DNA from: an uncultured Oligoflexia bacterium
Lineage (GTDB): Bacteria; Bdellovibrionota; UBA1018; CAYHWW01
Length of the DNA: 64,000 bases
Reading direction: 5' to 3'
Assembly (NCBI GenBank): GCA_964475985.1
Contig: CAYYYP010000005.1
Span: 15,269-79,268, forward strand
Shown in pieces: positions 1 to 64,000 of this stretch (the stretch's first letter is position 1; the number at the start of each line of letters is the position of its first letter). Below the pieces are notes generated by a model that worked only from the letters and a program-made list of their open reading frames with translations, made no database searches and was not told the origin of the DNA. The translations under genes and the position numbers were made by a program.

Positions 1-538
1 GCTCGGACTTTCCGTCCACCACCTCTTCATTAGCAAGTACGGTTTTTAGGCCCGGGCACCAGTTCACCGGCACTTCCTTTTGGTAGGCTAGGCCTTTTTC
101 GTAAAGCTTAGTGAATATAAACTGGGTCCATTTATAGTAGGAAGGATCGCAAGTCGAAATTTCCGCTGACCAATCGTAACTTAAGCCTAGGCGTTTTAAT
201 TGGGCCGTAAAATTTGCGATGGCCTTTTTTGTGGTGATAGCTGGGTGCACACCGGTTTGCAGCGCATACTGCTCAGCCGGAAGCCCAAAGGCGTCCCACC
301 CCATGGGGTGAAGGACCTGGAAACCGCGGGTGCGTTTGTACCGAGCAAGAATATCGGAGGCTGTGTAGCCTTCAACGTGGCCCACATGAAGGCCTGAGCT
401 ACTGGGATAAGGAAACATATCCAATACATAATATTTGGGCTTAGCGCTGGGAGTTTTATCTACGGCAAAGGTTTGGTTTTTTTCCCAGTACTGCTGCCAT
501 TTTTGTTCGATGCTCGCAAAAGGATAGGAGGAACTCAT
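1..538 (-). CDS. leuS: leucyl-tRNA synthetase, N-terminal part. The gene runs off the window edge. The start ATG is at 538-536 on the complement.
   Basis: Manual translation gives [24 protein letters not shown]...[29 protein letters not shown]...[17 protein letters not shown]...[21 protein letters not shown]. These are the class I HIGH-region and editing-domain motifs typical of LeuS. The frame is open to position 1. Confidence 0.85.
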
Positions 539-717
539 AGGTTTCACACCTACCTGAGGAGCTTAGCCCCTGTAAAAATAAATCTATTTTGGGCGGCCTT
601 CCGGAAGTTCCTGCCTAGGTTCATTTTTCTTCTTAAATTTACACGAGAAAAAGCCGCAATGGTTCATACCAAGCCATTTTTCATCAATTGATTTCGCTAA
701 AAAGGAACTAAAAGTTT

Positions 718-1098
718 ATGCCCCCCGTGCAGTCGTTAAGCTTCTTTGAACTCTTCTTCCTGCTCATAGCCGGGCACGCGGTAGGTGATTTTGCCCTTCA
801 AAATGAATGGGTCGCCGTGAATAAGAATCGCCACGCCCGGGATAAATTCCCGTTAGAAAAGCAGGAAAAAATGCTGGTCATTTGGCCCCATATTCTTACG
901 GCCCATGCGCTGCACCATGCATTTCTCATTTTTTTGATCACCCACAATGCAACGGTCTCCATCGCAGAGGCAGTGGTGCACTGGATTACGGATTTCGGTA
1001 AAAACGAAGACTGGTACGATTTTCATATCGATCAGTACATCCACATCGGCATGAAGCTCGTGTGGGCTTACTTACTCAAAGCGGGGTTTTTCTCCTAA
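718..1098 (+). CDS. DUF3307-like small membrane protein
   Basis: 126 aa with hydrophobic helices and an HxxGDFxLQ-type motif (AGHAVGDFALQN). I recognise the family pattern only. Confidence 0.45.
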   Translation: MPPVQSLSFFELFFLLIAGHAVGDFALQNEWVAVNKNRHARDKFPLEKQEKMLVIWPHILTAHALHHAFLIFLITHNATVSIAEAVVHWITDFGKNEDWYDFHIDQYIHIGMKLVWAYLLKAGFFS

Positions 1099-1220
1099 TG
1101 GGTAGGCAGAGCAGATTCAACCCCGGCAAATTCTTCACCTTTCCTTTTTTGCTGCATCGCAACAAAATATACCTAAGAGAGGGACTGCACCTTTACGTTG
1201 CAATCAACCGCGCATTCCAT

Positions 1221-2393
1221 ATGATCCCCTTACTTTTAAGTATTTTTCTATTCTCCACGTTAGCTCAGAGTGAATCGTTTCCAGGGCTTAACGAACCCAC
1301 CCGGCCATTAGTTTGCAGACCCATCGCGGTTTCAAATCAGTCTCTTCCCGAGCTGTGCACGCCCGAATCCTTTCGCGAAGAATTGGTGAGCTACCTTAAC
1401 CATGGTGAAATTTACTTTTTAAATGCCGTTCGTTTTCTTGATCGCGTAGAACTTGACCCCAACGTAGCCCAACCTGTGTTCCTCATCGGTAATGGAAAAA
1501 GTGTTTTGCGCATGAACCCCTATGTGCGCATCCGGGATGCCAAAGATTTACCGCAAACCCTCGCCCCAAGGCTTCGTCTCATTGAAGCGTCCAAGGAAAT
1601 CAAAGCAGAGTTTGAACGGCTTAAAACAAAGACTGAATTCACGCCGGTGAATTTAGAGATTAGCATGAAGGACTTTCTTGATTCTCCGTTCATCATGGAA
1701 AAGCGCGAGCATCATTTTGCCGATAAAATAGTTCCCGAAACTCCAAAGCCCATTCAGATGGCCCTAGCGTCCCAGCCTTATTCGCAAAGTATGATCATCC
1801 CGGCCAGTGACACCCAGGGTTTAGCGCAGTGCCGAACCACTTTGTCCCAACTCATCGATGCCAAGGAACGCCTTGAGAATAAAGTTTCGGCCATTAAAAA
1901 AGATTTGGTCACCGTGGAGACCGCCGCAGAAAAGGCTATCCGTCCCCTCCAAAGTGGCCTTGCTGAAGAAGAATTAAATCCCCGCGAGGCAGCCCAGAAA
2001 TTAAATTCAAGGGAACTGGCCTCAAGCGAAGCAAACGATTGCCGCCGTTGCGGGGATGTCGTTCAGTTTTGTCAGAAGCAAGGCACGCTCCCCGTAGTTT
2101 CTCAGGTGAGCCTTGAGAATTGCCGTTTTGCCTTACGTTTCCCCACTTGTACCCAAAGCCTCCCGGCCTCCCTTAGGTTAAAAGTTGAAGGCTGCAAAGG
2201 GACACCACCGGTTACACTGCTAACGAAATACCGTTTTGAAGAGGTTCAGACCCGCAAACAGATCGCCATGCTGGCAAAAAAAATTAGAGATACCGACGCC
2301 CAGTGTACCCACTTAGTGCCGGACGCTGAGCTTGAGTCCTCCACCGACGAGGCTGAAACCACTCCCGTGGCCGAGCAAACCGAGCCTAATTAA
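1221..2393 (+). CDS. hypothetical secreted protein, Cys-containing
   Basis: The long ORF begins at a GTG at 1062, but the ATG at 1221 gives a classic signal peptide, MIPLLLSIFLFSTLAQSES. No recognisable domain. Confidence 0.45.
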   Translation: MIPLLLSIFLFSTLAQSESFPGLNEPTRPLVCRPIAVSNQSLPELCTPESFREELVSYLNHGEIYFLNAVRFLDRVELDPNVAQPVFLIGNGKSVLRMNPYVRIRDAKDLPQTLAPRLRLIEASKEIKAEFERLKTKTEFTPVNLEISMKDFLDSPFIMEKREHHFADKIVPETPKPIQMALASQPYSQSMIIPASDTQGLAQCRTTLSQLIDAKERLENKVSAIKKDLVTVETAAEKAIRPLQSGLAEEELNPREAAQKLNSRELASSEANDCRRCGDVVQFCQKQGTLPVVSQVSLENCRFALRFPTCTQSLPASLRLKVEGCKGTPPVTLLTKYRFEEVQTRKQIAMLAKKIRDTDAQCTHLVPDAELESSTDEAETTPVAEQTEPN

Positions 2394-2455
2394 GGCCTAG
2401 TGACCCAATCTTCTTGGTGACTAAAAAGCTGATTTTGGTGTACGGTTCGCTTCAT

Positions 2456-3061
2456 ATGAAAACAGTAACCGAATTTCCCGGAGTCGTGCTTCGTCAGATT
2501 GATCAGAAAAAAAAGGATCTGCTTTCCAGCGGAACGACCGAGGAACAACTTCCTGAAGCCCTAACGGCCGCATTTAAAATTGAAGGCGATCGCCTCATGC
2601 ACCTCATGCGTGCCCTCACTCAATCTGGAGAACGCCTACCTCGCGTCAGTCGCGTACGAGTTTTCAGCATTGAAGATGAAACCAAAGCCCCCCAGGGCGC
2701 GCAAAAAGAAGGTGATCATTTCTATTTGATCGAACAAATCAATGCGCCCGAGAAAAAGCCAAGTCGTGATGACGACCGCAAAGGCGGACGCGATAAAAAA
2801 GGTGGAAAACGCTCAAAAGGACGTGATGGCGGCGGAAGAAGCGGCGAACGCAGTGGTGGCCCAGGCCAAGGTCCCGCTCGTGGCCCTAGCGCAGCAGGTC
2901 GGGAGCGTAGCGGCCCTCCAGGGCTCATCCCCATGGTTACGGGAAATGCCCCAGCCCCATTGCCTAAACCTATAACCGCTTCCGCGCCCCAATCTTCATC
3001 AAATGATTCAGCCGAAGTTCAAAATCCAGCAGCTGCTGCTTCAGAAGAGAGCGCTTCCTAA
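2456..3061 (+). CDS. hypothetical protein with an RG/RGG/K-rich low-complexity C-terminal half
   Basis: The ORF runs 2414-3061 from a TTG. The first ATG is at 2456. The C-terminal half reads GGRDKKGGKRSKGRDGGGRSGERSGGPGQGPARG and is disordered and basic. An alternative frame (2742-2975) is also open across the repeat region, so the frame through that region is less certain. Confidence 0.4.
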   Translation: MKTVTEFPGVVLRQIDQKKKDLLSSGTTEEQLPEALTAAFKIEGDRLMHLMRALTQSGERLPRVSRVRVFSIEDETKAPQGAQKEGDHFYLIEQINAPEKKPSRDDDRKGGRDKKGGKRSKGRDGGGRSGERSGGPGQGPARGPSAAGRERSGPPGLIPMVTGNAPAPLPKPITASAPQSSSNDSAEVQNPAAAASEESAS

Positions 3062-3093
3062 ACTAGGGAAAAGTTTTCTAGCGCGGATTAAAA

Positions 3094-3139
3094 TAAAAAA
3101 AGCTCATTTTGAAATTCAATCAAAATGAGCTTTTTTTTG
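3094..3139. terminator. bidirectional rho-independent terminator between convergent genes
   Basis: A perfect 12-bp stem, agctcattttga / tcaaaatgagct, around a 7-nt loop. It is flanked by an A-run upstream and a T-run (tttttttt) downstream. Confidence 0.6.
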
Positions 3140-3168
3140 CCTCTTCTTTTAAAAAAACTAATCAGAAA

Positions 3169-3891
3169 CTAAAGAGTATCCTCTTCAATTTCTTCAGAAT
3201 CATCTTCAAGAATTTCTTCGTCTTCTGGGCTTGGCGGAACATAACCCTGCGCCGGACGGATGATTCTTTTTAGAATATCCACGTGGGAAGCATCCCAAAG
3301 CTCACCACGCCTTTGGCCCTCGGGCTGAACGATCATGGCACGACCATTGGTGCCGTAGTCATTCACAAACTTACCTAACCTTCCACCTTTTCGGTCCCAG
3401 ACGATGTCGCCAGGATAACGCATTTGATCGGCGGGAACTTTCATGAGGGCAGGAACCGCCGTAACGGGACCTGCAGCGTCTTCATATTCTTCTGCTTTCA
3501 CGCCGAGCCGTGTGACATCAATCTTTTTTGGAGGTGCTTTAGGTGTCCATGCCTTCGGGGGCGGAGCAGCTACGGCTGGCTGAGCTCCGGGAGGGCCCGC
3601 GGGACGGGTTGGAGCGCCACCAAAACCTGGTCGCACAGGACCCGTGGGTTGGACAACGGCCGCTGGTTTGGTTACCGCTGGGGATTTTTTGGCTGCCACA
3701 TCTTTTCCATTTTTAGTGTCGGCGGATTTTGCCGAGGTGAGTCTGGACTTAGCCGTTTTTGAGGTGTCCTTGGCGGAAGCTTTATGGGACTTCGCGTCTA
3801 CTTTAATCGGCTTTTTAGGCGCCGATTTTCCCGTATTTTTTGCAGTTTGCTTTGTAGGCATGAAATCCTTATCCCTGCGCATTGAATGCAC
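3169..3891 (-). CDS. hypothetical protein. It has a Lys/Ala/Ser-rich histone-H1-like N-terminal tail, a Pro-rich linker, a C-terminal globular part and an acidic tail.
   Basis: 240 aa. The N-terminus reads KSAPKKPIKVDAKSHKASAKDTSKTAKSR... and the C-terminus ends EDEEILEDDSEEIEEDTL. The start could instead be MPTKQ (3861). Confidence 0.45.
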   Translation of the reverse strand: MHSMRRDKDFMPTKQTAKNTGKSAPKKPIKVDAKSHKASAKDTSKTAKSRLTSAKSADTKNGKDVAAKKSPAVTKPAAVVQPTGPVRPGFGGAPTRPAGPPGAQPAVAAPPPKAWTPKAPPKKIDVTRLGVKAEEYEDAAGPVTAVPALMKVPADQMRYPGDIVWDRKGGRLGKFVNDYGTNGRAMIVQPEGQRRGELWDASHVDILKRIIRPAQGYVPPSPEDEEILEDDSEEIEEDTL

Positions 3892-3994
3892 GTCAACTGA
3901 AAAGAATCAGGATTTTAGCTAACCCCCAGGTAAAAGCTACTGCCTTTATTTTCCCCTTCAACCGGCCGATCCCTGGAAGGTCAGGTGGGAAATC

Positions 3995-5467
3995 ATGAAC
4001 AACGACAAAGCGGCAAGCCTTAAAGAGCTTCTGAAGTCCATTCTTAACTCCTTTATGGACCTTTGCGAGTGCGACGGCGGCGCTATTTTTACTCTAAAGA
4101 CCATAGATGGCCAGCCGCACTTGGTATTTGAAGCAATGATCACCCGAAGCATTCACCTCTCCTCCGTGCCAAGCCATTTGCAAAATCTTAATTTTCACCT
4201 CAATAGTACAAGTTTAGTTTCAAAGACTGCCAGGGATCGCGCCCTTTTGAACGTACCTACGGACCAAATCAAAAAACACGTTTCAAAGACTGTCGATCAG
4301 ATTTTAAACTATGAAACTAAAAACATGCTTTCGGCACCCCTCGTCACCCCGCGGGGTGATTTGGTAGGTGTAGTTCAGCTTTTGAATAAAATCCCACCGC
4401 CGCAAAAAGCGAATGCAAATTTTGACCGCCGGGATGAAAGGTTTTGCAACATCATGGCCGGTCAGGCGGCCTTAGCCATCGAGAACAGCCTTTTACTGGT
4501 AGAGCAAGAAAACCTTCTCGACGGATTTGTGCAGGCTTGCGTAACCGCCATTGAATCAAGGGATCCGGTAACCTCAGGGCACAGTAACCGCGTTTGCAAT
4601 TACACGGTCACCCTTGCGGAGGCGGTAAACCGCGCCCATACCGGCAGCCTTAAGGATCTAAATTTTTCTCCTCAGCAAATTCGGGAGATCAGATACGCCG
4701 CCATGCTTCATGACGTTGGAAAAATTTCCGTTAAAGAGGCTGTTCTTAACAAAGAAAAAAAACTTCACGCTTGGGAATTAGAACTCATTCGTATGCGCCT
4801 GAAACTTATGCGGGCTTCACTTCTGGTAAATCCTTCCGCAAATCGCGGAATCATTACCGCGCAAAATGGCCCAATTGACGTGCAGAAAAAAATCAAAAGT
4901 TTAGAAAGTGCTTGGGAGCTTATTTCCAAAGCGAACGAACCGACAATTTTAGCGGAAAACGCATCATCCCAGCTGGAGGATTTATTATCGATCTGTGTTG
5001 AAGGATTTGATGGCGAAAATCTTTTGGCGCTGACGAATGATGAGAAATTTAGATTATCCATTCCAAAGGGGTCCCTCACAAAGGAAGAGCGCCTAGAAAT
5101 TGAACGGCATGTGACCCATACCTACGAAATCCTAAAAATGGTGCCGTGGAGCAAGGGCCTTGAAGCGGTGCCAGAAATTGCGTTTAAGCATCATGAAAAA
5201 TTAGACGGCACCGGTTACCCCCATCACTGTCCCTCACATTCCATCCCCCTTCAAAGCCGAATGCTTAGCATTTGCGATATTTACGACGCCCTAACGGCCG
5301 ATGATCGTCCCTACAAACGGGCGCTGCCCGCCGAACGAGCATTGGATATCCTATCAAACGAAGTGAAGTCGGGAAAACTTGACCAAGACCTCTTCACTTT
5401 ATTTTTAGAGGCGAAGGTTTTTGAAACCTATACATGGGCCGATAAAAAGGATCGCAAAGCCGCCTAA
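3995..5467 (+). CDS. GAF domain / HD-GYP domain c-di-GMP phosphodiesterase
   Basis: 490 aa with a GAF-like N-terminal half. It carries the HD motif AAMLHDVGKI and the GYP motif HHEKLDGTGYP. Confidence 0.8.
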   Translation: MNNDKAASLKELLKSILNSFMDLCECDGGAIFTLKTIDGQPHLVFEAMITRSIHLSSVPSHLQNLNFHLNSTSLVSKTARDRALLNVPTDQIKKHVSKTVDQILNYETKNMLSAPLVTPRGDLVGVVQLLNKIPPPQKANANFDRRDERFCNIMAGQAALAIENSLLLVEQENLLDGFVQACVTAIESRDPVTSGHSNRVCNYTVTLAEAVNRAHTGSLKDLNFSPQQIREIRYAAMLHDVGKISVKEAVLNKEKKLHAWELELIRMRLKLMRASLLVNPSANRGIITAQNGPIDVQKKIKSLESAWELISKANEPTILAENASSQLEDLLSICVEGFDGENLLALTNDEKFRLSIPKGSLTKEERLEIERHVTHTYEILKMVPWSKGLEAVPEIAFKHHEKLDGTGYPHHCPSHSIPLQSRMLSICDIYDALTADDRPYKRALPAERALDILSNEVKSGKLDQDLFTLFLEAKVFETYTWADKKDRKAA

Positions 5468-5471
5468 AAAA

Positions 5472-6419
5472 TCATTTAGGAGCTGCCGTACCAAAGGCTT
5501 CCCCAAGCTTTAAAAAAACTTCCATGCCCTTTTGCGAGTGTTCCAAAACATCGGAATCCACCGTAAGTGCGCCCGGCGCAAACAGCAACAGAACAGTAGA
5601 CGCACCAAAGGTGAAGTAGCCCTTTTCTTGTCCTCGGCTAAAGTGCCTTGAATTTTTTTTACGGTAACTTTGATGAATGCGGCCAACGCAGAGGGCGCCA
5701 ACTTCTATGTAGAGAACTTTGCCAAAACTCTTAGTTTGTAAAAGGGTCATTTCCCGTTCGTTGTCTTCAAAAATGGTGGGCCGCTTCACCATGGCAATGG
5801 GATTTACCGAGTGTAATGCGCCTTCAATGCGTTGCGACTGGATTACTTCGCCATCATCAAAAAAATGAAAGCGATGGTAATCCACGGGACAAAGCCTCGC
5901 CACAACCAGGGTACCTCCAGAAAATAATGAGAAGAGGTCCTTGCGTTCACCAAGAAGTCGTTTCAGCGATAGTTTGGTATCGCCCTTAACGGAAGCCGGT
6001 AGGTACGCGCTTGCCGTAATTTTTTCGGTGATTAAGTAACGAGCTTCGGCCGGAGCGCCAAGTCGCGCGGGCTCCTTTGGGTAGGACCGCATTCCTGGCC
6101 TAAATTTTCGAATGAAAAAATCGTTAAAGGAACTAAAGCCATTAGGCGGCACCTCATATTGTGACACGGGAATTTCAAAAGCCTCAATGAAACTCTCGAT
6201 GCGAGCGCGACTAAAACTTGAGTCGTTGTACAACCCGTACAGATGGCTCAAAGGTTTCCTACTCAAGAGGGCGCGCTCTAATATATATCCAGGCTTAGTT
6301 TGATAAAGGAATCTTACACCATCACCGCCATAAACTTTTTCCTCCCGAATCATTTGATGACTTCGGTCAAAAAAGTGGATGGCATCGGTAGGCGAAGAGA
6401 TTGCTGGGAAAAGAGGCAT
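5472..6419 (-). CDS. psd: phosphatidylserine decarboxylase proenzyme
   Basis: Motifs FSSFNDFFIRKFRP, LCPVDYHRFHFF and the C-terminal G-S-T cleavage/pyruvoyl motif (FGASTV). The chosen start is MPLF (ATG at 6419), which has an AGGA 8 nt upstream. The longer ORF to 6746 has an implausible, W-rich N-terminal extension. Confidence 0.8.
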   Translation of the reverse strand: MPLFPAISSPTDAIHFFDRSHQMIREEKVYGGDGVRFLYQTKPGYILERALLSRKPLSHLYGLYNDSSFSRARIESFIEAFEIPVSQYEVPPNGFSSFNDFFIRKFRPGMRSYPKEPARLGAPAEARYLITEKITASAYLPASVKGDTKLSLKRLLGERKDLFSLFSGGTLVVARLCPVDYHRFHFFDDGEVIQSQRIEGALHSVNPIAMVKRPTIFEDNEREMTLLQTKSFGKVLYIEVGALCVGRIHQSYRKKNSRHFSRGQEKGYFTFGASTVLLLFAPGALTVDSDVLEHSQKGMEVFLKLGEAFGTAAPK

Positions 6420-6491
6420 GAATTTAGTCCTAAGGGCTTTCAAGTTTTTACGTTGCCGAACACCGAAAGATATTTCTACACTAAAGAACGA

Positions 6492-6929
6492 ATGATCAAA
6501 TTGAACTACGCACTGCTCGCCCATGGCATCTCCATAGATAAAACCACCGGCTCCCTTACACTTTACAGTGTTCTTGAGGATATTCACATTCCTAAAGAAA
6601 GGTTGCCCATCGTCATCCCGGAAATTTTTTTCGTGGGTTCCTTTACGAAGCTTGATCCAAAACTTGAGGCCATGGACTTCAACTTGGAATACATTCTGCC
6701 AGACGGCGAGGTTCACCCCGTAAGCTCCGGTACGGCGCAATTTCACCCTCAGGCAAATAAACTGCTGTTTAACGTGCGGTTTAACGGGTTTCCCATAAAA
6801 GATATCGGCCGAAATAAATTTCGCATTACTTGGTGGTGGGGAGGCGCTCGCTCTGAAGCCAATGAAGCAAGCTTTGAACTTTTCATCGACGTCATTGCCG
6901 TGGCGGAAATCGCGCAGCTTAAAAATTAA
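6492..6929 (+). CDS. hypothetical protein
   Basis: 145 aa from the ATG at 6492 (the ORF is open from 6300). The composition looks like a natural protein (MIKLNYALLAHGISIDKTTGSLTLYSV...). No domain recognised. It is divergent from psd and converges on topA. Confidence 0.35.
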   Translation: MIKLNYALLAHGISIDKTTGSLTLYSVLEDIHIPKERLPIVIPEIFFVGSFTKLDPKLEAMDFNLEYILPDGEVHPVSSGTAQFHPQANKLLFNVRFNGFPIKDIGRNKFRITWWWGGARSEANEASFELFIDVIAVAEIAQLKN

Positions 6930-6932
6930 TTT

Positions 6933-9620
6933 TTAGGTGGGAGGAATTTCGGAAAGGGCCGCATTCATTTGGCGGCGTTTAACTTCCGCCACCAATAGCT
7001 CTGCTCCATAATCGCTGACCACTAATGCACCTTCCGATGGCCTAAACCGCAATGCGTCATGCGTAATGCATTCATCGATTAAACTTTGCACCTGGTTCAC
7101 TGTCATATCCTTAAATACACCAAAGCTTTTCAGCCCGGTTAATGGCACACCCTGCCAGCCGGAAATCTCTGCGCGTAAAAAACCACAAAGCGCTTCACCG
7201 GAGAAACGAGACCCCAAAGGAAAGGGTATAACACCCTGCTTTGGCAAACCGTTGAGTCGCGCAATAGCGCCTAAAACTACCCAGTGCTGATCCGTGAGCG
7301 TAAAGGGCGGCTTGATGGTTTTATACGCAGCTTCTCTCACCGGTTTAACGGGGGCCGGCGTGCGGGACGCACTGGCCGTTGACCCCTGAGCTTGCTTTTT
7401 GAATGAGCCAGTCGCGGCCCCCGGCAGCTCCCACTCCCCCGTTTCCCGGTTCCGGAAAACCACCACGTCTTTTTGATCAGGGTGCTGAGAGGTCCTAGTG
7501 CATTTCAGAAAGTTTCCGCCCTTTACTTTTTTAGACGGCACTTTTTCCATTTCAGATTGGCAAGCCGGACACTTAAAACTTGAGAAATCCTGATACCACG
7601 CAATGTCTTCACAACCCGGGTGGGTGCACTTCCAATATAATTTTTTGTTTTTAGAAATTCTGAGGTCAAGGGCGCCGTGCCCCTGAGTGCAGAGCGGTAA
7701 TGCGCCGGCCTTTTTCGCCTTTTTATAGCCTTTTTCAAGCAGGAGCTGGAGATTTTCCGGAAGCTCTGAGTGGGGCTTCCAAGACGTCATGCCTTCTGAT
7801 TTTTCTTCCGAAAAAAAACCTCTCGGTTTTTGTTCTGGCGGGTTTGCCGCATTGCTTAAAATTTCAGTCTTAAAATCTTCATAAAAATCTTTCAAATATT
7901 GTGACCAATCCCTTTTGCCTTCGGCAATTTCATCTAAGCTATCTTCCATCCTCGCCGTGAATTCTACATTCACGAGGCGAGAAACATTTTGCATGAGAAA
8001 TTCGTCGCATTTAAGGCCAAGGGGAGTTGGAAGAAGCAGTGACTTTTCAAGTACAACGTATTCACGCTCTTTAATGGTCTTGATGGTGGAAGCGTAAGTA
8101 CTAGGCCGCCCCACCCCCTTTGCCTCCATTAATTGAATCAGTTTAGCTTCGGAATACCGCGGCGGTGGTTGCGTTTTTCGTTCTTCATCCGAAATTTTTT
8201 CTACGGATAGATTTTGTTTTTCTTTAAGCCCTGACGGCAAGAGAACGTCTTCGTCGGCGTAATCCCAGAACTTTTGCCAACCATCAAATACCATCCGGCT
8301 TCCGAGGGCCTCAAGTAGGTAGACATCAGCGCCTATGGAAATCGTTGTTTTGGCCACCCGGCTCGCGGTTGCCTGGCAGGCCATGGTGCGCTTCCAAATC
8401 AGTTCATAAAGTTTAAGCTGATCAGCGTCTAACGTTGCGTTGGCATTGGCTGGCAAAAAATCCATTTTGCTGGGACGAATGGCTTCGTGGGCCTCTTGGG
8501 CCGCACCCTTAGCTGCAAATACATTTGGTTTATCCGGTAAATACTCAACCCCGGCAAGTTTGAGTTGGGCGCGAATGGCTTCCACCGCTTCGGCGCTCAG
8601 GGAAGGTGAGTCCGTTCGCATGTAAGTAATGTGCCCCGCCTCATAGAGGTCTTGAGCTAAACGCATACTGCGTTCAGGAGAAAATCTAAGCCTTGAAGAA
8701 GCGTATTGCTGCAAAGTACTGGTGACAAAAGGTGGCGGTGCGCGCCTTACTTGCTCTTCGTCTTTTATGGATTCGATGATGTGGGTATGAGCTTTAAGCT
8801 TAGCCAATATTTCGACAACTTCTTCGCGAGAGAATAAGCGACCGACATCCTTGGTTTTGGAATCCTTGGCATCAGAAGGGCTGCCATGACTTTCGTCGAT
8901 TTGCGGTATGGATTTAGGCACGGGGTTTTTAAGGCCTACGAACTGCGCCTCAAGTCCGCCCTGGTACAGCGCCTTAATGACCCAGTAGGTTTTAGCCTCA
9001 AATTTTAGCCTCTCGCGCTCACGCTCACACACAAAATGCAAAGCAATGGATTGGACCCGGCCAGCACTTTTTCCGCCAGTGCTGGCTTTAAGCATCGGAC
9101 TTACTTCAAAACCCACAAGCTTATCCAAGCACTGCCTTGCCCTTTGGGCTTCAATGAGGTGGTCGTTGAGAGTTCTTGGATTAGCGAGGGCTTCTTTGAG
9201 TGCCCGGGCGGTGATTTGTGTAAATTGAATCCGTTTAAAATTTTTCGGACTTAATTTGAGAAGCCTTGCGATATGCCAAGCGATGGCCTCGCCCTCTCGG
9301 TCCGGGTCCATGGCGAGTAAAATCGCACCCTCTTGTTTAGGTATGGAGGCGCACACTTGTTTTAATTTAGCTAAAGTTTTTTGGGCCCGCGCGTCACGAA
9401 GCTCGTAATCACAATGAACACCACTCTCTTCGAACTGAAATCCCCAGCGCTTAGGACCGGAGTTGGCAAGCGCCGTAAGGTGGCCGATGCTGGCCTCCAC
9501 ACTCCACTGAGTGGCATCTGGGGCATGAGCCTGCCTTCCTTCCGCTTCGCTTAATTGGGAAAGAATTTTTTTCAGCGTTTTTAATTTTCCGGGGCTTTCA
9601 ACAATGAGCAGTCGTTTCAT
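6933..9620 (-). CDS. topA: DNA topoisomerase I
   Basis: 895 aa. It starts MKRLLIVESPGKLKTLKKIL (TOPRIM) and has the type IA core plus C-terminal CxxC zinc-ribbon repeats (CTHPGC...CPAC). It also carries a roughly 150-aa C-terminal extension of unknown type. Confidence 0.9.
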   Translation of the reverse strand: MKRLLIVESPGKLKTLKKILSQLSEAEGRQAHAPDATQWSVEASIGHLTALANSGPKRWGFQFEESGVHCDYELRDARAQKTLAKLKQVCASIPKQEGAILLAMDPDREGEAIAWHIARLLKLSPKNFKRIQFTQITARALKEALANPRTLNDHLIEAQRARQCLDKLVGFEVSPMLKASTGGKSAGRVQSIALHFVCERERERLKFEAKTYWVIKALYQGGLEAQFVGLKNPVPKSIPQIDESHGSPSDAKDSKTKDVGRLFSREEVVEILAKLKAHTHIIESIKDEEQVRRAPPPFVTSTLQQYASSRLRFSPERSMRLAQDLYEAGHITYMRTDSPSLSAEAVEAIRAQLKLAGVEYLPDKPNVFAAKGAAQEAHEAIRPSKMDFLPANANATLDADQLKLYELIWKRTMACQATASRVAKTTISIGADVYLLEALGSRMVFDGWQKFWDYADEDVLLPSGLKEKQNLSVEKISDEERKTQPPPRYSEAKLIQLMEAKGVGRPSTYASTIKTIKEREYVVLEKSLLLPTPLGLKCDEFLMQNVSRLVNVEFTARMEDSLDEIAEGKRDWSQYLKDFYEDFKTEILSNAANPPEQKPRGFFSEEKSEGMTSWKPHSELPENLQLLLEKGYKKAKKAGALPLCTQGHGALDLRISKNKKLYWKCTHPGCEDIAWYQDFSSFKCPACQSEMEKVPSKKVKGGNFLKCTRTSQHPDQKDVVVFRNRETGEWELPGAATGSFKKQAQGSTASASRTPAPVKPVREAAYKTIKPPFTLTDQHWVVLGAIARLNGLPKQGVIPFPLGSRFSGEALCGFLRAEISGWQGVPLTGLKSFGVFKDMTVNQVQSLIDECITHDALRFRPSEGALVVSDYGAELLVAEVKRRQMNAALSEIPPT

Positions 9621-9665
9621 ATGTGGTTTACAAAAACATTCATACCGTGAAAGAGTCTATCCCAC

Positions 9666-10223
9666 ATGTCCATGAATCTTTTAAATTCACCCGAAAATCT
9701 TGAAAAACTCATCGCAATCGTTCCTGACTTTCCTACTAAGGGCGTTCTTTTTCGCGATATCACGCCACTCCTGGCTTCCAGCGAAGGTTTTGCCTTGGCG
9801 ATTGATGCTTTGGTTCAAGACATCGACCTTTCAGAAATTGATTGCATTGCAGGGATTGAATCCCGCGGCTTCATCCTAGCTGCAGCGCTTGCCGTGAAGT
9901 TTAATAAAGGGTTTCTGCCTATCCGGAAAAAAGGCAAACTACCTCAACCCGTGATTTCGCAAAGTTACAACTTGGAATACGGAACGGACGTCTTAGAAAT
10001 GCGTCCCTACAAACCGGTTTCCGAAGCCATTGCCAAAAAGCCACAAATTTTAGTGGTCGATGACGTCCTCGCCACGGGCGGCACAATTGCCGCAGCACTT
10101 AAGCTTTGCGAAAAGGCCGGCTACTTTGTGAAAGACATTTCCTTCCTTATCAATCTTGTGTACCTAAATACATTTCAATGGCAACAGACGCGTCCCAAAG
10201 CAGTATTCTCCTACAAAACATAA
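9666..10223 (+). CDS. apt: adenine phosphoribosyltransferase
   Basis: 185 aa with the PRTase motif VVDDVLATGGT. It is colinear with E. coli Apt over its full length. The 3' end overlaps the next gene. Confidence 0.85.
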   Translation: MSMNLLNSPENLEKLIAIVPDFPTKGVLFRDITPLLASSEGFALAIDALVQDIDLSEIDCIAGIESRGFILAAALAVKFNKGFLPIRKKGKLPQPVISQSYNLEYGTDVLEMRPYKPVSEAIAKKPQILVVDDVLATGGTIAAALKLCEKAGYFVKDISFLINLVYLNTFQWQQTRPKAVFSYKT

Positions 10224-13200
10224 ATCGCCTCCTTTGGCGGGGGTATCGTTTTGGTGGCTCTCTAAAACTTGCCGTCGTGGTCATTGTTGGACTTGCGGCA
10301 ACCTTAAGTTTTGCCACGGTTTATGAGTCCCTTCACGGAACCAAAGAAGTTCAGGCCATGGTTTATAACACTCCATGGTTCATTGCCCTGCTGACTTTGC
10401 TTGGCATCAACATCAGTTTTTCGGCGGCCCAAAGATTCCCGTGGAAAAAGCGGCTTCTAGGTTTTGTGATGGCCCACCTTGGCATCCTCATGCTGCTTTA
10501 CGGCGGTGCGCTCACTAGGCTTTATGGCCTTGATGGAACTCTTGCCCTAGAGCCGGGGGAGACCAGCAATCTCCTCACCATCGATGATCCACAAATTGAA
10601 ATCTGGGATAAAAACAAAAAAGGTTTTGTTCTAAAAGACAGTTTAAGCCTGAAGTCAAACCGAGCGCCCCTCGAGCTGACCTTGAAATCTACGGACGGCG
10701 AACACCAAGTTAAGATTCTGCAGATTTTACCGAAAGCGGTTTCTAGCGTTGAGTTTCGTGAAGTAAAAACAAAATCCGAAAATCCTCCAGCGCTCCTTCT
10801 TGAACTTTCTAGCGTTTTTATGGGCATGAATGTGCGGCAATGGTTAAGGGCCGGCGACCCCCAGTGGGGAAACGTAACCCTGGGGTTAGCGAATTTAAGT
10901 TTTGTGGCTGACTCTAAAATGCGGCCCCTTAGCGCATCTGCGAATCCCCATAACAAAATGCCAGGTCCTGGCACACGCAACGAACTTCAGATTCTTGCGA
11001 ATCCTGATCTGAGCCTTCGTTACGTTTTACGCTCTAAAAATGGCGAAAAAAAGGGCTCACTGAATGCGAGTGATTTGTCTAAGGCAAACCCCCAGTGGAT
11101 TGAAACTGGATGGCGCGACATTAAGGTCAGGATCGTAACTTTGGTACCTCATTCAGAACTCTTCCGGGAATACCGGGAGCCTTCGACAGAAGAACTCTCG
11201 AGGCAAAATGACTGGATCTCGGCACTTAAGCTTTCCTTTGACGGGGACGAAGCACGATTTGTGGAGTACCAAGACAGTCTTGAGTGGAACCAGTACCTCT
11301 TAAGATTTGGCCCTAAACTTGTGGCAATTCCCTTTTCTTTAACGCTTGAAAAATTTGAGATGGGAAAATATCCGGGGACCGATCGAGCAAAAACCTATTC
11401 GAGCTTTATTAAACTTACGGAACCCTCCCCTGAGTTTCGGGCGAAGTTAACGCCTGAGATGAAAGAAAGCATCCACATCACCATGAATGAACCTTTTGTT
11501 TACCGCGCCCTCACCTTTTACCAAGCAAGCTATCAGGAAAACGAAGGCGAGGGGGCGACCTCAATTCTTAGTGTGGGTTTAGATCCCGGGCGCCGCATAA
11601 AATACTTCGGAAGTATTCTGCTCGTGCTAGGAATTGTAGTCATGTTCTTCCAAAAAAGAGGTTTGAAATTTTTAATTCCAAAACGAATCCAAACAAAGTC
11701 TGAGTTTACAAAAACCGTAGGTGGTCTCGCTACATTTCTCCTTTTATTTAGTTTCCTTTCAAGTGCTGCCCTATGCGGGAATGTACTTGCTCAGAGTACG
11801 GCGGAGGCCCCGCCAAGTTATGCGCTAAGTCTCTCCCTTGATTCACTTAACCCGCAGCAACGCGAAGCCCTTGACCTCCTTTCTCACCTTCCCCTTCAGA
11901 ATGGGGGCCGCATCAAACCGTTAGATAGCTTTGCAAGGGATACGATTTTGTTCATCGCAGAGGGACGCCGCATCAGTACCGTTTCCGAATGGGACGCTAA
12001 ACTTTCGCCTCTTCTTTTACTTAGGGATTGGCTTTTGTATGCGCAGCTCTGGAGCAGGCGTGAATTTATCCCCGTTAAAAAAGATTCCATAAAAGAGGGA
12101 CTAGGGCTTCTTTTCAAAAAGCACCCTTACTACTCACCGGCCGAGATCTTAGGGGCCGGAAAACTTCAGGCCGTGATGGCAAATTTCGGTGAACAACAGC
12201 GTTTAGGTCATAAACTAAATACCCTGGAAAAGGACATGCAGCGGGTTCTTGAAAAGGCTCAACTTTTCCATGGCATCACTTCGGGCACACTTTGGACGGT
12301 GCTTCCGGGGGAGCCCGCTTGGTTTTCCTTGGTTGAACCCCTAGCCATGACTTCAGGCGTAGGCCCGCTTCTAGCAAAGGCATTTGAAACCCTTTCGCCA
12401 GAGGACGCTAAAACTTTAGCAGCGGTACAAATTTCACCACTGGCAAAAAACTCAAACGGTACGGATGCCACAGACGCCTCAATGCCGAGCCTTAAATCCT
12501 TGGCCGATAAATTAAATCGTGAAGTTCAATTCAATCGCTTAAGGCCGTTTCAAAAAAGTTGGATCCTTTACGGAATTGCATTTTTATTTTTACTTTTTGG
12601 CCGGATTTTTCAAGGAGGCAGATCAAACTTGATTAAGGGTTTAGGCCTTGGTGCATTCATCGCGGCCTTTGCCATGCATACCTACGGTTTTGTTTTACGC
12701 TGTTTGCTTACGGGCCATCCTCCAGTGACAAATATGTACGAGTCTACGGTTTGGGTTCCGTGGGGTGTTGCGATTTTTGCCTTAGGTATTTTTGTGGCTT
12801 ACCGAAAACATCCACGGGCACTCATGGTCCTGCTGGCGGCCTCCTTAGTTTCCATGTTTGCGCTTATTCTTTCCGATAACGTTCCGGCAGTACTTGATCC
12901 AACCATCAGGCCCTTGGAACCAGTCCTTAGGAGCAACTATTGGCTCACCATCCATGTACTTACAATTACGCTCGCCTACGCAGCGTTTGCTCTGTCCTTG
13001 GGGCTCGGCAATCTGACCTTAGGTTATTACCTTTTTAAACCTCAAGAAAATGAAACCATTTCTGTTTATACAGAATTCACCTACCGTGCGGTTCAGGTGG
13101 GCGTAGTATTATTAGCGGCCGGCACGATTTTGGGCGGAATTTGGGCTGACTACAGTTGGGGAAGATTTTGGGGATGGGATCCAAAGGAAACTTGGGCCCT

Positions 13201-13459
13201 GATTGCGCTCTTGCTTTATGTGGCCGTACTGCATGGCCGATGGGCTGGTTGGCTTAAACCCTTTGGCTTGATCCTAGGTACGGTTTGCTGCTTTTTAGGC
13301 GTGCTTATGGCTTGGTACGGCGTCAATTTTGTTCTGGGCGTAGGCCTTCATTCCTATGGTTTTGCGACCGGAGGCCTTGAATACGTTGCCGCTTTCATCA
13401 TTGTGCAAATGCTTTTTGTGGCATTGGTGGGCGTCAAACGGCATCTAAAAAAGGGGTAA
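10178..13459 (+). CDS. ccsBA: fused system-II cytochrome c synthase CcsB(ResB)-CcsA (CcsBA)
   Basis: About 1094 aa from the ATG at 10178. It has a ResB-like N-terminus, a large periplasmic region, and a C-terminal CcsA/ResC module with the Trp-rich WWD region (WADYSWGRFWGWDPKETWALIA). Confidence 0.75.
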   Translation: MATDASQSSILLQNINRLLWRGYRFGGSLKLAVVVIVGLAATLSFATVYESLHGTKEVQAMVYNTPWFIALLTLLGINISFSAAQRFPWKKRLLGFVMAHLGILMLLYGGALTRLYGLDGTLALEPGETSNLLTIDDPQIEIWDKNKKGFVLKDSLSLKSNRAPLELTLKSTDGEHQVKILQILPKAVSSVEFREVKTKSENPPALLLELSSVFMGMNVRQWLRAGDPQWGNVTLGLANLSFVADSKMRPLSASANPHNKMPGPGTRNELQILANPDLSLRYVLRSKNGEKKGSLNASDLSKANPQWIETGWRDIKVRIVTLVPHSELFREYREPSTEELSRQNDWISALKLSFDGDEARFVEYQDSLEWNQYLLRFGPKLVAIPFSLTLEKFEMGKYPGTDRAKTYSSFIKLTEPSPEFRAKLTPEMKESIHITMNEPFVYRALTFYQASYQENEGEGATSILSVGLDPGRRIKYFGSILLVLGIVVMFFQKRGLKFLIPKRIQTKSEFTKTVGGLATFLLLFSFLSSAALCGNVLAQSTAEAPPSYALSLSLDSLNPQQREALDLLSHLPLQNGGRIKPLDSFARDTILFIAEGRRISTVSEWDAKLSPLLLLRDWLLYAQLWSRREFIPVKKDSIKEGLGLLFKKHPYYSPAEILGAGKLQAVMANFGEQQRLGHKLNTLEKDMQRVLEKAQLFHGITSGTLWTVLPGEPAWFSLVEPLAMTSGVGPLLAKAFETLSPEDAKTLAAVQISPLAKNSNGTDATDASMPSLKSLADKLNREVQFNRLRPFQKSWILYGIAFLFLLFGRIFQGGRSNLIKGLGLGAFIAAFAMHTYGFVLRCLLTGHPPVTNMYESTVWVPWGVAIFALGIFVAYRKHPRALMVLLAASLVSMFALILSDNVPAVLDPTIRPLEPVLRSNYWLTIHVLTITLAYAAFALSLGLGNLTLGYYLFKPQENETISVYTEFTYRAVQVGVVLLAAGTILGGIWADYSWGRFWGWDPKETWALIALLLYVAVLHGRWAGWLKPFGLILGTVCCFLGVLMAWYGVNFVLGVGLHSYGFATGGLEYVAAFIIVQMLFVALVGVKRHLKKG

Positions 13460-13463
13460 AAAA

Positions 13464-14393
13464 ATGGGGTCAAATTCAAGCAGGGAAATTATCACTACAC
13501 GTGTTTTAAATTTTCCGAAGGAAACTGTTTTTAAGGCGTGGGCCGATCCCGTGCACCTTGCTCACTGGTGGGGACCGGAAGGCTTTAAAAATATTTTTCA
13601 TGAATTTGATTTTCGTCCGGGCGGCAAATGGCGTTTCGTCATGCAAGGTCCCGATGGACGTAATTACGACAACGAAAGTGAATTCTTAGAAACTTCGAAT
13701 GGCGAACGAATTGTATTTAGGCACCTTTCCGATCCAAAATTCACGGTGACGGCAAATTTTGAGGAACTTAACGAAAAGCGCTCGAAACTCACCTGGACCA
13801 TGCTCTTTGATTCAGCCAAAGTTTGCGAAAGTTTGAAGTCCATCGTGATTCCCGCCAATGAACAGAACATGGTGCGACTTGAGGCCGAGCTTAATAAAAT
13901 GGCTTCCGGCGCGGTCTTTAGTTTATCGCGCAAACTGAGTGCCCCACGGGAACTTGTTTTTGATGCCTGCACAAATCCTGATCGTATGCAGCAGTGGTGG
14001 GGACCTAAAGGTGTCAACGTCGTCGCATCTAAGATGGATTTCAGAGCTGGAGGTTCATACCTTTACGGAATGAGCACGCCAGATGGCAAAACCATCTGGG
14101 GTAAGTTCGCCTACCGAGAAATTGAAAAGCCTGCTCGTCTGCTTTTTGTAAACAGTTTTTCGGATGAAAATGGTGGAGTGACTCGGCATCCGTTTGCAGA
14201 AAATTGGCCGCTCGAGCTGCTGAGTACATTTATGTTTTATAAGCAGGGCGATGAAACGGCATTTACCATTCGGTGGGAACCCTTAAATCCGACGGCTACG
14301 GAATTCAAAGCTTTCGCCGATGGCCATGCCTCCATGCACCAGGGTTGGAGTGGAACTTTGGATGAACTTACTCAGTATTTAAAGAAAGTTTAA
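13464..14393 (+). CDS. tandem SRPBCC (AHSA1/activator-of-Hsp90-ATPase-like) domain protein
   Basis: 309 aa with two repeats that are similar to each other (VHLAHWWGPEGF... / ...RMQQWWGPKGV...). This matches the AHSA1/SRPBCC fold pattern. Confidence 0.55.
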   Translation: MGSNSSREIITTRVLNFPKETVFKAWADPVHLAHWWGPEGFKNIFHEFDFRPGGKWRFVMQGPDGRNYDNESEFLETSNGERIVFRHLSDPKFTVTANFEELNEKRSKLTWTMLFDSAKVCESLKSIVIPANEQNMVRLEAELNKMASGAVFSLSRKLSAPRELVFDACTNPDRMQQWWGPKGVNVVASKMDFRAGGSYLYGMSTPDGKTIWGKFAYREIEKPARLLFVNSFSDENGGVTRHPFAENWPLELLSTFMFYKQGDETAFTIRWEPLNPTATEFKAFADGHASMHQGWSGTLDELTQYLKKV

Positions 14394-14519
14394 GGACTAG
14401 GCGATTTTTACCTGGCGCTTATCCACACCTAAACATCCTCAAGCTGCCTTGACGCATCCGTTACCACGAAGGGAGCAAGCGTTAACTTCACTAACTATTA
14501 TTTACCGTGAAAACTGCCC

Positions 14520-15110
14520 CTAGAGTCCGAGTTCTGCCGCAATTTTTTTTCTTACGGATTCCGCCATCCAGTTTTGTGCGCCCGTTGCCCAAACTAGTTT
14601 GAGATTAGAACTCACTAAAAGATTCGTGGGCAGGACTCTGACGCCAAGCTTTTGGCCGGTAATGTTTCCTGGATCAAGAACGTGATAAAAAGGCAACACT
14701 CCGACCTGCTGCTCCACCTTGGCCAGAGCCGCAAGCGGGTTTTCATCAAGGTTAACGGCTATGACCCTAAGCTTAGGAAATTTTCTGGCCAGCTCAATCA
14801 TGGAGGCAAGTTCGCTTTGGCAAGCCGGGCACCAGCTCGCCCAGAAGGTCATAAGCAAGGTTTGACCTGCGAAATCCTTAAGGTGTACCTGCGAGCCCAT
14901 GGGCTTACCCAGCAAGTCGCGCAACGCAGCATTGCTATTGGTGTGACCATTTTCATTGCCGTCCTCAGCTGATTGGCTTCGCAAAACTTGAAATCCAAGG
15001 CTTTCATCAAGAATGCTGCCTTCCGGCACCCGAATTCCGGATGAGCGCCAGACGAGTTGGAATAGAATGAGAGCCAGAATTCCGTAGCTGATTAGACGTC
15101 CAATTGACAA
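14520..15110 (-). CDS. TlpA/ResA-like periplasmic thiol:disulfide oxidoreductase
   Basis: 196 aa with an N-terminal transmembrane anchor and the thioredoxin motif WASWCPAC. It starts at a TTG at 15110, with a GGAGG 9-10 nt upstream. It lies near ccsBA. Confidence 0.7.
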   Translation of the reverse strand: MSIGRLISYGILALILFQLVWRSSGIRVPEGSILDESLGFQVLRSQSAEDGNENGHTNSNAALRDLLGKPMGSQVHLKDFAGQTLLMTFWASWCPACQSELASMIELARKFPKLRVIAVNLDENPLAALAKVEQQVGVLPFYHVLDPGNITGQKLGVRVLPTNLLVSSNLKLVWATGAQNWMAESVRKKIAAELGL

Positions 15111-15139
15111 AGAAAACCCCCTCCACTAGCCCTGTTAGT

Positions 15140-15772
15140 ATGTCTACTTTAACTCAGAATTCAACTCGACCCCAGGGTTCCTTTTCTATGCCCGTAACTT
15201 CAACCCAAAGTTTTATTCTCACGACTCTGGCAGCGACCGGGCTATTGGTCTTAAGCGCCCATTTGAAAGTCGCGATCCCGGGCACTCCTGTACCTTTAAC
15301 CTTTCAAACTTTGGTGGTGTCCCTTATGGCCTTCACCATGGGGCCCGTGGCCGCACTCGCGGCACTTTCGCTTTACCTTGCGGGAGGTTTAGTCGGACTT
15401 CCATTTTTTGCGCCTGGAGTTTCAGTTTTTGCCATTGGTATAAACGCCTTCTTAAGGCCCACCTTTGGTTATTTGATTGGCTTCTTCCCCATGGTGCTGG
15501 CTTCGTCATATTTAGCGAACCTTTTCAAAAAGATCGTTGCCGGCCAAACCTCTTCAACTCAACCTTCTTTATTGAGTTCAGTAGCCCTCCTCTCAACGGC
15601 GGCGCTGTTGGGTAGTTTCCTTTGTTTTGCCTGCGGAGTGATCTGGCTTAAGCTGCTTATGGGCGATTGGCAGATGGCCTTCACTTTGGGCTTTCTGCCC
15701 TTTCTGCTGGGAGATGTGGTGAAGTCGGTATTGGCCGGTCTCATCGCCGCGCCCCTCAGAAGAAATTCTTGA
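15140..15772 (+). CDS. bioY: biotin transporter BioY
   Basis: Contains the BioY signature region AIPGTPVPLTFQTLVVSLMAFTMGP and multiple transmembrane helices. The start is uncertain (15140 or 15188). Confidence 0.65.
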   Translation: MSTLTQNSTRPQGSFSMPVTSTQSFILTTLAATGLLVLSAHLKVAIPGTPVPLTFQTLVVSLMAFTMGPVAALAALSLYLAGGLVGLPFFAPGVSVFAIGINAFLRPTFGYLIGFFPMVLASSYLANLFKKIVAGQTSSTQPSLLSSVALLSTAALLGSFLCFACGVIWLKLLMGDWQMAFTLGFLPFLLGDVVKSVLAGLIAAPLRRNS

Positions 15773-15835
15773 GTTTTTTACACGTATTCAGTAGTAAAGG
15801 TCTGACAAAGTTTTATTTTTAGTGAGAGGACTTTC

Positions 15836-16120
15836 ATGGCAACCCATAAATCAGCAGTAAAAAGAGCGAAACAAAACGAGAAAAAACGCGAACGTAACTC
15901 TGGCCTTCGCGCCACGACCCGTACGGCGCTTAAAAAGGCCCGTACGTCCGTAGAAGCAGCAAAAACCTCCGATGAAGCAAAACAAGCGCTTCAATTGGGT
16001 GAACGTCTTTTGCGTAAAGCTACCTCCAAGGGTGTAATCCCCGCGGGTCGCGTAAACCGTTTGGTGAGTCGTTTGGCCTCTGCCATCAGCCGCCGTTTTT
16101 CCAGCACAGCCGCTAAGTAA
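15836..16120 (+). CDS. rpsT: 30S ribosomal protein S20
   Basis: 94 aa, MATHKSAVKRAKQNEKKRERN... Basic and helical. It is colinear with S20. Confidence 0.85.
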   Translation: MATHKSAVKRAKQNEKKRERNSGLRATTRTALKKARTSVEAAKTSDEAKQALQLGERLLRKATSKGVIPAGRVNRLVSRLASAISRRFSSTAAK

Positions 16121-16185
16121 TCTACTTTTAGACACTTCATTTTTTGTCGAGTCTTTGAGAGATCAAAGGCTCGACAAAAAGTAGT
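16120..16185. terminator. bidirectional terminator hairpin between rpsT and holA
   Basis: Inverted repeat ttttgtcgag...ctcgacaaaa with flanking T-runs and A-runs. Confidence 0.5.
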
Positions 16186-17107
16186 CTACACTTCTGGGGG
16201 CTGGTTCCCCTGAGGATTTCAACCTTTCATCCAATAACAAAAGGTTTCTTAGAATTTTCTGCTTTTGATTTGGGGCAGTTTCAGAGCTTCGATTTTTCAA
16301 AGACCATAACAGAGCCCCCACAAAACCCAAGGCCTGTTCTTGGCTTTCAATCAAACGGGCCGATAAAATAAGTGCTCTAACTTTTTTATTTTCAAGTACC
16401 GCCCGGCAAAGATCAAAAATGGAAGTTTGCGCTCCGTTGAAAACGACGGAAACCAAAGCATCCTTCGTTGCTACTAAAGAAGGGCTTAGAAAAAGCTCCA
16501 ATTTTTGGAGCTCCATCACAACCTGACTCAGGGTTTCAAACTCAAAACTTGAAAACCATTCCAGTAAGCTTGGTTCAAATTCCAAGGATGTTTGCGAAAC
16601 CAAATATCTAATCCACCTACTGCGCTCAAAATCCTTCGGTGACGTACAGTCCCAGAGCGCGTTGGCTTTTTTCAGCATTTGCGAAAGTTTTCGGCGCTGA
16701 TCCAATACCGCTGATTCAAAAATAAATATCGCAGGTTCCTGCGCGATTTCTTCAGAACTTAATCGGCTCAAGGTGTTGATACGTTTCGTAAGATCCGTCA
16801 AAAAACCTTGGGACTCCCCCAGCACCAAGGAATTCCTGATAAAGACTAACTTAGGCCCTGCTGAATTCCTGGCAGAAAAAAGGTCCACGCAAGCGACCTC
16901 ATCCAAAATTTCTACCCAAGTTTTTTCCTTGGCATCGAAAGTATTTAACGCGGTCAGGGAGGCATTTTTTTCAATTCCATGAAGTTTTAAAATCTGCTCT
17001 AAAAGTTCATTTCGACGGACCGATTCGTTGCCAAAAAGCCCGTAAACCAGGGTTTTGGTAAGCTTAGCGCGCTGAGGGTCCGGATGCTCCGTCTTTGCTG
17101 CCTTCAA
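16163..17107 (-). CDS. holA: DNA polymerase III delta subunit
   Basis: 314 aa with the N-terminal pattern LVYGLFGNESVRRNELLEQIL. It sits immediately downstream of lptE, as in the conserved lptE-holA pair. Confidence 0.6.
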   Translation of the reverse strand: MKAAKTEHPDPQRAKLTKTLVYGLFGNESVRRNELLEQILKLHGIEKNASLTALNTFDAKEKTWVEILDEVACVDLFSARNSAGPKLVFIRNSLVLGESQGFLTDLTKRINTLSRLSSEEIAQEPAIFIFESAVLDQRRKLSQMLKKANALWDCTSPKDFERSRWIRYLVSQTSLEFEPSLLEWFSSFEFETLSQVVMELQKLELFLSPSLVATKDALVSVVFNGAQTSIFDLCRAVLENKKVRALILSARLIESQEQALGFVGALLWSLKNRSSETAPNQKQKILRNLLLLDERLKSSGEPAPRSVDYFLSSL

Positions 17108-17745
17108 AAAGCCTCCATCATGGTGTCGTAGGAGTCAGCCGCAATGAGCAGGGAAATGTCGTGCAGAGCATTTTGAAACCTGCTCTCGTTAATGAGGACT
17201 GAAGTATTTCCTAAATCACCTGCGATATTATTTCCCGGATAGAGGCGGGACCTAGAAAATCCTTTTCCCCAAAGTACGGCGCCGTCCCGTCGTTTCAGAT
17301 AAAGCGTTACCCCAGCGGTGGCTTGATACTCAGATGCCACGATGAAGTTTGAAGGAAGTGGGGCCGTACCGGTCGGCGAGTTTTGATTGAGTTGGGTTGC
17401 GCCGGAGACGCTGGTTACACTGCTCTGGGCTAAGTCAATGCTGCCGGTCAAAACGGCATCCGCATCTTCCACCCGGTCGGTGAGCTGAACCCTGCCCTGC
17501 TTTGCGTATTCCTGAAGTAATGCGCTAGTAAAGGGCACTTCAAGGCCAGCCTTAAGCGTGTTGTTTTTCAAAGGGTAGATATAAAGTTTATTAATTTTTT
17601 CCCGTGACCAAATATTTTCGGGCGAACGTAGATGGTAACCGCATCCCGTTACGCCACTTAAAAACAAAATTAAAAAACCAAGGGGTAGCGCCCTACGAGA
17701 GAGAAATCCTAAGGGCTTTGATAACTTTTTCCAATTTACGATCAT
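17104..17745 (-). CDS. lptE: LPS-assembly lipoprotein LptE
   Basis: Lipobox LSGVTGC followed by GYHLRSP (the LptE CG[FWY]HLRG signature). The start chosen is the ATG at 17745, which overlaps the upstream gene's 3' end. The ORF is open to 17847. Confidence 0.65.
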   Translation of the reverse strand: MIVNWKKLSKPLGFLSRRALPLGFLILFLSGVTGCGYHLRSPENIWSREKINKLYIYPLKNNTLKAGLEVPFTSALLQEYAKQGRVQLTDRVEDADAVLTGSIDLAQSSVTSVSGATQLNQNSPTGTAPLPSNFIVASEYQATAGVTLYLKRRDGAVLWGKGFSRSRLYPGNNIAGDLGNTSVLINESRFQNALHDISLLIAADSYDTMMEAF

Positions 17746-18736
17746 CCAAACGAGCCTTATCACGATACTGATTCTCCAACTCCTTGAGAGCTTCAAGGGC
17801 TTTCTGCTGTGGGTCCTTGTGGGCCGACTTGGACATGAGATTATCAAAAATATTCGTAATGGCTACAATCCTTGCAAGGTCATAAATGGCAAGGCCCTTC
17901 ATTCCCTTAGGAAAGCCCGTCCCATCCAAAAATTCATGGTGCTGTGCCACGATCATAAGCACTTCAGAGGGGATCTCCCGAGCATTTCGGTTCATTCCTT
18001 CGAGGAGATCACGCCCAATATTGGGGTGCTCCAGCCATTCTGGGTCATCTTCCTGAATGAGCCCCTCGGCTTTAACGCTCAAGGCTGTTTTGCCAATGTC
18101 GTGCAGGAGACCGCCAATGGCTAAATGTTCCAAAATAACCTGGCTAGTGTAACCAAGACGCAATCCAACAAAAATGCTCGTAACCGATACATTCACGGCA
18201 TGATCGATGGCACCTTTACCAAACTTATGAAGGGAGGCAACATTGTTGATGACAAAAGGCTTATCCAAAAATGCGGTGACCAGCTCTCGCGAGCGCTGAA
18301 GGGAGAACTTAATGGCCTCCTGTTTGGCGTGGGCTTCAAAAAGTGAAAACACACTTTTTCGCAAATCCAACACCGCGCCACGAATCGGCGCTTCCGCTTC
18401 AGGAACTTCGGCAGGTCGACTCACTTTCTTTACCCCGGCCAAAATTTCTTCAGGCGTTTGTTTTTTCAGGTCTTTGATATCGTTATTCTCAGCCCAAAGG
18501 AGAAATTCCAATTTACGTTCTTCGGGAATAAATACGGTGCGGACTTGGTTGAATAAAAGTTTATCAAACTCGGCCGGACTCAACTCATCGCCTTGGGACT
18601 TATACTTTACTAGTTTATGCCGTAAGCACAGAAAAAGATCGCCCGGCAGAGGCTGGGACGCAAGGAGTCGCAAAGTTGGCCAGGAAAGCTGACACGAAAT
18701 CTTTGTTTCTTCAGATTCTTTTTTTTTTGGCATCAT
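17693..18736 (-). CDS. HD-GYP domain c-di-GMP phosphodiesterase with an N-terminal domain of unknown function
   Basis: 347 aa with GGLLHDIGK and HHEFLDGTGFP motifs. It begins 13 bp downstream of the pelG-fusion stop on the same strand. Confidence 0.8.
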   Translation of the reverse strand: MMPKKKESEETKISCQLSWPTLRLLASQPLPGDLFLCLRHKLVKYKSQGDELSPAEFDKLLFNQVRTVFIPEERKLEFLLWAENNDIKDLKKQTPEEILAGVKKVSRPAEVPEAEAPIRGAVLDLRKSVFSLFEAHAKQEAIKFSLQRSRELVTAFLDKPFVINNVASLHKFGKGAIDHAVNVSVTSIFVGLRLGYTSQVILEHLAIGGLLHDIGKTALSVKAEGLIQEDDPEWLEHPNIGRDLLEGMNRNAREIPSEVLMIVAQHHEFLDGTGFPKGMKGLAIYDLARIVAITNIFDNLMSKSAHKDPQQKALEALKELENQYRDKARLDDRKLEKVIKALRISLS

Positions 18737-18749
18737 TCTCCCACCTTCT

Positions 18750-21131
18750 TTAATTTTTAAAAAAACTTCCGTCTAAGGCCCGGCCGGTGACTAACCCTAA
18801 AAATCCGTGCTTTTTCAAAGCTTCCAGCGCTTTTGCAGTTTGTCCTCGCCCCGTTAAATATTCTACGCCTAAAATGAGCTTCCGAGGCAAAGACTGCGAT
18901 TGCAGTTTTTTGACGCAGGACAGTACCTCTATCTGTGGCCGCCAAGGGTTATCCTGCCAGTTTGATCCGAAATAAAATGTTGATTCCAGAGCCAGAAGAT
19001 CAAAACTTTCTAAAAATTTTTTCTGGACCTCAAACTCTTTGAAGGCCGCTAGTTCAAGGAAAAGGCAGGGCGCATTCTGAATTGCTAAAAGAGCGGGTTC
19101 ACTCCCCCAGATGGATTTCATTTTTGCCCGCAGATCAATCACCAACTCAGCCATTTGGGTTGCGCGCAATGCTTGCTCAGCCTTGGGAAAGCGGCCATAG
19201 GCGTCGATCAAATCTAAGTACACACCGTTGAATCCTGCATCGTGGATTTTCCGTAAGTAATCATAAAGCACCGCGCGCCACTGCGGATCCCAAAATTTAA
19301 GCAGGTGATTTTTTTTAAACCGTTTGTTTTCTGAAACCAGAAGGCCCCTTTGCTTTATGCCTTGAAAGTACCAGCGATACTCCTCCGCTTCCCCAACGCT
19401 GAGGTAGGCTAGACTCCGGTGGGGATCACTCGGCGCGGTGGCCGAAAGGGTTTTTAGAAGATTTTTATTGGGTTCAAGCAAACTGATATCAAGCACGTAA
19501 AGCGTGGTTTGCCGCGCCGGCCGGTTTGAAAGGCCAGTAGGATCACCTTGAAGCTGATATATCCATTTTTCTATTTTAGGAAGTACGGCAGCTGTGTCTA
19601 GGGGACGGGCCGTTACCGGACTTGAAAATAGGGGCAAGGCAATCAGCGCCCAGATGAAGGAACTTTTTAGACTTCTATTTCGCGAAAAGAATTTATGTTT
19701 TGATTTCTTTGCGGAAGCAAGCGGTTGACGCTGAAAAATTAGAGAGTGCAATCGTCCCAGGACGTTATTTAGGTCCGTTAGGGAAACCGTAAGGCAAACC
19801 AGTGCCGCAAAGGCATAACCCATTCCAAAATATTTTCCGTAGTTGCCGCCAATGAATTTTAAGGAGAGCAGCGTGCCCCCGAGGTTGAGCAAAAACAATA
19901 TCAGATAATTTTTAAGCGCCATGAAGGGTAGGTCGAAATACAAAATGAGTAAGTTTGTAATGAGTGCAAAGGCATGAAACATGCTCCCAAGAAGCCCAAA
20001 TCGAAATACAATCAAAGTTACGGCCGGCAGTTTAAAGTACTGGGTGATGGTGGCAGACGCGGAATAAGCTAGGGCCGTGATTAAAATCTGAAATAAGAAG
20101 AGCCATTTGAATTCGGTGCGTAAACCCTGCACCATACGTTGCCTCGCATCTTCAAGCATCGCCAAGGGTGCCTTTTCATGAATCAAGCCAAAATATTCGC
20201 GGTAACGCATGTAAAATTTCACTTCAATCTGCACTAGAAATAATGCCATGGCGGGCACGACAAAAAGATATCCTAAAAAAATTCCGGCATCGTAGGAGGT
20301 TGACTTAAATAAGCCGTAGGCAACTTTTTCGCGGGTATGGGAATTGGTCCAAAAAAGAATTTTGTCGCACCACACCCCCAGGGAATAAAAGAAACCCACA
20401 GCACTTAAGACCCACCTCGTTTTCCAAAATTCTAAAAAACTTTCGCTGTGGGCTACCTTCGGTGAAAGGGACGGAGAATGCGGGGATGTTTGGAATTCCA
20501 ATTGGACTTTGCGAATGAGAATACCGTCGATCAATAAGTTGCCTAAAATAAAGCTTGTGAGTAGCCAGTTCAGCCCACTTATTCCGAGCTTACCGCCCAT
20601 CCAGACAGCCGAAATACTTAAGGCAGCACCGGCGATAAAACCCCAAACGATGGATAAATAATCCTTAAGGGCGCCTAAGAAAATCATGCAAACCCATTGA
20701 CCCATCAGCACCGCAATGACGATGCCGCATAAAACTAAGCTCAAACCAGGAATTTTAAGCAAATAAAAAAAGATCAGTCCGAGGGCTAAACCTACTGCCG
20801 TCGTTCGCCAAAATACCCGTTTAAAAAAACTCCCAATGCCTTCAATATTTTTAAAATAAAGGGCGTCGGCAATAAAGCGGGTGATGACCATTTCAACCAC
20901 GCCAAACAAAACGAGTGAAAAAGCGTAGGAGTAATTCAGAATTACGCGGAAAACTTCCCCGGATTTAGGTTCAGGAAAACGTTTAGCCAAAGAAGAAATC
21001 ACGGCAATGGTAAGAATTGCCATGAGCCAAGGACCGGAAGAAACTACTACGGAACCTAGGAGGCCTTGAGTCCTTTGAAACCAATTTCCGTGTTTGATGG
21101 CCCGGTGGAGGCGAAAGCCTATTCCTGCCAT
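18750..21131 (-). CDS. pelG: PelG-like polysaccharide exporter (MOP/MATE-like multi-TM protein) fused to a C-terminal GH114-like (PelA-hydrolase-type) TIM-barrel domain
   Basis: The start MAGIGFRLHRAIK is PelG-like and is followed by about 12 hydrophobic helices. Next comes a basic segment plus an extra hydrophobic helix (KSKHKFFSRNRSLKSSFIWALIALPLFSSPVTA). The following roughly 290 aa carry GH114/DUF297-like motifs (LAYLSVGEAEEYRWYF; WDPQWRAVLYDYLRKIHDAGFNGVYLDLIDAY). It is a single uninterrupted ORF. Confidence 0.6.
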   Translation of the reverse strand: MAGIGFRLHRAIKHGNWFQRTQGLLGSVVVSSGPWLMAILTIAVISSLAKRFPEPKSGEVFRVILNYSYAFSLVLFGVVEMVITRFIADALYFKNIEGIGSFFKRVFWRTTAVGLALGLIFFYLLKIPGLSLVLCGIVIAVLMGQWVCMIFLGALKDYLSIVWGFIAGAALSISAVWMGGKLGISGLNWLLTSFILGNLLIDGILIRKVQLEFQTSPHSPSLSPKVAHSESFLEFWKTRWVLSAVGFFYSLGVWCDKILFWTNSHTREKVAYGLFKSTSYDAGIFLGYLFVVPAMALFLVQIEVKFYMRYREYFGLIHEKAPLAMLEDARQRMVQGLRTEFKWLFLFQILITALAYSASATITQYFKLPAVTLIVFRFGLLGSMFHAFALITNLLILYFDLPFMALKNYLILFLLNLGGTLLSLKFIGGNYGKYFGMGYAFAALVCLTVSLTDLNNVLGRLHSLIFQRQPLASAKKSKHKFFSRNRSLKSSFIWALIALPLFSSPVTARPLDTAAVLPKIEKWIYQLQGDPTGLSNRPARQTTLYVLDISLLEPNKNLLKTLSATAPSDPHRSLAYLSVGEAEEYRWYFQGIKQRGLLVSENKRFKKNHLLKFWDPQWRAVLYDYLRKIHDAGFNGVYLDLIDAYGRFPKAEQALRATQMAELVIDLRAKMKSIWGSEPALLAIQNAPCLFLELAAFKEFEVQKKFLESFDLLALESTFYFGSNWQDNPWRPQIEVLSCVKKLQSQSLPRKLILGVEYLTGRGQTAKALEALKKHGFLGLVTGRALDGSFFKN

Positions 21132-22756
21132 GGTAAACTCTCTTGATTTATCCCACTGATATCGACACCACAAATAAGTTCGTTATAAAACTTGTCATAC
21201 TGCTCAAAAAGTTCCTTTTCGTGGTAAAAATGGCCAGCCCTAAGCATTCCGGCCTGGGAGCACTCTTCCCAAAATAGATCTTCCATCATAAGGCGCATTA
21301 TGGATTGAGCAATCCCTAAGCCATCGCCTAAGGGAACGATAAGTCCGCTGGGTCCTAAAATACGATCGGCTTCCGATAACCCTAAAATCATTTCCCGGCA
21401 CGCACCCACATCGGTCGCCACTACCGGTACACCGGCCGATGAAGCCTCCAGAATTACCAGGGGCTGAGACTCTGAGATGCTGGTGAGCACCAAAACATCG
21501 GCGGTCTGCAAAACTTCCGTGGCAGGGAGTAGACCTTCGAATTTTATGAGCTGAGAAAGGCCAAGGATTTGCACCATTTCTTCGCACTCTTTTACATAAT
21601 CCTTCTCTTCATTGTGGGGTCCGACGATGCGGCAAAAAAATGAAATCGGTTCCGCTTGGCTGACTTGCAAATCAAAAAGTAACTTTATGGACTTGATAAG
21701 TAGTTTGATATCCTTAATGGAAACCACTCGGCCTAAGAAAAGAATTTCGAAGGGTCGTTTTTCGGCGCGTTTTTTTGGCCAAAGTGGATGCCGAGTTCTT
21801 ATGCCTTGGTAACGATTGTGTACGCCATTAGGAACCACAAAACACTTTTTGGGATCGGCGCCATCAAATACTTGCCGTTTACGATTGCCTCCGTGCAAAG
21901 TAACCACGCGCGAAGCACCGGCGTAGGCTAAAGCACTCAAGTTCCTAAAGACATTGATCCACCAGCTACGAAAATGTTTCAAAGGCTCAAAGGGAAGTTG
22001 CAGCAGAAGGCCAGGATCATAAAGCCAATTGGCTTCCCCCAATTCAATGGCGCGCTCATGAGCATAGATACCATGTTCCGTAACCATAAAGGGTGAAGCG
22101 TGCTGCATTGCCGCCAATATACCGCAAAGCCCCGCATATCCCGTACACATGGAATGGTACACTTTGGCGTTGGGGTAACTTAAATTGATGAGCCGCAGAA
22201 GCGGAATTTGGATGGCGCGCCAGGAATAAAAAAAGTCAAGAAAGGGCAAACCTTGTTTCATGGGGGATACCCGCTCGTATTCATCAACGATGACGTCCCA
22301 GGCGTCCTCGCTTTGCAAATGCCTGAGTACACTTTCCGAGGACATGCTTTTGGCAAACTTTTTAAGTTTAAATAAATCCTGTTTATTAAATTTAGCGTGT
22401 TGCAAATCCTCGGGACTTTGAAAAATATCAAATCCATCGTGAACGGAATTACCCTGGATCAGCGTCTGAAATTCCTGGAAGGAGGCCATGGCGGCTTGCA
22501 GATTCTTGGCGTTCAAGGCGCCGGTATCGGACGAAAATTCGTCAAACAGAAATACCTCCCTTAAGTGCAACACATTAGCCGGCAATTCGTACTGCATTGG
22601 CGGCAATTGATCGGAGCGTGAACCCAGGTAGAGAATTTCAAATGTGAGATGCGGCAAACCTTTGATCAAGGCGTGGGTCCAACTGGCCACTCCGCCGTAA
22701 ACGTAGGGGTAAGTGCCCTCTAGTATTAAGCAGACATCAGCCACGGGCCACCTCAT
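21119..22756 (-). CDS. pelF: PelF-like GT4 glycosyltransferase
   Basis: 545 aa. The N-terminus VADVCLILEGTYPYVYGGVASW is the PelF-specific DUF3492-like start. The C-terminal half is a GT4 fold. Confidence 0.75.
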   Translation of the reverse strand: MRWPVADVCLILEGTYPYVYGGVASWTHALIKGLPHLTFEILYLGSRSDQLPPMQYELPANVLHLREVFLFDEFSSDTGALNAKNLQAAMASFQEFQTLIQGNSVHDGFDIFQSPEDLQHAKFNKQDLFKLKKFAKSMSSESVLRHLQSEDAWDVIVDEYERVSPMKQGLPFLDFFYSWRAIQIPLLRLINLSYPNAKVYHSMCTGYAGLCGILAAMQHASPFMVTEHGIYAHERAIELGEANWLYDPGLLLQLPFEPLKHFRSWWINVFRNLSALAYAGASRVVTLHGGNRKRQVFDGADPKKCFVVPNGVHNRYQGIRTRHPLWPKKRAEKRPFEILFLGRVVSIKDIKLLIKSIKLLFDLQVSQAEPISFFCRIVGPHNEEKDYVKECEEMVQILGLSQLIKFEGLLPATEVLQTADVLVLTSISESQPLVILEASSAGVPVVATDVGACREMILGLSEADRILGPSGLIVPLGDGLGIAQSIMRLMMEDLFWEECSQAGMLRAGHFYHEKELFEQYDKFYNELICGVDISGINQESLPWQE

Positions 22757-23969
22757 GACTTGACCAGTGGTTCAAGCAGGCGGCAGCCCTTACGAATAGG
22801 GGTCCAGAGAGGCCTATTTCGTCAAAGACCCATTTTGAAAAATGAAGGACCTCAGATGATTTAGGACGATCTAAGTTCAAGATCGCAAGAATGGTCTGGG
22901 CCATTTCAAGATTTTTTACCGTCGTAGCGTTTCGTAACAATGAGAAAAGAATTTCAAACGGAATTCTTCGTCCCGAAATATTCTTATTTTGTAAACTTCC
23001 TTGCAGTAGCCTTAGGAGTTGAAGCTGTAATTCCGGTTTGAGTTCTTGCTCAAGTAAATTCATTAACACGTCCCGGAAGAGCCACGCCTGCACCCGCAGA
23101 AAATCCATTAATAGATTTGCCTTTGCGGTATCCGGATGCATGCCTAGGGCGAGCACTTCTTTCCAGTACTTGAGGGACCACTTCACCGGTTTTAAGAAAT
23201 TAAGGATTAGCCTTAGGAAATGTTCATCAAAATCAAAAATTTTTATGGGTTCATAAGCCTGCTGCGTTACGGAAAGGGCAATCTCCCGAGCCAAAATCTC
23301 ACGATAGCGGCTCAAAATTTGGTTGGTTTTGTCCGGCAGGCTGCTTAGAGACATGCTTTTCAACTCAGCGTGAAAAATTTCCACCTGATTGCTCCGCGCA
23401 CCACAGATGAGCAACTCTTGGCAAAGCCCTTCCACCGCCTCCTCCATAAAGCCTGCTTTAAAAAACTGAAACCGTTCCAGAATCAGACGCTGAATTCCCG
23501 GGTCCTTTAAAAGATAGGGACGTTTTGCGAGATGATGGAAAAAAACCGCTAAGAATTCTACCCCACCCCCTTTGCATGATTCATAAAATCTCAGGACCGA
23601 TTCCGGCTGCAACGCCCTAATTCCAAAAAAAGACTTTAAGATATTAAGGCTTAAAAAACTTGTGGGTTGGACTCCGGGAAGCGCTAGTGCCGAAATTAAA
23701 GCGCTAAACCACCCTTCGCATTCCCTAAGCCCTAAAGTGCCTAGGTTCACCAGAGCTTGCATCACCTCAATCATCGCCCCCTGAACCACGAGGGTTTCCC
23801 GGGAAAAAATTTTCCCGTACTCCTGAGTCGGAAAGGCCTTAGGATTTTCGGGCAACCTTAACCAGGCGATTCGCCTTACCAGCTCATCCGGATCCTGGAG
23901 TAATTTTGTTAGCTCCGAAGTTTCAAGAATCGCTTGGTCTTGCCATAAAAAATTCAAATCCCTATTCAT
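22737..23969 (-). CDS. hypothetical soluble helical protein inside the pel-like operon
   Basis: 410 aa with no obvious transmembrane segment and no recognised domain. It is Leu-rich and helical. It overlaps neighbours by 4 to 20 bp, which is operon-style packing. Confidence 0.4.
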   Translation of the reverse strand: MNRDLNFLWQDQAILETSELTKLLQDPDELVRRIAWLRLPENPKAFPTQEYGKIFSRETLVVQGAMIEVMQALVNLGTLGLRECEGWFSALISALALPGVQPTSFLSLNILKSFFGIRALQPESVLRFYESCKGGGVEFLAVFFHHLAKRPYLLKDPGIQRLILERFQFFKAGFMEEAVEGLCQELLICGARSNQVEIFHAELKSMSLSSLPDKTNQILSRYREILAREIALSVTQQAYEPIKIFDFDEHFLRLILNFLKPVKWSLKYWKEVLALGMHPDTAKANLLMDFLRVQAWLFRDVLMNLLEQELKPELQLQLLRLLQGSLQNKNISGRRIPFEILFSLLRNATTVKNLEMAQTILAILNLDRPKSSEVLHFSKWVFDEIGLSGPLFVRAAACLNHWSSHEVARG

Positions 23970-24757
23970 TTAAAGTTTTGCTCCAGCCAAAAGAGAACCT
24001 GCTCGCGAATTTCATCGGGCAATTTATCGCTGCCGCCACAACGACGCACCAGCTCCTGGCAGCATCGTTTTACCCCCGGAAAGTCCGATTGCATAAAATA
24101 GGCTTCCGCTTTCCAAAACCAGCCATTAAACCAATCCGGCGCAAAAACCATGGCCTGGTCAAAACAGAAAATCGCCTTTTCCAAAAGATTTTCCTGAAGG
24201 TGTATTTTTCCCAACTGTCGCCAGTAATAGGTATTATCCGGATTGCTCTCCACTGCCGCCTGCATGAGTTTTCTCCCAATTTGAATGTGGGAGTACGTTA
24301 CTTCTGGATCCATAAGTCCCGTGCGGTAAGCGATCATCAGTGATTCGATTAAGTTGTAAAGCTCCTGCGGCGAGGGCTTAGCGACGTCAGGGTAGGAGCT
24401 TAAAAGTTTCACCTCGTTTAACCAACGCTTTTCAAAATAAGCTAAGGCCTGCGTCGCTAAATAACAAATTTCATAATCTGGATCGCGCTGGGCCACTCGC
24501 AAGAGTATGACGCTATCCCGAGAGAATCGCCTCTTTAAGCGTCCAATGACTTCACGCTTCACACTTTTACTGCCTCCGCGAATGAGATCACTTAGGGATT
24601 GCAGCGACATGTTTTCTGAACTTAAGGCATCTTTAGCGAAAATCTCGGAATAACTTTTAGCCAATAGTTCGAGGGATCGTTCCTGAAAAAAACGCTCATC
24701 GGCCGCTTGGGTATCATAAAATTCCTGGAGTGCCCGGCCGCGGATGTTTAAGCTCAC
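23966..24757 (-). CDS. TPR-like repeat protein, possibly a PelE analogue lacking transmembrane helices
   Basis: 263 aa with TPR-like helical repeats (YYWRQLGKIHLQENLLEKAIFCFDQAMVFAPDWFNGWFWKAEAYF). No hydrophobic anchor. Confidence 0.45.
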   Translation of the reverse strand: MSLNIRGRALQEFYDTQAADERFFQERSLELLAKSYSEIFAKDALSSENMSLQSLSDLIRGGSKSVKREVIGRLKRRFSRDSVILLRVAQRDPDYEICYLATQALAYFEKRWLNEVKLLSSYPDVAKPSPQELYNLIESLMIAYRTGLMDPEVTYSHIQIGRKLMQAAVESNPDNTYYWRQLGKIHLQENLLEKAIFCFDQAMVFAPDWFNGWFWKAEAYFMQSDFPGVKRCCQELVRRCGGSDKLPDEIREQVLFWLEQNFK

Positions 24758-26310
24758 GATGGAGTTATCCCAGTAAGACCATTTTTATTGATATAACTCT
24801 TCCACGATAAATTTTTATCCTCACTCTTCACGGACTCTGGGTTCACCTCGATTCGCTTCATACCAAGCGCCGGCAAACCAGTAATAAATTGCCTTAAACG
24901 CGCATATTCATGCGTAACTGATTCATCCAACGCACGTAAAGTTGCTCCGTCTACACCTCGGGCAAATAACTTAAAGGAAGCATCCTTCGGATCACTATAA
25001 AACGTGGCTTGCCCCGCGAGACTTAAGTGCGCGATGCCGTCGCTTAAGGCCCGAGAAAACGCTTTTCGAAATACGATTTCACGTGCCTCTAAAAAATCGA
25101 CATCGGGCCACTCCGGGGTCCATTCCAAAAGACTCAAATTGATTTTTGTTTTTTTTGCGAGCAACCAATCTTCTTCGGCCCGTACATCTAAAACCCTTGT
25201 GGAAAAACATTGGCCGATAAAGTCCCAAAAATCATCCTCCTGATTTTGGGTTAAGCCCTGGCTCTTGCGGAGGGCCACGCCAAACCACCGAGAAAGTTCG
25301 CGCAATGCCGCAAAGTTAGAACTTTTATAATTCATGAACTGAAAGCTGTGGAACAGGATGACCCCTAAAATATTTTGGGAATCATCCATAAGCGGAACGA
25401 CCACGGGGTACCGTGCACGACTCCCCTTAGAAGATCCGGCTGCGTTCTCCCCGGCGTAGAGCTGAAATGTAAATACATCCCGGTTAGAAATTGCGTATCC
25501 AATCTCACTAATCTCCGAAAATTCCTTCCGAGGAATTTCCTTAGGAAATCGTTTTTGATCCGCCACAACGGGCGCCAAGCGCTTGAGCCCCGGATGTTCA
25601 AAACGATAGATCGCAAAATCCTCCTCGCTAAAATATTCCGAGAGAAACCGGTAAAAACGTACGCCTAAAAGTTCGGTTGAGATATTAAAGGATTCTCGGC
25701 CAAAACGAAAAATTTCAAGTGCGCTCTGCACTCTGGCCGCAAGCCTTCGTTCCATGTTCTGGCTTTCGGCAGTGAGACGTTGTCGCACCACTGCAGATTC
25801 CCCTAAGTTGTGAAGTAATTTTTGGTTTTCATCTTCAATGCCCTTAGTTTTCCGCCGAAAAGCATCTCCCACTACGCCAAAGGCAAAGCAGGTTAAGAGA
25901 AACGAAAGCGGAAACTTAAAGTAATTTGCGGAAAATACGCTCTCAACCTCAAGCACATCGAGCCTACTGGCTTCGTAAAAAAAATAAAACCCACCGTAGA
26001 CCACTCCCAAAAGCAGGGCAGGTTTTAGACCAGCAAGTACCGAGAGGATGCCCAGGCAAAAAAGATAAGGGTGTGGGTTCACGTCAATATAGGCCGGATT
26101 TCCGCCATTCAGTAATCCTAAAATCAGTCCGGGAAGCAGTCCCACCAGAAAGGCCGAAAGGGAATGGGTCATGGTCGGGAAATATTTTTGAATCTTAAAA
26201 CCACCAGCTAAAAATCCCCTTGGCGACGTGGACTCCTGCAAATCCTCCAGTGGGTTCCGTGGCGGAACCGGGGGCGTTGGCGTTGAAGAGCTGGGATGTG
26301 TAGAATCCAT
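24754..26310 (-). CDS. pelD: PelD-like c-di-GMP receptor (N-terminal transmembrane helices + GAF-like + degenerate GGDEF)
   Basis: There are four hydrophobic helices in the N-terminal 150 aa, followed by a soluble region of about 350 aa. Its position between PelB and PelE/F-like genes matches pel gene order. The start may instead be MTHSL (26172). Confidence 0.5.
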   Translation of the reverse strand: MDSTHPSSSTPTPPVPPRNPLEDLQESTSPRGFLAGGFKIQKYFPTMTHSLSAFLVGLLPGLILGLLNGGNPAYIDVNPHPYLFCLGILSVLAGLKPALLLGVVYGGFYFFYEASRLDVLEVESVFSANYFKFPLSFLLTCFAFGVVGDAFRRKTKGIEDENQKLLHNLGESAVVRQRLTAESQNMERRLAARVQSALEIFRFGRESFNISTELLGVRFYRFLSEYFSEEDFAIYRFEHPGLKRLAPVVADQKRFPKEIPRKEFSEISEIGYAISNRDVFTFQLYAGENAAGSSKGSRARYPVVVPLMDDSQNILGVILFHSFQFMNYKSSNFAALRELSRWFGVALRKSQGLTQNQEDDFWDFIGQCFSTRVLDVRAEEDWLLAKKTKINLSLLEWTPEWPDVDFLEAREIVFRKAFSRALSDGIAHLSLAGQATFYSDPKDASFKLFARGVDGATLRALDESVTHEYARLRQFITGLPALGMKRIEVNPESVKSEDKNLSWKSYINKNGLTGITPS

Positions 26311-28972
26311 AACTCAAATGTAAACTCATCGTACCTAAAACAAAATCACCAAGGTCAAATTCCAAATATTCTGTGGTATTTCCCGCAACTTCCCGTTGAG
26401 GCCCGTTCTCAAAATTTTTGCCCCATCCGCCAGAGATCTTAGGGCCGCTCGCAAAATAACCAGACTGACGCAAAGCGCCGTTAGTTGCATTGCGACACAA
26501 GCTGTCCCATGCACAGAAAATTTCAAATGAAATAAAGCCACCGCCAAATGCCATCCGTTGAAGCATCAGGTTTTCCAGGGACTCACCGCTAGCCAATCGA
26601 CCGTTGCCTACCCATCTCAACCACTGTGCCCAGGGACCCACCGAGAATCCTAATGTGTTTTCAGGTTTCCCAAAGGAAATTCTTGAACTGGACTCCAAGC
26701 CAAAGCCCTGAGCAAAAGCAAAATGATCTTCAGAATTATTTACGTGGGTGAATCGAACGCGTGCCCCTTGAACAAAAAGTATCCAAGGATGCAAAATGAC
26801 TTCCCCATAACCCTCAAGGGTAGACTCCGAGGCTCCGGCGCCCACGAGTGAACGAGAAATATTTAAGGGGGCAGAGAGGTTTGCCTCTAACATACCGTAA
26901 CGTAGTGCTCCGTAGGCGGCCATTAACCTGGTCTCAAGTCTTGGCCTGAATCCACGCCAATCGCCGAGCTCGGTGAGTCGCACACCCGCGCGCATTTCCC
27001 AAGCAAGCGTAGGGCTCATCGTGTAGCTCACAAAAGCTTCCGGAGAAATGAGATGAAGGTGGTTGTCCCAAAATGACTCCTGACTCACGATGACCCCTAA
27101 CCGCCAAGCAGTCTGTTTTAGCGGTGTATGAAAAATCAGGTTTTTTTCCGTCGTAGAAAATTCATCTAAAAACACGCCATTAAATTCAAAACCAAAGTAA
27201 TGCGATTGCGGCAATGCCAGTTCATTTACCAAAATCGCTTCCGCCGTTTTTGTACCCTCAGCGGCTTGAAGTTCAACGGATTTTGCGGCCACTTCATTTC
27301 TTTTTGCGAGATCAATTTCTTGCAAACGGGAAACGACGTCAACCAAAGTTAGTCGTTCGGCAGGTAACCGTTTTTCTATCTCTGCTTCAAGCCGCGGCAA
27401 TTGTGGTCCGATTAGCCTGGCCTCCGTATCGGTTAGCCCACCAGCCTCATACTTTGCGATGAAACCGATGGCCGTAAGTACCGGTGCATTTGAGAAAGTA
27501 AAATTTTTAAGCTGGCCCTGAAATTCAAGCAGACCAGAAGCCTCTCCACTCCAAAGGTACCTTAAAAAAAGCTGTTCAAGCACGTGGGTTTTTAATTTGG
27601 TAAGCCCTGGCCTGGCTTCAAGTTTTCGCCAAAGCTCCATGTATGACTTTCTTGCTTCCTCATTTTTTTGCTGAGCCTCAAGGCTAGCCACCAGGAGTCG
27701 GTAGTCCTTCCAAAGTTCTTCCCCGCTCAAAATCCCCGCGGATTGGGCTAAGGCGTTAGGGAAGGGAGTTAAAAGTTCTAAGAACTTAAGTAGGAAATAG
27801 GACCGTTGCTTCAGTCGCTTCATTGCGGCTTTTGGATCTTCACCCGCAACTAAGGCTTGCATGATTTGTTCAGCAAGTTGTGGGTCATGGAAATCTAATG
27901 CTGCTTGGGCAAAGCTTCGCCATGTTTCCCGCGAAATCTTTAAATCCCCGATCAAGTTATCATCAAAAAGAAATTCCCTAAGGGCTTGCCGAGCGACCCG
28001 CGCTCCATCGGCTCCGATACCGGCTTGCACGTGCAGGGCATCAAGTTTGAGCTGCAAAAAGTCAATTCCGCGCTGAGTAAGCAGAGCCTGGTGTGTAAGC
28101 GCTAGTTGAAAAAGCGAGTAAGCTTCGCCCTTAAGCGCAGGAAATTTAGCGGCATCAAAGGCAATATCCAGAAATGCGTGGATCTCGGCATTCCATTCAC
28201 GTACGGAAATTTTTTGGCAATAGTTCAAGTAGTCCAGCAGGGCACGGCGCAGCTGTGAGAAGTCACTTAAGTTCGTGTCTCGAAAGTTTCGTTCAGCGCG
28301 GCTTACCCAATAATTTAGTCGGAAAATCGTAATTCCGTAGGCCTTAACGCTTTTGTCATCACCCAGAATTTCAAACGCACGCTTAAAGTTTCCTTGGCTT
28401 GCAAGGGTACGAAGCCACCGGTTGAAATCATCAAGGGGTAAAAGACTTTGGCGCCAAATTTTTTCATAAACCCGCAGCGCATCGGGCGCCGATTGCAGCC
28501 ACTCATAATCATGGGCTAACCGCAGATAACGGGCGGGCCCTGACTGCGGAGCCGTCACCACCTCTTCCCCCCTGAGATTTTGCACGTGCGGTAACGGAAT
28601 TTTATTATCCCATAGATATTCCTCAACTCGGGCGGCTTCCAGCGCCCGGCCCTGCCACCTCAGTTGCCGCAACAGACGCTCCCAATAGTTTTTATTGTTA
28701 GGCCTGAGTTTCGTAAGGTCATAAAGAATTTTTATGGCCTCTGAAACATTGCCTTCCACTTCCAGCACATCCACCATTTGCCTTAACGCCACGGCATCTG
28801 GCATTTTCGTAAGCATAGCCCGCCGGAGAATCGGCTCGGCAAGTTCTGGCTGAAAGCTTTGAAAACGCAAGGCCGCTAACTCGGTGTCACTTGGCATGGT
28901 AAAAAACAGACTCAGCGCACCCATGCTAAAAAAAGCCAAAATTAAACTAGGATCCATGAAATTTCGTTTCAC
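26195..28972 (-). CDS. pelB: PelB-like TPR scaffold with a C-terminal outer-membrane beta-barrel
   Basis: 925 aa with an N-terminal signal/anchor and many TPR-like helices. The C-terminal roughly 300 aa show alternating hydrophobic beta-strand character and end ...GIFSWWF (a terminal aromatic). Confidence 0.55.
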   Translation of the reverse strand: MKRNFMDPSLILAFFSMGALSLFFTMPSDTELAALRFQSFQPELAEPILRRAMLTKMPDAVALRQMVDVLEVEGNVSEAIKILYDLTKLRPNNKNYWERLLRQLRWQGRALEAARVEEYLWDNKIPLPHVQNLRGEEVVTAPQSGPARYLRLAHDYEWLQSAPDALRVYEKIWRQSLLPLDDFNRWLRTLASQGNFKRAFEILGDDKSVKAYGITIFRLNYWVSRAERNFRDTNLSDFSQLRRALLDYLNYCQKISVREWNAEIHAFLDIAFDAAKFPALKGEAYSLFQLALTHQALLTQRGIDFLQLKLDALHVQAGIGADGARVARQALREFLFDDNLIGDLKISRETWRSFAQAALDFHDPQLAEQIMQALVAGEDPKAAMKRLKQRSYFLLKFLELLTPFPNALAQSAGILSGEELWKDYRLLVASLEAQQKNEEARKSYMELWRKLEARPGLTKLKTHVLEQLFLRYLWSGEASGLLEFQGQLKNFTFSNAPVLTAIGFIAKYEAGGLTDTEARLIGPQLPRLEAEIEKRLPAERLTLVDVVSRLQEIDLAKRNEVAAKSVELQAAEGTKTAEAILVNELALPQSHYFGFEFNGVFLDEFSTTEKNLIFHTPLKQTAWRLGVIVSQESFWDNHLHLISPEAFVSYTMSPTLAWEMRAGVRLTELGDWRGFRPRLETRLMAAYGALRYGMLEANLSAPLNISRSLVGAGASESTLEGYGEVILHPWILFVQGARVRFTHVNNSEDHFAFAQGFGLESSSRISFGKPENTLGFSVGPWAQWLRWVGNGRLASGESLENLMLQRMAFGGGFISFEIFCAWDSLCRNATNGALRQSGYFASGPKISGGWGKNFENGPQREVAGNTTEYLEFDLGDFVLGTMSLHLSYGFYTSQLFNANAPGSATEPTGGFAGVHVAKGIFSWWF

Positions 28973-31077
28973 AGGCGTCGCACCTCGATGGTTTGCGGCA
29001 CGGACTTTACCTCAAAATCCAAAGCGAGGATTCGTTTATCCTTAGACCGCACTTTACCTCCTACTACCGTAACCCCTTCAAGCGAAGTGTCTCTCGCCTC
29101 AAGAATTAAGGGACCTCGTGCCCAAGCCGCTAATTTCACCCGTATACCTTTCTTTGTCGGCAGCACATCAAAGGCGTCCACAACTCCCCCAACACTTTGC
29201 AACGCAAATGGAAGGGAGGAATTCATAAACCGGCAATGCGGACTTCGGTAGATTTGAACTTTAAGGTTTTGTCGATGCGGCATGGGATGCAAGTAAGTTT
29301 TATTTTTAATCCGAACAGATCCCATGAAATCCTTGGACGACACACAGAAGCCTGGGTCCTCCAGTCGAAAATCCGCCACGTTACCCACATTGCGAATCTC
29401 CAGAGTGTTGGGTTTACCCAACTCATGGTAAAAATCAGTCTCTAAAAATCCCTCGACGGCGCGTATATAAGTGGTCGGCGGCACCAGGGCAATCTCCTCG
29501 GAGTGAGCTTTAAACCAACGAATGATATTTTTTAATGCCAGGAGGGATTGCGGTCTTTCACCTGAGTAAAAATGAAAATACGCATTGGCCGGTTTCAATG
29601 TGAAACCCAAGGGTGAGTTAAGGCCGGTATTTTCATAGGTTTGAATGACACTTTCAAATCCGCGGTAATTTTTTGTAAACCCATCAGTGTAAATGAAGTC
29701 ATTGGCGTTTCCAGAAAACACCTGGAAGCCCGAGGCCCAAGGCCTCCCAAGTGGCGCCAAAAAAGCCAAGGAAGGAAACACCGTATCAAATCTAGAATCA
29801 CCGCCGTTTAAGTTATAAAGTCCGGCGGCCTTCGTCATTCTCATTGCCCGCTCCCCCGGAACGCAGCCGCCCGACCAGTAAATCGTTTCAACCTCAGATT
29901 CTTTTTTTTGCAAAAGCTTCGCAATGGCGCTGCGGGATTTGAGGATCTCTATCTCAAGGTCTATTTTCTCGCGCGAACCATCATCAAAACTGGTCGTACC
30001 CCTCATCCAATTCAGAGGATGAAAAAAAGTATGCGTAGCAAACTCTACATTTTTTAAATTTCCAAAACTTTTTACAATGGACTCTGTTCGTTCATTCCCC
30101 AGGTGCCGGCTTAAGACTTCGCTTGCGATAAAGGAGACGCCAAAGGGAATGTCAGGATTTCTCAGGAGAATTTCATCCCGGATCACTTCGCCGGAGAGGG
30201 GCTCTGGTTGTTTTTCAAAATGCGCTTCCGAGGAAAAACCATCACCATCGGTGTGTAAAAAAGCAATCCTGCGACCGTTCAGAACCGAAACGTCAGGAAC
30301 GATCATTTCTTTCGGTAAACCTAAAGCCCGTTGCAAAAATAATATGGGGTTTACAACCCATTGCCGCCTTTCTGAGCCTACGTCACTGAAGAGGCCGAAG
30401 TTCCCGTAGGCCCAAGAGAAGTTTTTTGCGGAGTGCGCGATCTGACTGAATAAAATCGATTCCTGGGCGCCCTTAGGCGAACCCATGGCGAGAAGCGTCT
30501 CGCCCGCATGGGCCCTAACTCTTAAAGTAACAAAGTCGTCCACCCACTCCGGGGACTTTCTCTCAAAATCTAAAACGGCCGCCTGATTTTTAATCACCTT
30601 CAAACCAAAGGGTTTGGTTTCAAAGTGCTGATACTCCGCCCCCCATCGCAAAAAGAATTCGTTTAGATTTGCGGCCGGGATCTGTGATAAAAAACCAAAG
30701 CTTCCAAAGGCGATCCACTTAAGTCTGGTCTGCGCTAAAGAATTGAGCCAACGGAAAAGTTTTTGATGATTGACCAGACTTTCCGAAAAAAAAAGGGTCG
30801 CTACGGCGCGAACTTTATTGTCCTGAATCAATTCCGAAGCAGGTGGCAACGTCTGGGTATCAATGTCGATGAGGCGGGTGCGCATCCCCAGCAACTGCAG
30901 AGGGAACTCTAGGGCAAGGCTCGCGGGGTTATCCGAAATACTGCCCGATTCCTTAGAGGACCAGAGGCAGATCACTTCCCTTGGAAAAGGAAGAGACGCT
31001 GAAAAGGCAAACCGCGGAAAAAAATCTACCAAAATCAAACAAATGAAAAAGATTTTTATTTGATTTTTTTTCCCCAT
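28969..31077 (-). CDS. pelA: PelA-like polysaccharide deacetylase (CE4) lacking the N-terminal GH114 hydrolase module
   Basis: 702 aa with a signal peptide. It has CE4-like motif 1 (AFLHTDGDGF) and motif 2 (ATHTFFHP). This length fits the reductase-like, CE4 and jelly-roll parts of PelA without the hydrolase domain. Confidence 0.55.
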   Translation of the reverse strand: MGKKNQIKIFFICLILVDFFPRFAFSASLPFPREVICLWSSKESGSISDNPASLALEFPLQLLGMRTRLIDIDTQTLPPASELIQDNKVRAVATLFFSESLVNHQKLFRWLNSLAQTRLKWIAFGSFGFLSQIPAANLNEFFLRWGAEYQHFETKPFGLKVIKNQAAVLDFERKSPEWVDDFVTLRVRAHAGETLLAMGSPKGAQESILFSQIAHSAKNFSWAYGNFGLFSDVGSERRQWVVNPILFLQRALGLPKEMIVPDVSVLNGRRIAFLHTDGDGFSSEAHFEKQPEPLSGEVIRDEILLRNPDIPFGVSFIASEVLSRHLGNERTESIVKSFGNLKNVEFATHTFFHPLNWMRGTTSFDDGSREKIDLEIEILKSRSAIAKLLQKKESEVETIYWSGGCVPGERAMRMTKAAGLYNLNGGDSRFDTVFPSLAFLAPLGRPWASGFQVFSGNANDFIYTDGFTKNYRGFESVIQTYENTGLNSPLGFTLKPANAYFHFYSGERPQSLLALKNIIRWFKAHSEEIALVPPTTYIRAVEGFLETDFYHELGKPNTLEIRNVGNVADFRLEDPGFCVSSKDFMGSVRIKNKTYLHPMPHRQNLKVQIYRSPHCRFMNSSLPFALQSVGGVVDAFDVLPTKKGIRVKLAAWARGPLILEARDTSLEGVTVVGGKVRSKDKRILALDFEVKSVPQTIEVRRL

Positions 31078-31149
31078 GCCTTTGTAGTCTACAGGTTTTT
31101 TTTCTTTCTTCCATTCTTGCGTTCTTTGGGACTAGGCTATGACTTCATC

Positions 31150-31455
31150 ATGAAGGACCTCTCCCAAATTTTAAAAGACATCATGGGCCGCAATGAAACG
31201 TTCAAACGCAAAGAGCGTGAGTACAGTCTGCTTAACCAATGGGATAAAGTGGTGGGCGCTAGGCTTGCGCAGCATACTAAACCGCTTTATGTCACCCAAG
31301 AGGGAGTCCTGCTGGTAGCTACGGAGAGTTCCATTTGGAGTCATCAACTGAAATTTTTGGAGCGCCAAATCATTGAGCGGGTCAAAAAAGATGATCCTCA
31401 GTCCCGGGTAGTATCCATTCGTTTCATCGTAAAAACTGACCTCCAAAGCCTTTAG
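31150..31455 (+). CDS. DUF721/DciA-like small protein
   Basis: 101 aa from the ATG at 31150. The pattern WDKVVGARLAQHTKPLYVTQEGVLLVATESSIWSHQLKFLERQIIERVKK fits the DUF721 family. Confidence 0.4.
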   Translation: MKDLSQILKDIMGRNETFKRKEREYSLLNQWDKVVGARLAQHTKPLYVTQEGVLLVATESSIWSHQLKFLERQIIERVKKDDPQSRVVSIRFIVKTDLQSL

Positions 31456-31562
31456 TTGAGTAAGGCCACTTTGACACAGGGCTGATTTCCATAGGGAATC
31501 CTTTACCCATGCGCCACAGACTTGGTGAAGAGTTCATATTCCTTTACAATAAGAAGTGTTGA

Positions 31563-31598
31563 GGGGAGTTGGCTCCCCGGGGGTATTCGGGGGTATTC
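31563..31598 (+). promoter_or_regulatory. hairpin plus 10-bp tandem direct repeat overlapping the RBS of the 31599 lipoprotein gene
   Basis: GGGGAGttggCTCCCC is a 6-bp-stem hairpin (31563-31578). It is followed by 2 x GGGGGTATTC (31579-31598), which abut the ATG. Confidence 0.3.
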
Positions 31599-32765
31599 AT
31601 GACAAAGGGTTCAAGGTCCGTTCAATTCGGTTTTTTCGCGATCCTAGGGATCGTTCTGATGGGCCTTTCTGGCTGCAAACCACAATACATAAAAATGCTA
31701 GGTAAAGGTGGAAATGGCGGTGCTGGTGGCCCGTCCGCCGGCAGCACTAGTTTAGTTGCGGCCGAAGTGCTTCCCTCTCCCACTTCGGTTTCGACAAGGG
31801 CTGCTGTCCTTTCCATGAGCGGTGTTCCGCTGGCGCCCCAGGTCATGCAAATTGGCGGAGAACATCTCGACGCGGTCACTCAGATCACCATTGGTTCGGA
31901 AATCTGCACCATCTTTGATGCTACCCAAACTGCTGAAAAAGTGACCTGCATTGTTCCAGGCTCTTCTATACTTAACGCCATGCGCACTACCTCAGTTTCG
32001 GTACCGGTTACCCTTTACAATGCCCGTAGGACTGCAGTTACGGCGGGAAACTTCATCTATACAACTTTTCCGGACGACTGCATTTACGCCAACGTCATGC
32101 ATCAACTTTTAGACCGCGCTCCCACTACTTCAGAAATCGTACTGGCGGGGGATGGAGCCGATCCCTTAAACCGTATGGTTTCAAAAATATATACCCTCTT
32201 CTCATCTCCCGAATACAAAACGCACGCCGTAAAATCCCAATTTGTTATCCCACCCCTTTTCGAACAGCCCACCGCGATGGAATTCCAAGGCATCATTGAT
32301 GCAGTGCCAGCACCTTATTCGAACTTTAGACTTCGCAAAGAAATTCTGAAATCTTCCCGTTGGCAGCGGTTATTGGGAGAGCATACAGCTAACTCTTTTG
32401 AAGCATCCCGGGTGATCGGCAATTCCATTTTTTTAAGGGACACCTCTGATTTGGATCCCATTTATACAATTATCCTAAATAACCTTAATTACGACGCTTC
32501 ACTACCTTTCCAGGGAGCCAGCGATACGGAGTATTTCATAAATAACTTCGCCAGTAGACCCGCCTACCATTCCTCCATGGTGGACCTTTTGTGGAGCAAG
32601 TTTTTTGGCTCCGATTACAACGCACTTCGCGAAACTCACCGCGCCAACTTGACCAGCACATTAGTGGACGCCGGAACCAATCGTGGCACTCAGGAAGAAT
32701 CAACGATGGTGAGTATTTTAATCACGAACGATTATTCAAGGTACCGCAACTGCTCTGTTCTCTAA
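31599..32765 (+). CDS. hypothetical lipoprotein with an Ig-like (IPT/TIG-like) region
   Basis: ATG at 31599. The lipobox is LMGLSGC. A Gly-rich linker follows. Confidence 0.5.
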   Translation: MTKGSRSVQFGFFAILGIVLMGLSGCKPQYIKMLGKGGNGGAGGPSAGSTSLVAAEVLPSPTSVSTRAAVLSMSGVPLAPQVMQIGGEHLDAVTQITIGSEICTIFDATQTAEKVTCIVPGSSILNAMRTTSVSVPVTLYNARRTAVTAGNFIYTTFPDDCIYANVMHQLLDRAPTTSEIVLAGDGADPLNRMVSKIYTLFSSPEYKTHAVKSQFVIPPLFEQPTAMEFQGIIDAVPAPYSNFRLRKEILKSSRWQRLLGEHTANSFEASRVIGNSIFLRDTSDLDPIYTIILNNLNYDASLPFQGASDTEYFINNFASRPAYHSSMVDLLWSKFFGSDYNALRETHRANLTSTLVDAGTNRGTQEESTMVSILITNDYSRYRNCSVL

Positions 32766-32769
32766 CCCT

Positions 32770-33279
32770 TTAAGCCGCCTCACCCCGAAGCAGACGCAAA
32801 ATCCAAATAAAAACCATACCGGCCAGAATGCTGAGAAGAAAAATAAACACTGGCCAAAGATTTAAGAGTTCACGTTTCGGTTTTACCGAAGTTGCAGGCA
32901 CTTCAATGGGAGCGCTGACTCGAGACGCACCCGCCTGAGTTTTAGGCTGCCAAGACTGAGCCTCCAAAGAATTTGTAATGGTCTTTGATTCTTCTCCCGC
33001 GGCCGTTCCTTCGGGATCTAACGCCTTTTCCCTTCGATTTTCTAACGCCTGCACTAAGATGTTTTTTTCAATATTAAAATGCCTGTAAATTTCCTCAAAG
33101 GAATCCACGGAAAACCAGTACCCATTAGACGGGCAAAGCTCGTCTTTGGGATTCATATAACTGCCCAGTAGCATTTCCTTCACCTGAGACTCATAAAAAG
33201 GTCCCTGAATATCGGCACTGTACTGATTCCATTTGCGCAGCAGCCAAAGCTCAGACTTTTCGGTTGGCGCAGAATTCAT
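32770..33279 (-). CDS. hypothetical C-terminally membrane-anchored protein
   Basis: 169 aa. The C-terminus carries a hydrophobic helix, LWPVFIFLLSILAGMVFIWIL. Confidence 0.35.
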   Translation of the reverse strand: MNSAPTEKSELWLLRKWNQYSADIQGPFYESQVKEMLLGSYMNPKDELCPSNGYWFSVDSFEEIYRHFNIEKNILVQALENRREKALDPEGTAAGEESKTITNSLEAQSWQPKTQAGASRVSAPIEVPATSVKPKRELLNLWPVFIFLLSILAGMVFIWILRLLRGEAA

Positions 33280-33281
33280 GA

Positions 33282-34556
33282 TTACCGCGGCACACTCGTA
33301 AGTAAGGTTTTGATGTCAGAATCGGAGAAACGAACCCCCGCGCCAACAAACGCATTGCGGGTTTGCCGATAAAGTAAATCATCACCCCCGCCCCAAAGGT
33401 AAAAGGGCCTGAACACATGAACTTCTAAGCCAAGATTAAATTGAGGGGGCCTGCCTGGCTGGAAATTATAAACTTCAGAAATCAATTTGATCTTTTTTTC
33501 CAGCAATCCTACATAATCCACGGCCACGCCGCCCGAACTTTCAAAGAGACCGGCGCGTATGACAAAGTCACCAAATAATTTCGCAAACTGAAGGTTAAAG
33601 GTCACTTGAGTTTGTTGTTGAAGCGTCGTGTCCGTTACGTTGGTAGTGGAACCATTGCTTGTGGTCTCAAGCCTAGTGCGGGAAATGAAACCCTGGGGAC
33701 TGCTGGTAATGCCCAATAAATAATATTTATCATAGGTGGGCTGAATCCAGGCAGAAACAGAGGTTTTAGCGCCCCCGGTTGAAGTCATAGCGCCACTACG
33801 GGCGTCCAATAGGATACTTAGTTTATCTGCCTTGCTTAAAAATTTATTTACGCCAGAAATCGCCGTATTTAAACGATCCACGGTTTCCGAATCATTCAAT
33901 AGTTTACCGATGGTACCTTCACCCCGGGCGACTTTTGAAGTCGCAACCCTTAGGTCATCGGCGATCTCATTTAATTTTTCCGTCAGATCACCCAGGCGGT
34001 TTAAGCCCGCAAGGCCTGCGGAGAAGTCTTCGATATTTTCCGCAATGCGGTCAAGTCGTGTGGACCCGTCTTCATCCTCACCCTTCATGGCGTCTTTCAG
34101 CACATGGGTGATCTCCGATAGATTATCTACGACCTTTCCCACTTTTTCCGTAAGGTCTTCAATGTTGGTACCGCCCGCACTTTCGGAAAGGTATCCACCC
34201 TCTTCAAGCACCGGCTGATCTTCGGTGCCAGGGGTTAAAGCTAAAAATTTATCTCCTAAAAAACCGATGCTCTTTACGGAAACCGCCGCATTAGCCTTGA
34301 TGCTAACTTCGCCGCCAATGATCAAAGTCACCCGTGCTTGTTTATCCAGCAGCTCAATATTTTCAATTTGACCTACGTCAAGCCCTGCCATCTTAATTTT
34401 GCTTTTGGTAAGCAGACCCGTGGCATCATGAATTTTAGCGTAATAACGTTTAACCCCCGCAAATGCGAAACGGTTCTGAGTGATGCGGGTCGTCATATAA
34501 ATGAGCGATGCGATGGCACAGAAAACAAAAAGCCCGGCCTTAAATGCTGACGTCAT
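33282..34556 (-). CDS. mlaD: MlaD/MCE-domain protein with a long helical C-terminal extension
   Basis: An N-terminal transmembrane helix is followed by an MCE domain (KMAGLDVGQIENIELLD...VSIKANAAVSVKSIGFLGDKFLALTPG). It is 424 aa in total. Confidence 0.65.
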   Translation of the reverse strand: MTSAFKAGLFVFCAIASLIYMTTRITQNRFAFAGVKRYYAKIHDATGLLTKSKIKMAGLDVGQIENIELLDKQARVTLIIGGEVSIKANAAVSVKSIGFLGDKFLALTPGTEDQPVLEEGGYLSESAGGTNIEDLTEKVGKVVDNLSEITHVLKDAMKGEDEDGSTRLDRIAENIEDFSAGLAGLNRLGDLTEKLNEIADDLRVATSKVARGEGTIGKLLNDSETVDRLNTAISGVNKFLSKADKLSILLDARSGAMTSTGGAKTSVSAWIQPTYDKYYLLGITSSPQGFISRTRLETTSNGSTTNVTDTTLQQQTQVTFNLQFAKLFGDFVIRAGLFESSGGVAVDYVGLLEKKIKLISEVYNFQPGRPPQFNLGLEVHVFRPFYLWGGGDDLLYRQTRNAFVGAGVRFSDSDIKTLLTSVPR

Positions 34557-35380
34557 ATCGTTGCCTCAGGTGCGTGGCGAGCGACGTGGCTTCGCTCTGC
34601 GTCTAAAAAACTTTTCACCATGGGGTGATCACAATTTTGAAATTCATGGGGAGTCCCAAAAAACACGATTTCGCCTCGATGTAAGAAAGCCAGTTGATCT
34701 GCACAATTCACCGCAGAGAACATATCATGACTGATCACCACTGATGTCAAACCAAAACGCCGATTTGTTTGCACAATAAGCTCATCAACCGTATTTCTGG
34801 TAACCGGATCAAGCCCCGTAGTAGGCTCATCATAAAGGATGATTCGTGGTTCCAGAATAATTGCCCTGGCCAGGGCCACCCGCCGTTTCATCCCGCCAGA
34901 AATTTCCCGCGGAAACTTATCTCCGACTTTTTCGATATCAAGCCCTACGGCACTGAGTTTTTCGGCAACCTTGGCGTGCATTTCATCTCTAGAGAGCTTG
35001 GTGTGTTCAACCAGCGGGAAGCTCACATTGCCAAAAACTGTAAAATCATCGAAAAGGGCAGAACTTTGAAATAACATCCCAAAGTTTTTCCGAATTTCAT
35101 TCATATGCCTGGGATCCGTGCCCACCATGGGTTCACCGTTGATAAAAATCTCGCCAGAATCAGGGATTAAAAGCCCAAGCACGTGTTTGAGTAATACGGA
35201 CTTTCCTGAACCGGAAGAACCGAGAAGAAAAGTAACTTTGCCTTCCCATGCTGTAAAGTTCACTCCCTTTAGAATCTCATCTCGGCCCTTTCGAAAACTT
35301 TTTCTTAAGTTTCTGATCTCAATAGCCGGAACGTTTGGCCCGCCTGGGGACACTTTCTGATTTAAATTTTTCAACATCAA
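34553..35380 (-). CDS. mlaF: ABC transporter ATP-binding protein, MlaF-like
   Basis: Walker A GSSGSGKS, signature LSGGMKRRVALARA and Walker B ILYDEPTTGLD. Confidence 0.75.
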   Translation of the reverse strand: MMLKNLNQKVSPGGPNVPAIEIRNLRKSFRKGRDEILKGVNFTAWEGKVTFLLGSSGSGKSVLLKHVLGLLIPDSGEIFINGEPMVGTDPRHMNEIRKNFGMLFQSSALFDDFTVFGNVSFPLVEHTKLSRDEMHAKVAEKLSAVGLDIEKVGDKFPREISGGMKRRVALARAIILEPRIILYDEPTTGLDPVTRNTVDELIVQTNRRFGLTSVVISHDMFSAVNCADQLAFLHRGEIVFFGTPHEFQNCDHPMVKSFLDAERSHVARHAPEATI

Positions 35381-35390
35381 ATCATAATCC

Positions 35391-36185
35391 TTAATAGAGC
35401 AGTGCTCGAATGATGAGGGTTATAAAATAGTCACTCACTAAGACTAAAACTAAGGTTACCACTACCGCGACATTGGTGGATTTTCCCACGGCTTCCGCGC
35501 CACCTTCCGTCGTGTATCCCATATAGGTTCCAATTAACGAAAAAATCACGCCAAAGCAGGAAGCTTTAATGAGGCCCTGCAGGACATCCCTGACTTCGAT
35601 GAAGTCCTGAAAATGTGAGAAGAAAAGCACCGGGTCGATATTCAAAAGATGAACGGAAGTAAAATAAGCACCCACGCACCCCACAAAAATAAAAAGGGCA
35701 CAAAGCAGGGGCATGGCCACTAGACTTGCGACGACTCGCGGCACCACTAGGTACTGAATGGAATTCACGGCCATGACATCCATGGCATCAATCTGTTCGG
35801 AGACTCGCATGCTTCCAAGTTGCGCAGCCATGGCAGCACCGGCCCTGCCCGTAACCACAATTGCGGTAAAGACCGGACCTAATTCGCGACTCATGGCAAG
35901 GGCAACACTGGGGCCCACTAACGCATCAGCGCTGATGACCTTAAATCCAAAGTAAACCTGTACCGCAAACACCATTCCACTGAAAACTGCGGTGAGACAG
36001 ACGATAAACGAGGACTCGTAGGCAACAAAAATAAACTGATGCAAAAAAAGTTTAAATCGATAAGGCGGTCTTACGGCCCAACGCACCGTCTGGAGCAAAA
36101 AAAGAAAGATGTTGCCGGCCTCTTGAATAAAATCAATGAAAGCCTGTCCAACGTTTTCGGTCATAGATCTCAGCCAACTCGCCAT
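35391..36185 (-). CDS. mlaE: ABC transporter permease, MlaE-like
   Basis: 264 aa polytopic membrane protein, adjacent to mlaF and mlaD. Confidence 0.7.
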   Translation of the reverse strand: MASWLRSMTENVGQAFIDFIQEAGNIFLFLLQTVRWAVRPPYRFKLFLHQFIFVAYESSFIVCLTAVFSGMVFAVQVYFGFKVISADALVGPSVALAMSRELGPVFTAIVVTGRAGAAMAAQLGSMRVSEQIDAMDVMAVNSIQYLVVPRVVASLVAMPLLCALFIFVGCVGAYFTSVHLLNIDPVLFFSHFQDFIEVRDVLQGLIKASCFGVIFSLIGTYMGYTTEGGAEAVGKSTNVAVVVTLVLVLVSDYFITLIIRALLY

Positions 36186-36191
36186 ATAAAT

Positions 36192-37370
36192 TTAACGATA
36201 GACGCGCGGCACGCGATTGGAAAGGGAAGTCAGAACTTCATAGATAATTGTTTGGGCACGGCTTGCGAATTCGAGTCCCTGCTCGGCCGTGATCCCCAGC
36301 AAAGTAATGCTGCTTGGGATAATCTTGGATTTCACCCCAAGACTCACTAAATCCATGCTCACGCGCCCCAAGACTCGCGCTTTGGTTAAAGTCCGTGGTC
36401 GCTCCCCCAGTCCCACGTAGATTTCTTGGTTAGAGAGCTGTCTAAAAAATCCATCGGCATAACCCACAGAAAGCAGGGCTTGGTTTAATCTTTTTTTGAC
36501 TTCAAATGTTGCGTCGTACCCCACTAAATCTCCGGGCAGAAGGGTCCGCACCTTCCGCACAAAAACTCGCCATTCTAAAACCGGCTTTAGGCCCGCTTGA
36601 AAGCCTTTCCGTTTCAAGCCGTGACTTTCCCACTGCGGCGCGTACCCGTACAAAGCAATCCCAGGCCTTACGGCATTACAAATCTCATTCAGTTTAAGCT
36701 TTTTACTTAGAGGAAGGCCCCCCGTAGCAAAGGCGTGAATCAAAAATGACGACGCCTTCTGCCGCACTTTTAGCCCTGAAATCAATACCAGCTCTTTAAA
36801 AAGTCTTGCTTGCTCAAATGCATGCCGGTCCAATTTTTCCGCCGCCGAGAAATGGGTCAATAGACCTCCGAAAAAATCCCACTCTATTTTGGGAAGAATT
36901 TCTAAATAGTCCTTGGCATCAATACCTAGACGCTCGAGCCCGGTATTGAGTTTCAAATGTGGCCTTACGAAAGAGCCACTTGATTTTATTTTAGCCTGCC
37001 AGGCCAGGACATCTTTGGGATCATGAAGAACGGGTGTGATATCGTATTTTTCACAGAACTCAAGCCCGCGGGTGGCTTGCGTCCAAGTCTCTGAAAACAC
37101 AAGAACCGGAAATTTTTTATGATGCATTCGCAACTCAACGGCTTCCTGAAGGTTTGCGACCCCAAAGCCCCAAAGTCCTAGTGAAGCGGGAAGGCCTGCT
37201 AAAACCTTTACCGTCTCTTGGATCCCGTGCCCGTACGCATTCGCTTTCACCATGGCGATGATCCGTTGTCCGCCCGACACGGTAGACACGGTCTGAAAAT
37301 TCTTTCTTAAATGAGACCTATGAACAAACGCGACGGAATTGCGGTGGGGGTAAGGAGGGTTTGTTTTCAT
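36192..37370 (-). CDS. alr: alanine racemase
   Basis: PLP-site motif AMVKANAYGHG. The protein is 392 aa and the C-terminal domain is colinear with Alr. Confidence 0.85.
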   Translation of the reverse strand: MKTNPPYPHRNSVAFVHRSHLRKNFQTVSTVSGGQRIIAMVKANAYGHGIQETVKVLAGLPASLGLWGFGVANLQEAVELRMHHKKFPVLVFSETWTQATRGLEFCEKYDITPVLHDPKDVLAWQAKIKSSGSFVRPHLKLNTGLERLGIDAKDYLEILPKIEWDFFGGLLTHFSAAEKLDRHAFEQARLFKELVLISGLKVRQKASSFLIHAFATGGLPLSKKLKLNEICNAVRPGIALYGYAPQWESHGLKRKGFQAGLKPVLEWRVFVRKVRTLLPGDLVGYDATFEVKKRLNQALLSVGYADGFFRQLSNQEIYVGLGERPRTLTKARVLGRVSMDLVSLGVKSKIIPSSITLLGITAEQGLEFASRAQTIIYEVLTSLSNRVPRVYR

Positions 37371-37461
37371 AGGTTTTTACGACTCAGATTCAGGTTAATC
37401 CGAGGCCAAAGCTCTGTAAACACTCGTTTCCCTCGGAGCTTTTTCAGAGTAATGAATCCCC

Positions 37462-39129
37462 ATGCGCATAGAGACGGATTTTTTAGTGGTGGGCTCAGGA
37501 ATCGCTGGCCTTAGTTTTGCCCTAAAGGCAGCCAAGCACGGACATGTGGCCATCATCTGCAAAACCTCAAGTGATGAAGGGGCTACGGCCTGGGCTCAAG
37601 GTGGGATTGCCGCCGTATTTTCTCCCGAAGATAGTTATGACTCCCATATGAATGACACCCTTTCGGCCGGCGCCGGCCTCTGTGATGAAGCCATCGTAGA
37701 AATTACGGTAAAAGAGGGTCCGGCCCGCGTGCAAGAACTCATTGATCTTGGCGTGAGTTTTACAAAAAATCCAGATGGCCAAACCTTTGATCTCACTCGG
37801 GAGGGGGGTCATCATGCGAGGCGCATTCTGCATTCCCACGATTTTACCGGAAAAACGATTTTGCAAACGCTGCTCGCCAAAGCCAAAGCGGAACCTCAGA
37901 TCAAATTTTATGAAAATCACGTCGCCATTGATTTAATTACGGACAAGTCGGCAAAATCCTCTAAGTCCCTTCGGCCTAAGCCCCAGGTAAAAAACCTTAA
38001 GGATAAAAGTGATCGCACGAGATGTTTAGGAGTTTACGCATTGGAGTGCCCTCAAGGGAATTCCTTTGCCCACGGAGCCATTCATACTTTCGCGGCAAGC
38101 GTCACCGTTCTGGCCTCAGGTGGCGCCGGAAAAGTTTACCTTTATACAACCAATCCCGACACTGCGACGGGTGACGGAATTTCCATGGCCGCAAGGGCAG
38201 GCGCCCGCGTTGCTAATTTGGAGTTTATGCAATTTCACCCCACTTGCCTTTACCATCCTACGGCAAAATCTTTTCTGATCAGTGAAGCCCTGCGGGGAGA
38301 GGGGGCTGAACTCATAAACGCCAAGGGCGAAGAGTTCATGAAAAAGCACCATGAGATGGGAAGCCTTGCGCCAAGGGACATCGTAGCTCGCGCCATTGAC
38401 TTAGAAATGAAACGTTCGGGTTCAGAATGCGTTTACCTCGATATGAGCCGAGTCGCAAAAAAACTGGGGCCGGAAGCAGTAAAACAGCGATTCCCAAGCA
38501 TCTATGAAAAATGTTTAAGTTTTGGAATTGATTTGACCAGAGCGCCGATTCCCGTCGTCCCGGCCGCCCACTATCATTGCGGCGGTGTGCTCACCAACGA
38601 ATGGGGAGAGACCAGCATACATCATCTCTTTGCCATTGGCGAAGTGGCCTGCACGGGCCTCCATGGGGCAAATCGTTTAGCCAGCAATTCTTTGTTGGAA
38701 GGAGTGGTATTTGCGCACCGGGCAGCCGAACGACTCAAACAAAAAATCCCGCAGATGAAGACTCCACTTTCTGCCGTGCCGCTTCCGGAATGGGACGCAG
38801 GCCTTGCGATGCCCATGGAAGAACGTATTGACATCCACCATACCTGGAAAGAAATCCGAACTCTGATGTGGGACTACGTAGGGATTGTGCGCACGGGCCG
38901 CCGCCTTGAAAAGGCCAAAGAAAGGCTTGAGCTCATTGGGCATGAGATCAACGAGTATTATTGGAATTTCCTTTTGAATCGTGAACTCATTGAGCTTCGA
39001 AACCTGGTAACGCTCGCAAACCTCATGGTGGAAAGCGCAATTTTGCGAAAAGAAAGTCGCGGACTTCATTTCACTTTGGATCATCCTGAACGTGACGATG
39101 AATATTTCCGCCGGAATACCGTTCTTTAG
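37462..39129 (+). CDS. nadB: L-aspartate oxidase
   Basis: FAD motif DFLVVGSGIAGLSFA, WAQGGIAAV and HPTCLYH. The protein is 555 aa. Confidence 0.75.
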   Translation: MRIETDFLVVGSGIAGLSFALKAAKHGHVAIICKTSSDEGATAWAQGGIAAVFSPEDSYDSHMNDTLSAGAGLCDEAIVEITVKEGPARVQELIDLGVSFTKNPDGQTFDLTREGGHHARRILHSHDFTGKTILQTLLAKAKAEPQIKFYENHVAIDLITDKSAKSSKSLRPKPQVKNLKDKSDRTRCLGVYALECPQGNSFAHGAIHTFAASVTVLASGGAGKVYLYTTNPDTATGDGISMAARAGARVANLEFMQFHPTCLYHPTAKSFLISEALRGEGAELINAKGEEFMKKHHEMGSLAPRDIVARAIDLEMKRSGSECVYLDMSRVAKKLGPEAVKQRFPSIYEKCLSFGIDLTRAPIPVVPAAHYHCGGVLTNEWGETSIHHLFAIGEVACTGLHGANRLASNSLLEGVVFAHRAAERLKQKIPQMKTPLSAVPLPEWDAGLAMPMEERIDIHHTWKEIRTLMWDYVGIVRTGRRLEKAKERLELIGHEINEYYWNFLLNRELIELRNLVTLANLMVESAILRKESRGLHFTLDHPERDDEYFRRNTVL

Positions 39130-39191
39130 TTTTTACCCGAGGACGTTTGATTTTTTAACCATACGCCCTCGGATGATTCTGCCCGTAAGAA

Positions 39192-39971
39192 TTAGAGCTT
39201 CTGCACCAATGCCAATACCTTCTTCCGGATCTGATCCGCACCTTTGAGTTCCAAGGTCAGTTCAGAGATACCTAAGGTATAGGCGGCAGCGCCCTGCTTT
39301 CTCTGAGGCATGTTTTGAATTTCCGATTTGAGCTGTTCAACTTCCTTAGCCAAGGCCTGAACTTTGGTGTCCTGAGATTTGCTTATTAAACCTGTATCAC
39401 CCAGTTTTTTTAGCAAATCAATGTGCACTGTCGTTAAGATTAAGGGGCCTATTTTAGCGGCATCTTTTTGGATCACGCTAATGGTCACTTTTTTAAGATT
39501 GTTTAGGTTTTGTTTGGAAAAATGGGATGTGGGAATCGCATCATAAAGATCCCTGAAGCCTTGGAATAAAATCATCGCTTCGCAATATTCCAAGTCACTG
39601 ATGGCTCGCAATGCCCTTTCCTGATCGGGAACCGGCAAAGAACTCAGGTCGCTATTTTGAAAAATGGCAAGCGCCTCACTGGAACTTGCGGGAATTCCTG
39701 GGTAGTTTTTGAGATGACCTAAAGTATCCTCAAACGCCTTCACGCCAAGGGGCCGTTTGCTTTTCTCGGCCTTCATCAGATTCTTCTTAAAAGTATCACA
39801 AACATCTCGCATTTCCCGGCTCTGATCCCGTAAACGCTCAATGTCCATCACCACTTTGGATGGGCCCGCTGCCGCCTGAGCCAGTGGCGTCGTGATTAAA
39901 GACCCGCCCAGGGCCGCTGCCAACGCTCCTAATGCCATTACGAACGAAAATATATTTTTACGATTTTTCAT
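39192..39971 (-). CDS. hypothetical secreted protein
   Basis: Signal peptide MKNRKNIFSFVMALGALAAALGG. The rest is helical. Confidence 0.45.
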   Translation of the reverse strand: MKNRKNIFSFVMALGALAAALGGSLITTPLAQAAAGPSKVVMDIERLRDQSREMRDVCDTFKKNLMKAEKSKRPLGVKAFEDTLGHLKNYPGIPASSSEALAIFQNSDLSSLPVPDQERALRAISDLEYCEAMILFQGFRDLYDAIPTSHFSKQNLNNLKKVTISVIQKDAAKIGPLILTTVHIDLLKKLGDTGLISKSQDTKVQALAKEVEQLKSEIQNMPQRKQGAAAYTLGISELTLELKGADQIRKKVLALVQKL

Positions 39972-39990
39972 CTTTCCTCACTTTAATTTC

Positions 39991-40596
39991 TTAGGGATTC
40001 AACTTCAGTTCAACTTTTCCTTCACGATTTGCGATCACGAGCGCACTGGAATGATCAAGGAGGTGGGAGTCGTATCGCAATAGAAAAAATTTAGCCCAAG
40101 GGTTTTTGAGCGGAAAAAGCGTACGCAAGACCGCATCGGATTCAGAAAGTTCCTTGGCAAAACCCGCCACCGGGTAAGCACTCCAGCCGAGGGTTTTATT
40201 GAGGAGATCGGCCTTTTCAAAATCCGTCATGTAAAGGGCCACCACGACCACGCTCCCTCTGCGGACTTCCCGCTCCAAATCCTCGATGGATTTGCTCTGC
40301 GGGAACGCTTTTGAATGATCCTGCCAGGCGGTGCGCAGATCATCTAAATCTTTTTGATTTACAGTCATCGCGCCGGCCCAGAAGAGCAATTCCCCTTCGA
40401 TGTAAATATTCTTTTGCACAATTTTCTTTTCTTGCGCCGAAACATAGGCATCCAGGCTTGATGAGCGCTGAGCGCAGCCCGATGCGGCGAGCACGCCCAT
40501 CCAAAGTGCCAATATCAGCTGAGACCTCTTTAAACTTTTGTTTAAAATATTTTGGAAACTCAAGTTTGCACGCCCTTCTTCACGGATTTTTACCAC
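39991..40596 (-). CDS. hypothetical lipoprotein
   Basis: Lipobox LAASGC after a basic n-region. The protein is 201 aa. Confidence 0.45.
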   Translation of the reverse strand: MVKIREEGRANLSFQNILNKSLKRSQLILALWMGVLAASGCAQRSSSLDAYVSAQEKKIVQKNIYIEGELLFWAGAMTVNQKDLDDLRTAWQDHSKAFPQSKSIEDLEREVRRGSVVVVALYMTDFEKADLLNKTLGWSAYPVAGFAKELSESDAVLRTLFPLKNPWAKFFLLRYDSHLLDHSSALVIANREGKVELKLNP

Positions 40597-41161
40597 TCTG
40601 GATTTCTGAGATACGGACCAAGGATTCCAATTCTACGCCGATTTTCGCCATGGATTCCCGCCCTCCTTGTTCGCGATCCAAAACACAAACCGCATGTCGA
40701 ACAACGAACCCTGCCTCTTTCAAAATCTCGATGCTTTTTACGCTAGAGCCTCCGGTAGTAACGACATCCTCTACCAAAAGAATAGGTTTAGTTTTTTCCT
40801 TAGCTAAGTTTGCGATCCCCTCAATCCAAAGGGAGGTGCCGTGTTTTTTTGGCTCCTTGCGCAGTATGAGAGCCGGCACCGTGGTTTGAAAATCCCGCAT
40901 GGCATAGAGGCTAAGCCCCGTCGTCAACGGATCGGCGCCTAAGGTTGGGCCCGCCACCGCTAGAAATCCTTCGGGCCAACCCCATTTTTTGGTTTTCTCA
41001 GCGATGAGTTTCAAAGTGACATCGAGCCCTTCTGGCCAAAGGGTGACGTTCTTCATGTCGACGTAATAAGAACTTTCCTGACCGGAAGTTAAAATGAATT
41101 TTCCTTCTTTATAGGCACGCTCTCGAATTAATTGCGTGAGCCGTAACTTTAGGTCACTCAT
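40580..41161 (-). CDS. pyrE: orotate phosphoribosyltransferase
   Basis: 193 aa with PRTase motif LLVEDVVTTGGS. It is colinear with PyrE. Confidence 0.85.
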   Translation of the reverse strand: MSDLKLRLTQLIRERAYKEGKFILTSGQESSYYVDMKNVTLWPEGLDVTLKLIAEKTKKWGWPEGFLAVAGPTLGADPLTTGLSLYAMRDFQTTVPALILRKEPKKHGTSLWIEGIANLAKEKTKPILLVEDVVTTGGSSVKSIEILKEAGFVVRHAVCVLDREQGGRESMAKIGVELESLVRISEIQSGKNP

Positions 41162-41162
41162 C

Positions 41163-42065
41163 TTAAATTAAACCTCCACCGCTTTGTTCCATCCAATTGC
41201 GCACATCCCGGAAAACTTGATCTTTCTTAATTTCATGGTGCGCCTCATGATAAAAGCCAGGATACTTCTGCACCGTAAACTGCTTTTTAGAAGAGACTTT
41301 CCCTAATTGGTCTTCAATGAAGCTTAAGGCTTTTTCGGCATCCACCAACTCATCCGCCATCGGCACGAGAAACAATACCGGTATGGGAATCACGGCGTCT
41401 TTGTAGACATCTTCATGGGCTTTCAAAAGTTCGAAATAAAGCCGAGGGGTGCATTTATTATGGACGAGCCGGTCCTTCACATAATCCGCCACCACCCGCG
41501 AATCATGGGAAATATAGGAAGGATTAATTTCATTTGAGAGTTGTAGCCGATCCAGCGTTCGTACCAGTACTTTAGCGGCTAAGGTTTTCCATTTCGGCAC
41601 CGCTAAACGAATGCCCAAAAAAGGGGAGGAAAGTACCGCGGCCTTAAGTTCCGGGAATTGCCCCGCGAACTTCTGCAAAAATCTAAGTCCGATCAGGCTG
41701 CCCATGCTGTGGGCATAGAGAAATACATTTTGCTTTTTTCCCTTCGAGGACTCTTTCATCCATCTTAGGACCCGGCCAACGTCAGATAAAAAATCATCAA
41801 AGGAATCTACATGTCCACGAATCCCGCTGGAGCGCCCGTGACCTCGCAGATCAAAGGCCACGATCCGATTAAAGCTCGAACCTAACCCCTCAATCACAGA
41901 ATCATAGCGGCTCGAGTGTTCGCCCATGCCATGTATGATCAGAAGCTCGCGGGAAGTATCCCCAGGCAAAGAACCTAAGGAGCCGGCCCAAGTCTGGGTA
42001 AAAATTTTTGGGTCTCCAGCTGACTCCAGTAAAAAAGTTTCAGGGAGAGGTTTTGAGATAGTCAT
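41163..42065 (-). CDS. alpha/beta hydrolase, lysophospholipase/monoacylglycerol-lipase-like
   Basis: HGMGEHSSRY and the nucleophile elbow HSMGS. The start is the ATG at 42065 (MTISKP), with a GGAGG upstream. Confidence 0.7.
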   Translation of the reverse strand: MTISKPLPETFLLESAGDPKIFTQTWAGSLGSLPGDTSRELLIIHGMGEHSSRYDSVIEGLGSSFNRIVAFDLRGHGRSSGIRGHVDSFDDFLSDVGRVLRWMKESSKGKKQNVFLYAHSMGSLIGLRFLQKFAGQFPELKAAVLSSPFLGIRLAVPKWKTLAAKVLVRTLDRLQLSNEINPSYISHDSRVVADYVKDRLVHNKCTPRLYFELLKAHEDVYKDAVIPIPVLFLVPMADELVDAEKALSFIEDQLGKVSSKKQFTVQKYPGFYHEAHHEIKKDQVFRDVRNWMEQSGGGLI

Positions 42066-42936
42066 CAATTGCCTTTTTCGCCTCCGGGGAAAGCTTTGTA
42101 AACCGGAATGAGAAGCCCCTTCCGTCTTCAAGGATCCGAACGATCTCACCCTCAGCCACAAAACCCTTAAATTCGTCGGCATCGGTGGACTTTGCTGCAC
42201 CAGGGCCATTGGGACTAACGTTAAGTTTTATTTTTTCTCCCAGTTCTCCAGGGATGCGATCCGTCAGTACCTGCATACCTCCCATGGAAATATCCCGGCA
42301 CATCGCAATGACTAAATCTTTCTCATTGTGGATGAAAAGTTTGGCCACTAACGGCTTGCGTGGGCTTCTGCGACGTTCCGCTTTTTTGCCGCTCGGCACG
42401 GGAGGCGGCGCTTGCGTATTTTTTTTTGTGGGACGCATGGATTCCAATGCATCCGCAAGTTCGTCTACTTCCTTAAGTGGCTTCCAATTGCTAAACCCTT
42501 GGCGCCAAACAAAATCGGTTTCAGCGATGTTTTGGCTTTGCAAACTCTGCTGAAGCTCTGCTTGCGAAAATGGCCCAAACTGGGTGTCATGAGCATATAT
42601 AAACCAAGCATGCACGGGCGTGTCCGGAGTTTTGGCCGTAGGCGTTTTCGGACTTTGATTTTTTTTCGCTTTTTCAACGGCTAACCTAGCCTGAATTTTT
42701 TCTAAGGATGATTTGCCGGGCGCCTGGGGAACCAACGCAAGAAATTCAGGGACGTCCAAGATACGCTTCCAATCACTCCAACCTTCTTGCCAAAGAAAGT
42801 TACCTACGGAACATTCCTTCCGCGAAATGCGCTCAAAAACTTCCTTTTCGGTGAGCGGGCCCTGGGCTTTGCCTTCTAGGGCCAAGAAGTAGCGTCGTAT
42901 TTTGCCATCAAACAAAAGTGCCGAGGTGTTTTCCAT
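42040..42936 (-). CDS. c-di-GMP effector candidate with two GYF-like DUF4339 domains and a C-terminal PilZ domain
   Basis: Two repeats, FLWQEGWSDWKRILDVPEF and FVWRQGFSNWKPLKEVDEL (DUF4339 pattern). The C-terminus has RRSPRKP...DISMGGMQV (the PilZ RxxxR and D/NxSxGG motifs). Confidence 0.6.
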   Translation of the reverse strand: MENTSALLFDGKIRRYFLALEGKAQGPLTEKEVFERISRKECSVGNFLWQEGWSDWKRILDVPEFLALVPQAPGKSSLEKIQARLAVEKAKKNQSPKTPTAKTPDTPVHAWFIYAHDTQFGPFSQAELQQSLQSQNIAETDFVWRQGFSNWKPLKEVDELADALESMRPTKKNTQAPPPVPSGKKAERRRSPRKPLVAKLFIHNEKDLVIAMCRDISMGGMQVLTDRIPGELGEKIKLNVSPNGPGAAKSTDADEFKGFVAEGEIVRILEDGRGFSFRFTKLSPEAKKAIDDYLKTSP

Positions 42937-43013
42937 AGCTCCATGATGCCGGCAAATAGAATCCTCCGTAAAGTGGGGATTTCAGAATTCATGAATTAGC
43001 GACCCTCAACGAA

Positions 43014-43988
43014 TTAGGGAATCGTAAGCCTTGCGCCGCCCTGAACGATGACGGTCATTTCATCTTGTCGAACATTGCTGTTACTCGGCGTACCCACCGC
43101 CGCTGCGGAATCGGCCCGGTCGAAGGAAGTAAGCACATTTACGAAGGGACCAATGGAAACACTTCGATTCAGGCGAAAGCGCGCTTCAGAATCAATTTCC
43201 AATCGATCAACGTCCGTTCCGTTGAACAAGGCGCCTTCTCCTCTAAAATTCATACCAAATAAATGTTCGTACTGAACATCGACGCGAATCCTTTGGCAGG
43301 CCACCAATGCTTCTGCACCAACTAAGGGCTGAAAAACCCCATTTGGCGTAGCATCCCGGGTCTGTTGAGTACCTAAGCTAAATCCGCCCTGTGCAAAAAT
43401 ATGCAACTGACATTTTGAATCGCCCAGTGGCCGAATTACCCCAATGAGGGCCGTCGGCCGCCAACCGAAACGATTACGCAGCGAGCCATTACTGGCAAAC
43501 TGCGCTTCCATATCTAAGGGGGATACCGCCGCCCAAAAATTTTGATGCCTATCTAACGCCCAACGGAAACGGAACGTACGAAAATTAAAACTAGCGTAGC
43601 GTAGGCCATTACCAATGCCAGTCATGATGCGCCAATCTACCATGAACTCGACGCCATCGGCGGCAGCAAGCCTTACGCCTAAGGACGCCCCAAGGTCACT
43701 TGCAGCGTTGCCGGTCAAGGTTTGACCAGAACCGTTCAAAGGAAAAACTCCGGCCCAGCCCACGCCTAATCTTGGCGAAATACCAACACTGTTAATGAAC
43801 CGACTCTGGGGAACCACTAGGTCTACATTAGGAACTTCTGGTGGCCGAGTCGTAGGCACCGGAGTTTCTTCGCCTGGTTGGCCTTGGGGAGCTGGCTGGC
43901 CAAAACTCTGGGTTCCCAAAAGTAAAACCAAACTCACCAAAATTAAACTTTTTACGCTGATTACCCTCTTTTTTAGCCGTAGAGACAT
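43014..43988 (-). CDS. hypothetical secreted protein, possibly an outer-membrane beta-barrel
   Basis: Signal peptide LILVSLVLLLGTQSFGQ. The body is Gly/aromatic-rich with alternating strand character. Confidence 0.4.
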   Translation of the reverse strand: MSLRLKKRVISVKSLILVSLVLLLGTQSFGQPAPQGQPGEETPVPTTRPPEVPNVDLVVPQSRFINSVGISPRLGVGWAGVFPLNGSGQTLTGNAASDLGASLGVRLAAADGVEFMVDWRIMTGIGNGLRYASFNFRTFRFRWALDRHQNFWAAVSPLDMEAQFASNGSLRNRFGWRPTALIGVIRPLGDSKCQLHIFAQGGFSLGTQQTRDATPNGVFQPLVGAEALVACQRIRVDVQYEHLFGMNFRGEGALFNGTDVDRLEIDSEARFRLNRSVSIGPFVNVLTSFDRADSAAAVGTPSNSNVRQDEMTVIVQGGARLTIP

Positions 43989-44058
43989 GCTTTACTCCCC
44001 TCGCCTCTTTTGACATGCCACCCCATGGATTGCAAGGGCCGCCGCCAGTCTTAGCACC

Positions 44059-45153
44059 CTAAGCCTTAACCGCAATGACTACGGTGTTTAAATCCCCCAG
44101 GTTCTCCGCGGTTTTTACGACAAATCCTGCGGCCTCAAAACGCCTGCGCGCAAGGGCCGGCGTCCACAGACTTTTGTGCTGGTTGCTCATATCCCAGAGA
44201 TGCGCCGTAGACTGAGACCAACCGTACACGCACTGAATGCAACTTTGTTCATCTAAGATGCCGTGATGCTCCACTTCACGGGTAAGATAATTAGGTAAAT
44301 TAAAATAATTTATGCTAGCCGCAGTGGCTTCTAACCACCTTTCACCGAGGTGGAGGACGGCTTGTTTCGCATCGGGAATTCGCACTTTAACCACGGCGCC
44401 GGGCTTTAGGACTTCAAGCCAGCGGGTCAGCATCTGTTTTATGGGCGTACCGGCCGGAATGTGTTCAAGTACATGGTTGGAGTAAATTTCGGAAACCTCA
44501 CCGTGAGCGAAACGGCCTAAACTAATAATATTGTCCTTGATGTCTTGGATGCCGGCCCAGTCAACCCGGAGGTACCCTTCGTGAAATTCATCACCTGCCC
44601 CTAAGTTTAGCCGTACATTTTTATTGGTGTACTGCTCTCGTTTTTTTTGCCTACGATCGCCTGAATCAAAGATGAATTTACGTAAGTTTCCGCTCCTTTT
44701 GCGAAACTTTTTACGACCGTCCCAAATTTTTTGCTCCAAATGACAAGCCCACATTTTCATGAACTTGGCAAAAGTGAACTGACTATCGGGGATTACACTA
44801 ACCTGCCTAAAGCAGCGGTGCGCCTCCCCTTTGGGTAAGGAAAACTCGCCCTCGTCCTCTAAAACAAACCCCGTCGCATGAGCTACGCTTTTAAGTCTGG
44901 CCAAAGTCCACCCTGAATAGACGGGATTTCCTAGGGCATGATTGATGGGACCGTATAAAAGCACTTCTAAATCCTCATCATTTAAAATTTCGTTTTTGAT
45001 CCTCTCTTTTAACGCCTGCAGATCTAGGAAGAGTAATGGGATTTTCTGGGGCGTATTTCTTGAATTGAAATAAACCTTAAGCCTGGTTTTTAAAAACCAA
45101 GGGTATATTTCGTGGTTTTTAAGCTCATGCAATTGCTGGACGTTTACGCGCAT
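44059..45153 (-). CDS. two-domain protein with a C-terminal class I SAM-dependent methyltransferase fold
   Basis: A Gly-rich motif I, VRLNLGAGDEFHEGYLRVD, with acidic and hydrophobic motifs downstream. The N-terminal roughly 190 aa are unknown. Confidence 0.45.
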   Translation of the reverse strand: MRVNVQQLHELKNHEIYPWFLKTRLKVYFNSRNTPQKIPLLFLDLQALKERIKNEILNDEDLEVLLYGPINHALGNPVYSGWTLARLKSVAHATGFVLEDEGEFSLPKGEAHRCFRQVSVIPDSQFTFAKFMKMWACHLEQKIWDGRKKFRKRSGNLRKFIFDSGDRRQKKREQYTNKNVRLNLGAGDEFHEGYLRVDWAGIQDIKDNIISLGRFAHGEVSEIYSNHVLEHIPAGTPIKQMLTRWLEVLKPGAVVKVRIPDAKQAVLHLGERWLEATAASINYFNLPNYLTREVEHHGILDEQSCIQCVYGWSQSTAHLWDMSNQHKSLWTPALARRRFEAAGFVVKTAENLGDLNTVVIAVKA

Positions 45154-45304
45154 GTCCAGAACCTAGACAGGGGCTCAGAAGTTGTACATTGAATTTACCG
45201 TTGGCAGAGTACCCATCGTCCTTAAAAAAACCTTAAATGCCCTCCCGTCCTCAAAAGCGCCATGGCATGGCCCTTGCCTTAAGCAAAGATTGAAGGTGCC
45301 CGCC

Positions 45305-46486
45305 ATGTTAAACATGCTCAATAATTTATCCCCTACAAGAAGTGCCGTGGTCCCCTGGGCCAAAGCCTGGTTACTGCTTACTTTAGCTTGTGCATTTACC
45401 GGCTGCGGCAAAGATGAGTTCGTAAAACAAGTTTACGAAACTAATAGTTCATCCCTAGGCGCCCAAGCGATCCCCGCGAAAACGGACATCCTTTTCGTAG
45501 TGGACAACTCGGCTTCCTTTACGACGGCCTATACAACCTTTCGAAACCAATTGAGTTCATTCGTAAATGGCTTAGTTTCTCAGGGCTGGGATTACCATAT
45601 GGCAAGCATCCCGACTCATTCCTACGATGGCGCGCAGATCAGGCTGCAACAGATACTTACGGACCCTTACCTAAATACTCCCCGCCTCGCTTCCGGTACA
45701 CCCAACCTAGGCTATACGGCTAATGGTGCCGTAACTGATCCAAGTCTTCTCATCACCAATCCTTCAAGCTTTCTTTTTCAATTCCCGGTGGTAACTAACT
45801 CAGCTTCCCTCGACTATGTTTTTCAGAACATCGATGCGGCCCTTTACGATTCCGCAAACCGTAACTCCCATTTCATTAGGAATGATTCCCTGGTCGTCAT
45901 CATCGTAATTTCAAATGGCAATGATTCTTCCGGTGATACCGTGAGCGCTTGGGCTAACCGCCTGACCTTGCGGGTCGATGCCCAAGGAAGAGGCCAACGG
46001 ATTAAATTTATCCCCCTAGTCTCCGGCAATTATGTTCCCCCGGCCTCCGGCGCATGCTGGGGTGAGGGTGCCCAGGCGGGCCTTCGCTACTTAAATATGG
46101 CAAATATTTTTAACCCTAACATCGCGTTTGATTTTTGTGGCGCAAGTTCCCAGGGGATCGAAAGCCTCATTGCTGGCCTGAATGCCCAATTACAGGCCGT
46201 GAAAAGAAATTTCGTAACACGCGCGATTTTCATTCCTTACGCTCCCGTAGCGTCTAGCATCGAAATCACAAAACTTACGCCTAACGGACGTGGTGGATAC
46301 ACCGAACAATCCATTCCTAAAAATGACGCTCGCAACGGTTGGACTTACGAAGGTTACCGCGCAAACGAGTACACCATCATCGATCCATTTCCGGCCAATC
46401 AAAGTACCGGTTACATGATTGAGCTCCATGGTACGGCCCAGCTTTCCGGAGACCAGACCTTCCGTATCAGCTACAGCCGTCAATAA
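45305..46486 (+). CDS. lipoprotein with a von Willebrand factor A-like domain
   Basis: ATG at 45305. The lipobox is LACAFTGC. A MIDAS-like DILFVVDNSASF follows. Confidence 0.5.
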   Translation: MLNMLNNLSPTRSAVVPWAKAWLLLTLACAFTGCGKDEFVKQVYETNSSSLGAQAIPAKTDILFVVDNSASFTTAYTTFRNQLSSFVNGLVSQGWDYHMASIPTHSYDGAQIRLQQILTDPYLNTPRLASGTPNLGYTANGAVTDPSLLITNPSSFLFQFPVVTNSASLDYVFQNIDAALYDSANRNSHFIRNDSLVVIIVISNGNDSSGDTVSAWANRLTLRVDAQGRGQRIKFIPLVSGNYVPPASGACWGEGAQAGLRYLNMANIFNPNIAFDFCGASSQGIESLIAGLNAQLQAVKRNFVTRAIFIPYAPVASSIEITKLTPNGRGGYTEQSIPKNDARNGWTYEGYRANEYTIIDPFPANQSTGYMIELHGTAQLSGDQTFRISYSRQ

Positions 46487-46529
46487 TTTTCATTCAATAA
46501 TTTTTATATCTGCATTATCCTGAATAGAT

Positions 46530-47642
46530 ATGAGTCATAATGCCCTGATCGCCGTTGGCCTTTATGTCACCCTAATCGGTTTGCTGCTGATTCCCCAACT
46601 CGTGGGCGAAGATCCGGTGGAGCAGAAAACCCGAACGTTACCAAAAGCCATCACGAGGCTTTTCCCCCCGTCGGCCAGATGGGAGGCGCGCAGGCAGGCA
46701 CTTTTCCTCCTTGCCGTGTTTCTCGTTTCGATTGGGGTAGGCGAATTGGCATTGATGATCTCTCATCGCTGGCAAACAAAAATTCTTTCGCAAAATTTCT
46801 TAGCTCAATTTCGTATCGAAACTCCGGCCAGCCAGCTTGCTTTGACGATTGAGGAACCCACCGAAAAATTGTCTGAAACCACACCAGAAGGGCTAGAATT
46901 TAGACCCGCATCTGAAACCGTGCTTTGGGATCCGCTCAGTTTCTTAAGTTCCCTTGCCTATTTTGAGGAGTTTTCCCCGTCGGAAAAAATTTGGTTTTCC
47001 GAGCGCTTACCAAAACTATCCCTGCCCGATCTAAAACTTGAACCAAGACAAGCGGCGGTGGGCAGAGTTCCCCTGGAACTGCATATGGACCCCAGCGAAA
47101 AACTAGAAGACCTAAAGGCCGCCAAATTATTTCTCTCAAGACCCATCAGCCCGAAACTTTATCAAACCGAAGAAAAGCCGGTCTACGCCATTACCCCGTT
47201 AGCAAAAGCTAAGTTCATTGCGACCCTTAAAGCGCGCGATGAAAGGTGGGCGGCTTGGCTCATAAAAACTACGATGACGCTGCTGATCTGGTCGCTTCTG
47301 CCCCTCACTCTAGCGTTGTTAAATTTCCTCTATCTAAAGCGCTCCCATGACCTCTGCCGTAAAATCGAGGAATTTAAAAATCTTCACCAGCGTGGAATTC
47401 CCTGGCAGGCTTTGCCCGAAGCAAAACTAAAACTACAAAGCTTTTGGCTAAACTTTCGGCACGGGCCCCATACTTATCGCTGTAAAATAAAAGTAAGCTC
47501 ACCTCCGGCATTAGGTAAAGCCACTAAGGAAGTGGGATTAGTGTATTACCGCGGAACGGAAAAACAACCTAAAGGCCGTTTTCTAAGGACTGAGAACTTA
47601 CAAGTTTTTATACCCGATGCAGCCATTGCCGACTTGCACTAG
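46530..47642 (+). CDS. hypothetical membrane protein
   Basis: 370 aa with about three hydrophobic helices. No domain recognised. Confidence 0.4.
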   Translation: MSHNALIAVGLYVTLIGLLLIPQLVGEDPVEQKTRTLPKAITRLFPPSARWEARRQALFLLAVFLVSIGVGELALMISHRWQTKILSQNFLAQFRIETPASQLALTIEEPTEKLSETTPEGLEFRPASETVLWDPLSFLSSLAYFEEFSPSEKIWFSERLPKLSLPDLKLEPRQAAVGRVPLELHMDPSEKLEDLKAAKLFLSRPISPKLYQTEEKPVYAITPLAKAKFIATLKARDERWAAWLIKTTMTLLIWSLLPLTLALLNFLYLKRSHDLCRKIEEFKNLHQRGIPWQALPEAKLKLQSFWLNFRHGPHTYRCKIKVSSPPALGKATKEVGLVYYRGTEKQPKGRFLRTENLQVFIPDAAIADLH

Positions 47643-47646
47643 AAGA

Positions 47647-48321
47647 CTAGTCGATAATATTTGTAATTTTCGGGGCCAATGAAAACTCAGCTCCCGTAAA
47701 CCTTTTGATCTCATCTAAGCTTACATCCTTGGCTTTTTCCTTAAGAACCAAACCTTCCGCGGTGACATCAAACACGGCATATTCCGTAACGATCATATGC
47801 ACACATCGTTTTCCCGTAAGCGGAAGGGTGCACTTTTTCAAAATCTTGCTGCTCCCATCTTTGGCAATATGTTGCATGGCCACGATGACCCGTTTGGCTC
47901 CAGCCACCAAGTCCATGGCGCCCCCCATTCCTTTAATGAGTTTGCCCGGCACCATCCAATTCGCGAGATTTCCTTCTTGATCTACTTCCATGGCGCCAAG
48001 GACCGTTAAATCCACGTGACCGCCGCGGATCATAGCAAAGGAATCAGCGCTACTGAAATAGGCCGCCCCCGGCAGCGCGGTAACCGTTTGTTTTCCGGCG
48101 TTGATGAGGTCTGCATCAACCTTGTCTTCGGTAGGAAAGGGACCTAATCCAAGTAGCCCATTTTCTGACTGAAGAATGACCTTCACACCATCAGGAATGT
48201 AATTGGCCACGAGCGTTGGCATTCCGATGCCGAGATTCACATAAAATCCGTCCCGCAATTCTCTAGCGATACGTTGACAGATTTGTTCGCGACTTAAACC
48301 TTTGGGAATTTGCGTTTCCAT
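47647..48321 (-). CDS. scoB: 3-oxoacid CoA-transferase subunit B
   Basis: ATG at 48321 (METQIP). The catalytic-Glu region is [10 protein letters not shown]. It is colinear with AtoA/ScoB. Confidence 0.8.
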
Positions 48322-48343
48322 ATTCGCCCTCAGCTTTCTTTGG

Positions 48344-49042
48344 TTAACGGGTTGACACGGTTCTTTGCTCAATCCGTTTTTCAAATTTTTCACCTTGAAA
48401 AATTCGTTGGACGTAAATTCCCGGTGTGTGGATTTGGTCGGGATCAAGTTCTCCCACCTCCACAAGTTGTTCTACTTCCGCGATGGTGATTTTACCGGCC
48501 GTTGCTACCATGGGATTAAAGTTTCGTGCCGTCTTCCGGTAAATCAGATTCCCAAGTTTATCGCCTTTCCAGGCTTTAACGATGGCGAAATCTCCTAAAA
48601 TACCCCGCTCAAGAATATATTCACGATCGCCAAATTTTTTTGACTCCTTGCCTTCCGCCACCACCGTGCCTACGCCCGTGGCGGTAAAAAAAGCCGGAAT
48701 TCCGGCGCCACCGGCACGTATGCGTTCCGCCAAAGTCCCTTGGGGTACTAACTCCACCTCAAGTTCACCCGAAAGCAATTGATGCTCAAAAGTTTTGTTT
48801 TCCCCTACATAACTTGAGACCATTTTTTTTATTTGATGATTTCGCAATAAAAGACCTAAACCAAAATCATCGACTCCGCAGTTATTGCTCACCACCGTAA
48901 GACCATTGATATTGCGTTTAGCCAGGGCAGCAATGGAATTTTCCGGGATGCCACACAAACCAAAACCGCCCACCACCAAGACTGCGCCCGAAGGGATATC
49001 GGCTACGGCACTCACTGCATCCTTTACGATTTCACAAGCCAT
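48344..49042 (-). CDS. scoA: 3-oxoacid CoA-transferase subunit A
   Basis: 232 aa with [10 protein letters not shown]. It is colinear with AtoD/ScoA. Confidence 0.8.
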
Positions 49043-49056
49043 GCTGACCCCCTTTT

Positions 49057-50241
49057 TTAATCCATCGACTCCAGCGTCAGCGCCGTTGCTTCACCACCAC
49101 CAATGCAAATGGCCGCAAGCCCACGCCTTTGCTTCAAAGTCCTTAATGCGTGGGTGAGCGTCACCACAAGCCTTGCGCCGCTGGCTCCGATGGGATGGCC
49201 CAAACTTACACCTGAACCAAATACATTTAATTTATCGTGTGGAATCTTAAGTTCACGCATGGAAGCCATGGCCACAAGGGCAAACGCCTCATTCACTTCC
49301 CATAAATCAACTTCCGTTTCCGCCCATCCGGCCTTCTGCAAAACCTTCCGACTAGCCTCAATGGGCGCCGTGGTGAACCATTCGGGCGCTTGGGCGTGAC
49401 TCGCGTAGGCCGTGATCTTAGCCAAGGGTTTTAAATTATATTTTTTTACTGCGCGTTCAGAAGCTAACAACACGGCGGCCGCCCCATCATTGATGGTACT
49501 CGCGTTGGCTGCGGTAACCGTACCGTCTTTACTGAAGGCGGGCGAGAGTTTCGGCATCTTATCAAACTGCGCTTTAGCCGGGCCTTCATCCTGAGAGAAT
49601 ACGACAGGATCGCCTTTCTTTTGTGGAATGGAAATCGGCGTAATTTCATTTTTGAAATAACCTTTTTCAATGGCGGCCTGGGCGCGCTTAAAACTTTCCA
49701 CGGCATAAGCATCTTGAGCTTCGCGTGAAAATCCCATCTCCTTTGCGCAAAGCTCTGCTGCATTGCCCATATGAAAATCGTTGTAAACATCCCAAAGCCC
49801 ATCTTTAATCATACCGTCAACCAGCACGGCTTGACCCATTTTGAATCCTTGGCGTGAACCTGGCAAATAATGCGGAACCTGGGACATGTTTTCCATTCCT
49901 CCCGCCATAACAATTTCCGCCTCGCCGGTTTCAATGGATTGAGCACCAAGCATGATGGCCTTCATTCCACTTCCACAAACTTTATTTATGGTCGTGCACG
50001 GAACGTGCGCCGGAAGACCCGCAAAAATAGCCGCCTGTCTTGCGGGAGCTTGCCCCAACCCCGCCGGCAGAACACAACCCATATAAACCTGTCCCACGTC
50101 CTCCCCCGGAATTTTTGCGTCTTGAAGTGCCGACTTCAAAGCGGCCGCGCCAAGCTTTGGCGCAGAAATATTCGCCAACCCACCTAAAAAACTTCCCACT
50201 GGCGTGCGCCGCGCAGCAACAATGTAAACGGATTGAATCAT
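49057..50241 (-). CDS. acetyl-CoA C-acetyltransferase (thiolase II)
   Basis: 394 aa with thiolase signatures ([38 protein letters not shown]). Confidence 0.9.
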
Positions 50242-50324
50242 CTGAAAACTCCTTTGAAAAATGGGTGAGACTTAGTTGTCTGGAATGCAAATACGCTTGT
50301 CAAGATTTGAAAGTCCTACGCGGG

Positions 50325-50340
50325 CGATCTTCAAAGATCG
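50325..50340. promoter_or_regulatory. candidate operator palindrome in the thiolase / acidic-protein divergent intergenic region
   Basis: cgatctt-ca-aagatcg has perfect 7-bp inverted arms. It lies in the 180-bp intergenic region between the thiolase (minus strand) and the 50421 gene (plus strand). Confidence 0.3.
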
Positions 50341-50420
50341 TCAATAAATTCAAAGAATACATCCAAGAGCATCCTGCAAGACATTGACCTGTGGTGCGGG
50401 CTGTGTGACTCTTTAATTAC

Positions 50421-51245
50421 ATGGAACGTCGCAAAGACACCGAACTTCGTGGGGAAAGACTTCCTCGAGAATATCTTGACATCATATCAAGTGTATTTAC
50501 AAAAAATTTTTCCCCGAGGCTCCGTGGGCGCGGCAAAGAGCGCGAAGCCTTTGTAGTGTTCGGAGAAATTTATCCCGACGAAGTTTTAGTGGCCATCTCG
50601 CTTAAGAATCCTGGCAATCTGCGCATGACGACCTGTTATGCATCCATGGATTACCCGCCAGCGTCCCTAATGGGAGAAAGTGGTTCATCTCAGTTGATGG
50701 CCAAATCAACTTCCGAGGCCGTGCAAATGACGGTAAACACTTGCGTTGACGTCCTTGGTAGTTTTTTTCAAAGTTTTTTTGATGAGGACCGCCCCATTGA
50801 TTTTGAAACCGACCGCGGCACCGACTGGGGCGCAGTTGAGATCGATAAAACTACAAAAGTATATGTGCGCATCAATCGAGATAACTTGGAGCTAGAAGCG
50901 GCGTCGGATGAATTTATTGCCCAACATGAAGCCATGGAAGATCGCGCCATGCAGGTGCTAGGGGATGACCTGGCCCCTCAGGATGGCGAAATGCTAGAAG
51001 AGCCTGAGGCCGATGACGCCGATATAGAAGATAACGACGATCAAGATGTTTCGGGCGATTTCCTTGAAGAATCCGACGACGAAGTCGAAGACGAAGAGCC
51101 TTCGGATGAAGATGAAGATGAAGATGAAGATGAAGATTACGAAGAACCTTTGGCGAAAAAAGAACCTGAGAAAAAGACCACTGGCCCAGGTGTGAGCAAA
51201 GATTCGCCATCTCAAGCAAAAGCCAAAAAGCGAACCCTGAACTAA
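50421..51245 (+). CDS. hypothetical protein with an extremely acidic Asp/Glu-rich C-terminal half
   Basis: 274 aa. The C-terminus reads EPSDEDEDEDEDEDYEEP and is encoded in part by a (GATGAA)5 repeat at 51105-51134. Confidence 0.4.
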   Translation: MERRKDTELRGERLPREYLDIISSVFTKNFSPRLRGRGKEREAFVVFGEIYPDEVLVAISLKNPGNLRMTTCYASMDYPPASLMGESGSSQLMAKSTSEAVQMTVNTCVDVLGSFFQSFFDEDRPIDFETDRGTDWGAVEIDKTTKVYVRINRDNLELEAASDEFIAQHEAMEDRAMQVLGDDLAPQDGEMLEEPEADDADIEDNDDQDVSGDFLEESDDEVEDEEPSDEDEDEDEDEDYEEPLAKKEPEKKTTGPGVSKDSPSQAKAKKRTLN

Positions 51246-51293
51246 TAAAATTTACGGAAGTTCCTAGCGAATAAACCTGGCTCGGAGCTGATC

Positions 51294-51992
51294 TCAGCCG
51301 AAGCCAAAATCATCATCATCGTCAAATTCCGAGCGCTTAGCGGTGTCTATGATTTCCTCAACTCCGCCGGTATCCGTCTCGGATTCGAAATCTTCAGTGG
51401 CAGCCGATGTATCTTCAAACTCAAGCTCACCAACGACCTTGGCAAATTCTTTTTCACTCGCAAGATCGACACGAATGGTCTCAATATACTTATCCGGATA
51501 TTTGGACACGAGTTCCTCAATATAAATATCCAGGCGCTTTTCCTTAAGAATAGATTCTTTCTTTTTAATGCGCTTCCAGTTCTTAATGTAATGCAATCTG
51601 CAATAACGCAGAGTGCTCATGGGCAAATCGCAGCCTTCTTCGCGACAAATAGCGATGGAGGAAGTATAACTCGAACGACTTGGAGCCCGCGGAGTTTTTA
51701 AAGCCGGTTTTGAAACGGAATTATGATCATGTTTTGATAAATGGGAAGCATTTGAATTCATGGCTGCGCCTTGGGTTCCTTTGGATACTGACTTTCCTTT
51801 AGATGCCGCCTCAGCCTTAGATTTCAAATTTTTAGAAGTCTTGATCTTGAGATCCACGTTTGAATCTTTTGATTTTGAGCTTTTTGAAGTGTCTTTAGAA
51901 GATTTTAGGTTCTTAAGGGTTTGTTTCACTTTTTCTGCCGATGTCCTACTTTTTGCGAATTTTCCAGCTTTTGTATTTTGGTGATTACGCAT
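51294..51992 (-). CDS. hypothetical protein. It has a Lys/Ser-rich N-terminal tail, a Cys/His cluster, and an acidic C-terminus.
   Basis: 232 aa. The N-terminus reads KSSKDTSKSSKSKDS... It has CREEGCDLPMSTLRYCRLHY and ends DDDDDFGFG. Confidence 0.4.
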   Translation of the reverse strand: MRNHQNTKAGKFAKSRTSAEKVKQTLKNLKSSKDTSKSSKSKDSNVDLKIKTSKNLKSKAEAASKGKSVSKGTQGAAMNSNASHLSKHDHNSVSKPALKTPRAPSRSSYTSSIAICREEGCDLPMSTLRYCRLHYIKNWKRIKKKESILKEKRLDIYIEELVSKYPDKYIETIRVDLASEKEFAKVVGELEFEDTSAATEDFESETDTGGVEEIIDTAKRSEFDDDDDFGFG

Positions 51993-52075
51993 TTTGACAA
52001 CCCCTTAACTTTTTTTACCGCCACTTCAAACTAACCTTTTTTGGATTTAGGTTTCAGCTACACTAAAGTCAAGAA

Positions 52076-53071
52076 ATGAAATCCCCTATGTCCGAGAAAC
52101 CAACCGCTAAACGCCGCCCAAACCTAAAATTTATAGACCTTCACTTACACGGAGCGTTTGGCTGTGATTTTAGCCAACCAGATTCCAGAGGGCAGGTATT
52201 TCAAACTCTAGAAAAGCTTTATGAAAGTGGAGTCACGGCTTTTTGCCCGACTCTAATTTCATCTGATCAGTACGTCTTTTCCGCAGCCCTTAAGTTTTGG
52301 GGAAACTTTCTTCGGGAGTTTCGGGTAGGCTACCCAAATGCCTCAAAGTCAGCTTCAGCAAAACGCCTAAGCGTGCCCTTAGGATTACATTTAGAAGGTC
52401 CATTTTTAAGCCCTAAAAAAGCTGGCGCCCACCCCCAGGTTTTTTTGGAGGCCCCAAGCTTAAGTTTGCTCAAAAAATTTAAACGAGAAAGCCTGGATTC
52501 GCTTCGTATCTTAACTTTGGCGCCAGAACTCAAGAACGCACTTCAAGTCATCGCTTGGGCGGCAAAATCAAATATTCGGGTGCAACTTGGCCATTCCTGC
52601 GCCACCACGTCCCAGGCCCTAGCGGGTTTGCGCTCGGGAGCGACTGGCTTTACCCACCTTTTTAACGCCATGGATTTTCATCATCGCAATGCGGGACTAG
52701 TGGGAGCGTTTCTCTTTGCCGCCACCCGGGCAAACAAAATCGGTGCAGAAATTATTTGTGACGGACTCCATGTTGATCCCTTCCTTGCTTTCGGTTTGCT
52801 CCAAAAATATTCCCCCATTTTATATCCGGTAAGTGATGCCTGTTCACTTGCGGGCCATGGCAGTCATGAAGCCACTTTGGGGTCGCTGAAAGTTCACCGC
52901 AATGTAAGCAACCAAAACTTAGCCTTTGCCGATCGTCAGGGAAAGCTCCTCGCCGGCTCCGCCGTATTGTTGCCCGAGCATCCTAAGCTTTTAGCTGCCG
53001 CCATCGATTGTTCGGTAAAAGAGGTGGAACGGTTTTTTAAGCTTTCCAAAAGTTTGTTGCCATCGGCTTAA
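52076..53071 (+). CDS. amidohydrolase, N-acetylglucosamine-6-phosphate deacetylase-like
   Basis: A metal-binding N-terminus, IDLHLHGAFGCDF (the NagA HxH+G pattern). At 331 aa it is shorter than typical NagA. Confidence 0.5.
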   Translation: MKSPMSEKPTAKRRPNLKFIDLHLHGAFGCDFSQPDSRGQVFQTLEKLYESGVTAFCPTLISSDQYVFSAALKFWGNFLREFRVGYPNASKSASAKRLSVPLGLHLEGPFLSPKKAGAHPQVFLEAPSLSLLKKFKRESLDSLRILTLAPELKNALQVIAWAAKSNIRVQLGHSCATTSQALAGLRSGATGFTHLFNAMDFHHRNAGLVGAFLFAATRANKIGAEIICDGLHVDPFLAFGLLQKYSPILYPVSDACSLAGHGSHEATLGSLKVHRNVSNQNLAFADRQGKLLAGSAVLLPEHPKLLAAAIDCSVKEVERFFKLSKSLLPSA

Positions 53072-53193
53072 AGAATCGACGGTGCCCGTCACAAAACCTT
53101 AATAATTCGCCGTGACTCCCGCACCTCATAAATTAAATAAGTTTATATAAACTCCGTTCCAAATTTTGTCACTGCGTGTTAAGTCCGGCAACT

Positions 53194-53961
53194 ATGGGAT
53201 CTTTTTTTGATTCTAAAAGTATTAAGCCTTCGGTCATTTTACTCAGCAGTTTTTTTTGCAATTTCGTATTGGCGCAAGATCTACCCGGAAACCCGTTGCT
53301 GCGAAGCTGTACTTCCGCGCCAACCCCACTCACTGGTTTAGCCTCTCCTTGGAACGCCATTTCACCAGAACGCCACCCTTTGCACGAAGGCACTACTTTT
53401 CCGCAGATTTTCCTCCCGAATGAGCTGAATTTTAGCCATTTCGGCAGCCGTGCAGGCCGAACCAACTTACAGGAAACCCTCAGATTCATTTCCTTTGATC
53501 ATGTCCACGACTCATCCTTTTCCATCGTACATAACATTGCCGGAACGTCGGTAAGTCCTGCGCTTTACCTCACGGTAAGGTCCTTCATCAGCAGTTCTCT
53601 CAACATTTTTTTGATTCAATGTCCGGTACGAGAGACCCCTGGGGCTGGCAATTGCCAACGCATTCAACGAATCTTCCTGCAGACTTCTCCAACGCTTGAG
53701 CCCATAAGCATTGAAGTCGCGGCGTCCGTCTCGGCCATGGCCATTGATTTCTGCTGGACGGGACATGGCACCACGGTGTCGGCGGGCTTTTTGCCAGGGC
53801 CTAGGTTCAATGAGGCCTATATTCTAAATGCCGATCAGAAGCGTAGACATGTGGGAAGGCTTGCCACCCGCATAGTAGAACGCGTAGTGGGCGCCGTCCT
53901 CAGCCGCTTCCAAAATACGCCACCTAGTGCAGCGCCAAACCCGGCCGGGACCCCGCCATGA
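53194..53961 (+). CDS. hypothetical secreted protein
   Basis: The signal-like sequence is MGSFFDSKSIKPSVILLSSFFCNFVLAQD. Its stop overlaps the next start (ATGA). Confidence 0.4.
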   Translation: MGSFFDSKSIKPSVILLSSFFCNFVLAQDLPGNPLLRSCTSAPTPLTGLASPWNAISPERHPLHEGTTFPQIFLPNELNFSHFGSRAGRTNLQETLRFISFDHVHDSSFSIVHNIAGTSVSPALYLTVRSFISSSLNIFLIQCPVRETPGAGNCQRIQRIFLQTSPTLEPISIEVAASVSAMAIDFCWTGHGTTVSAGFLPGPRFNEAYILNADQKRRHVGRLATRIVERVVGAVLSRFQNTPPSAAPNPAGTPP

Positions 53962-55175
53962 AAAAATTAAAATCCGCCTGCGTTTTATTACTATTTTTTA
54001 TTTGTGCTGGTCTAGATGCATGGGCGCAAGCGCCCGACCTACCGATACCTGAAGCGTTTCTTATTGTGGTGCAACCTAGGCCTATTTTGATGGCGCGTTA
54101 CAGCGATAATCCCTTTCCTTTCCTGGGCCACACCGCCATTCTCGCTCACAACACCGAGGACCCAAACCAGGATAAGGTTTACGAGTATTTGCCCGAAAAT
54201 ACTGAAGCACTTTTTGATCACGGGCTTTTGCGAGGGTTTCGCACCCTGCTTGACCGAGACTTTCCCGCGCACTGGAAAGAATCATCACCCGCAAGTTTTC
54301 TCGCGAGCCATGAACTTAGGGGCCCTGAACTCAGTTTTTATCGCATTCAAATTGGAGACGTAGGAATTCAAGACGACCCGTCTGAGCGGCGCGCTTTTTT
54401 TGCGGAACTCGGATCTCTATGTGCTCACCCCCGGCCAGAAAATTTCCGGTTTACGCAGAACAACAATAATATTGGTTTATCAAATTTTCTGATCCGCCAT
54501 ACTAGCGATCGGGCGCTTATCAATATTCGCGGTCCCTTAGCCCAGGTTCAATACGGACCTCGTCGCCTCACGCGACGGCATGTTTTGGAAGCGGCCTTTG
54601 CCAATGCCCTACGATATTCATCAAACCAAACCATTCCCATTTATGCCGGAATTCTCAGGTCCGACCCCAGGGCGCAAAGGGACTCTACTTCCTTTTTCTC
54701 CTTCCCAACTACTCAAGACCTACGGGATCAAATTCTTCGCGCCGAAAGGCTGGCGTTTGCCCCCCTTCTACGGGCGGGCCAGGGCAATGCCAGAGATTTC
54801 CTGCCAACCTATTATCAAAGCGAATCGGCCAGCGTTCGCGCCTGGACGGAATTTTCATTTTTTGCATCGGAAACTAGTCTTAGAATCATTCGCAGGGCCC
54901 AAGGATTTACCAACCCCTCCAGTAGGCTTCCGGAGGTTGGTAGTCCCGTTAGTTTTGGCGGATTACAAACTTTAGGTCAGTTGCTTGAGGTGAATCTCCT
55001 CCAAGAACTACGCTCGCCCCTTCCGCTCCCCGTAGAACAAACGTTTTTTTCGTCCCCTTGGCTTGAGCAAGTGTTACGTGAGCAAGGGGCAATCCACTCC
55101 ATAACCCTAGATGAAGCGGAAAATCTAAGGTCAGGGTTTGATATCGACGCCTTAATGCCCGCAGGCTTTCTCTAA
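53958..55175 (+). CDS. hypothetical secreted protein
   Basis: Signal peptide MKKLKSACVLLLFFICAGLDAWAQA. The protein is 405 aa. Confidence 0.4.
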   Translation: MKKLKSACVLLLFFICAGLDAWAQAPDLPIPEAFLIVVQPRPILMARYSDNPFPFLGHTAILAHNTEDPNQDKVYEYLPENTEALFDHGLLRGFRTLLDRDFPAHWKESSPASFLASHELRGPELSFYRIQIGDVGIQDDPSERRAFFAELGSLCAHPRPENFRFTQNNNNIGLSNFLIRHTSDRALINIRGPLAQVQYGPRRLTRRHVLEAAFANALRYSSNQTIPIYAGILRSDPRAQRDSTSFFSFPTTQDLRDQILRAERLAFAPLLRAGQGNARDFLPTYYQSESASVRAWTEFSFFASETSLRIIRRAQGFTNPSSRLPEVGSPVSFGGLQTLGQLLEVNLLQELRSPLPLPVEQTFFSSPWLEQVLREQGAIHSITLDEAENLRSGFDIDALMPAGFL

Positions 55176-55496
55176 ATCTTTTTGATGATCACGGTAACAT
55201 TCCGAGTACTCAGCCTGGGTAAACTGCGCATTTCTTAAATTTTTACAGTGTTTGCGAACGCTCGCTTGGCAGGCTGGAGTGATACGTTCTAAATATTTTA
55301 CATTTGGAGCGTTAGTGTTGCCGCAAGCAGCGCCAATGATTTTGATAAGTTTTAAACATTCCTGGAATTTGGGGTTATCCGAAGTTAGATTTTTACAACT
55401 TTTATCGTAGTTTAACGACGCTTCTTGGCAAGCTGGGCTGAGGGCCGCAGAGGAAATCTGAACGCCGATCGTGAGGGCCAGAAGAATCATAACCAT
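55152..55496 (-). CDS. small secreted Cys-rich protein with an internal two-fold duplication
   Basis: The signal-like sequence is MVMILLALTIGVQISSAALS. Two roughly 38-aa modules follow, each with 4 Cys (C-x10-C-x12-C-x10-C and C-x7-C-x15-C-x11-C). The DNA also shows the duplicated unit. Confidence 0.4.
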   Translation of the reverse strand: MVMILLALTIGVQISSAALSPACQEASLNYDKSCKNLTSDNPKFQECLKLIKIIGAACGNTNAPNVKYLERITPACQASVRKHCKNLRNAQFTQAEYSECYRDHQKDLEKACGH

Positions 55497-55627
55497 TTTC
55501 TTTAGAAATGTTTGAGCACCATATATGAGATTAGCCATACTCAAATGTTAAACTAAAACCCGGCTCAAGCATAAGCTCTGAATAAACTTGACTTATACAC
55601 TCAACTCATGATGAAAAGCGCAATTCT

Positions 55628-56299
55628 ATGCGCATCTCACTTCATGCTATTCAGACTGAACCCCATAAGTTCACTTTTGATACCATCACCAATACCGCTC
55701 ACCGCGAAACTCACTCGGAAGATGGCCACCGGCAAAATCACGAACTCAATCCCCATTGGTTAGCCCAGCTCATTTCCCAAATTGAAGCTGCGGAAAAAGG
55801 GGATGACGCCAAAAAAGATCAAACAGGCCCCGTAAAAGCCCACCTGGAAGTTCAAATTGTAAAACAAGAAGGATTTTGGGTTTTAGACGGAACCTTCTCC
55901 GGACAAATTCACCTTCTTTGCGCTCGCTGTGCCGAAGTTTTTGCCCAATCTCTAACGTTTAGCTTTCGCACGCTTCTTTCCCGAGGTTCGGAAGACTCCT
56001 CTGGCCTAGGATTAGGAAGTGCCCCCGGAGGCGCCCACACTTTAGGGGCCAGGGAGCAAGCAGAAGGTGAAGAGCTTCGTGAGGTCGACATCGAGTTTTT
56101 GGATGATGAATGGCTTGAGATGAATCACATCCTACGTGAGCAGATCTATTTAAAAATTCCTTTTCAACCGCTTTGTGATGAGGCATGTAAAGGACTTTGC
56201 GTGACGTGTGGGCAGAATAAAAACAAGTCTCCCTGTCAATGTCACCGGCTGAAGGTAGGTTCCTTAGGCTTAGCCCTGAAAGAAACCCTCAAGTTTTAG
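55628..56299 (+). CDS. yceD: DUF177 protein YceD (large-subunit rRNA accumulation protein)
   Basis: The C-terminal CxxC...CxGLCxxCGxNxNxxxCxC pattern (CDEACKGLCVTCGQNKNKSPCQC). It sits immediately upstream of rpmF. Confidence 0.75.
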   Translation: MRISLHAIQTEPHKFTFDTITNTAHRETHSEDGHRQNHELNPHWLAQLISQIEAAEKGDDAKKDQTGPVKAHLEVQIVKQEGFWVLDGTFSGQIHLLCARCAEVFAQSLTFSFRTLLSRGSEDSSGLGLGSAPGGAHTLGAREQAEGEELREVDIEFLDDEWLEMNHILREQIYLKIPFQPLCDEACKGLCVTCGQNKNKSPCQCHRLKVGSLGLALKETLKF

Positions 56300-56370
56300 T
56301 TCGGGCAAAAAGTTTTAAAAGTTCGATAGGTTTTATAAGTAGTATTTTTTTAAGTAATGAGGAGTAACCC

Positions 56371-56568
56371 ATGGCAGTTCCTAAGAAAAAAGTTTCCCCC
56401 AGCCGTCGTAATACACGTAGACAATTCTACGAACTCAAACCTGAAGGTTATATCTCTTGCCCTAACTGTCTTGAGCTCAAACGACCACATCGTATTTGTA
56501 AAGCTTGCGGCAACTACAATGGCAGGCAAGTGATCACCGTTGCTTCAGCTGAAAAGTCTGAAAATTAA
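56371..56568 (+). CDS. rpmF: 50S ribosomal protein L32
   Basis: MAVPKKKVSPSRRNTRRQ... with a zinc-ribbon CPNC...CKAC. There is a GAGGAG RBS upstream. Confidence 0.9.
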   Translation: MAVPKKKVSPSRRNTRRQFYELKPEGYISCPNCLELKRPHRICKACGNYNGRQVITVASAEKSEN

Positions 56569-56586
56569 TTTAAATCTAAATCATTT

Positions 56587-57588
56587 TTGATGAAACTTAG
56601 AGAGCTCTTAGACAAGAACCGTCGGGGCGAAAAATTAGCTCTCCTATTTCCAGGGCAAGGTTCCCAAGTCCTAGGGATGGGCAAAGATTTTTATACTGAC
56701 TTTCATATCGCCCGAGTGGTGTTTGAAGAAGCTAGCGATGTCTTGGGATTCAATGTCAAAAAGTTATGTTTTGATGGTCCGTTCGAAGACCTGACGCTCA
56801 CCGAAAACCTGCAACCATCTTTAGTAACGGTAGAGATCGCCATTTGGCGCTGCTTAAAACACGAATTTGCGCCAAATATTTCATTTTATGCCGGTCATTC
56901 CTTAGGTGAATATTCGGCGTTGGTGGCCGCAGAAAGCTTAAGTTTGGCGGATGCCTTAAGGCTAACCAATTTGCGCGGAAAGGCCATGCAGCAGGCTGTG
57001 CCGCCGGGAGATGGCGCCATGGCAGCATTACTAGGGCTAGATCTCGCACAAGAAAAGCTAGTGGAGCAACTCTGCGCAACCATTTCCCAAAATGAAAAAG
57101 AACTCTTGGTCTCCGTTGCGAACTACAATGCTCCCGGGCAGATCGTAGTAGCGGGACGCGCCAATGGCATTAAGCAGCTATTGGCTGAAATCAAATTAAT
57201 TCCGGAAATCAGCCGAACAAAATCCATAATGCTTCCCGTGAGCGCTCCCTTCCACTGTGAACTCATGGAGCCCGCAAAAAAAGCTTTAGAAAATCCTGTA
57301 GCAGAAGTTGCATTTTTTGCGCCAAATGCTCCGGTATTACAGAACGTTACCGCAAAACCCACGAACCGGGTTTCTGAATTAAGCATGGGCTTACTTAAGC
57401 AAATAACGGCACCGGTGCTGTGGCGCCAAACCCTTGAGTGTTTAAAAAATGAAAAAGTAAGTTTTGCTTTGGAAGTCGGGCCGGGCCAGGTTTTGAGTGG
57501 TTTACTTAAGCGGTCAGCCCCAGAGATTTCTTGTGTGAGCGTCAACTCCATGAAAGTGTTTTGCCAAGATGGAAGATCAGAAAACTAG
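56587..57588 (+). CDS. fabD: malonyl CoA-ACP transacylase
   Basis: LLFPGQGSQ and the active-site GHSLGEYSA. Confidence 0.9.
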   Translation: MMKLRELLDKNRRGEKLALLFPGQGSQVLGMGKDFYTDFHIARVVFEEASDVLGFNVKKLCFDGPFEDLTLTENLQPSLVTVEIAIWRCLKHEFAPNISFYAGHSLGEYSALVAAESLSLADALRLTNLRGKAMQQAVPPGDGAMAALLGLDLAQEKLVEQLCATISQNEKELLVSVANYNAPGQIVVAGRANGIKQLLAEIKLIPEISRTKSIMLPVSAPFHCELMEPAKKALENPVAEVAFFAPNAPVLQNVTAKPTNRVSELSMGLLKQITAPVLWRQTLECLKNEKVSFALEVGPGQVLSGLLKRSAPEISCVSVNSMKVFCQDGRSEN

Positions 57589-58384
57589 ACAGGCCCTCGT
57601 CACCGGCGGCTCCCGAGGTATCGGAAAAGCCATCGTTTTATCTCTAGCAAGCCAAGGTTTTGATGTGGCGTTTACCTATCGTTCTAGGGAAGCCGAAGCC
57701 GCCCAAACCGTGCTGGAAGCAAAGGCCCTGGCCATGGGCACTTGTACCACCAAAGTGAGCATTCAGGGTCAATCCTCAACCACGCGCGAAAGCCCGCAGA
57801 TCAAAGCTTATCCCTGCGATCTCATTCAAACGGATGCCATAGATGCAGCGCTGGAACCCATTCAGCGGGACTTTCCTAATATTAGCGCAGTTATAAATAA
57901 TGCAGGTTTAGTATCCGATGGTCTAAGCCTTCGTTATAAACTATCGGAGTGGGAAAAAGTCTTTGCGGCCAATGTCACTGGAGCTTTTTTAGTAAGTCAG
58001 TACTTTTTACGTGCCATGCTTAAGGCACGTGAGGGGCAAATTATTTTTATTGGTAGTATCGTAGGATCAACCGGCAATCCTGGACAAGTGGCTTACTCAG
58101 CTTCGAAGGCGGCACTTACGGGAATGGCAAAAAGCTTAGCCCTCGAAACGGCTTCTCGGAACATCCGCGTAAATGTCATATCGCCTGGCTTCATAAAAAC
58201 AGAACTTACAGAAGTGTTAACGGAAGAACTTAAAAGTAAGATCATGGATCAAATTCCCATGAAAAAATGGGGAACCGGAGAAGACATTGCAGGATGCGTT
58301 GAATTCTTATTAAGTGCAAAAGCCCAGTACATTACGGGCCAGGTGTTGCATATCAACGGCGGAATGTTTACCGGATCCATTTAA
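57569..58384 (+). CDS. fabG: 3-oxoacyl-ACP reductase
   Basis: ALVTGGSRGIGKAI, the catalytic YSASKAAL and NAG. It carries a roughly 20-aa insertion (MGTCTTKVSIQGQSSTTRESPQ) relative to canonical FabG. Confidence 0.85.
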   Translation: MEDQKTRQALVTGGSRGIGKAIVLSLASQGFDVAFTYRSREAEAAQTVLEAKALAMGTCTTKVSIQGQSSTTRESPQIKAYPCDLIQTDAIDAALEPIQRDFPNISAVINNAGLVSDGLSLRYKLSEWEKVFAANVTGAFLVSQYFLRAMLKAREGQIIFIGSIVGSTGNPGQVAYSASKAALTGMAKSLALETASRNIRVNVISPGFIKTELTEVLTEELKSKIMDQIPMKKWGTGEDIAGCVEFLLSAKAQYITGQVLHINGGMFTGSI

Positions 58385-58487
58385 GAGCGAGTAATAGCTT
58401 ATGATTTTCTTCACAAGTGCAGACTTGCTCTAACGCTTCTTTTGAGGAAGAAATAAGGGAAGTTAAAATCTTTTGAAAGGGATACCT

Positions 58488-58760
58488 ATGACTATGGCTG
58501 GAGCTACTACCGCAGGAAATACCGAAGAACGTGTAAGAAATATTATCTGTGATCAACTCGCCGTTGAGCCAGAAAAAGTAACCACCACTGCAAGTTTCAT
58601 TGATGATCTAGGCGCCGATAGCCTAGACATTGTTGAGCTCGTGATGACCATGGAAGAAGAATTTGACATGGAAATTCCCGACGAAGAGGCAGAAAAACTT
58701 CGTACCGTTGGCGATGTTGTTCGATACATCACAACAAAGGCCCCAGCCGTTTCGTCATAA
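58488..58760 (+). CDS. acpP: acyl carrier protein
   Basis: The DSLD phosphopantetheine-site motif ([13 protein letters not shown]). It has a roughly 10-aa N-terminal extension, [10 protein letters not shown], before the conserved EERVRNII. Confidence 0.85.
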
Positions 58761-58768
58761 ACAACCCA

Positions 58769-60040
58769 ATGACAAAACGTATCGTAGTTACGGGCATCGG
58801 TTTGGTGACGCCCCTGGGCCTCAATCGCGAAACGACTTGGGGAAATATTATTGAAGGTAAGTCAGCGGGTGGGCCCATCACGAGGTTTGACGCCAAAAAC
58901 CTTCCGGTTCGTATTGCGGCGGAGGTGAAGGGCTTTCAGCCAGAGCTCTTCATGCCGGCAAAAGAGGTGAGGCGCCATGGGCTATTTACACAATACTCCC
59001 TTGCGGCAACCCACGAGGCATTGCTTGACGCAGGCTTTCCTACGCGGCTGGACGATGATCTAGGTGCCCGAACGGGCGTTACCGTTTCTTCCGGCATGGG
59101 AGGCCTTCCGGAAATTCAGTACTGGGACCGCGAACTTCAGGCCGAAGATGCCAAACCCAGAATCAGAAAAGTCACCTCGCCATTTTTTGTGCCGATGATC
59201 ATTCCAAATCTTGCGGCCGGGCAAATTAGCATCAGTGCGAATTGTCATGGACCCAATATATGTATTGTCACGGCCTGCGCCACCTCGGCCCATTCCATTG
59301 GCGAGGCCGCCCGTTACATTAAAGATGGTTATGCCGACGTCATGATTGCCGGCGGAACCGAAGCCGTGATTTCCGAACTGGGCATTTGCGGATTCGCTTC
59401 AATGAAAGCCTTAAGCACGAGAAATGACGACCCGGCCACTGCATCCAGACCCTACGATAAAAAGCGCGACGGTTTTTTGATGGGCGAAGGTGCCGCGGTT
59501 TTAATTTTAGAATCTGAAGAACACGCCCTAAAACGAGGGTGCAAAAAAATTTACGGCGAGGTTGCAGGTTACGGATTAAACGGCGACGCGCACCATGTTA
59601 CGGCGCCCTCCCCCGCAGGCGAAGGTGCTGAGGCCTGTATGCGCATGGCACTGCGAAACGCAAATATGGATCCTTCTGAAATACATTATGTGAACAGTCA
59701 CGGGACTTCCACAACCTTGGGTGATCTACAAGAAGTGCAGGCCATTTCACGAGTTTTTGCCGAAACAAAAAACTCCTTGCATGTGAGCTCCACCAAAAGC
59801 ATGACCGGGCATTTGTTAGGGGCGGCGGGAGCTTTTGAATTTGCCGTTTGTTTGCTCGCCATTCGCGACGGGATCGCTCCCCCCACCATCAATTTGGACG
59901 AACCGGATGATGTGATACAGGCCACGGGGCTTTGCCTTACTCCAAAACGGCCCGTCAAAAAGACAATCCACGCGGCTCTTAGTAATTCCTTTGGTTTTGG
60001 TGGAACCAACGCTTGTCTGATTGCTAAAAAATACGTTTAG
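58769..60040 (+). CDS. fabF: 3-oxoacyl-ACP synthase II
   Basis: 423 aa. The catalytic Cys is in TACATSAHSIG, with HGTSTTLGD and GHLLGAAG. Confidence 0.9.
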   Translation: MTKRIVVTGIGLVTPLGLNRETTWGNIIEGKSAGGPITRFDAKNLPVRIAAEVKGFQPELFMPAKEVRRHGLFTQYSLAATHEALLDAGFPTRLDDDLGARTGVTVSSGMGGLPEIQYWDRELQAEDAKPRIRKVTSPFFVPMIIPNLAAGQISISANCHGPNICIVTACATSAHSIGEAARYIKDGYADVMIAGGTEAVISELGICGFASMKALSTRNDDPATASRPYDKKRDGFLMGEGAAVLILESEEHALKRGCKKIYGEVAGYGLNGDAHHVTAPSPAGEGAEACMRMALRNANMDPSEIHYVNSHGTSTTLGDLQEVQAISRVFAETKNSLHVSSTKSMTGHLLGAAGAFEFAVCLLAIRDGIAPPTINLDEPDDVIQATGLCLTPKRPVKKTIHAALSNSFGFGGTNACLIAKKYV

Positions 60041-60060
60041 TTTTTGAGGGGAAGCCTAAT

Positions 60061-60498
60061 ATGGCCCGTGCACTTTTTATTGGATCCGATCATGCAGGCT
60101 ACGAACTCAAACAGAGTTTGATGCATCACCTATCTAAACAATATTTCATTCAAGACCTAGGGTGCTTCTCAAAAGACTCGGTAGATTATCCAGACTACGC
60201 CCATAAAGTTGCGGAGCTAGTGGCCGAAACCCCCGATGCCGTAGGTATCCTGATCTGCGGCTCAGGCATTGGTATGAGTATCGTTGCCAATAAAGTCCGG
60301 GGTGTGAGGGCTGCGTGCTGTGAATCACTGCAAACTGCCGTACTGAGCCGACAACATAACAATGCAAACATTATTTGTTTAGGAGAGCGCATCATTTCGG
60401 AGACCTTAGCGCTTGAAATGGTGAAGGCCTGGCTCACGACTTCATTTGAGGGTGGGCGACACGAGAAGCGTATCAAAAAAATTCAGGAACTGGAGTAA
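60061..60498 (+). CDS. rpiB: ribose-5-phosphate isomerase B
   Basis: 145 aa with GSDHAGYELK and ICGSGIGMSIVANK. Confidence 0.85.
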   Translation: MARALFIGSDHAGYELKQSLMHHLSKQYFIQDLGCFSKDSVDYPDYAHKVAELVAETPDAVGILICGSGIGMSIVANKVRGVRAACCESLQTAVLSRQHNNANIICLGERIISETLALEMVKAWLTTSFEGGRHEKRIKKIQELE

Positions 60499-60501
60499 TC
60501 A

Positions 60502-61803
60502 ATGACAAACTCAAGCTCGCATAAAACCCATGGCGATCAGCCCCACGGCAGCAAAAATCACGGTCACCGTATTTTAGATAAAGAAATCTCGCATTGGGTA
60601 AACAAAGAGGAGCAGCGTCAAAGGGAAGGGCTCGAGCTCATTGCTTCAGAAAATTATGTCTCGGACTCCGTTCTGGCCGCCCAGGGCAGTGTACTTACGA
60701 ATAAGTATGCGGAAGGTTATCCCGGTAAACGGTATTATGGCGGCTGCGAATTCGTGGACGAAGTTGAGTCCTTGGCCTTGGCCCGAGTGAAACGGCTTTT
60801 TGGTGCGGAAGCCGCCAATGTGCAACCCCACAGCGGCTCTCAAGCAAACATGGCGGTTTACCTTTCCTTCATGAAACCGGGCGACAAAATGTTAGGTATG
60901 AACCTAAGCCATGGTGGCCACCTTACCCATGGGAGTGGTGTGAACTTTTCTGGAAAACTTTTCCAGACCGCTTTTTACGGCGTGCAGCCAGAAACCGGCC
61001 TTATTGATTACGATCAACTCAGGGATATTGCGATCAAGGAGAAACCCCAGGCCTTGGTGGCTGGCGCTTCGGCCTATCCGCGCATTATCGACTTTCATAA
61101 GTTCAAATCCATTGCCAAGGAGGTCGGGGCTAAACTCGTAGTGGATATGGCCCACATTGCAGGCCTGGTTGCCGCGGGCTTTCACCCCTCCCCTGTGGGT
61201 CATGCTGACTTTGTCACCAGCACGACCCATAAGACCCTTCGTGGGCCTCGAGGTGGGCTTATCCTTTGTGGTAATGAAAACCTAAAGTCCATCAACAGCC
61301 TTATTTTTCCTGGCATTCAGGGCGGCCCCCTAATGCACGTCATCGCGGCTAAGGCCGTCTCCTTTGGCGAAGCACTTCAACCTGAGTTCAAAATTTACTG
61401 CCAACAAATTTTATTGAATTCAAGGGCCCTTGCCGATGTGCTTTTGGAACATGATTATCGGTTAGTCTCGGGAGGCACCGACAATCACTTAGTATTGGTG
61501 GACCTGCGAAACAAGGGCCTAACAGGCAAAGAAGCCGAAGAAGCGCTTGGCAAGGCTGGAATTACCGTAAATAAGAACGCCGTTCCGTTTGATACCCAAA
61601 GCCCTTTTATTACGAGCGGGATTCGCATTGGCGTACCGGCCATTACCACTCGAGGGTTTAAAGAAGCTCAGACGAAACAAGTGGCCACGTGGATTCATCA
61701 AGCACTTTCGCACCATAAAGAAGATGGTTATTTGAACAAGCTTCGTCAGGACGTTCGGGAGTTCAGTACGGAGTATCCGCTTTTTAATGGACGCTCAAGT
61801 TAG
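60502..61803 (+). CDS. glyA: serine hydroxymethyltransferase
   Basis: [11 protein letters not shown], the PLP-Lys region [14 protein letters not shown]. It has a roughly 20-aa His-rich N-terminal extension. Confidence 0.9.
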
Positions 61804-61828
61804 AGAATGTTAGACCCCGGCTTCTTTT

Positions 61829-62425
61829 ATGGATCAGACTCAGCTTAGTAGAAAACATGCTCGGGAATTAGCGTTCCAATTTCTTTTCAGTCAATCTCCT
61901 TTGAAGCAGGATCTGCCCAAGGAAGCCCCCAAGGGGGAAAATGCGTCTGAGAATGAAGCGGAAGTTTACAGCAAAGGTGCTTTTCTCACGTCCAAGAAAG
62001 CCCGTGGGTTAGGCTTGGCAAAAAATTCAGAGGCACCCAAAACTCCCGAAGCAATCCAGGACCAGGCGTTTTCCGATTTTGTTTCATTTTGCGAAAACTT
62101 CAGTCCGTCTTGTTTTAAAGAGCTGCGAGTGGAAGCACACGAAGAGATGAGAAATTATGCCATTGAAATCGTAAAGGGTGTTCTCACGGGGCAAACGCAT
62201 TTGGATCAGGAGATTTCAAAGGTTTCAAAAAACTGGCGGATTGAACGTATGCCGCGGGTCGATTTAGCCTTACTAAGGCTTGCCACATTTGAAATTTTTT
62301 ATCGGCCGGAGATTCCTAAAAGTGTCACCATCAACGAGGCGGTTGAGCTCGCCAAAAGATTTGGGACCGAAGGCAGCGCTAGTTTTGTAAACGGGATTTT
62401 AGATCAGTTTCAAAAGGTAGAATAA
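61829..62425 (+). CDS. nusB: transcription antitermination factor NusB, with a roughly 60-aa low-complexity insertion
   Basis: An N-terminal ARELAFQFLFS and a C-terminal NusB core (RMPRVDLALLRLATFEIFY...INEAVELAKRFGTEGSASFVNGILD). Confidence 0.7.
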   Translation: MDQTQLSRKHARELAFQFLFSQSPLKQDLPKEAPKGENASENEAEVYSKGAFLTSKKARGLGLAKNSEAPKTPEAIQDQAFSDFVSFCENFSPSCFKELRVEAHEEMRNYAIEIVKGVLTGQTHLDQEISKVSKNWRIERMPRVDLALLRLATFEIFYRPEIPKSVTINEAVELAKRFGTEGSASFVNGILDQFQKVE

Positions 62426-62462
62426 ACTTCGCACTTGAAATCTTGTCTGCCATGATGGGCGC

Positions 62463-62933
62463 ATGGCTTCAACCACTCAGAAAACACCTAACCCACCAAC
62501 CGCCATCAAAAAAACTGAAGGGACGGAAACCCTCTCCCTAAATGAACTCTGGTTATGGGAACGCCCGAGCTATATTTTGGCGTTTATCTCCGAAACGCCA
62601 TCGGCCGAGCCCGTGAGCCCCCAAATGATCCTCGATCACCGATTAAACGGTGCCATCTCTAAATGGCGTTCCGCCGCTACCCCGGGCGGGCAATGGACAT
62701 ACTTACCGATTTTTCGGGACGAACGGGCCCGTCACCTCCTTATTTTTGGCATGGCCGGCAAAGGGGACCGAGTAGAGTCTGCCGACATTGATAAAGTGCG
62801 TCAGACCCTTCTAAAATTAAAAGTAAATGAAATCGCTTTGGTTTGTTCCGACCCGAAAATGGAAGGACAGATGGGGCGAGATTTACGCCGCGCTCTAAAG
62901 GGAGTCTCCGTTTTTGAAACCAAACCATTCTGA
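62463..62933 (+). CDS. hypothetical protein
   Basis: 156 aa ORF. No domain recognised. Confidence 0.35.
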   Translation: MASTTQKTPNPPTAIKKTEGTETLSLNELWLWERPSYILAFISETPSAEPVSPQMILDHRLNGAISKWRSAATPGGQWTYLPIFRDERARHLLIFGMAGKGDRVESADIDKVRQTLLKLKVNEIALVCSDPKMEGQMGRDLRRALKGVSVFETKPF

Positions 62934-63381
62934 CCTCATGGCCTTTGCGGAAGCACTTCGAAAAGATTCTTTTACGGCATTGTTTCAAACTCAAAACGTA
63001 TCCTTTGCGGCGCCGCTACATCCGTTGTTTTTGGAGAATCATTTTTTAGCTCCGGTGCTTGAGAAAAATCTGACGGCGGCGTTGCAACCTGCTCATCCCA
63101 TGGCCCACGTGGCCGCCGCCCCCCAGAAACCTTCCGTAAAAAAAGCGGTCGCCGAACCGGTAGCAGCCCTGGCGCTCCTAGCCGCGCAGCCTAGGGCAGA
63201 GTTGCACACCAAACGCTTTCAAGAATTATTGGAAGAGTACAACCAAACTTCACGAAAAAAACTCACCACGAGCTTTCGTGCAAGCCAACAAATGCAGGTG
63301 CAGAACCCCGAGCTCGTGCAGCGCATCGAACTTCCGGAAATTCCGGGAAAGATCCTGCGGCCCCTTGCCAGCCGCGCTTAA
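62914..63381 (+). CDS. hypothetical protein
   Basis: 155 aa ORF, Ala/Pro-rich in the middle. No domain recognised. Confidence 0.3.
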   Translation: MKPNHSDLMAFAEALRKDSFTALFQTQNVSFAAPLHPLFLENHFLAPVLEKNLTAALQPAHPMAHVAAAPQKPSVKKAVAEPVAALALLAAQPRAELHTKRFQELLEEYNQTSRKKLTTSFRASQQMQVQNPELVQRIELPEIPGKILRPLASRA

Positions 63382-63401
63382 ATTGGGTGAGTTAGCCGGT
63401 A

Positions 63402-64000
63402 ATGGCAACTTCCCAAAACTCAAAGCTCTTAGAAATTACCGATCCCTTTGATGGAAAAGTCCTAGGTGAAATACCTTGGGCCGAAGACCGCGAAATTGAA
63501 ACTGCGCTTGAGCGTGCGCAAGCGGCTTTTCTTGTTTGGAAACATTCAACCGCCTATGACCGAAGCCTACTTTTAAAATGCATGGCCGAAGAACTAAATA
63601 ATAATCGTTTAGATACAGAAAATGGAATCATTGACTTGATTTGCCGGGAGGCTGGTAAACCTCTTACTTTTGCGACCATCGAGACCGATCGCGCCCTGGG
63701 AGTTCTAGAATGGGCGCGGGCCGAAGCTTTGCGTTTTTCCGGGGAAACCCTAAGGCTTGACACTACGAAAACCGGACGGGAGGGTTTTGGCATCGTTCAG
63801 AGGTTTCCCAGGGGAGTCATTTTAGGAATTACCCCATTTAATTTTCCCCTAAACCTTTTGATTCACAAAGTGGCGCCGGCCCTTGCATCCGGAAATTGCA
63901 TTTTAGTAAAGCCCTCGCCCTTTACGCCACTGACGGCAAAAAAAATGGAAGGATTTTTTCTTACCGCTTTGGAAAAGGCCGAGGCCCAGGGGTTTAGTGA
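63402..64000 (+). CDS. aldehyde dehydrogenase family protein, N-terminal part (runs off the window edge)
   Basis: The ATG at 63402 is open to the end of the window. The translation, ...GILGITPFNFPLNLLIHKVAPALASGNCILVKPSP, is the ALDH NAD-binding region pattern. Confidence 0.7.
   Translation, partial: MATSQNSKLLEITDPFDGKVLGEIPWAEDREIETALERAQAAFLVWKHSTAYDRSLLLKCMAEELNNNRLDTENGIIDLICREAGKPLTFATIETDRALGVLEWARAEALRFSGETLRLDTTKTGREGFGIVQRFPRGVILGITPFNFPLNLLIHKVAPALASGNCILVKPSPFTPLTAKKMEGFFLTALEKAEAQGFS

Follow-up and report, generated by a model that had tools for sequence, protein, structure and literature searches.

A Bd1817-like HD-GYP gene packed against a pel-type operon: probable insertion of pel into an lptE-holA housekeeping locus

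In Escherichia coli and other proteobacteria, leuS, lptE (rlpB) and holA form a housekeeping cluster. PA4781 of Pseudomonas aeruginosa (4R8Z), a binuclear c-di-GMP/pGpG phosphodiesterase, is at full length a REC-HD-GYP response regulator. Bd1817 of Bdellovibrio bacteriovorus (3TM8) is a DUF3391-HD-GYP protein, although far from the DUF3391 domain consensus, and its type of fold has four beta-strands and two long helices, with a helical linker to the HD-GYP domain (Galperin preprint). Bd1817 reads HEExxNGxG-P, without the Tyr and the second His of the motif, and no phenotype was found on its deletion (PMC3188283). A DUF3391-HD-GYP protein is the sole HD-GYP c-di-GMP phosphodiesterase in most Borrelia species, and the base-contact motifs KPG and RxY[K/R] correspond to K235-G237 and R314-K317 of PmGH, which contact guanine (Galperin preprint). 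A DGC/PDE gene is present in some pel loci of bifidobacteria, and Pel of B. cereus (pelDEADAFG) is controlled by CdgE and CdgF (PMC7112168).

The window, a stretch of 64,000 nucleotides from an uncultured Oligoflexia bacterium, brings these elements together (Table 1). A pel block of seven genes and 12.3 kb (18750-31077) lies between dciA and an HD-GYP gene, so that a gene for a c-di-GMP-type enzyme is contiguous with pel genes, as in bifidobacteria and B. cereus. The window differs from those loci in that the enzyme gene is of the HD-GYP type and would come from the recipient locus rather than from the pel module. As in E. coli, lptE and holA are tightly coupled, but in the present lineage the cluster has an HD-GYP gene in front of it, and leuS is gone from the cluster in the window and in two relatives (L001 and L002). 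The sequence-only reading had seen in the HD-GYP gene a built-in component of the polysaccharide operon. We think it probable that the gene instead belongs to a conserved housekeeping cluster, that pel was inserted upstream of it in this genome only, and that its product acts generally and is not dedicated to pel. The tight packing of pelG and HD-GYP most likely arose by accident when pel was inserted, and not as built-in pel feedback.

Table 1. Features of the window, with coordinates counted from its first nucleotide
Feature	Coordinates	Strand	Evidence and remarks
leuS, 5' part (N-terminal 179 aa)	1..538	-	ATG at 538; gene runs off the window's left end
rpsT (ribosomal protein S20)	15836..16120	+	Pfam Ribosomal_S20p 4.4e-17; convergent with holA
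holA (DNA polymerase III delta subunit)	16163..17107	-	NCBIfam TIGR01128 1.7e-26 (93.3 bits; cut-off 80)
lptE (213-aa lipoprotein)	17104..17745	-	Pfam LptE 1e-9; ATG 17745; lipobox VTGC
HD-GYP-type phosphohydrolase gene, Bd1817-like architecture	17693..18736	-	347 aa; Pfam HD_5 3.6e-19, HD 2.6e-10
Spacer, pelG-GH114 stop to HD-GYP ATG	18737..18749	-	13 bp; Shine-Dalgarno-like run AAGGTGGGAG
pelG fused to C-terminal GH114/TM1410-type glycoside hydrolase domain	18750..21131	-	Pfam PelG + Glyco_hydro_114
pelF (glycosyltransferase)	21119..22756	-	NCBIfam NF038011 PelF 4.1e-128; Pfam DUF3492 + GT4
410-aa ORF within pel block	22737..23969	-	No Pfam or NCBIfam match
PelE-like TPR protein	23966..24757	-	Position and TPR only; Pfam TPR_2 2.8e-8
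PelD-like membrane protein, GAF + degenerate GGDEF	24754..26172	-	472 aa; profile match to PelD structures
PelB-like TPR protein	26195..28972	-	925 aa; position and TPR; Pfam TPR_14, TPR_19 below curated cut-offs
First pel-block gene, PelA-like by position only	28969..31077	-	702 aa; no Pfam or NCBIfam match
Divergent spacer, dciA/first pel gene	31078..31149	.	72 bp; replaces relatives' 45-65 bp dciA/HD-GYP spacer
dciA	31150..31455	+	tblastn with L001, L002, L003, L086 DciA: 32-43% identity, E 1e-16 to 3e-26
orf169-mlaD-mlaF-mlaE, left flank common to relatives	32770..36185	-	Order as in L001

Gene order in a close clade of eight related loci, whose HD-GYP orthologues are 36-50% identical, carries the argument. 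Seven of the eight have the orthologue immediately before lptE-holA or leuS-lptE-holA, and in six of those seven dciA stands on its other side, on the opposite strand. The order dciA(-)/HD-GYP-lptE-holA-rpsT(-) is found in L001 and L002, and likewise in L091 until its contig ends; L003, L086 and L092 read dciA(-)/HD-GYP-leuS-lptE-holA, with the last three genes ordered as in E. coli; and L102 has HD-GYP-lptE. Comparison of leuS-lptE-holA synteny in relatives had been suggested beforehand, and both forms of the locus, with and without leuS, are present. The linkage has an exception in L087, where lptE does not follow the HD-GYP gene. None of the eight loci has pel genes; for the seven linked ones this holds over as much as 10 kb to each side, and they give no protein matches to PelF, PelG, PelA-like or PelB-like sequences, whether leuS is present or not. 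The sequence-only reading had itself named an HD-GYP gene next to lptE without pel in relatives as what would refute it, and a gene that keeps its place beside lptE-holA or leuS-lptE-holA without pel in seven of eight loci speaks against the view of it as a built-in pel component. More distant HD-GYP homologues (30-37% identical) lie in unrelated gene contexts.

Comparison with L001, the closest relative by its flanking proteins (MlaD 77% and MlaE 78% identical), places the boundaries of the block. The two are colinear from a NadB-like flavoprotein gene, alr and mlaEFD through to rpsT, bioY, resB/ccsA and topA, with the pel genes of the window falling exactly between dciA (31150) and HD-GYP (18736). 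The dciA gene is kept in the window, now separated from HD-GYP by the whole pel block. L001 has neither pel nor leuS at the site, and more distant relatives (MlaD 51-53%) retain leuS. In relatives, dciA and HD-GYP are separated by a spacer of 45-65 bp, three of which have a promoter-like motif in common, TTTACA (TTTGCA in L003) followed by TTCAATA. The earlier proposal that the pel block is inserted beside housekeeping genes is borne out, as it occupies this very spacer, and leuS was correctly placed at the window start, with its 5' end at 538-1 on the minus strand; LeuS residues 1-179 match L086 LeuS from 538 to 11 (tblastn, 65% identity, E 6e-74). Parsimony over 7 loci suggests the direction of change, gain here as against loss elsewhere.

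The events we envisage are as follows. The HD-GYP gene would be the ancestral first gene of an HD-GYP-(leuS)-lptE-holA cluster of an uncultured lineage affiliated with Bdellovibrionota, transcribed divergently from dciA across some 50 bp of spacer. The relocation of leuS would have happened in the common ancestor of the window organism and L001. Later, and in the window lineage only, a complete pel-type operon would have entered the dciA/HD-GYP spacer in the same orientation, leaving just 13 bp with a ribosome-binding site before HD-GYP. A single transcript could then cover ten genes, from 31077 to 16163, provided that the GH114-coding part hides no promoter that escaped recognition. The HD-GYP protein would belong to the Bd1817 (DUF3391-HD-GYP) type, as a metal-dependent phosphodiesterase for cyclic dinucleotides, probably acting on c-di-GMP or pGpG, general and constitutively expressed rather than dedicated to pel. 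If co-expression damps Pel synthesis at all, that effect would be incidental to the insertion. The pel block bears no independent composition or repeat mark of horizontal acquisition: GC, GC3 and tetranucleotide usage do not deviate from the flanks, and neither flanking repeats nor mobility genes are found at it.

The junction itself is as tight as had been described, with the pelG-GH114 stop, TAA, at 18750-18752 and the HD-GYP ATG 13 bp on; the spacer reads AGAAGGTGGGAGA and includes a Shine-Dalgarno-like run. The 3' end of HD-GYP overlaps the start of lptE by 53 nt, lptE overlaps holA by 4 nt, and all three lie on the same strand, again in agreement with the first description. A check for terminators or promoters between pelG and HD-GYP had been advised, and a sequence scan recognised no terminator-like site or promoter match at the 13-bp junction; the RNA fold there is no better than shuffles (z = 0.51), and no Rfam element or structured RNA is found. 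Since the junction shows neither terminator nor promoter, and neither RNA structure, flanking repeat nor change in composition, transcription may plausibly run on from pel into HD-GYP-lptE-holA, and with the gene overlaps the suggested read-through into lptE-holA stands as a possibility only. A promoter within pelG-GH114 may escape a simple promoter scan. The same order of pelG-GH114, HD-GYP, lptE and holA, at 100% protein identity, occurs in an independent Logan assembly (L090, SRR18715501), and the window arrangement is therefore not an assembly artefact.

The gene upstream of the junction had been called pelG. It does encode a PelG domain (Pfam 1.3e-96, residues 15-480), but is not a plain pelG, being fused to a Glyco_hydro_114 domain (2.4e-14, residues 536-801) that matches TM1410 and a GH114 TIM barrel in the PDB. 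The longest ORF extends to 21173, and the start at 21131 is backed by a 793-aa homologue, P0121, which is 98% identical and the only other protein in which the fusion is seen. The hydrolase function of the block would be supplied by this fused domain. At the other end, the 702-aa first gene is without a family match and overlaps the next gene by 4 nt. The PelE-like and PelB-like assignments rest on position and TPR content, and the block has no PelC-sized ORF. One of the two nearest pel loci elsewhere, L088, has a 907-aa TPR protein at the PelB-like slot and a protein with a faint HEAT_2 match at the slot equivalent to the 410-aa ORF. The start of the PelD-like protein is backed by P0238, which is 99% identical and aligns with the long ORF over residues 47-518. 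As a single sequence the protein finds no PelD match in the PDB or Pfam; the profile of its family (A3) matches the PelD structures 4EUV and 4DMZ (E about 5e-13). The window copy reads R-A-L-S-D where homologues have the RxxD of the I-site, and it is therefore only a putative c-di-GMP receptor.

The HD-GYP protein resembles Bd1817 along its whole length. Its AF2 model (pLDDT 87) has strands at residues 16-20, 34-38, 41-46 and 67-71, helices at 72-88 and 113-134, and a linker helix at 139-158, and Foldseek gives Bd1817 as the best match, at full length (3TM8, 3TMB; E 2e-12). The clade profile A1 matches 3TM8 over profile positions 9-290 (E 1.1e-33). The two-domain architecture, with a DUF3391-like N-domain and an HD-GYP domain, is common to both proteins, at a sequence identity of ~17-20%, and Pfam DUF3391 (PF11871) finds no sequence match in the window protein even at E up to 10. 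Across the 33 clade members of alignment A1, H179, H212, D213, H237, H266, H267, E268, D271, G272, G274, P276 and D298 are invariant. The metal ligands of the binuclear centre (H179, H212, D213, H237, H266, H267, D298) are all intact and align with those of Bd1817. The gene called HD-GYP at first sight does have Pfam HD_5 and HD matches and the H212-D213 pair, but its motif, HHEFLDGTGFP, has GFP and not GYP. The clade consensus is GYP, with GFP in 4 of the 33 members, the window protein among them. The window also encodes a second HD-GYP protein, a GAF-HD-GYP (3995-5467).

Could such a protein be something other than a c-di-GMP phosphodiesterase? Its substrate might be a different nucleotide, such as cGAMP or pGpG, or it might work chiefly by contacting other proteins, as the unconventional Bd1817 may. 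Its closest match by structure and by profile is to that protein, whose deletion gave no phenotype, and this speaks for such a reading, as do the Tyr to Phe change in the window copy and the failure to recognise KPG and RxY[K/R] anywhere in the clade: when the clade profile is aligned with 4MCW, the clade's loop is shorter and has no KPG, and 'SESKA' (SKSAHK in the window) stands opposite 'SDRPY' of PmGH. Unlike Bd1817, however, the clade keeps every ligand of the binuclear centre and a full, invariant HHExxDGxG[Y/F]P, and the Borrelia enzyme introduced above is a c-di-GMP phosphodiesterase of the DUF3391-HD-GYP kind (Galperin preprint). PA4781, which the PDB lists as a cyclic di-GMP phosphodiesterase, also has GFP, the aligned stretches being HHERWDGRGFPEG and HHEFLDGTGFPKG; the 4R8Z chain comprises the HD-GYP domain by itself, and the likeness covers that domain alone. 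We regard a protein without c-di-GMP phosphodiesterase activity as unlikely, if deserving of some weight. Were it true, the adjacency to pel would have no c-di-GMP meaning, which is compatible with the insertion scenario. Degradation of c-di-GMP by the window protein is plausible but less than certain, because the two base-contact motifs are unrecognisable.

A dedicated negative feedback, in which co-transcription would have been selected so that making Pel reduces the PelD-activating c-di-GMP, fares worse, and we consider it improbable. It would account for the 13-bp gap with its ribosome-binding site, the common strand and the lack of a terminator-like structure; c-di-GMP enzyme genes contiguous with pel loci give it precedent (PMC7112168), and the family profile ties the PelD-like protein to PelD structures. 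Against it stand the seven of eight related loci in which HD-GYP neighbours lptE-holA without pel, and also L088 and L089, the nearest pel loci. These end in pelG and a separate GH114 gene and have no HD-GYP gene; in L088 an Hpt gene comes next instead. The RALSD of the window PelD-like protein in place of an RxxD I-site, the absence of recognisable c-di-GMP base-contact motifs in the HD-GYP clade, and the presence of another HD-GYP protein, the GAF-HD-GYP, in the window likewise weigh against feedback.

That pel was ancestral at the site and was cleanly deleted in all sampled relatives, leaving behind a once pel-associated HD-GYP gene, would suit a block whose flank-like composition and lack of repeats or mobility genes fit long residence, but it is very improbable, as it requires several independent precise deletions with a spacer of 45-65 bp each time, and three spacers have the common promoter-like motif, leuS-containing and leuS-less forms both lack pel, and so does the closest relative, L001.

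The position of rpsT is common to the window, L001, L002, L086 and L092. Only the ATG at 17745 is a plausible start for lptE; translated from there, the protein begins with a lipoprotein signal whose last residues are VTGC. Gene calling done independently on contig L090 arrives at the identical 213-aa LptE, and the protein is 44% identical to that of L001. Inside pelG-GH114, the simple promoter scan returned a promoter-like 10/12 match at 19600-19573.

The HD-GYP gene that follows the pel genes in the window is native to the locus that received them and does not belong to the pel system. Full-length homologues of its 347-aa product fall into two tiers, a close clade at 42-50% identity and a broad set at 30-37%, the latter from MAGs listed at NCBI as Oligoflexia, Bdellovibrionota or 'Deltaproteobacteria bacterium'. 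Genomic context was recovered for eight close-clade loci in different organisms, with orthologues 36-50% identical. L001 and L002 have the order dciA(-)|HD-GYP-lptE-holA-rpsT(-), where the bar marks a divergent pair, and L003, L086 and L092 have mlaE-mlaF-mlaD-x-dciA(-)|HD-GYP-leuS-lptE-holA. Two short contigs hold dciA|HD-GYP-lptE (L091) and HD-GYP-lptE (L102), and the sole exception is L087, where the HD-GYP gene lies at the contig end and other genes follow. Queries with PelF, PelG-GH114, PelA-like and PelB-like proteins (tblastn) returned zero matches across these eight loci. The sequence-only reading had suggested that the HD-GYP gene is a built-in negative-feedback part of the pel operon, a view that does not survive relatives in which the gene sits beside lptE without pel genes.

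The linkage to lptE is confined to the close clade, since three distant homologues (P0037, P0071 and P0077, 30-37% identical) lie in unrelated contexts. A metagenome scan with the N-terminal alignment gave 12 loci, three of them informative (L091, L092 and L102). When genome contigs were scanned with the full-length clade alignment, the scan picked up generic HD-GYP patterns, and the matches listed included only distant HD-GYP proteins, at most 29% identical over the whole protein. In a thinly sampled lineage that is allied to Bdellovibrionota, the housekeeping cluster leuS-lptE-holA has a Bd1817-type HD-GYP gene at its head, and this conserved position suggests a general, constitutively expressed enzyme, putatively a phosphodiesterase. 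The nearest homologues of TopA, in MAGs named 'Deltaproteobacteria bacterium', 'Bdellovibrionia bacterium' or 'Bdellovibrionota bacterium' at NCBI, are only about 46% identical, so the window comes from a lineage that branches deeply and has been little sampled.

Positions, strands and family matches of features in the window
Feature	Position	Strand	Family match (E-value)
dciA, retained	31150-31455	plus	
398-aa ORF	31569-32765	plus	
Pel-block gene 1	28969-31077	minus	
Pel-block gene 2	26195-28972	minus	
Pel-block gene 3 (PelD-like)	24754-26172	minus	
Pel-block gene 4	23966-24757	minus	
Pel-block gene 5	22737-23969	minus	
Pel-block gene 6	21119-22756	minus	
Pel-block gene 7 (PelG)	18750-21131	minus	Pfam PelG, 1.3e-96
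PelF gene (pel-block gene 6)	21119-22756	minus	NF038011, 4.1e-128
347-aa HD-domain gene	17693-18736	minus	Pfam HD_5, 3.6e-19; HD, 2.6e-10
lptE	17104-17745	minus	LptE, 1e-9 (Pfam/NCBIfam search)
holA	16163-17107	minus	TIGR01128, 1.7e-26
ResB-CcsA ORF	10106-13459	plus	
TopA gene	6933-9620	minus	
GAF-HD-GYP gene	3995-5467	plus	Pfam HD_5, 4.4e-32; GAF, 8e-11
LeuS N-terminus	starts at 538, runs off the left window end	minus (same strand as the pel-to-holA series)	

PelG in the window carries, fused at its C-terminus, a glycoside hydrolase domain of GH114/TM1410 type. Its nearest homologues are 35-39% identical, 464-474 aa long and without this domain, and among 117 PelG homologues found, the fusion recurs outside the window only in P0121, 98% identical and from an independent assembly. 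Because the nearest pel loci, L088 and L089, carry a separate GH114 gene after pelG that overlaps the pelG stop by 4 nt, a recent gene fusion is suggested, one that physically joins a Pel membrane component to a Pel-type hydrolase; by the same token the pel module ends with the hydrolase. A check of homologous pel loci for the HD-GYP gene also went against the feedback idea, as in L088 the GH114 gene is followed by an Hpt gene and the HD-GYP gene is absent. REC and Hpt genes are additional features of L088.

The PelD-like protein is recognized through its family profile, which matches PelD structures (E about 5e-13); as a single sequence it matches neither a PDB entry nor Pfam PelD_GGDEF. It reads R-A-L-S-D where homologues carry the RxxD c-di-GMP I-site, and its longest ORF, 518 aa, probably over-extends a true protein of 472 aa. 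The pel block (18750-31077, minus strand) holds no PelC-sized lipoprotein ORF, and neither the product of its first gene (702 aa) nor an internal 410-aa ORF has a Pfam or NCBIfam match.

The spacer upstream of the HD-GYP gene received the pel operon as an insertion. L001, the closest relative by flank identity, is colinear with the window on both sides: one flank comprises a NadB-like flavoprotein gene, alr, mlaE, mlaF, mlaD (77% identical) and a small ORF, and the other lptE, holA, rpsT, bioY, resB/ccsA, a phosphoribosyltransferase gene and topA. In L001, L002, L003, L086, L091 and L092, dciA and the HD-GYP gene point away from each other, with a spacer of 45-65 bp between them. The same two genes lie 12.4 kb apart in the window, with the pel block between them and margins of 72 bp on the dciA side and 13 bp on the HD-GYP side. 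This filled spacer bears out the earlier suggestion that the pel block was inserted beside housekeeping genes.

L001 has neither pel nor leuS at the site, and more distant relatives retain leuS. The most parsimonious history would have three steps: an ancestral order HD-GYP-leuS-lptE-holA, relocation of leuS in the common ancestor of the window organism and L001, and insertion of the pel block in the lineage of the window organism. GC, GC3 and tetranucleotide composition of the pel block are in line with those of the flanks and show no mark of recent transfer, so the direction of change rests on parsimony; the two ends of the block share no k-mers or repeats beyond A/T runs. Between dciA and orf169 lies a 398-aa ORF with no family match, at a place where no gene is called in L001; this ORF may be another gain specific to the lineage, the second at this locus. 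ResB and CcsA (cytochrome c biogenesis system II) form one 1117-aa ORF in the window and are two adjacent genes in L001.

On the minus strand the genes run in an unbroken series from 31077 to 16163. The last pel gene ends with TAA at 18750-18752, followed by AGAAGGTGGGAGA and then ATGATG; the 13-bp gap to the HD-GYP gene is real and is essentially a ribosome-binding site. For lptE only the ATG at 17745 makes a plausible start; with it, lptE overlaps the HD-GYP gene by 53 nt, and lptE and holA share 4 nt. An independent Logan assembly (L090, SRR18715501) has identical pelG-GH114/HD-GYP/lptE/holA junctions and gene calls, with 100% protein identity. The packing noticed by the sequence-only reading is present, with the corrections that its 'pelG' is a PelG-GH114 fusion and that the GYP motif is GFP. 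There is a caution here: same-strand packing 13 bp from an operon of suggestive function is no proof of membership in that operon, and in this case gene order across relatives shows that the HD-GYP gene is not a member.

Transcription that runs on from pel into HD-GYP-lptE-holA is plausible from the sequence, because the junction shows no terminator-like or promoter-like site and no unusually stable fold, and the wider stretch lacks the relatives' motif and any Rfam element. Terminator and promoter prediction, which the sequence-only reading had proposed for this junction, was run over 15000-32000 and placed nothing there: scans for sigma-70 and terminator consensus gave no terminator-like or promoter-like site at 18700-18800, and counts over the whole stretch were not above shuffles. 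Compared with shuffled sequence, the junction RNA folds with no extra stability (z = 0.51). Of the four dciA|HD-GYP spacers examined, three have in common a promoter-like motif, TTTACA (TTTGCA in L003) and then TTCAATA; neither this motif, with its spacer of ~17 bases, nor TTCAATA alone has a match on the minus strand over 16000-32000. Neither a riboswitch nor a leader came out of an Rfam scan over 14000-33000, whose one match was sub-threshold and due to chance.

The insertion came between a promoter region and the gene that heads a cluster with essential members, which bears on present-day transcription of the essential lptE and holA. In one reading, which we consider unlikely, pel and HD-GYP-lptE-holA became a single ten-gene unit of ~15 kb, transcribed from the dciA-side spacer, and the putative phosphodiesterase would in effect be newly enlisted to restrain Pel synthesis that depends on PelD. 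If true, expression of lptE, holA and a cyclic-dinucleotide phosphodiesterase would be tied to the Pel machinery, and regulatory wiring would have arisen from the insertion of an operon and not from the recruitment of a gene. Genes for c-di-GMP enzymes that adjoin pel loci have precedent (PMC7112168), so even a pel-feedback scenario would not represent a novel type. Co-transcription may couple the genes functionally, as a by-product of the insertion rather than a selected trait.

By its modelled structure and profile match, the predicted 347-aa protein belongs to the 'Bd1817 family' of DUF3391-HD-GYP proteins (Galperin preprint). In the AF2 model, for which the clade alignment served as input (pLDDT 87, pTM 0.87), an N-domain of four strands is followed by a pair of long helices separated by a disordered insert, then by a linker helix and the HD-GYP domain. 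Among PDB entries Bd1817 matches the model best across its whole length, and the clade profile matches 3TM8 at 1.1e-33; Pfam DUF3391 is not detected in the protein by sequence. Whereas Bd1817 has HEExxNGxG-P, the clade keeps HHExxDGxG[Y/F]P and all ligands of the binuclear centre, invariant throughout its alignment. KPG and RxY[K/R] of PmGH contact the guanines of c-di-GMP (Galperin preprint), and neither is recognisable in the clade alignment or profile. With ligands and motif intact, the protein is likely to be competent in hydrolysis; with KPG and RxY[K/R] not recognisable, c-di-GMP is a candidate substrate. The window holds a second HD-GYP gene, encoding a GAF-HD-GYP protein, 12 kb from the first, and thus the organism has other candidate c-di-GMP phosphodiesterases.

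Follow-up and report, generated by a model that had tools for sequence, protein, structure and literature searches.

The pelABCDEFG operon of Pseudomonas aeruginosa encodes PelF (a GT4 glycosyltransferase with a DUF3492 domain), PelG, a PelD with transmembrane helices followed by GAF and GGDEF-like domains, the TPR protein PelE, a PelA whose deacetylase carries H-x-D-x-D and H-x-x-x-H motifs, and a PelB with an anchor and a long TPR scaffold. Counterparts of all of these were found in the locus described here, in the order A-B-...-D-E-...-F-G. Unlike the P. aeruginosa operon, the locus has no PelC, a PelA without the GH166 domain, a PelE without transmembrane helices and a PelD without a recognisable RxxD motif; it also encodes an extra HEAT-repeat protein between pelE and pelF, and a hydrolase of the TM1410/GH114-Pfam type is fused to its PelG. 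PelC is essential in P. aeruginosa, and an N-terminal apolar helix has been described for PelB (PMC12141448). Among the Pel components, PelB, PelC and PelE diverge most, and "pelB fission" has been described for pel loci (PMC7112194).

Among Gram-positive clusters, that of Bacillus cereus ATCC 10987, pelDEA(DA)FG with a separate pelA(H) (PMC7112168), resembles our locus in its deacetylase-only protein, its separate hydrolase and the absence of PelC. Gram-positive clusters lack PelB because there is no outer membrane, and their PelE is required and has been described as part of a membrane complex (PMC7112168). Their hydrolase is the counterpart of the PelA hydrolase domain, and they contain neither a HEAT protein nor a PelG fusion. 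Assignment of our locus to the Gram-positive pelDEA(DA)FG type was ruled out by its PelB-like gene and by neighbouring genes for LptE, MlaD and MlaE, which support a diderm envelope in the host. PelC-less loci were also observed in a betaproteobacterium, Caldimonas tepidiphila (L032), and in L033, a presumably alphaproteobacterial locus with a PelG named Breoghania sp. Like our locus, both have no pelC-sized gene and a PelE with HEAT plus TPR signatures, and the Caldimonas locus includes a receiver gene and a Glyco_hydro_114 gene that stands alone. They differ in having PelB divided between two TPR proteins and the hydrolase gene upstream of pelB and not after pelG, and in having neither a separate HEAT protein of ~650 amino acids nor a fusion.

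The locus lies in a 64,000-nucleotide stretch of DNA from an uncultured Oligoflexia bacterium, hereafter the window. Seven ORFs of 263–925 amino acids were found on the minus strand at positions 18750–31077 (sequence ~47% GC), with stops and starts that overlap or abut, as an earlier note on this DNA had described. They are long, intact and kept in a second strain, and are therefore not chance ORFs. PelF, PelG, the TM1410/GH114-type hydrolase fused to PelG and a PelA-type deacetylase without a hydrolase domain were firmly identified, and the predicted PelD-like and TPR proteins were shown, via profiles built from relatives, to be homologues of PelD and PelE. The locus is a genuine cluster of genes for making a sticky polysaccharide of Pel-like type, and a trimmed-down member of a Bdellovibrionota arrangement. 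With a probability of roughly 0.7, we consider the region to be a working chromosomal operon by which a diderm member of the Bdellovibrionota, probably of the Bacteriovoracia, makes a Pel-like exopolysaccharide (alpha-1,4-GalNAc/GalN), and to have arisen by streamlining from the nine-gene architecture described below.

To place the locus among its relatives, we used a genome scan that yielded 28 loci, 27 of them encoding a full PelF relative, together with three metagenome contigs (L001–L003). The scan loci came almost all from Bacteriovoracaceae, Halobacteriovorax, Bdellovibrio or Oligoflexia MAGs. A nine-gene plan, pelA'-pelB'-receiver-pelD'-pelE'-HEAT-pelF-pelG-hydrolase, was present in ~25 Bdellovibrionota loci; in this plan PelA is a deacetylase only, the receiver stands alone, PelE has two transmembrane helices and the hydrolase has a gene of its own. 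Only two non-pel families recurred, the HEAT protein in 25 loci and the receiver in 18, and the receivers were confirmed as receiver domains. This arrangement, common to many predatory Bdellovibrionota, has apparently not been described before.

Comparison with loci of this type (for instance L006, L013, L017, L020 and L023) revealed the same seven families in the same order, with no PelC, a deacetylase-only PelA, a HEAT protein upstream of pelF and a TM1410-type hydrolase directly after pelG. The best matches of all seven window proteins were found in L006, in syntenic order. Unlike the window, loci of this type carry a stand-alone receiver of ~125 amino acids between pelB and pelD, a PelE of ~340 amino acids with two transmembrane helices, a HEAT protein of ~650 amino acids and a separately encoded hydrolase that has a signal peptide of its own, and RxxD is present in 12 of 20 PelD proteins. 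The window locus is a derived, streamlined version of the plan, in which the receiver and the PelE helices have been lost, the HEAT protein is cut short, RxxD cannot be recognised in PelD and the hydrolase is fused to PelG. The earlier note had proposed a distinct architectural variant of the Pel machinery; the variant was borne out, not as a one-off but as a derived form of a pel architecture conserved across the Bdellovibrionota.

PelF (545 amino acids, 21119..22756, minus strand), a cytoplasmic GT4 glycosyltransferase and the Pel polymerase, matched the full model of the NCBIfam equivalog NF038011 with 428.5 bits (cut-off 100). Pfam DUF3492 (PF11997) was matched at 246 bits, in agreement with the PelF-specific N-terminus noted earlier, and Glyco_trans_1_4 and Glycos_transf_1 were also found. 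Its identity to the PelF proteins of L003 and L006 was 42%. The PelG domain, a multi-pass inner-membrane protein as had been proposed, comprises residues 1–474 (19710..21131, minus strand) of a 793-residue fusion and matched Pfam PF16933 with 324.7 bits over model positions 1–452 of 452. The start of the fusion gene was moved to M15 of the long ORF because the N-terminus MAGIGFRL is conserved; the resulting gene (18750–21131, 793 amino acids) matches P0004, from another strain. All but one of the 118 PelG homologues found consisted of PelG alone, with ~455–500 amino acids.

In relatives, the hydrolase is encoded by a separate gene that overlaps the stop of pelG and whose product begins with a peptide of signal or lipoprotein type, whereas the window reads through in frame. 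Residues 491–508 of the fusion form a hydrophobic linker, SFIWALIALPLFSSPVTA (19608..19661, minus strand), preceded by the basic stretch KKSKHKFFSRNRSLK. This linker was the signal peptide of the hydrolase when its gene still stood apart, and it is now predicted to act as a 13th transmembrane segment. The same fusion was present in an independent assembly at 98% identity. An extra transmembrane segment and an exported repeat domain were also seen on other PelG proteins (P0120).

The hydrolase domain (residues 509–793; 18750..19607, minus strand), of the type of the (beta/alpha)8 TM1410/Pfam Glyco_hydro_114 superfamily, matched PF03537 with 53.6 bits (cut-off 27) and TIGR01370 with 84.9 bits, under the cut-off of 181. 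Searches against the PDB gave TM1410 at 1.4e-13 as the best match and 9ep5 at 2e-11 over the whole domain, whereas the PelA hydrolase was matched at 0.04 only. D640 aligned with the nucleophile Asp156 of TM1410, and D640, D643, E716 and E757 were conserved in at least 18 of 19 aligned hydrolases. From its spacing, E716, conserved across the clade, is the candidate acid/base Glu. These matches put the domain, putatively, nearer to the TM1410 group (now GH191) than to fungal GH114 or the GH166 of PelA; the earlier note was right about a hydrolase module on PelG, and the GH114 name it used needs refining. TM1410 founds GH191, of which one member cleaves Pel, preferring deacetylated stretches; activity on Pel is known for Env-GH191, and TM1410 itself had no activity on fungal GAG oligomers, with Pel activity not reported (PMC12054363). 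The fused domain is presumed to be a periplasmic endo-alpha-1,4-galactosaminidase. Characterised TM1410/GH191 members are free soluble enzymes, whereas here the domain forms the C-terminal part of a PelG that sits in the inner membrane.

The pelA-like gene (702 amino acids, 28969..31077, minus strand) encodes a secreted PelA-type (CE21) polysaccharide de-N-acetylase without a GH166 hydrolase domain. Its N-terminus is signal-like, with hydrophobic residues 6–29. Residues 235–547 (29437–30375, minus strand) matched chain positions 440–757 of the solved PelA 9cgy, the deacetylase domain only (phmmer against the PDB, E=2e-40). The isolated PelA hydrolase structures 5tcb and 5tsy were not matched in this search, and Pfam gave no GH match and no family above threshold. 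The catalytic H275-x-D277-x-D279 and H349/H353 are retained, and these five residues together with H502 were conserved in at least 90% of 18 aligned sequences, which fits the catalytic motifs (H-x-D-x-D, H-x-x-x-H and a distal His) of PMC12022489. The earlier description as a PelA-like deacetylase with a signal peptide stands, with the family changed from CE4 to CE21, to which the PelA deacetylase domain is now assigned (PMC12022489). The hydrolase has been relocated, as had been noted: it is absent from the PelA homologue and present on PelG.

These enzymes bear on whether the product is Pel. We consider it unlikely that the locus makes a Pel-related but chemically different polymer, with the HEAT protein representing a different assembly or modification logic and not a scaffold. 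PelF is just ~35–42% identical even to its clade relatives, the authors of an operon survey caution that divergent pel loci may give non-identical polymers (PMC7112194), and the substrate record of TM1410 given above (PMC12054363) would suit such a product. However, PelF scores four times the equivalog cut-off, both tailoring-enzyme families have characterised members acting on alpha-1,4-GalNAc/GalN polymers (PMC12054363, PMC12022489), and HEAT repeats carry no catalytic signature.

The pelB-like gene (925 amino acids, 26195..28972, minus strand) encodes a hydrophobic anchor at residues 8–28, a TPR-type helical scaffold extending to about residue 590 and a C-terminal beta-rich domain of ~335 residues. 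TPR matches were weak with the single sequence and reached 1e-104 with the family profile A3, which also matched the TPR region of BcsC at 1.7e-12; the clade PelB HMM matched the TPR proteins of pel loci L032 and L033. The PelB-like assignment made earlier was upheld by the N-terminal anchor and this long scaffold. Past about residue 590, alpha-periodicity falls, beta-periodicity rises and the composition becomes rich in Gly, Ser, Thr and aromatic residues. The protein ends in ...FSWWF, and a terminal aromatic residue was present in 13 of 16 family members. The C-terminal profile had no match in the PDB, and a single-sequence AF2 model (pLDDT 28.6) did not resolve a barrel. From composition, beta-periodicity and the terminal aromatic residue, which are indirect signs, the C-terminal domain is presumed to be a beta-barrel porin, which in the Pel paradigm has 16 strands.

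The absence of PelC and of a membrane-anchored PelE, reported in the earlier note, held for the locus: no ORF lies between pelB and pelD, where this outer-membrane lipoprotein is encoded in Pseudomonas, and the abutting or overlapping genes leave no space in which a mis-called pelC or anchored pelE could be hidden. The pelC search for this genome was made within the 64-kb window, where a single small lipobox ORF was found (190 amino acids, 39991–40563). This ORF and three other unassigned window ORFs gave no PelC match by phmmer against the PDB, a weak test in which no PelC entry appeared in any output, although published PelC structures are presumably deposited there. No PelC-like lipoprotein was found within 10 kb in ~25 Bdellovibrionota loci, in which no lipoprotein family recurs, and the pelC position in clade relatives is taken by a cytoplasmic receiver.

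These results bear directly on whether a canonical machinery exists, with a PelC lipoprotein, and perhaps an anchored PelE or a receiver, encoded elsewhere in the genome and a Pseudomonas-like export geometry. We regard this as improbable. Such a gene could lie beyond the 64 kb covered by the search; PelC is essential in P. aeruginosa (PMC12141448), and a remote PelC could escape a sequence search because PelB, PelC and PelE are so divergent (PMC7112194). Against this stand the operon without a PelC-sized gene, the window ORFs without a PelC match in the PDB, the receiver at the pelC position and no recurrent lipoprotein in ~25 loci, and the two proteobacterial pel loci that likewise have no pelC-sized gene. 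The export geometry may differ, as the earlier note suggested.

The start of the pelD-like gene was moved to M47 (24754..26172, minus strand, 472 amino acids), matching the call in L034, and the same 472-residue gene is present in the second strain. Its product is predicted to have N-terminal transmembrane helices and a coiled coil, then a GAF domain and a C-terminus that resembles GGDEF but has diverged strongly. The clade PelD HMM matched it at E=4e-45, over model positions 24–347 of 452 only; the aligned part covers the transmembrane, coiled-coil and GAF regions and the first strand of the GGDEF-like domain, and the last ~120 residues could not be aligned. In the PDB, the family profile A2 matched GGDEF domains (2e-12) as well as 4dmz, the GAF domain of P. 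aeruginosa PelD (5e-9), and the clade HMM matched the L033 PelD, which has Pfam GAF and GGDEF domains, at 4e-68; the window protein itself gave Pfam GAF_3 at 18 bits only. The PelD assignment, with its transmembrane helices and soluble receptor region, was thus supported by profile, as PelF and PelG were by HMM. An RxxD I-site for c-di-GMP was not recognisable in the alignment, in which the position reads LAGQ. The clade's receiver gene is missing as well, and canonical c-di-GMP activation in this species therefore appears doubtful.

The next gene (263 amino acids, 23966..24757, minus strand) encodes a soluble HEAT/TPR protein that matched Pfam TPR_2 with 33.7 bits. By BLASTP, its residues 22–259 aligned with 103–337 of a 338-residue protein of L001 (4e-15) and its residues 6–257 with 91–339 of a 344-residue protein of L006 (2e-27). 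The clade PelE HMM matched the genes in the pelE position of L033 (6.5e-30) and L032 (2e-18). Hydrophobic segments within the first ~90 residues were present in 22 of 23 PelE relatives (two in most, one in L012, whose start is ambiguous), whereas no hydrophobic or transmembrane segment was found in the window protein. There is no coding space upstream since its start overlaps the pelD stop. These findings confirm the transmembrane-less TPR protein of the earlier note and refine its identity: it is a genuine homologue of PelE from which both N-terminal transmembrane helices have been lost, an anchorless form without precedent among the 23 relatives.

Protein X (410 amino acids, 22737..23969, minus strand), encoded between pelE and pelF, is an all-helical HEAT/ARM-like solenoid. 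It had no match in Pfam, NCBIfam or the PDB, and searches of 5.8 billion clustered proteins and 1.84 billion representative proteins returned only itself. It did match the 670-residue protein upstream of pelF in L006 (phmmer, 3e-7), with residues 250–402 aligning to 514–654 at 5e-5 by BLASTP. An hhalign comparison of the X sub-family with the family of ~650-residue HEAT proteins gave 95.7%, and the latter matched Pfam HEAT_2 with 64 bits (L013) and 33 bits (L006). A single-sequence AF2 model contained 23 helices (pLDDT 60), and its best Foldseek matches were armadillo/HEAT proteins with low TM-scores. Divergence is such that just one full-length relative was detectable. X is a shortened, strongly diverged representative of the ~650-residue HEAT-repeat family placed between pelE and pelF in relatives; it had been listed as an unknown, which is true of the family databases, and it belongs to a conserved family.

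The second strain shares the layout of seven genes, the fusion and a PelE without transmembrane helices, and its X ORF is intact with 2 amino-acid differences. Between the two strains dN/dS was 0.03–0.2 for every gene, the value for X resting on six substitutions, with ~119 synonymous and 42 non-synonymous differences in total. The departures in PelD and PelE and the divergence of X could indicate relaxed constraint. A decaying remnant of a Bdellovibrionota pel operon, heading for loss and no longer making polysaccharide, would explain the loss of the receiver gene, of the PelE helices, of ~240 HEAT-protein residues and, in PelD, of RxxD and a recognisable C-terminal half of the GGDEF-like domain, as well as the lack of any detected homologue of X among 1.84 billion representative proteins. 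We judge this very unlikely, however, given seven intact ORFs with translationally coupled overlaps, retained catalytic residues in deacetylase and hydrolase, an identical architecture in the second strain at such low dN/dS, and a fusion that kept frame, hydrophobic linker and catalytic residues and looks like a selected event.

For a functional, streamlined operon, the following mechanism can be proposed. PelF, placed by its family, would polymerise the presumed sugar in the cytoplasm, and a PelG–PelD complex would carry the chain across the inner membrane; the soluble PelE homologue and the solenoid X probably serve as scaffolds in the cytoplasm, keeping PelF attached to PelD/PelG. This passage across the membrane and the scaffold roles are suggested by the known PelDEFG complex and the conserved gene order. 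In the periplasm, the secreted deacetylase, with its catalytic residues in place, would partly de-N-acetylate the polymer. The TM1410-type hydrolase, whose fusion and catalytic residues are seen in the sequence, may then trim the polymer; its former signal peptide, as a predicted 13th transmembrane helix, would tether it to PelG. PelB, with its inner-membrane anchor, TPR scaffold and presumed C-terminal porin, would export the polymer without a PelC ring. Regulation would have diverged, with the clade's stand-alone receiver gene missing and PelD lacking a recognisable RxxD.

A broader reading, which we advance only tentatively, is that Bdellovibrionota possess a PelC-independent Pel machine with two additional, conserved components, a cytoplasmic HEAT subunit of ~650 residues and a phosphorelay receiver at the pelC position, both absent from the known Pseudomonas and Bacillus systems. 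In this species it would have been further rewired by loss of the receiver and of the PelD c-di-GMP site, detachment of PelE from the membrane and covalent tethering of the trimming hydrolase to PelG, the inner-membrane translocon. If so, PelC would not be universally required for Pel export in diderms, and Pel output could be under phosphorelay control, or under none, instead of depending on c-di-GMP.

Downstream of the fusion gene, at a distance of 13 nt, lies a gene for a 347-residue HD-GYP-type protein (17693..18736, minus strand) with the motif HHEFLDGTGFP. It matched Pfam HD_5 with 69.6 bits and the NCBIfam "c-di-GMP phosphodiesterase, NosR family" with 55 bits, under the cut-off. Other clade loci do not keep it at this position, and its membership of the pel system is uncertain. 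The gene may be co-transcribed with the fusion gene, and it is also present in the second strain.

The pel operon (18750-31077, minus strand) contained seven ORFs of 702, 925, 518, 263, 410, 545, and 807 aa. The ends of neighboring ORFs abutted or overlapped, in agreement with the earlier note, which had described seven tightly packed genes on this strand. We corrected two of the starts: that of the PelG-hydrolase gene was placed at the conserved MAGIGFRL (18750-21131, minus strand; 793 aa instead of 807) and that of pelD' at M47 (24754-26172, minus strand; 472 aa instead of 518), and the called genes of a second strain matched both. GC content was ~47% and flat along the window. The flanks of the operon consisted of housekeeping genes (topoisomerase I, phosphatidylserine decarboxylase, alanine racemase, mlaD/E/F-like, lptE, and holA), indicating that the pel locus is chromosomal and the host diderm. 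Scans for promoters and terminators gave sites no more numerous than in shuffled sequence. A gene for a predicted lipoprotein of 398 aa (…LMGLSGCKPQ; 31569-32765, plus strand) lies divergent from the operon, and its product had no match in Pfam, NCBIfam, or the PDB.

Pfam and NCBIfam failed to recognize five of the seven operon proteins. The 545-aa protein was unambiguously identified as PelF, as had been proposed, by the scores of the NCBIfam equivalog (428 bits; cut-off 100) and DUF3492 (246 bits). The 702-aa protein, previously described as a PelA-like CE4 deacetylase, matched solved PelA (9cgy; E=2e-40) in the deacetylase domain only; Pfam gave no match, and the GH166 domain was absent. 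It retains the PelA-type motifs H275-x-D277-x-D279, H349/H353, and H502. The PelA-type esterase is defined by H-x-D-x-D, H-x-x-x-H, and distal His motifs and is now assigned to CE21, not CE4 (PMC12022489); the PelA likeness stood, and the CE4 label was dropped. A homologous-protein search with the PelB-like protein returned nothing. TPR matches swamped the output when the full-length PelB' profile was compared with the PDB, the profile of its C-terminal domain had no match there, and a single-sequence AF2 model of the C-terminus reached a pLDDT of 28.6; a C-terminal beta-barrel is presumed on indirect evidence. PelB', PelD', PelE', and X, searched singly against Pfam, NCBIfam, and the PDB, gave almost nothing.

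Through PelG homologues, we reached metagenome contigs that share this gene order. A search of genome contigs with a single PelF sequence found nothing, and a four-sequence PelF alignment used as the query yielded 28 loci in genomes, nearly all of them belonging to Bacteriovoracaceae, Halobacteriovorax, Bdellovibrio, and Oligoflexia MAGs. In these loci, ORF calling and iterated HMMs revealed a conserved nine-gene plan for this clade: pelA' (~690 aa, deacetylase only), pelB' (~920-960 aa), a stand-alone receiver domain (~125 aa), pelD' (~450 aa), pelE' (~340 aa, with two N-terminal transmembrane helices), a HEAT-repeat protein (~650 aa), pelF, pelG, and a separate TM1410-type hydrolase (~290 aa, bearing a signal or lipoprotein peptide of its own). 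When all unassigned ORFs were clustered, just two extra families recurred: the HEAT protein, present in 25 loci, and the receiver, in 18. One clade locus, L006, gave the best matches of all seven window proteins, in syntenic order. The earlier claim that the pel gene content differs from that of Pseudomonas was supported, and synteny showed a clade-wide plan of which the window is a derived member.

Some loci varied in layout. Three of Halobacteriovorax type (L009, L014, and L029) kept pelB'-receiver-pelD'-pelE'-HEAT-pelF-pelG without a neighboring pelA' or any hydrolase gene, and the ORF after pelG encoded a Peptidase_M74 (MepA-like) lipoprotein. L029 is labelled Sulfitobacter, yet its layout was nearly identical to that of the Halobacteriovorax loci, suggesting that it was misbinned. 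The gene that follows pelG in L015, at a PelX-like position, encodes an NAD-dependent epimerase (L015:4494-5417). L027 was rearranged: pelD'-pelE'-HEAT-pelF-pelG-hydrolase came first, then a split pelB', and last pelA'.

Pel is a matrix polymer widespread in biofilms, and the model of its export comes almost entirely from Pseudomonas, in which an essential PelC dodecamer forms a ring on the PelB porin. The earlier note had reported no PelC lipoprotein in the locus; we found none there or in the clade loci. Because the clustered unassigned ORFs of the clade loci included no recurrent lipoprotein family, PelC is, as judged by gene content, absent from the pel locus throughout the clade. The usual pelC position is occupied in the clade by the cytoplasmic receiver. 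Within the 64-kb window, a weak test on candidate ORFs gave no match to PelC; a 169-aa ORF (32770-33279) and a 190-aa lipoprotein (39991-40563) were both rejected, having no PelC or family match and being unconserved beside related loci. The clade HMMs also matched counterparts at the same positions in two proteobacterial loci, L032 (Caldimonas tepidiphila) and L033 (PelG named Breoghania sp.). The PelD HMM matched the L033 protein (Pfam GAF and GGDEF) at 4e-68, and the respective values for the pelE-position and PelA-like proteins of the proteobacterial loci were 6.5e-30 and 1e-135. These two loci have no pelC-sized gene, and their pelB is split into genes for two successive TPR proteins, which recalls the "pelB fission" of PMC7112194. 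Their PelE proteins carry HEAT_2 as well as TPR signatures, and the Caldimonas locus has a receiver and a stand-alone Glyco_hydro_114 gene upstream of pelB.

We compared the window with its clade. Whereas the clade has a receiver gene between pelB' and pelD', the window has none, and its pelB' overlaps pelD'. The clade PelD' profile matched the GAF domain of P. aeruginosa PelD (4dmz; 5e-9) and GGDEF domains (2e-12) in the PDB; the window PelD' aligned to the clade HMM only up to position 347 of 452. An RxxD I-site is present in 12 of 20 PelD' relatives, whereas the aligned window position reads LAGQ. The window PelE' has 263 aa, its residue 6 pairing with residue 91 of the L006 protein, and lacks the N-terminal transmembrane or hydrophobic segments found in 22 of its 23 relatives. 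The PelE helices, the receiver gene, and the RxxD motif have been lost in the window. The earlier claim that a membrane-anchored PelE is absent held for the helices, but the TPR protein is itself a PelE homologue.

X, encoded between pelE' and pelF, has 410 aa, compared with about 650 aa in its relatives, and is extremely divergent. A homologous-protein search returned only the query, as did an exhaustive search of 1.84 billion representative proteins. The large HMM of the ~650-aa HEAT family gave no direct match to X, which was tied to that family via L006, L004, and L003 only (3e-7; hhalign 95.7%); the family member in L013 matched Pfam HEAT_2 at 64 bits. Single-sequence AF2 predicted an all-helical X with 23 helices. 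Foldseek searches with this model returned armadillo/HEAT solenoids (TM 0.2-0.37), which weakly suggest a likeness, since the model is only moderately confident (pLDDT 60.5).

The last gene encodes PelG (PF16933, 325 bits) followed by a Glyco_hydro_114/TIGR01370 domain, bearing out the earlier view that the hydrolase module had been relocated onto a PelG-like protein. In the clade the hydrolase gene is separate, whereas in the window it is joined in frame to pelG, and the former signal peptide, a basic stretch plus SFIWALIALPLFSSPVTA, is now an internal hydrophobic segment. Among 118 PelG homologues, just one, which came from a different sample and was 98% identical, shared the fusion. The possibility that a frameshift or misassembly had produced it was dismissed because the same 793-aa product occurs in an independent assembly. 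In the PDB, the fused hydrolase was closest to TM1410 (E=1.4e-13) and 9ep5 (2e-11) and only marginally similar to the PelA hydrolase (0.04). D640, aligned to the TM1410 nucleophile, and E716 were kept in at least 18 of 19 aligned hydrolases. TM1410 is the founding member of CAZy family GH191, which includes an enzyme that cleaves Pel (PMC12054363), and GH114 was therefore dropped as the exact family. The tails of other long PelGs are acidic or consist of one more transmembrane segment and exported repeats, so PelG tolerates a 13th helix with an exported domain behind it. The homologues P0118-P0120 (773-873 aa; P0120 represents 320 member sequences) carry an extra transmembrane segment and then a long YD/GF-type repeat array (…YDKRGFN…), a different C-terminal exported fusion that lacks Pfam annotation. 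The PelG-hydrolase fusion is a "Rosetta-stone" hint that the polymer is trimmed just where it leaves the inner membrane.

The second strain of the organism had an identical pel layout on two contigs (L034 and L035). Comparison with this strain gave dN/dS values of 0.03-0.2 for every pel gene, that of X resting on six substitutions only, and revealed purifying selection. Because of the shared layout, these ratios, and the intact catalytic residues of both tailoring enzymes, we favor a functional, streamlined system rather than a decaying one. In such a system, PelF would polymerize GalNAc and be scaffolded by soluble PelE' and the HEAT solenoid X onto an inner-membrane conduit of PelG and PelD. 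The hydrolase, tethered by the 13th helix, would trim the chain at the exit site, the PelA-like enzyme would deacetylate the polymer in the periplasm, and PelB' would export it without a PelC ring. Regulation may no longer operate through canonical c-di-GMP binding.

The window encodes HD-GYP-type, GAF-HD-GYP, and PilZ proteins, and the organism therefore uses c-di-GMP. A spacer of 13 nt separates the PelG-hydrolase gene from the HD-GYP-type gene downstream (17693-18736, minus strand), whose product matches HD_5, contains the motif HHEFLDGTGFP, and has no receiver domain; lptE-like and holA-like genes come next. The HD-GYP-type gene is also present in the second strain (L035) and absent from this position in the other clade loci. 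The others are a GAF and HD_5 protein (3995-5467, plus strand) and a protein with two GYF_2 domains followed by a PilZ domain (42040-42936, minus strand). The metagenome locus L001 encodes, besides the stand-alone receiver, an Hpt phosphotransfer protein directly behind the hydrolase gene (L001:12180-12518 and L001:3920-4297), which hints at phosphorelay control of the clade pel type.

The searchable literature yielded no description of Bdellovibrionota pel loci. A 2020 operon survey includes this phylum just in its list of screened genomes, and earlier Gram-negative surveys were queried with PelC and so would have missed PelC-less loci by design (PMC7112168). Known variation includes the splitting of PelA functions in Gram-positives (PMC7112168) and pelB fission (PMC7112194). 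Here, a phylum of diderm predators has pel loci without PelC, with extra HEAT and receiver proteins and a different hydrolase family. These loci offer a natural comparison for the actual role of PelC, for the way in which PelF is retained at the membrane, and for switching on Pel without, or besides, c-di-GMP.

Elsewhere in the window, two runs of ORFs of 215-443 aa had no Pfam family at E<=1e-4, one at 43014-47642 (43014-43988, 44059-45153, 45182-46486, and 46530-47642) and one at 1062-3891 (1062-2393, 2414-3061, and 3169-3891). A single 1117-aa ORF (10106-13459, plus strand) combines ResB-like and cytochrome-c-assembly (CcsA-like) domains and is apparently a fused cytochrome c biogenesis system II protein.

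Follow-up and report, generated by a model that had tools for sequence, protein, structure and literature searches.

With Pseudomonas, the enzymes that act upon the exopolysaccharide Pel are combined in a single periplasmic protein, PelA, which consists of a GH166 glycoside hydrolase, an α/β domain, a CE21 deacetylase and a β-rich domain (PDB 5tcb, 9cgy). The hydrolase is the N-terminal of these domains, and PelA interacts in the periplasm with PelB. In the Bacillus cereus operon pelDEA_DAFG, PelA is a deacetylase only, and the hydrolase is encoded by a separate, divergently transcribed gene, BCE_5582 (PMC13254593). A complex of PelA_DA with the exporter PelG has been modelled as well, with docking proposed to occur via one transmembrane (TM) helix, by which export would be coupled to modification (PMC13254593).

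A further family of hydrolases, GH191, has as founders TmGH191 (TM1410; PDB 2aam, 9eux, 9euz) and Env-GH191 (PDB 9ep5), both of Roth et al. 2025 (PMC12054363). According to the available passages of that paper, Env-GH191 is an endo-α-1,4-galactosaminidase which degrades Pel, favouring GalN-rich stretches, and it is the one GH191 member for which activity on Pel is known, TM1410 having been inactive on the substrates tried. Those same passages hold no link of GH191 to pelG. Fusions, e.g., BcsZ-BcsC (Zymomonas) and GT-PgaB, are described for synthase-dependent exopolysaccharide operons in the available passages of Bundalovic-Torma et al. 2020 (PMC7112194), passages in which no PelG-hydrolase fusion appears.

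The locus considered here lies within a window of 64 kb, that is, the whole stretch of DNA that was analysed, and encodes PelG and a GH191-type hydrolase as one protein. As with Pseudomonas PelA, a hydrolase (here predicted to be periplasmic) is paired with a deacetylase, presumably on Pel, and a 702-aa protein matches the last three PelA domains, keeping the D-x-D and H-x3-H metal/base residues. Unlike in Pseudomonas, the hydrolase comes from another CAZy family and is joined to the exporter in the inner membrane. As in B. cereus, PelA functions are split, with the hydrolase encoded apart from the deacetylase; B. cereus, unlike the apparently diderm fusion host, is Gram-positive, and the PelG partner proposed there is the deacetylase, held non-covalently, whereas here it is a covalently joined hydrolase. 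With BcsZ-BcsC and GT-PgaB, as these are described in the survey passages, the fusion shares the joining of a hydrolase or modifying enzyme to a transport component via adjacent operon genes, but those fusions belong to cellulose and PNAG systems and have other partners. The GH191 founders, lastly, are its best sequence and fold matches and share its putative Asp/Glu pair, but they are, as far as the available passages describe them, soluble proteins of a single domain that were studied apart from their genomic context, at an identity of only ~21%.

The fusion gene and its operon

On the minus strand, the open reading frame (ORF) list gives an uninterrupted frame over 18750..21173. The start of the fusion is set at the ATG at 21131, yielding 793 aa, because homologous PelGs all begin with MAGIGF. 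A preliminary description of this DNA had the frame reading through without a stop over 18750-21131, which is exact, and the peptide strings that it quoted are found in the translation. The Pfam model PelG (PF16933) matches residues 1-466 over profile positions 1-452 of 452 (E 1.3e-96; 324.7 bits vs a cut-off of 29), and Glyco_hydro_114 (PF03537) matches residues 522-787 (E 2.3e-14; 53.6 bits vs a cut-off of 27). It is through PF03537 that a profile check of the hydrolase succeeds, PF03659, the accession originally named for that check, not being the GH114 model. The approximately 327 extra sense codons, together with a significant domain match, are far above chance expectation, and within the window this is the sole GH191-like ORF. 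The features of the operon are collected in Table 1.

Table 1. Features of the fusion gene and surrounding operon, in positions of the window.
Feature	Position	Strand	Basis or remark
pelG::GH191 fusion ORF	18750..21131	(-)	793 aa plus stop codon; single ORF; Pfam PelG and PF03537
PelG exporter domain, residues 1-466, 12 hydrophobic segments	19734..21131	(-)	PF16933, full profile, E 1.3e-96
Basic cytoplasmic tail and linker, residues 457-489	19665..19763	(-)	9 Lys/Arg in 33 residues; A-rich DNA
Hydrophobic segment SSFIWALIALPLFSSP, residues 490-505	19617..19664	(-)	13th membrane segment or internal signal-peptide h-region
Candidate signal peptidase I site, V506-T-A508 before R509	19605..19616	(-)	Judged by eye, -3/-1 rule
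GH191-type (β/α)8 glycoside hydrolase domain, residues 516-793	18753..19586	(-)	PF03537, TIGR01370, profile vs PDB, AF2, Foldseek
Putative nucleophile D640	19212-19214	(-)	Aligned to Tm D156
Putative acid/base E716	18984-18986	(-)	Aligned to Tm E225
pelF glycosyltransferase	21119..22756	(-)	NCBIfam NF038011 PelF, 428.5 bits vs cut-off 100
410-aa protein within operon, family not recognised	22737..23969	(-)	No Pfam, NCBIfam or PDB match
PelE-like TPR protein	23966..24757	(-)	TPR matches; position and weak similarity
Putative PelD-like membrane protein	24754..26310	(-)	Weak GAF_3, E 0.003, below cut-off; syntenic tblastn matches
Putative PelB-like protein, N-terminal TPR	26195..28972	(-)	Position; weak TPR matches; similarity to L002 syntenic gene
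PelA-like modification enzyme without hydrolase domain, 702 aa (α/β, deacetylase, β-rich)	28969..31077	(-)	phmmer, profile and Foldseek vs 9cgy
HD-GYP-type (HD_5) protein	17693..18736	(-)	Immediately downstream of fusion; PF13487 E 3.6e-19

The hydrolase is of family GH191

By sequence and predicted fold the hydrolase is a member of CAZy family GH191, with its putative catalytic pair intact. In single-sequence comparison it matches TM1410 (E 9.2e-14) and 9ep5 (E 2.5e-11), with the PelA hydrolase domain at E 0.04, and the same order is found with a profile against PDB: TM1410 at E 2.3e-76, Env-GH191 at 6e-60, the PelA hydrolase (5tcb) at 3e-14 and the GH114 enzyme Ega3 at 1.3e-7. An AF2 model of the C-terminal part is a modified (β/α)8 barrel (mean pLDDT 86.2, pTM 0.83), for which the best Foldseek matches are 9ep5, 9euz and 2aam (9ep5 at E 1.9e-17, with target TM-scores of 0.76 for both 9ep5 and 9euz). 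D640 (in YLDLID) and E716 (in LALEST) are invariant in an alignment of 58 homologous sequences, aligning with Tm D156 and E225, and all 21 family-invariant positions are retained. The NCBIfam model TIGR01370 (MJ1477/TM1410 family) scores 85 bits, under its cut-off of 181.25, which may reflect either a divergent member or a narrow model.

Two other assignments come to mind. The preliminary description had called this a GH114-like TIM barrel, and the barrel as well as the match to PF03537 are borne out by AF2, Foldseek and Pfam. GH114 proper, i.e., of the Ega3 type, is what the name of the Pfam model would imply, but in sequence as in fold Ega3 and FsGH114 rank under GH191 and under GH166 too. 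It had been suggested too that this is PelA's own N-terminal domain, moved. That domain is a GH166 hydrolase, and 5tcb falls far behind GH191 both by profile and with Foldseek (E 1.2e-12), so a relocated PelA module is rejected as well.

The PelA-like protein does lack a hydrolase domain, as had been noted from the outset: no Pfam match to PF03537 is seen in its 702 aa, and its alignment to PelA begins at the domain boundary. Against 9cgy, phmmer matches at chain positions 440-757 and a profile at 246-833 (E 9.4e-125). The protein covers PtPelA residues ~282-869 only, the PtPelA hydrolase domain being residues 37-292. With Foldseek, 9cgy is the only strong match (E 7.3e-33), and no TIM-barrel glycosidase is found among the significant matches. 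Residues D277, D279, H349 and H353 are invariant, corresponding to D517, D519, H589 and H593 of PtPelA, that is, to the D-x-D and H-x3-H of the CE21 deacetylase.

Merger of adjacent genes

Five related loci were examined, and in four of these the last gene of the pel operon codes for a GH191 that is secreted or a lipoprotein. In three of the four, this stand-alone gene shares 4 bp with the end of pelG, i.e., in L005 (from GCA_030149295.1), L006 (from the ‘Bdellovibrio sp.’ MAG GCA_054684275.1) and L087; in L003 it is found one gene further downstream. The stand-alone proteins most similar to the hydrolase, at 32-34% identity, are encoded at the 3' ends of pel operons, and in the stand-alone relatives a hydrophobic export signal precedes a W-x-YQLQ motif, just as in the fusion. 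The operons of L005, L006, L087 and L003-L004 share with the present one the hydrolase family and the order PelB-like, PelD-like, PelE-like, PelF, PelG, GH191. Unlike in the fusion, their two proteins are separate, the genes either overlapping by 4 bp at stop and start or having one gene between them, and several of the hydrolases are lipoproteins. Peculiar to the fusion are the single polypeptide and a 33-residue basic tail, which replaces the stop/start of the related operons.

On these gene orders, then, the fusion arose by merger of two adjacent genes, the signal peptide in the process having become internal. The history of domain shuffling that was initially proposed gives way to one of adjacent-gene fusion, given the separate GH191 gene at or near the end of pelG in relatives. 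L002, which is the operon of the closest unfused PelG (P0002, 38% identical to the PelG part of the fusion), has no GH191 gene directly after pelG; the gene that is there was considered as a divergent hydrolase, but shows no similarity and no Pfam match.

The explanation which we consider likely overall is that of a gene fusion at the 3' end of a pel operon by which a GH191 hydrolase is delivered to the periplasm to act on Pel, where topology, cleavage, substrate and functional coupling are what we infer. In the ancestral operon, a state still seen in the related ones, a secreted or lipid-anchored GH191 would have had its own gene after pelG, with translational coupling of the two. With loss of the pelG stop and of the hydrolase start, one 793-aa protein would have resulted, consisting in order of a 12-helix PelG with both ends cytoplasmic, a Lys/Arg-rich tail, the former signal peptide and the GH191 barrel. 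Upon insertion, the hydrophobic segment would cross the membrane again, passing the hydrolase into the periplasm, there to act, presumably, on partially deacetylated Pel (an α-1,4-GalNAc/GalN polymer). The GH191 part would supply in this manner the hydrolase function that Pseudomonas PelA has N-terminally and that the PelA-like protein here lacks. Whether cleaved or tethered, the fusion would enforce 1:1 co-synthesis along with delivery at the site of export.

Topology and fate of the internal segment

PelG is described as a 12-helix bundle of the MOP family (PMC13254593). The PelG part of the fusion has 12 hydrophobic segments, with 32 Lys plus Arg inside vs 10 outside, as counted with a hand-made hydropathy and positive-inside script of our own; a Kyte-Doolittle threshold of 1.5 over 19 residues recovered 11 of the 12 helices. 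Unfused PelG relatives terminate 10-11 residues beyond a conserved RQP motif. The linker of the fusion reads ...FQRQPLASAKKSKHKFFSRNRSLKSSFIWALIALPLFSSPVTARPLD..., and its A-rich DNA may be the former pelG 3' end plus intergenic spacer. Because the extra hydrophobic segment comes after both this strongly basic tail and the 12 PelG helices, the hydrolase domain should be periplasmic, a placement that fits the positive-inside rule and that comes from the hand-made hydropathy count.

The segment had been described as a signal-anchor helix which would move the following domain to the periplasm. Periplasmic placement remains the prediction, given the 12 helices and the basic tail, but the segment resembles an inherited Sec signal peptide rather than a signal-anchor, and therefore the hydrolase may be cleaved off instead of tethered. 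The signal-peptide-like stretch spans residues 490-508, ending in VTA followed by RP. Judged by eye, it comprises an n-region with 9 Lys plus Arg, an h-region (FIWALIALPLF) and a c-region (SSPVTA, followed by R), and it is positioned as are the N-terminal signal peptides or lipoboxes of the stand-alone GH191 relatives. Its Kyte-Doolittle score is 2.46 for the core of 11 residues, and 1.45 if 19 residues are taken. In the AF2 model of the C-terminal part the linker is of low confidence and without a helix. Segments with a short core and a small-x-small site usually are cleaved by signal peptidase I. We lean slightly, and by eye, towards signal peptidase I cutting the hydrolase off next to PelG, in the style of a polyprotein, over permanent tethering, because the hydrophobic core is short (11 residues) and a canonical V-x-A site comes next.

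The alternative is that of the preliminary description, i.e., of an uncleaved 13th TM helix, packed on PelG, which would hold the hydrolase at the mouth of the exporter, so that the polymer is trimmed there, or its length controlled, upon exit. We regard this as a serious contender if somewhat the less probable outcome. The core that would have to serve as that helix is short, includes a Pro and has Ser-Ser on either side, its 19-residue value lies under the threshold of 1.5, and the small-x-small site directly follows it; Arg at +1 and Pro at +2, however, are not ideal for signal peptidase I and may disfavour cleavage. Relatives speak for tethering as well, in that the nearest stand-alone hydrolases are membrane-attached: P0122, P0123 and P0125 each have the Cys of a lipobox, and anchor-like N-termini are seen in many more. 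For the single TM helix of B. cereus PelA_DA, moreover, docking on helices 9, 10 and 12 of PelG is predicted (PMC13254593), and a 13th TM segment plus extracytoplasmic domain is seen in other PelGs (P0323, P0358). Physical coupling by the fusion of export with trimming, as was first suggested, is plausible.

Second strain, constraint and rarity

A second strain (L001), from an independent Logan assembly of another sample, is 97.6% identical in nucleotides, and the fusion frame is kept, with the same 793-aa protein called there as on the NCBI contig. Over 4400 bp the two strains show 108 differences; the fusion ORF is free of indels throughout, and within it 40 codons differ synonymously and 16 non-synonymously. 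Between the two strains, dN/dS is 0.086 in the PelG part and 0.156 in the GH191 part, that is, both halves of the fusion are under purifying selection.

Such constraint on the hydrolase part weighs against the fusion being an accident, i.e., a recent, neutral or mildly harmful read-through, with the hydrolase either non-functional as fused or made separately from an internal TTG at L461. So too does retention of the putative catalytic Asp/Glu and of every family-invariant position. The in-frame TTG has a weak GGGA upstream, but this codon is inside the PelG end, its Shine-Dalgarno spacing is poor and the n-region which would result is, at 29 residues, unusually long. From L461 on to the hydrophobic core, the frame contains no further ATG, GTG or TTG. 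An accident would accord with the linker resembling translated A-rich spacer, with P. aeruginosa still making Pel and forming biofilm when its PelA hydrolase is inactivated (PMC9894940) and with the fusion being found in one species-level lineage only. We judge it to be improbable nonetheless. Still less credible, and largely refuted already, is that a missing stop or frameshift in the linker has joined two separate genes: although these genes are separate in relatives (with the 4-bp overlap) and TAA and TAG triplets are present out of frame in the A-rich linker, artefact of assembly is disfavoured since the second strain, assembled independently, keeps the fusion without indels, under purifying selection on both halves, with an identical frame through the linker, with neither the stop nor the frameshift there against which the preliminary description had cautioned, and with T513P as the single substitution across it.

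The pelG::GH191 fusion thus is genuine, and it is very rare. When 1.84 billion cluster representatives were scanned exhaustively with HMMER, the 150 best matches included no further PelG-GH191 fusion, a search of genome contigs with the fusion protein gave no match, and no description of the architecture was found in the literature, which agrees with the early impression of an arrangement not previously described. Carriers are two closely related sequences only, which speaks against any firm claim of long-term retention.

Several longer PelGs were considered as hidden fusions and rejected. Those of P0024, P0039, P0049, P0058, P0243 and P0250 (Planctomycetota and others) have tails which are acidic, of low complexity and domain-free. 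The extra part of P0283 is a cytoplasmic HATPase_c_2 domain, and the outer domains of P0323 and P0358 are without a known family, and not GH191.

Meaning for Pel systems

The family GH191, so far known only from two isolated proteins, is here placed in pel operons, and Pel therefore is supported as its natural substrate. Pel operons of Gram-negative type can split the two activities of PelA as does Bacillus, with the hydrolase beside or, as here, on the inner-membrane exporter instead of on periplasmic PelA. By way of ‘Rosetta stone’ reasoning it may tentatively be proposed, as a conjecture which we think rather unlikely than likely, that in a whole clade of diderm pel operons with hydrolase-less PelA the GH191 protein belongs as a physical subunit to the PelDEFG export complex of the inner membrane, its N-terminal helix or lipid anchor docking it on PelG. 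If so, then chain cutting or length control would take place at the inner-membrane exit, not at a PelA-PelB periplasmic complex of the Pseudomonas type, and the GH191 family would gain a physiological role. A natural, covalent PelG-hydrolase is a handy reagent in this regard, predicting PelG-hydrolase contact in unfused relatives, with the practical limit that a single, uncultured lineage has it. The fusion possibly represents as well a natural internal signal peptide within a bacterial polytopic membrane protein.

Remainder of the operon and window

The gene pelF is directly upstream of pelG and overlaps its start by 13 nt, with the same 13-nt overlap seen in L002. For the PelE-like protein, tblastn finds matches in L005, L006, L087 and L002, each time at the syntenic position. 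The true start of the PelD-like protein probably is downstream of the 116-nt overlap of its ORF with pelB. PDB searches with the PelD-like, PelB-like and 410-aa proteins gave no useful match, nor did an Rfam scan of the window give any match. The host organism appears to be diderm, because an LptE-like ORF and MlaD genes are present in the window. A taxonomic search with GlyA gave matches of no more than 58-66%, scattered across many phyla. The HD_5 protein likely is a c-di-GMP phosphodiesterase; an HD_5 gene is found at the same position in L001, and the L002 operon has a related HD gene on its flank.

A PelG Fused to a GH191-Type Hydrolase

According to the window's ORF list, the minus-strand frame encoding the fusion runs uninterrupted over 18750..21173. 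As PelG homologs all open with MAGIGF, we take the ATG at 21131 as its start, giving 793 aa. The PelG domain is complete, that is, Pfam PF16933 covers residues 1-466 (E 1.3e-96, 452/452 profile positions), and is followed by Glyco_hydro_114 (PF03537) on residues 522-787 (E 2.3e-14), with both matches exceeding curated cut-offs; an NCBIfam match to the MJ1477/TM1410 family, at 85 bits, is under its cut-off of 181. Between the domains the sequence reads ...FQRQPLASAKKSKHKFFSRNRSLKSSFIWALIALPLFSSPVTARPLD.... The preliminary description had a PelG-like ORF running on without a stop, and it indeed is a single ORF at the same coordinates. The GH114 match proposed there is found as well, albeit not under the accession supplied (PF03659), the GH114 model being PF03537. 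The label 'GH114-like' thus is right at the Pfam level, but by profile and Foldseek the domain is instead GH191-type.

Searched as a single sequence against solved structures, the hydrolase domain matches Thermotoga TM1410 (E 9.2e-14) and 9ep5, i.e., Env-GH191 (E 2.5e-11), with the match to the PelA hydrolase domain reaching just E 0.04. A profile of 58 homologs gives 2.3e-76 and 6e-60, respectively, versus 3e-14 for 5tcb (the PelA hydrolase domain) and 1.3e-7 for the GH114 enzyme Ega3. The AlphaFold2 model of residues 471-793 (mean pLDDT 86.2) displays a (β/α)8-type pattern, for which Foldseek places first 9ep5, 9euz/9eux, and 2aam, with E-values between about 1e-17 and 1e-15 and target TM-scores of 0.69-0.76, then the PelA hydrolase domain (1.2e-12), with GH114 enzymes below. 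The putative active-site pair of TmGH191 is Asp156/Glu225 according to Roth et al. (PMC12054363); as counted along the HMMER alignment, its equivalents in the fusion are D640 (YLDLID) and E716 (LALEST), neither of which varies among the 58 homologs. Because sequence, fold, and putative catalytic pair match GH191, the domain is a GH191-type enzyme rather than GH166; the PelA GH166 module, as a candidate identity, is outscored by GH191 in both profile and Foldseek comparisons. Apart from the fusion, the 64-kb window contains no GH191-like ORF.

The PelA-like Protein and the Surrounding Operon

The PelA-like protein of the same operon had been described as lacking a hydrolase domain, and this holds. 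That is, Pfam finds no PF03537 in it, and its AlphaFold2 model (pLDDT 71) has as sole strong fold match 9cgy, full-length PelA (E 7.3e-33), with no TIM-barrel glycosidase among its fold matches. By phmmer it aligns with chain positions 440-757 of 9cgy, and a profile of this protein plus seven homologs aligns with positions 246-833 (E 9.4e-125). As the crystallised construct begins at residue 37, with residues 37-292 forming the hydrolase domain and 293-498 a mixed α/β domain (PMC12022489), the match starts where the hydrolase domain stops. The deacetylase looks active, since D277, D279, H349, and H353, invariant in that profile's alignment, are equivalent to PtPelA D517, D519, H589, and H593, which serve in catalysis and metal binding (PMC12022489). 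Homologs of the PelA-like protein are few, and most (580-778 aa) also are without PF03537; one, P0374 (871 aa), retains it.

Coordinates of the fusion, its operon, and related loci
Feature	Locus	Position	Strand	Remark
PelA-like protein	window	28969-31077	-	upstream of fusion
PelB-like TPR protein	window	26195-28972	-	position, weak TPR matches, synteny
PelD-like membrane protein	window	24754-26310	-	position, weak GAF match, synteny
PelE-like TPR protein	window	23966-24757	-	upstream of fusion
410-aa protein	window	22737-23969	-	between PelE-like gene and pelF
PelF	window	21119-22756	-	NF038011, 428 bits
PelG-GH191 fusion	window	18750-21131	-	793 aa
HD_5/HD-GYP-type gene	window	17693-18736	-	directly downstream of fusion
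HD_5/HD-GYP-type gene	L001, second strain	3101-4141
HD_5/HD-GYP-type gene	L002, closest unfused PelG	70-1245		beside related operon
Presumed LptE-like ORF	window	17104-17847
1117-aa ORF	window	10106-13459	+	CcsB match
pelG; GH191	L005 (GCA_030149295.1)	8604-10004; 10001-10864
pelG; GH191	L006 ('Bdellovibrio sp.' MAG)	8610-10004; 10001-10894
pelG; GH191	L087	8610-10004; 10001-10915
pelG; GH191	L003/L004			separated by single 377-aa gene
1079-aa Ser/Thr protein kinase fused to nSTAND/AAA_16 NTPase	L003	10988-14227		directly after pel-linked GH191

Given that the pelD ORF as listed shares 116 nt with pelB, the true pelD start probably lies later. The operon (21119-31077, minus strand) shows no gene for a PelC-like lipoprotein, and the 410-aa protein has no match in Pfam, NCBIfam, or PDB. 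Related operons encode at the latter's position a protein of 655-680 aa whose HEAT-repeat matches are weak or faint, and possess a response-regulator gene after pelB. The HD_5/HD-GYP-type protein is likely a c-di-GMP phosphodiesterase, and its gene's position beside the pel operon, in L002 as well, suggests local c-di-GMP control of that operon.

The fused enzyme should do the job of the PelA hydrolase in P. aeruginosa. Env-GH191 prefers deacetylated stretches (PMC12054363), and if this preference is common to the fused enzyme, then its action would come after that of the PelA-like deacetylase. PelA functions are split in Bacillus too, with the hydrolase, BCE_5582, a separate gene (PMC13254593).

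Topology and Fate of the Hydrolase

PelG is reported to be a 12-helix MOP-superfamily bundle (PMC13254593), and a hydropathy scan finds 12 hydrophobic segments in residues 27-456 of the fusion. With the N-terminus inside, the short loops carry 32 cytoplasmic versus 10 periplasmic Lys+Arg, and 9 lie in the 33-residue tail that leads up to the extra segment. With one more crossing after the 12-helix PelG, the hydrolase would be periplasmic, i.e., on the substrate side, just as initially proposed. The window also encodes MlaD along with what, from reading of the translation, we take to be an LptE-like protein, which together suggest a diderm cell.

The extra segment has an 11-residue core, FIWALIALPLF (Kyte-Doolittle 2.46, one Pro inside), flanked by Ser-Ser and then P-V-T-A|R-P. 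Such anatomy fits a cleavable Sec signal peptide better than a 20-residue anchor, and for that reason we lean slightly towards release, that is, signal peptidase I would cut after the internal segment, thereby freeing the mature hydrolase at the export site. Permanent tethering is a close second, as stand-alone relatives commonly are membrane-attached and B. cereus PelA_DA has been modelled as docking on PelG through a single helix (PMC13254593), but the short, Pro-containing core and the residues following it speak instead for cleavage. Translation of the hydrolase separately from PelG is unlikely since no in-frame ATG, GTG, or TTG occurs from L461 to the hydrophobic core. Very unlikely is an artefactual missing stop or frameshift, because an independent Logan assembly (run SRR14932553) of a second strain encodes a 98%-identical protein, P0001, in the same ORF, at 97.6% nucleotide identity with zero indels, the linker included, and Nei-Gojobori dN/dS between strains is 0.086 over PelG and 0.156 over the hydrolase. 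The 56 codon differences are 40 synonymous and 16 non-synonymous, with T513P the only one within the linker, and both halves are under purifying selection. NCBI also has an identical 793-aa protein on record, from a contig 119,998 bp long.

Origin of the Fusion

Relocation of the hydrolase from PelA, as suggested in the preliminary description, does not hold up, the domain being GH191 and adjoining GH191 genes following pelG in relatives. Genomic context was taken for the hydrolase's five nearest stand-alone relatives. In L005, L006, and L087, the pelG stop and GH191 start overlap by 4 bp, which is typical of translational coupling; P0129, the fifth and a more distant one, has no pel linkage. 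The L005, L006, and L087 operons have PelD-like and PelE-like genes in common with the window, with PelF 36-37% and PelG 31-35% identical. At the N-terminus of the relatives' hydrolases stands a signal peptide or else a lipobox (MRFLILVSLFAFSC..., LIKYLIILIMLTGC..., MRALAVALLLVCAPASA|Q...), then ~15-25 residues, then a conserved W-x-YQLQ motif, which the fusion possesses at equal spacing after its internal hydrophobic segment. Unfused PelGs terminate 10-11 residues past a conserved RQP motif, while the fusion's frame past that region is A-rich DNA translated as Lys, Arg, Asn, and Ser. The simplest history, judging from these sequences, would be loss of the pelG stop and hydrolase start, with the former 3' end or spacer being translated into a basic linker; at about 35% identity, the exact mutation is irrecoverable. 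The closest unfused PelG, P0002 of L002, is 38% identical, and its operon matches that of the fusion in layout, down to a PelA-like gene of 702 aa; the gene after its pelG is non-homologous to the fused hydrolase.

Rarity and Other PelG Fusions

The components are all of known kinds, i.e., PelG, a GH191 glycosidase, and a split-function PelA. Among the best 120 of the 225 PelG homologs retrieved by a word-indexed search of 5.8 billion clusters, only P0001 has PF03537. When 1.84 billion representatives were scanned exhaustively with HMMER, P0001 likewise was the only protein among the 150 best matches listed to score, as a fusion should, for both domains; the scan is blind to very divergent fusions under about 140 bits. 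No PelG-hydrolase fusion was found in the literature searched, including the survey of Bundalovic-Torma et al. 2020 (PMC7112194) and the GH191 paper (PMC12054363). Within that literature, both the covalent PelG-GH191 architecture and the pel operon clade with hydrolase-less PelA plus pelG-coupled GH191 appear to be undescribed. Known from the sequence of one uncultured lineage only, the fusion is a tidy evolutionary event pointing to PelG-hydrolase association and to a biological role of GH191.

The GH191 profile matches none of the long PelGs among the listed matches. P0283 (646 aa) is a PelG fused to a cytoplasmic HATPase_c_2 (anti-sigma-kinase-like) domain, and in P0323 (722 aa) and P0358 (1032 aa) PelG is followed by a 13th hydrophobic segment, then an extracytoplasmic domain unrelated to GH191. 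P0024, P0039, P0049, P0058, P0243, and P0250 (708-831 aa) carry 250-370-residue acidic, Pro/Ala/Glu/Thr-rich disordered tails with repeated short motifs, e.g., 'TATE(A/I)G' and 'VTATDV'; P0049 and P0058 are Planctomycetota by NCBI annotation. The window's own 1117-aa ORF, for which the CcsB (cytochrome c biogenesis) match is limited to the C-terminal 230 residues (852-1085), possibly is another fusion.
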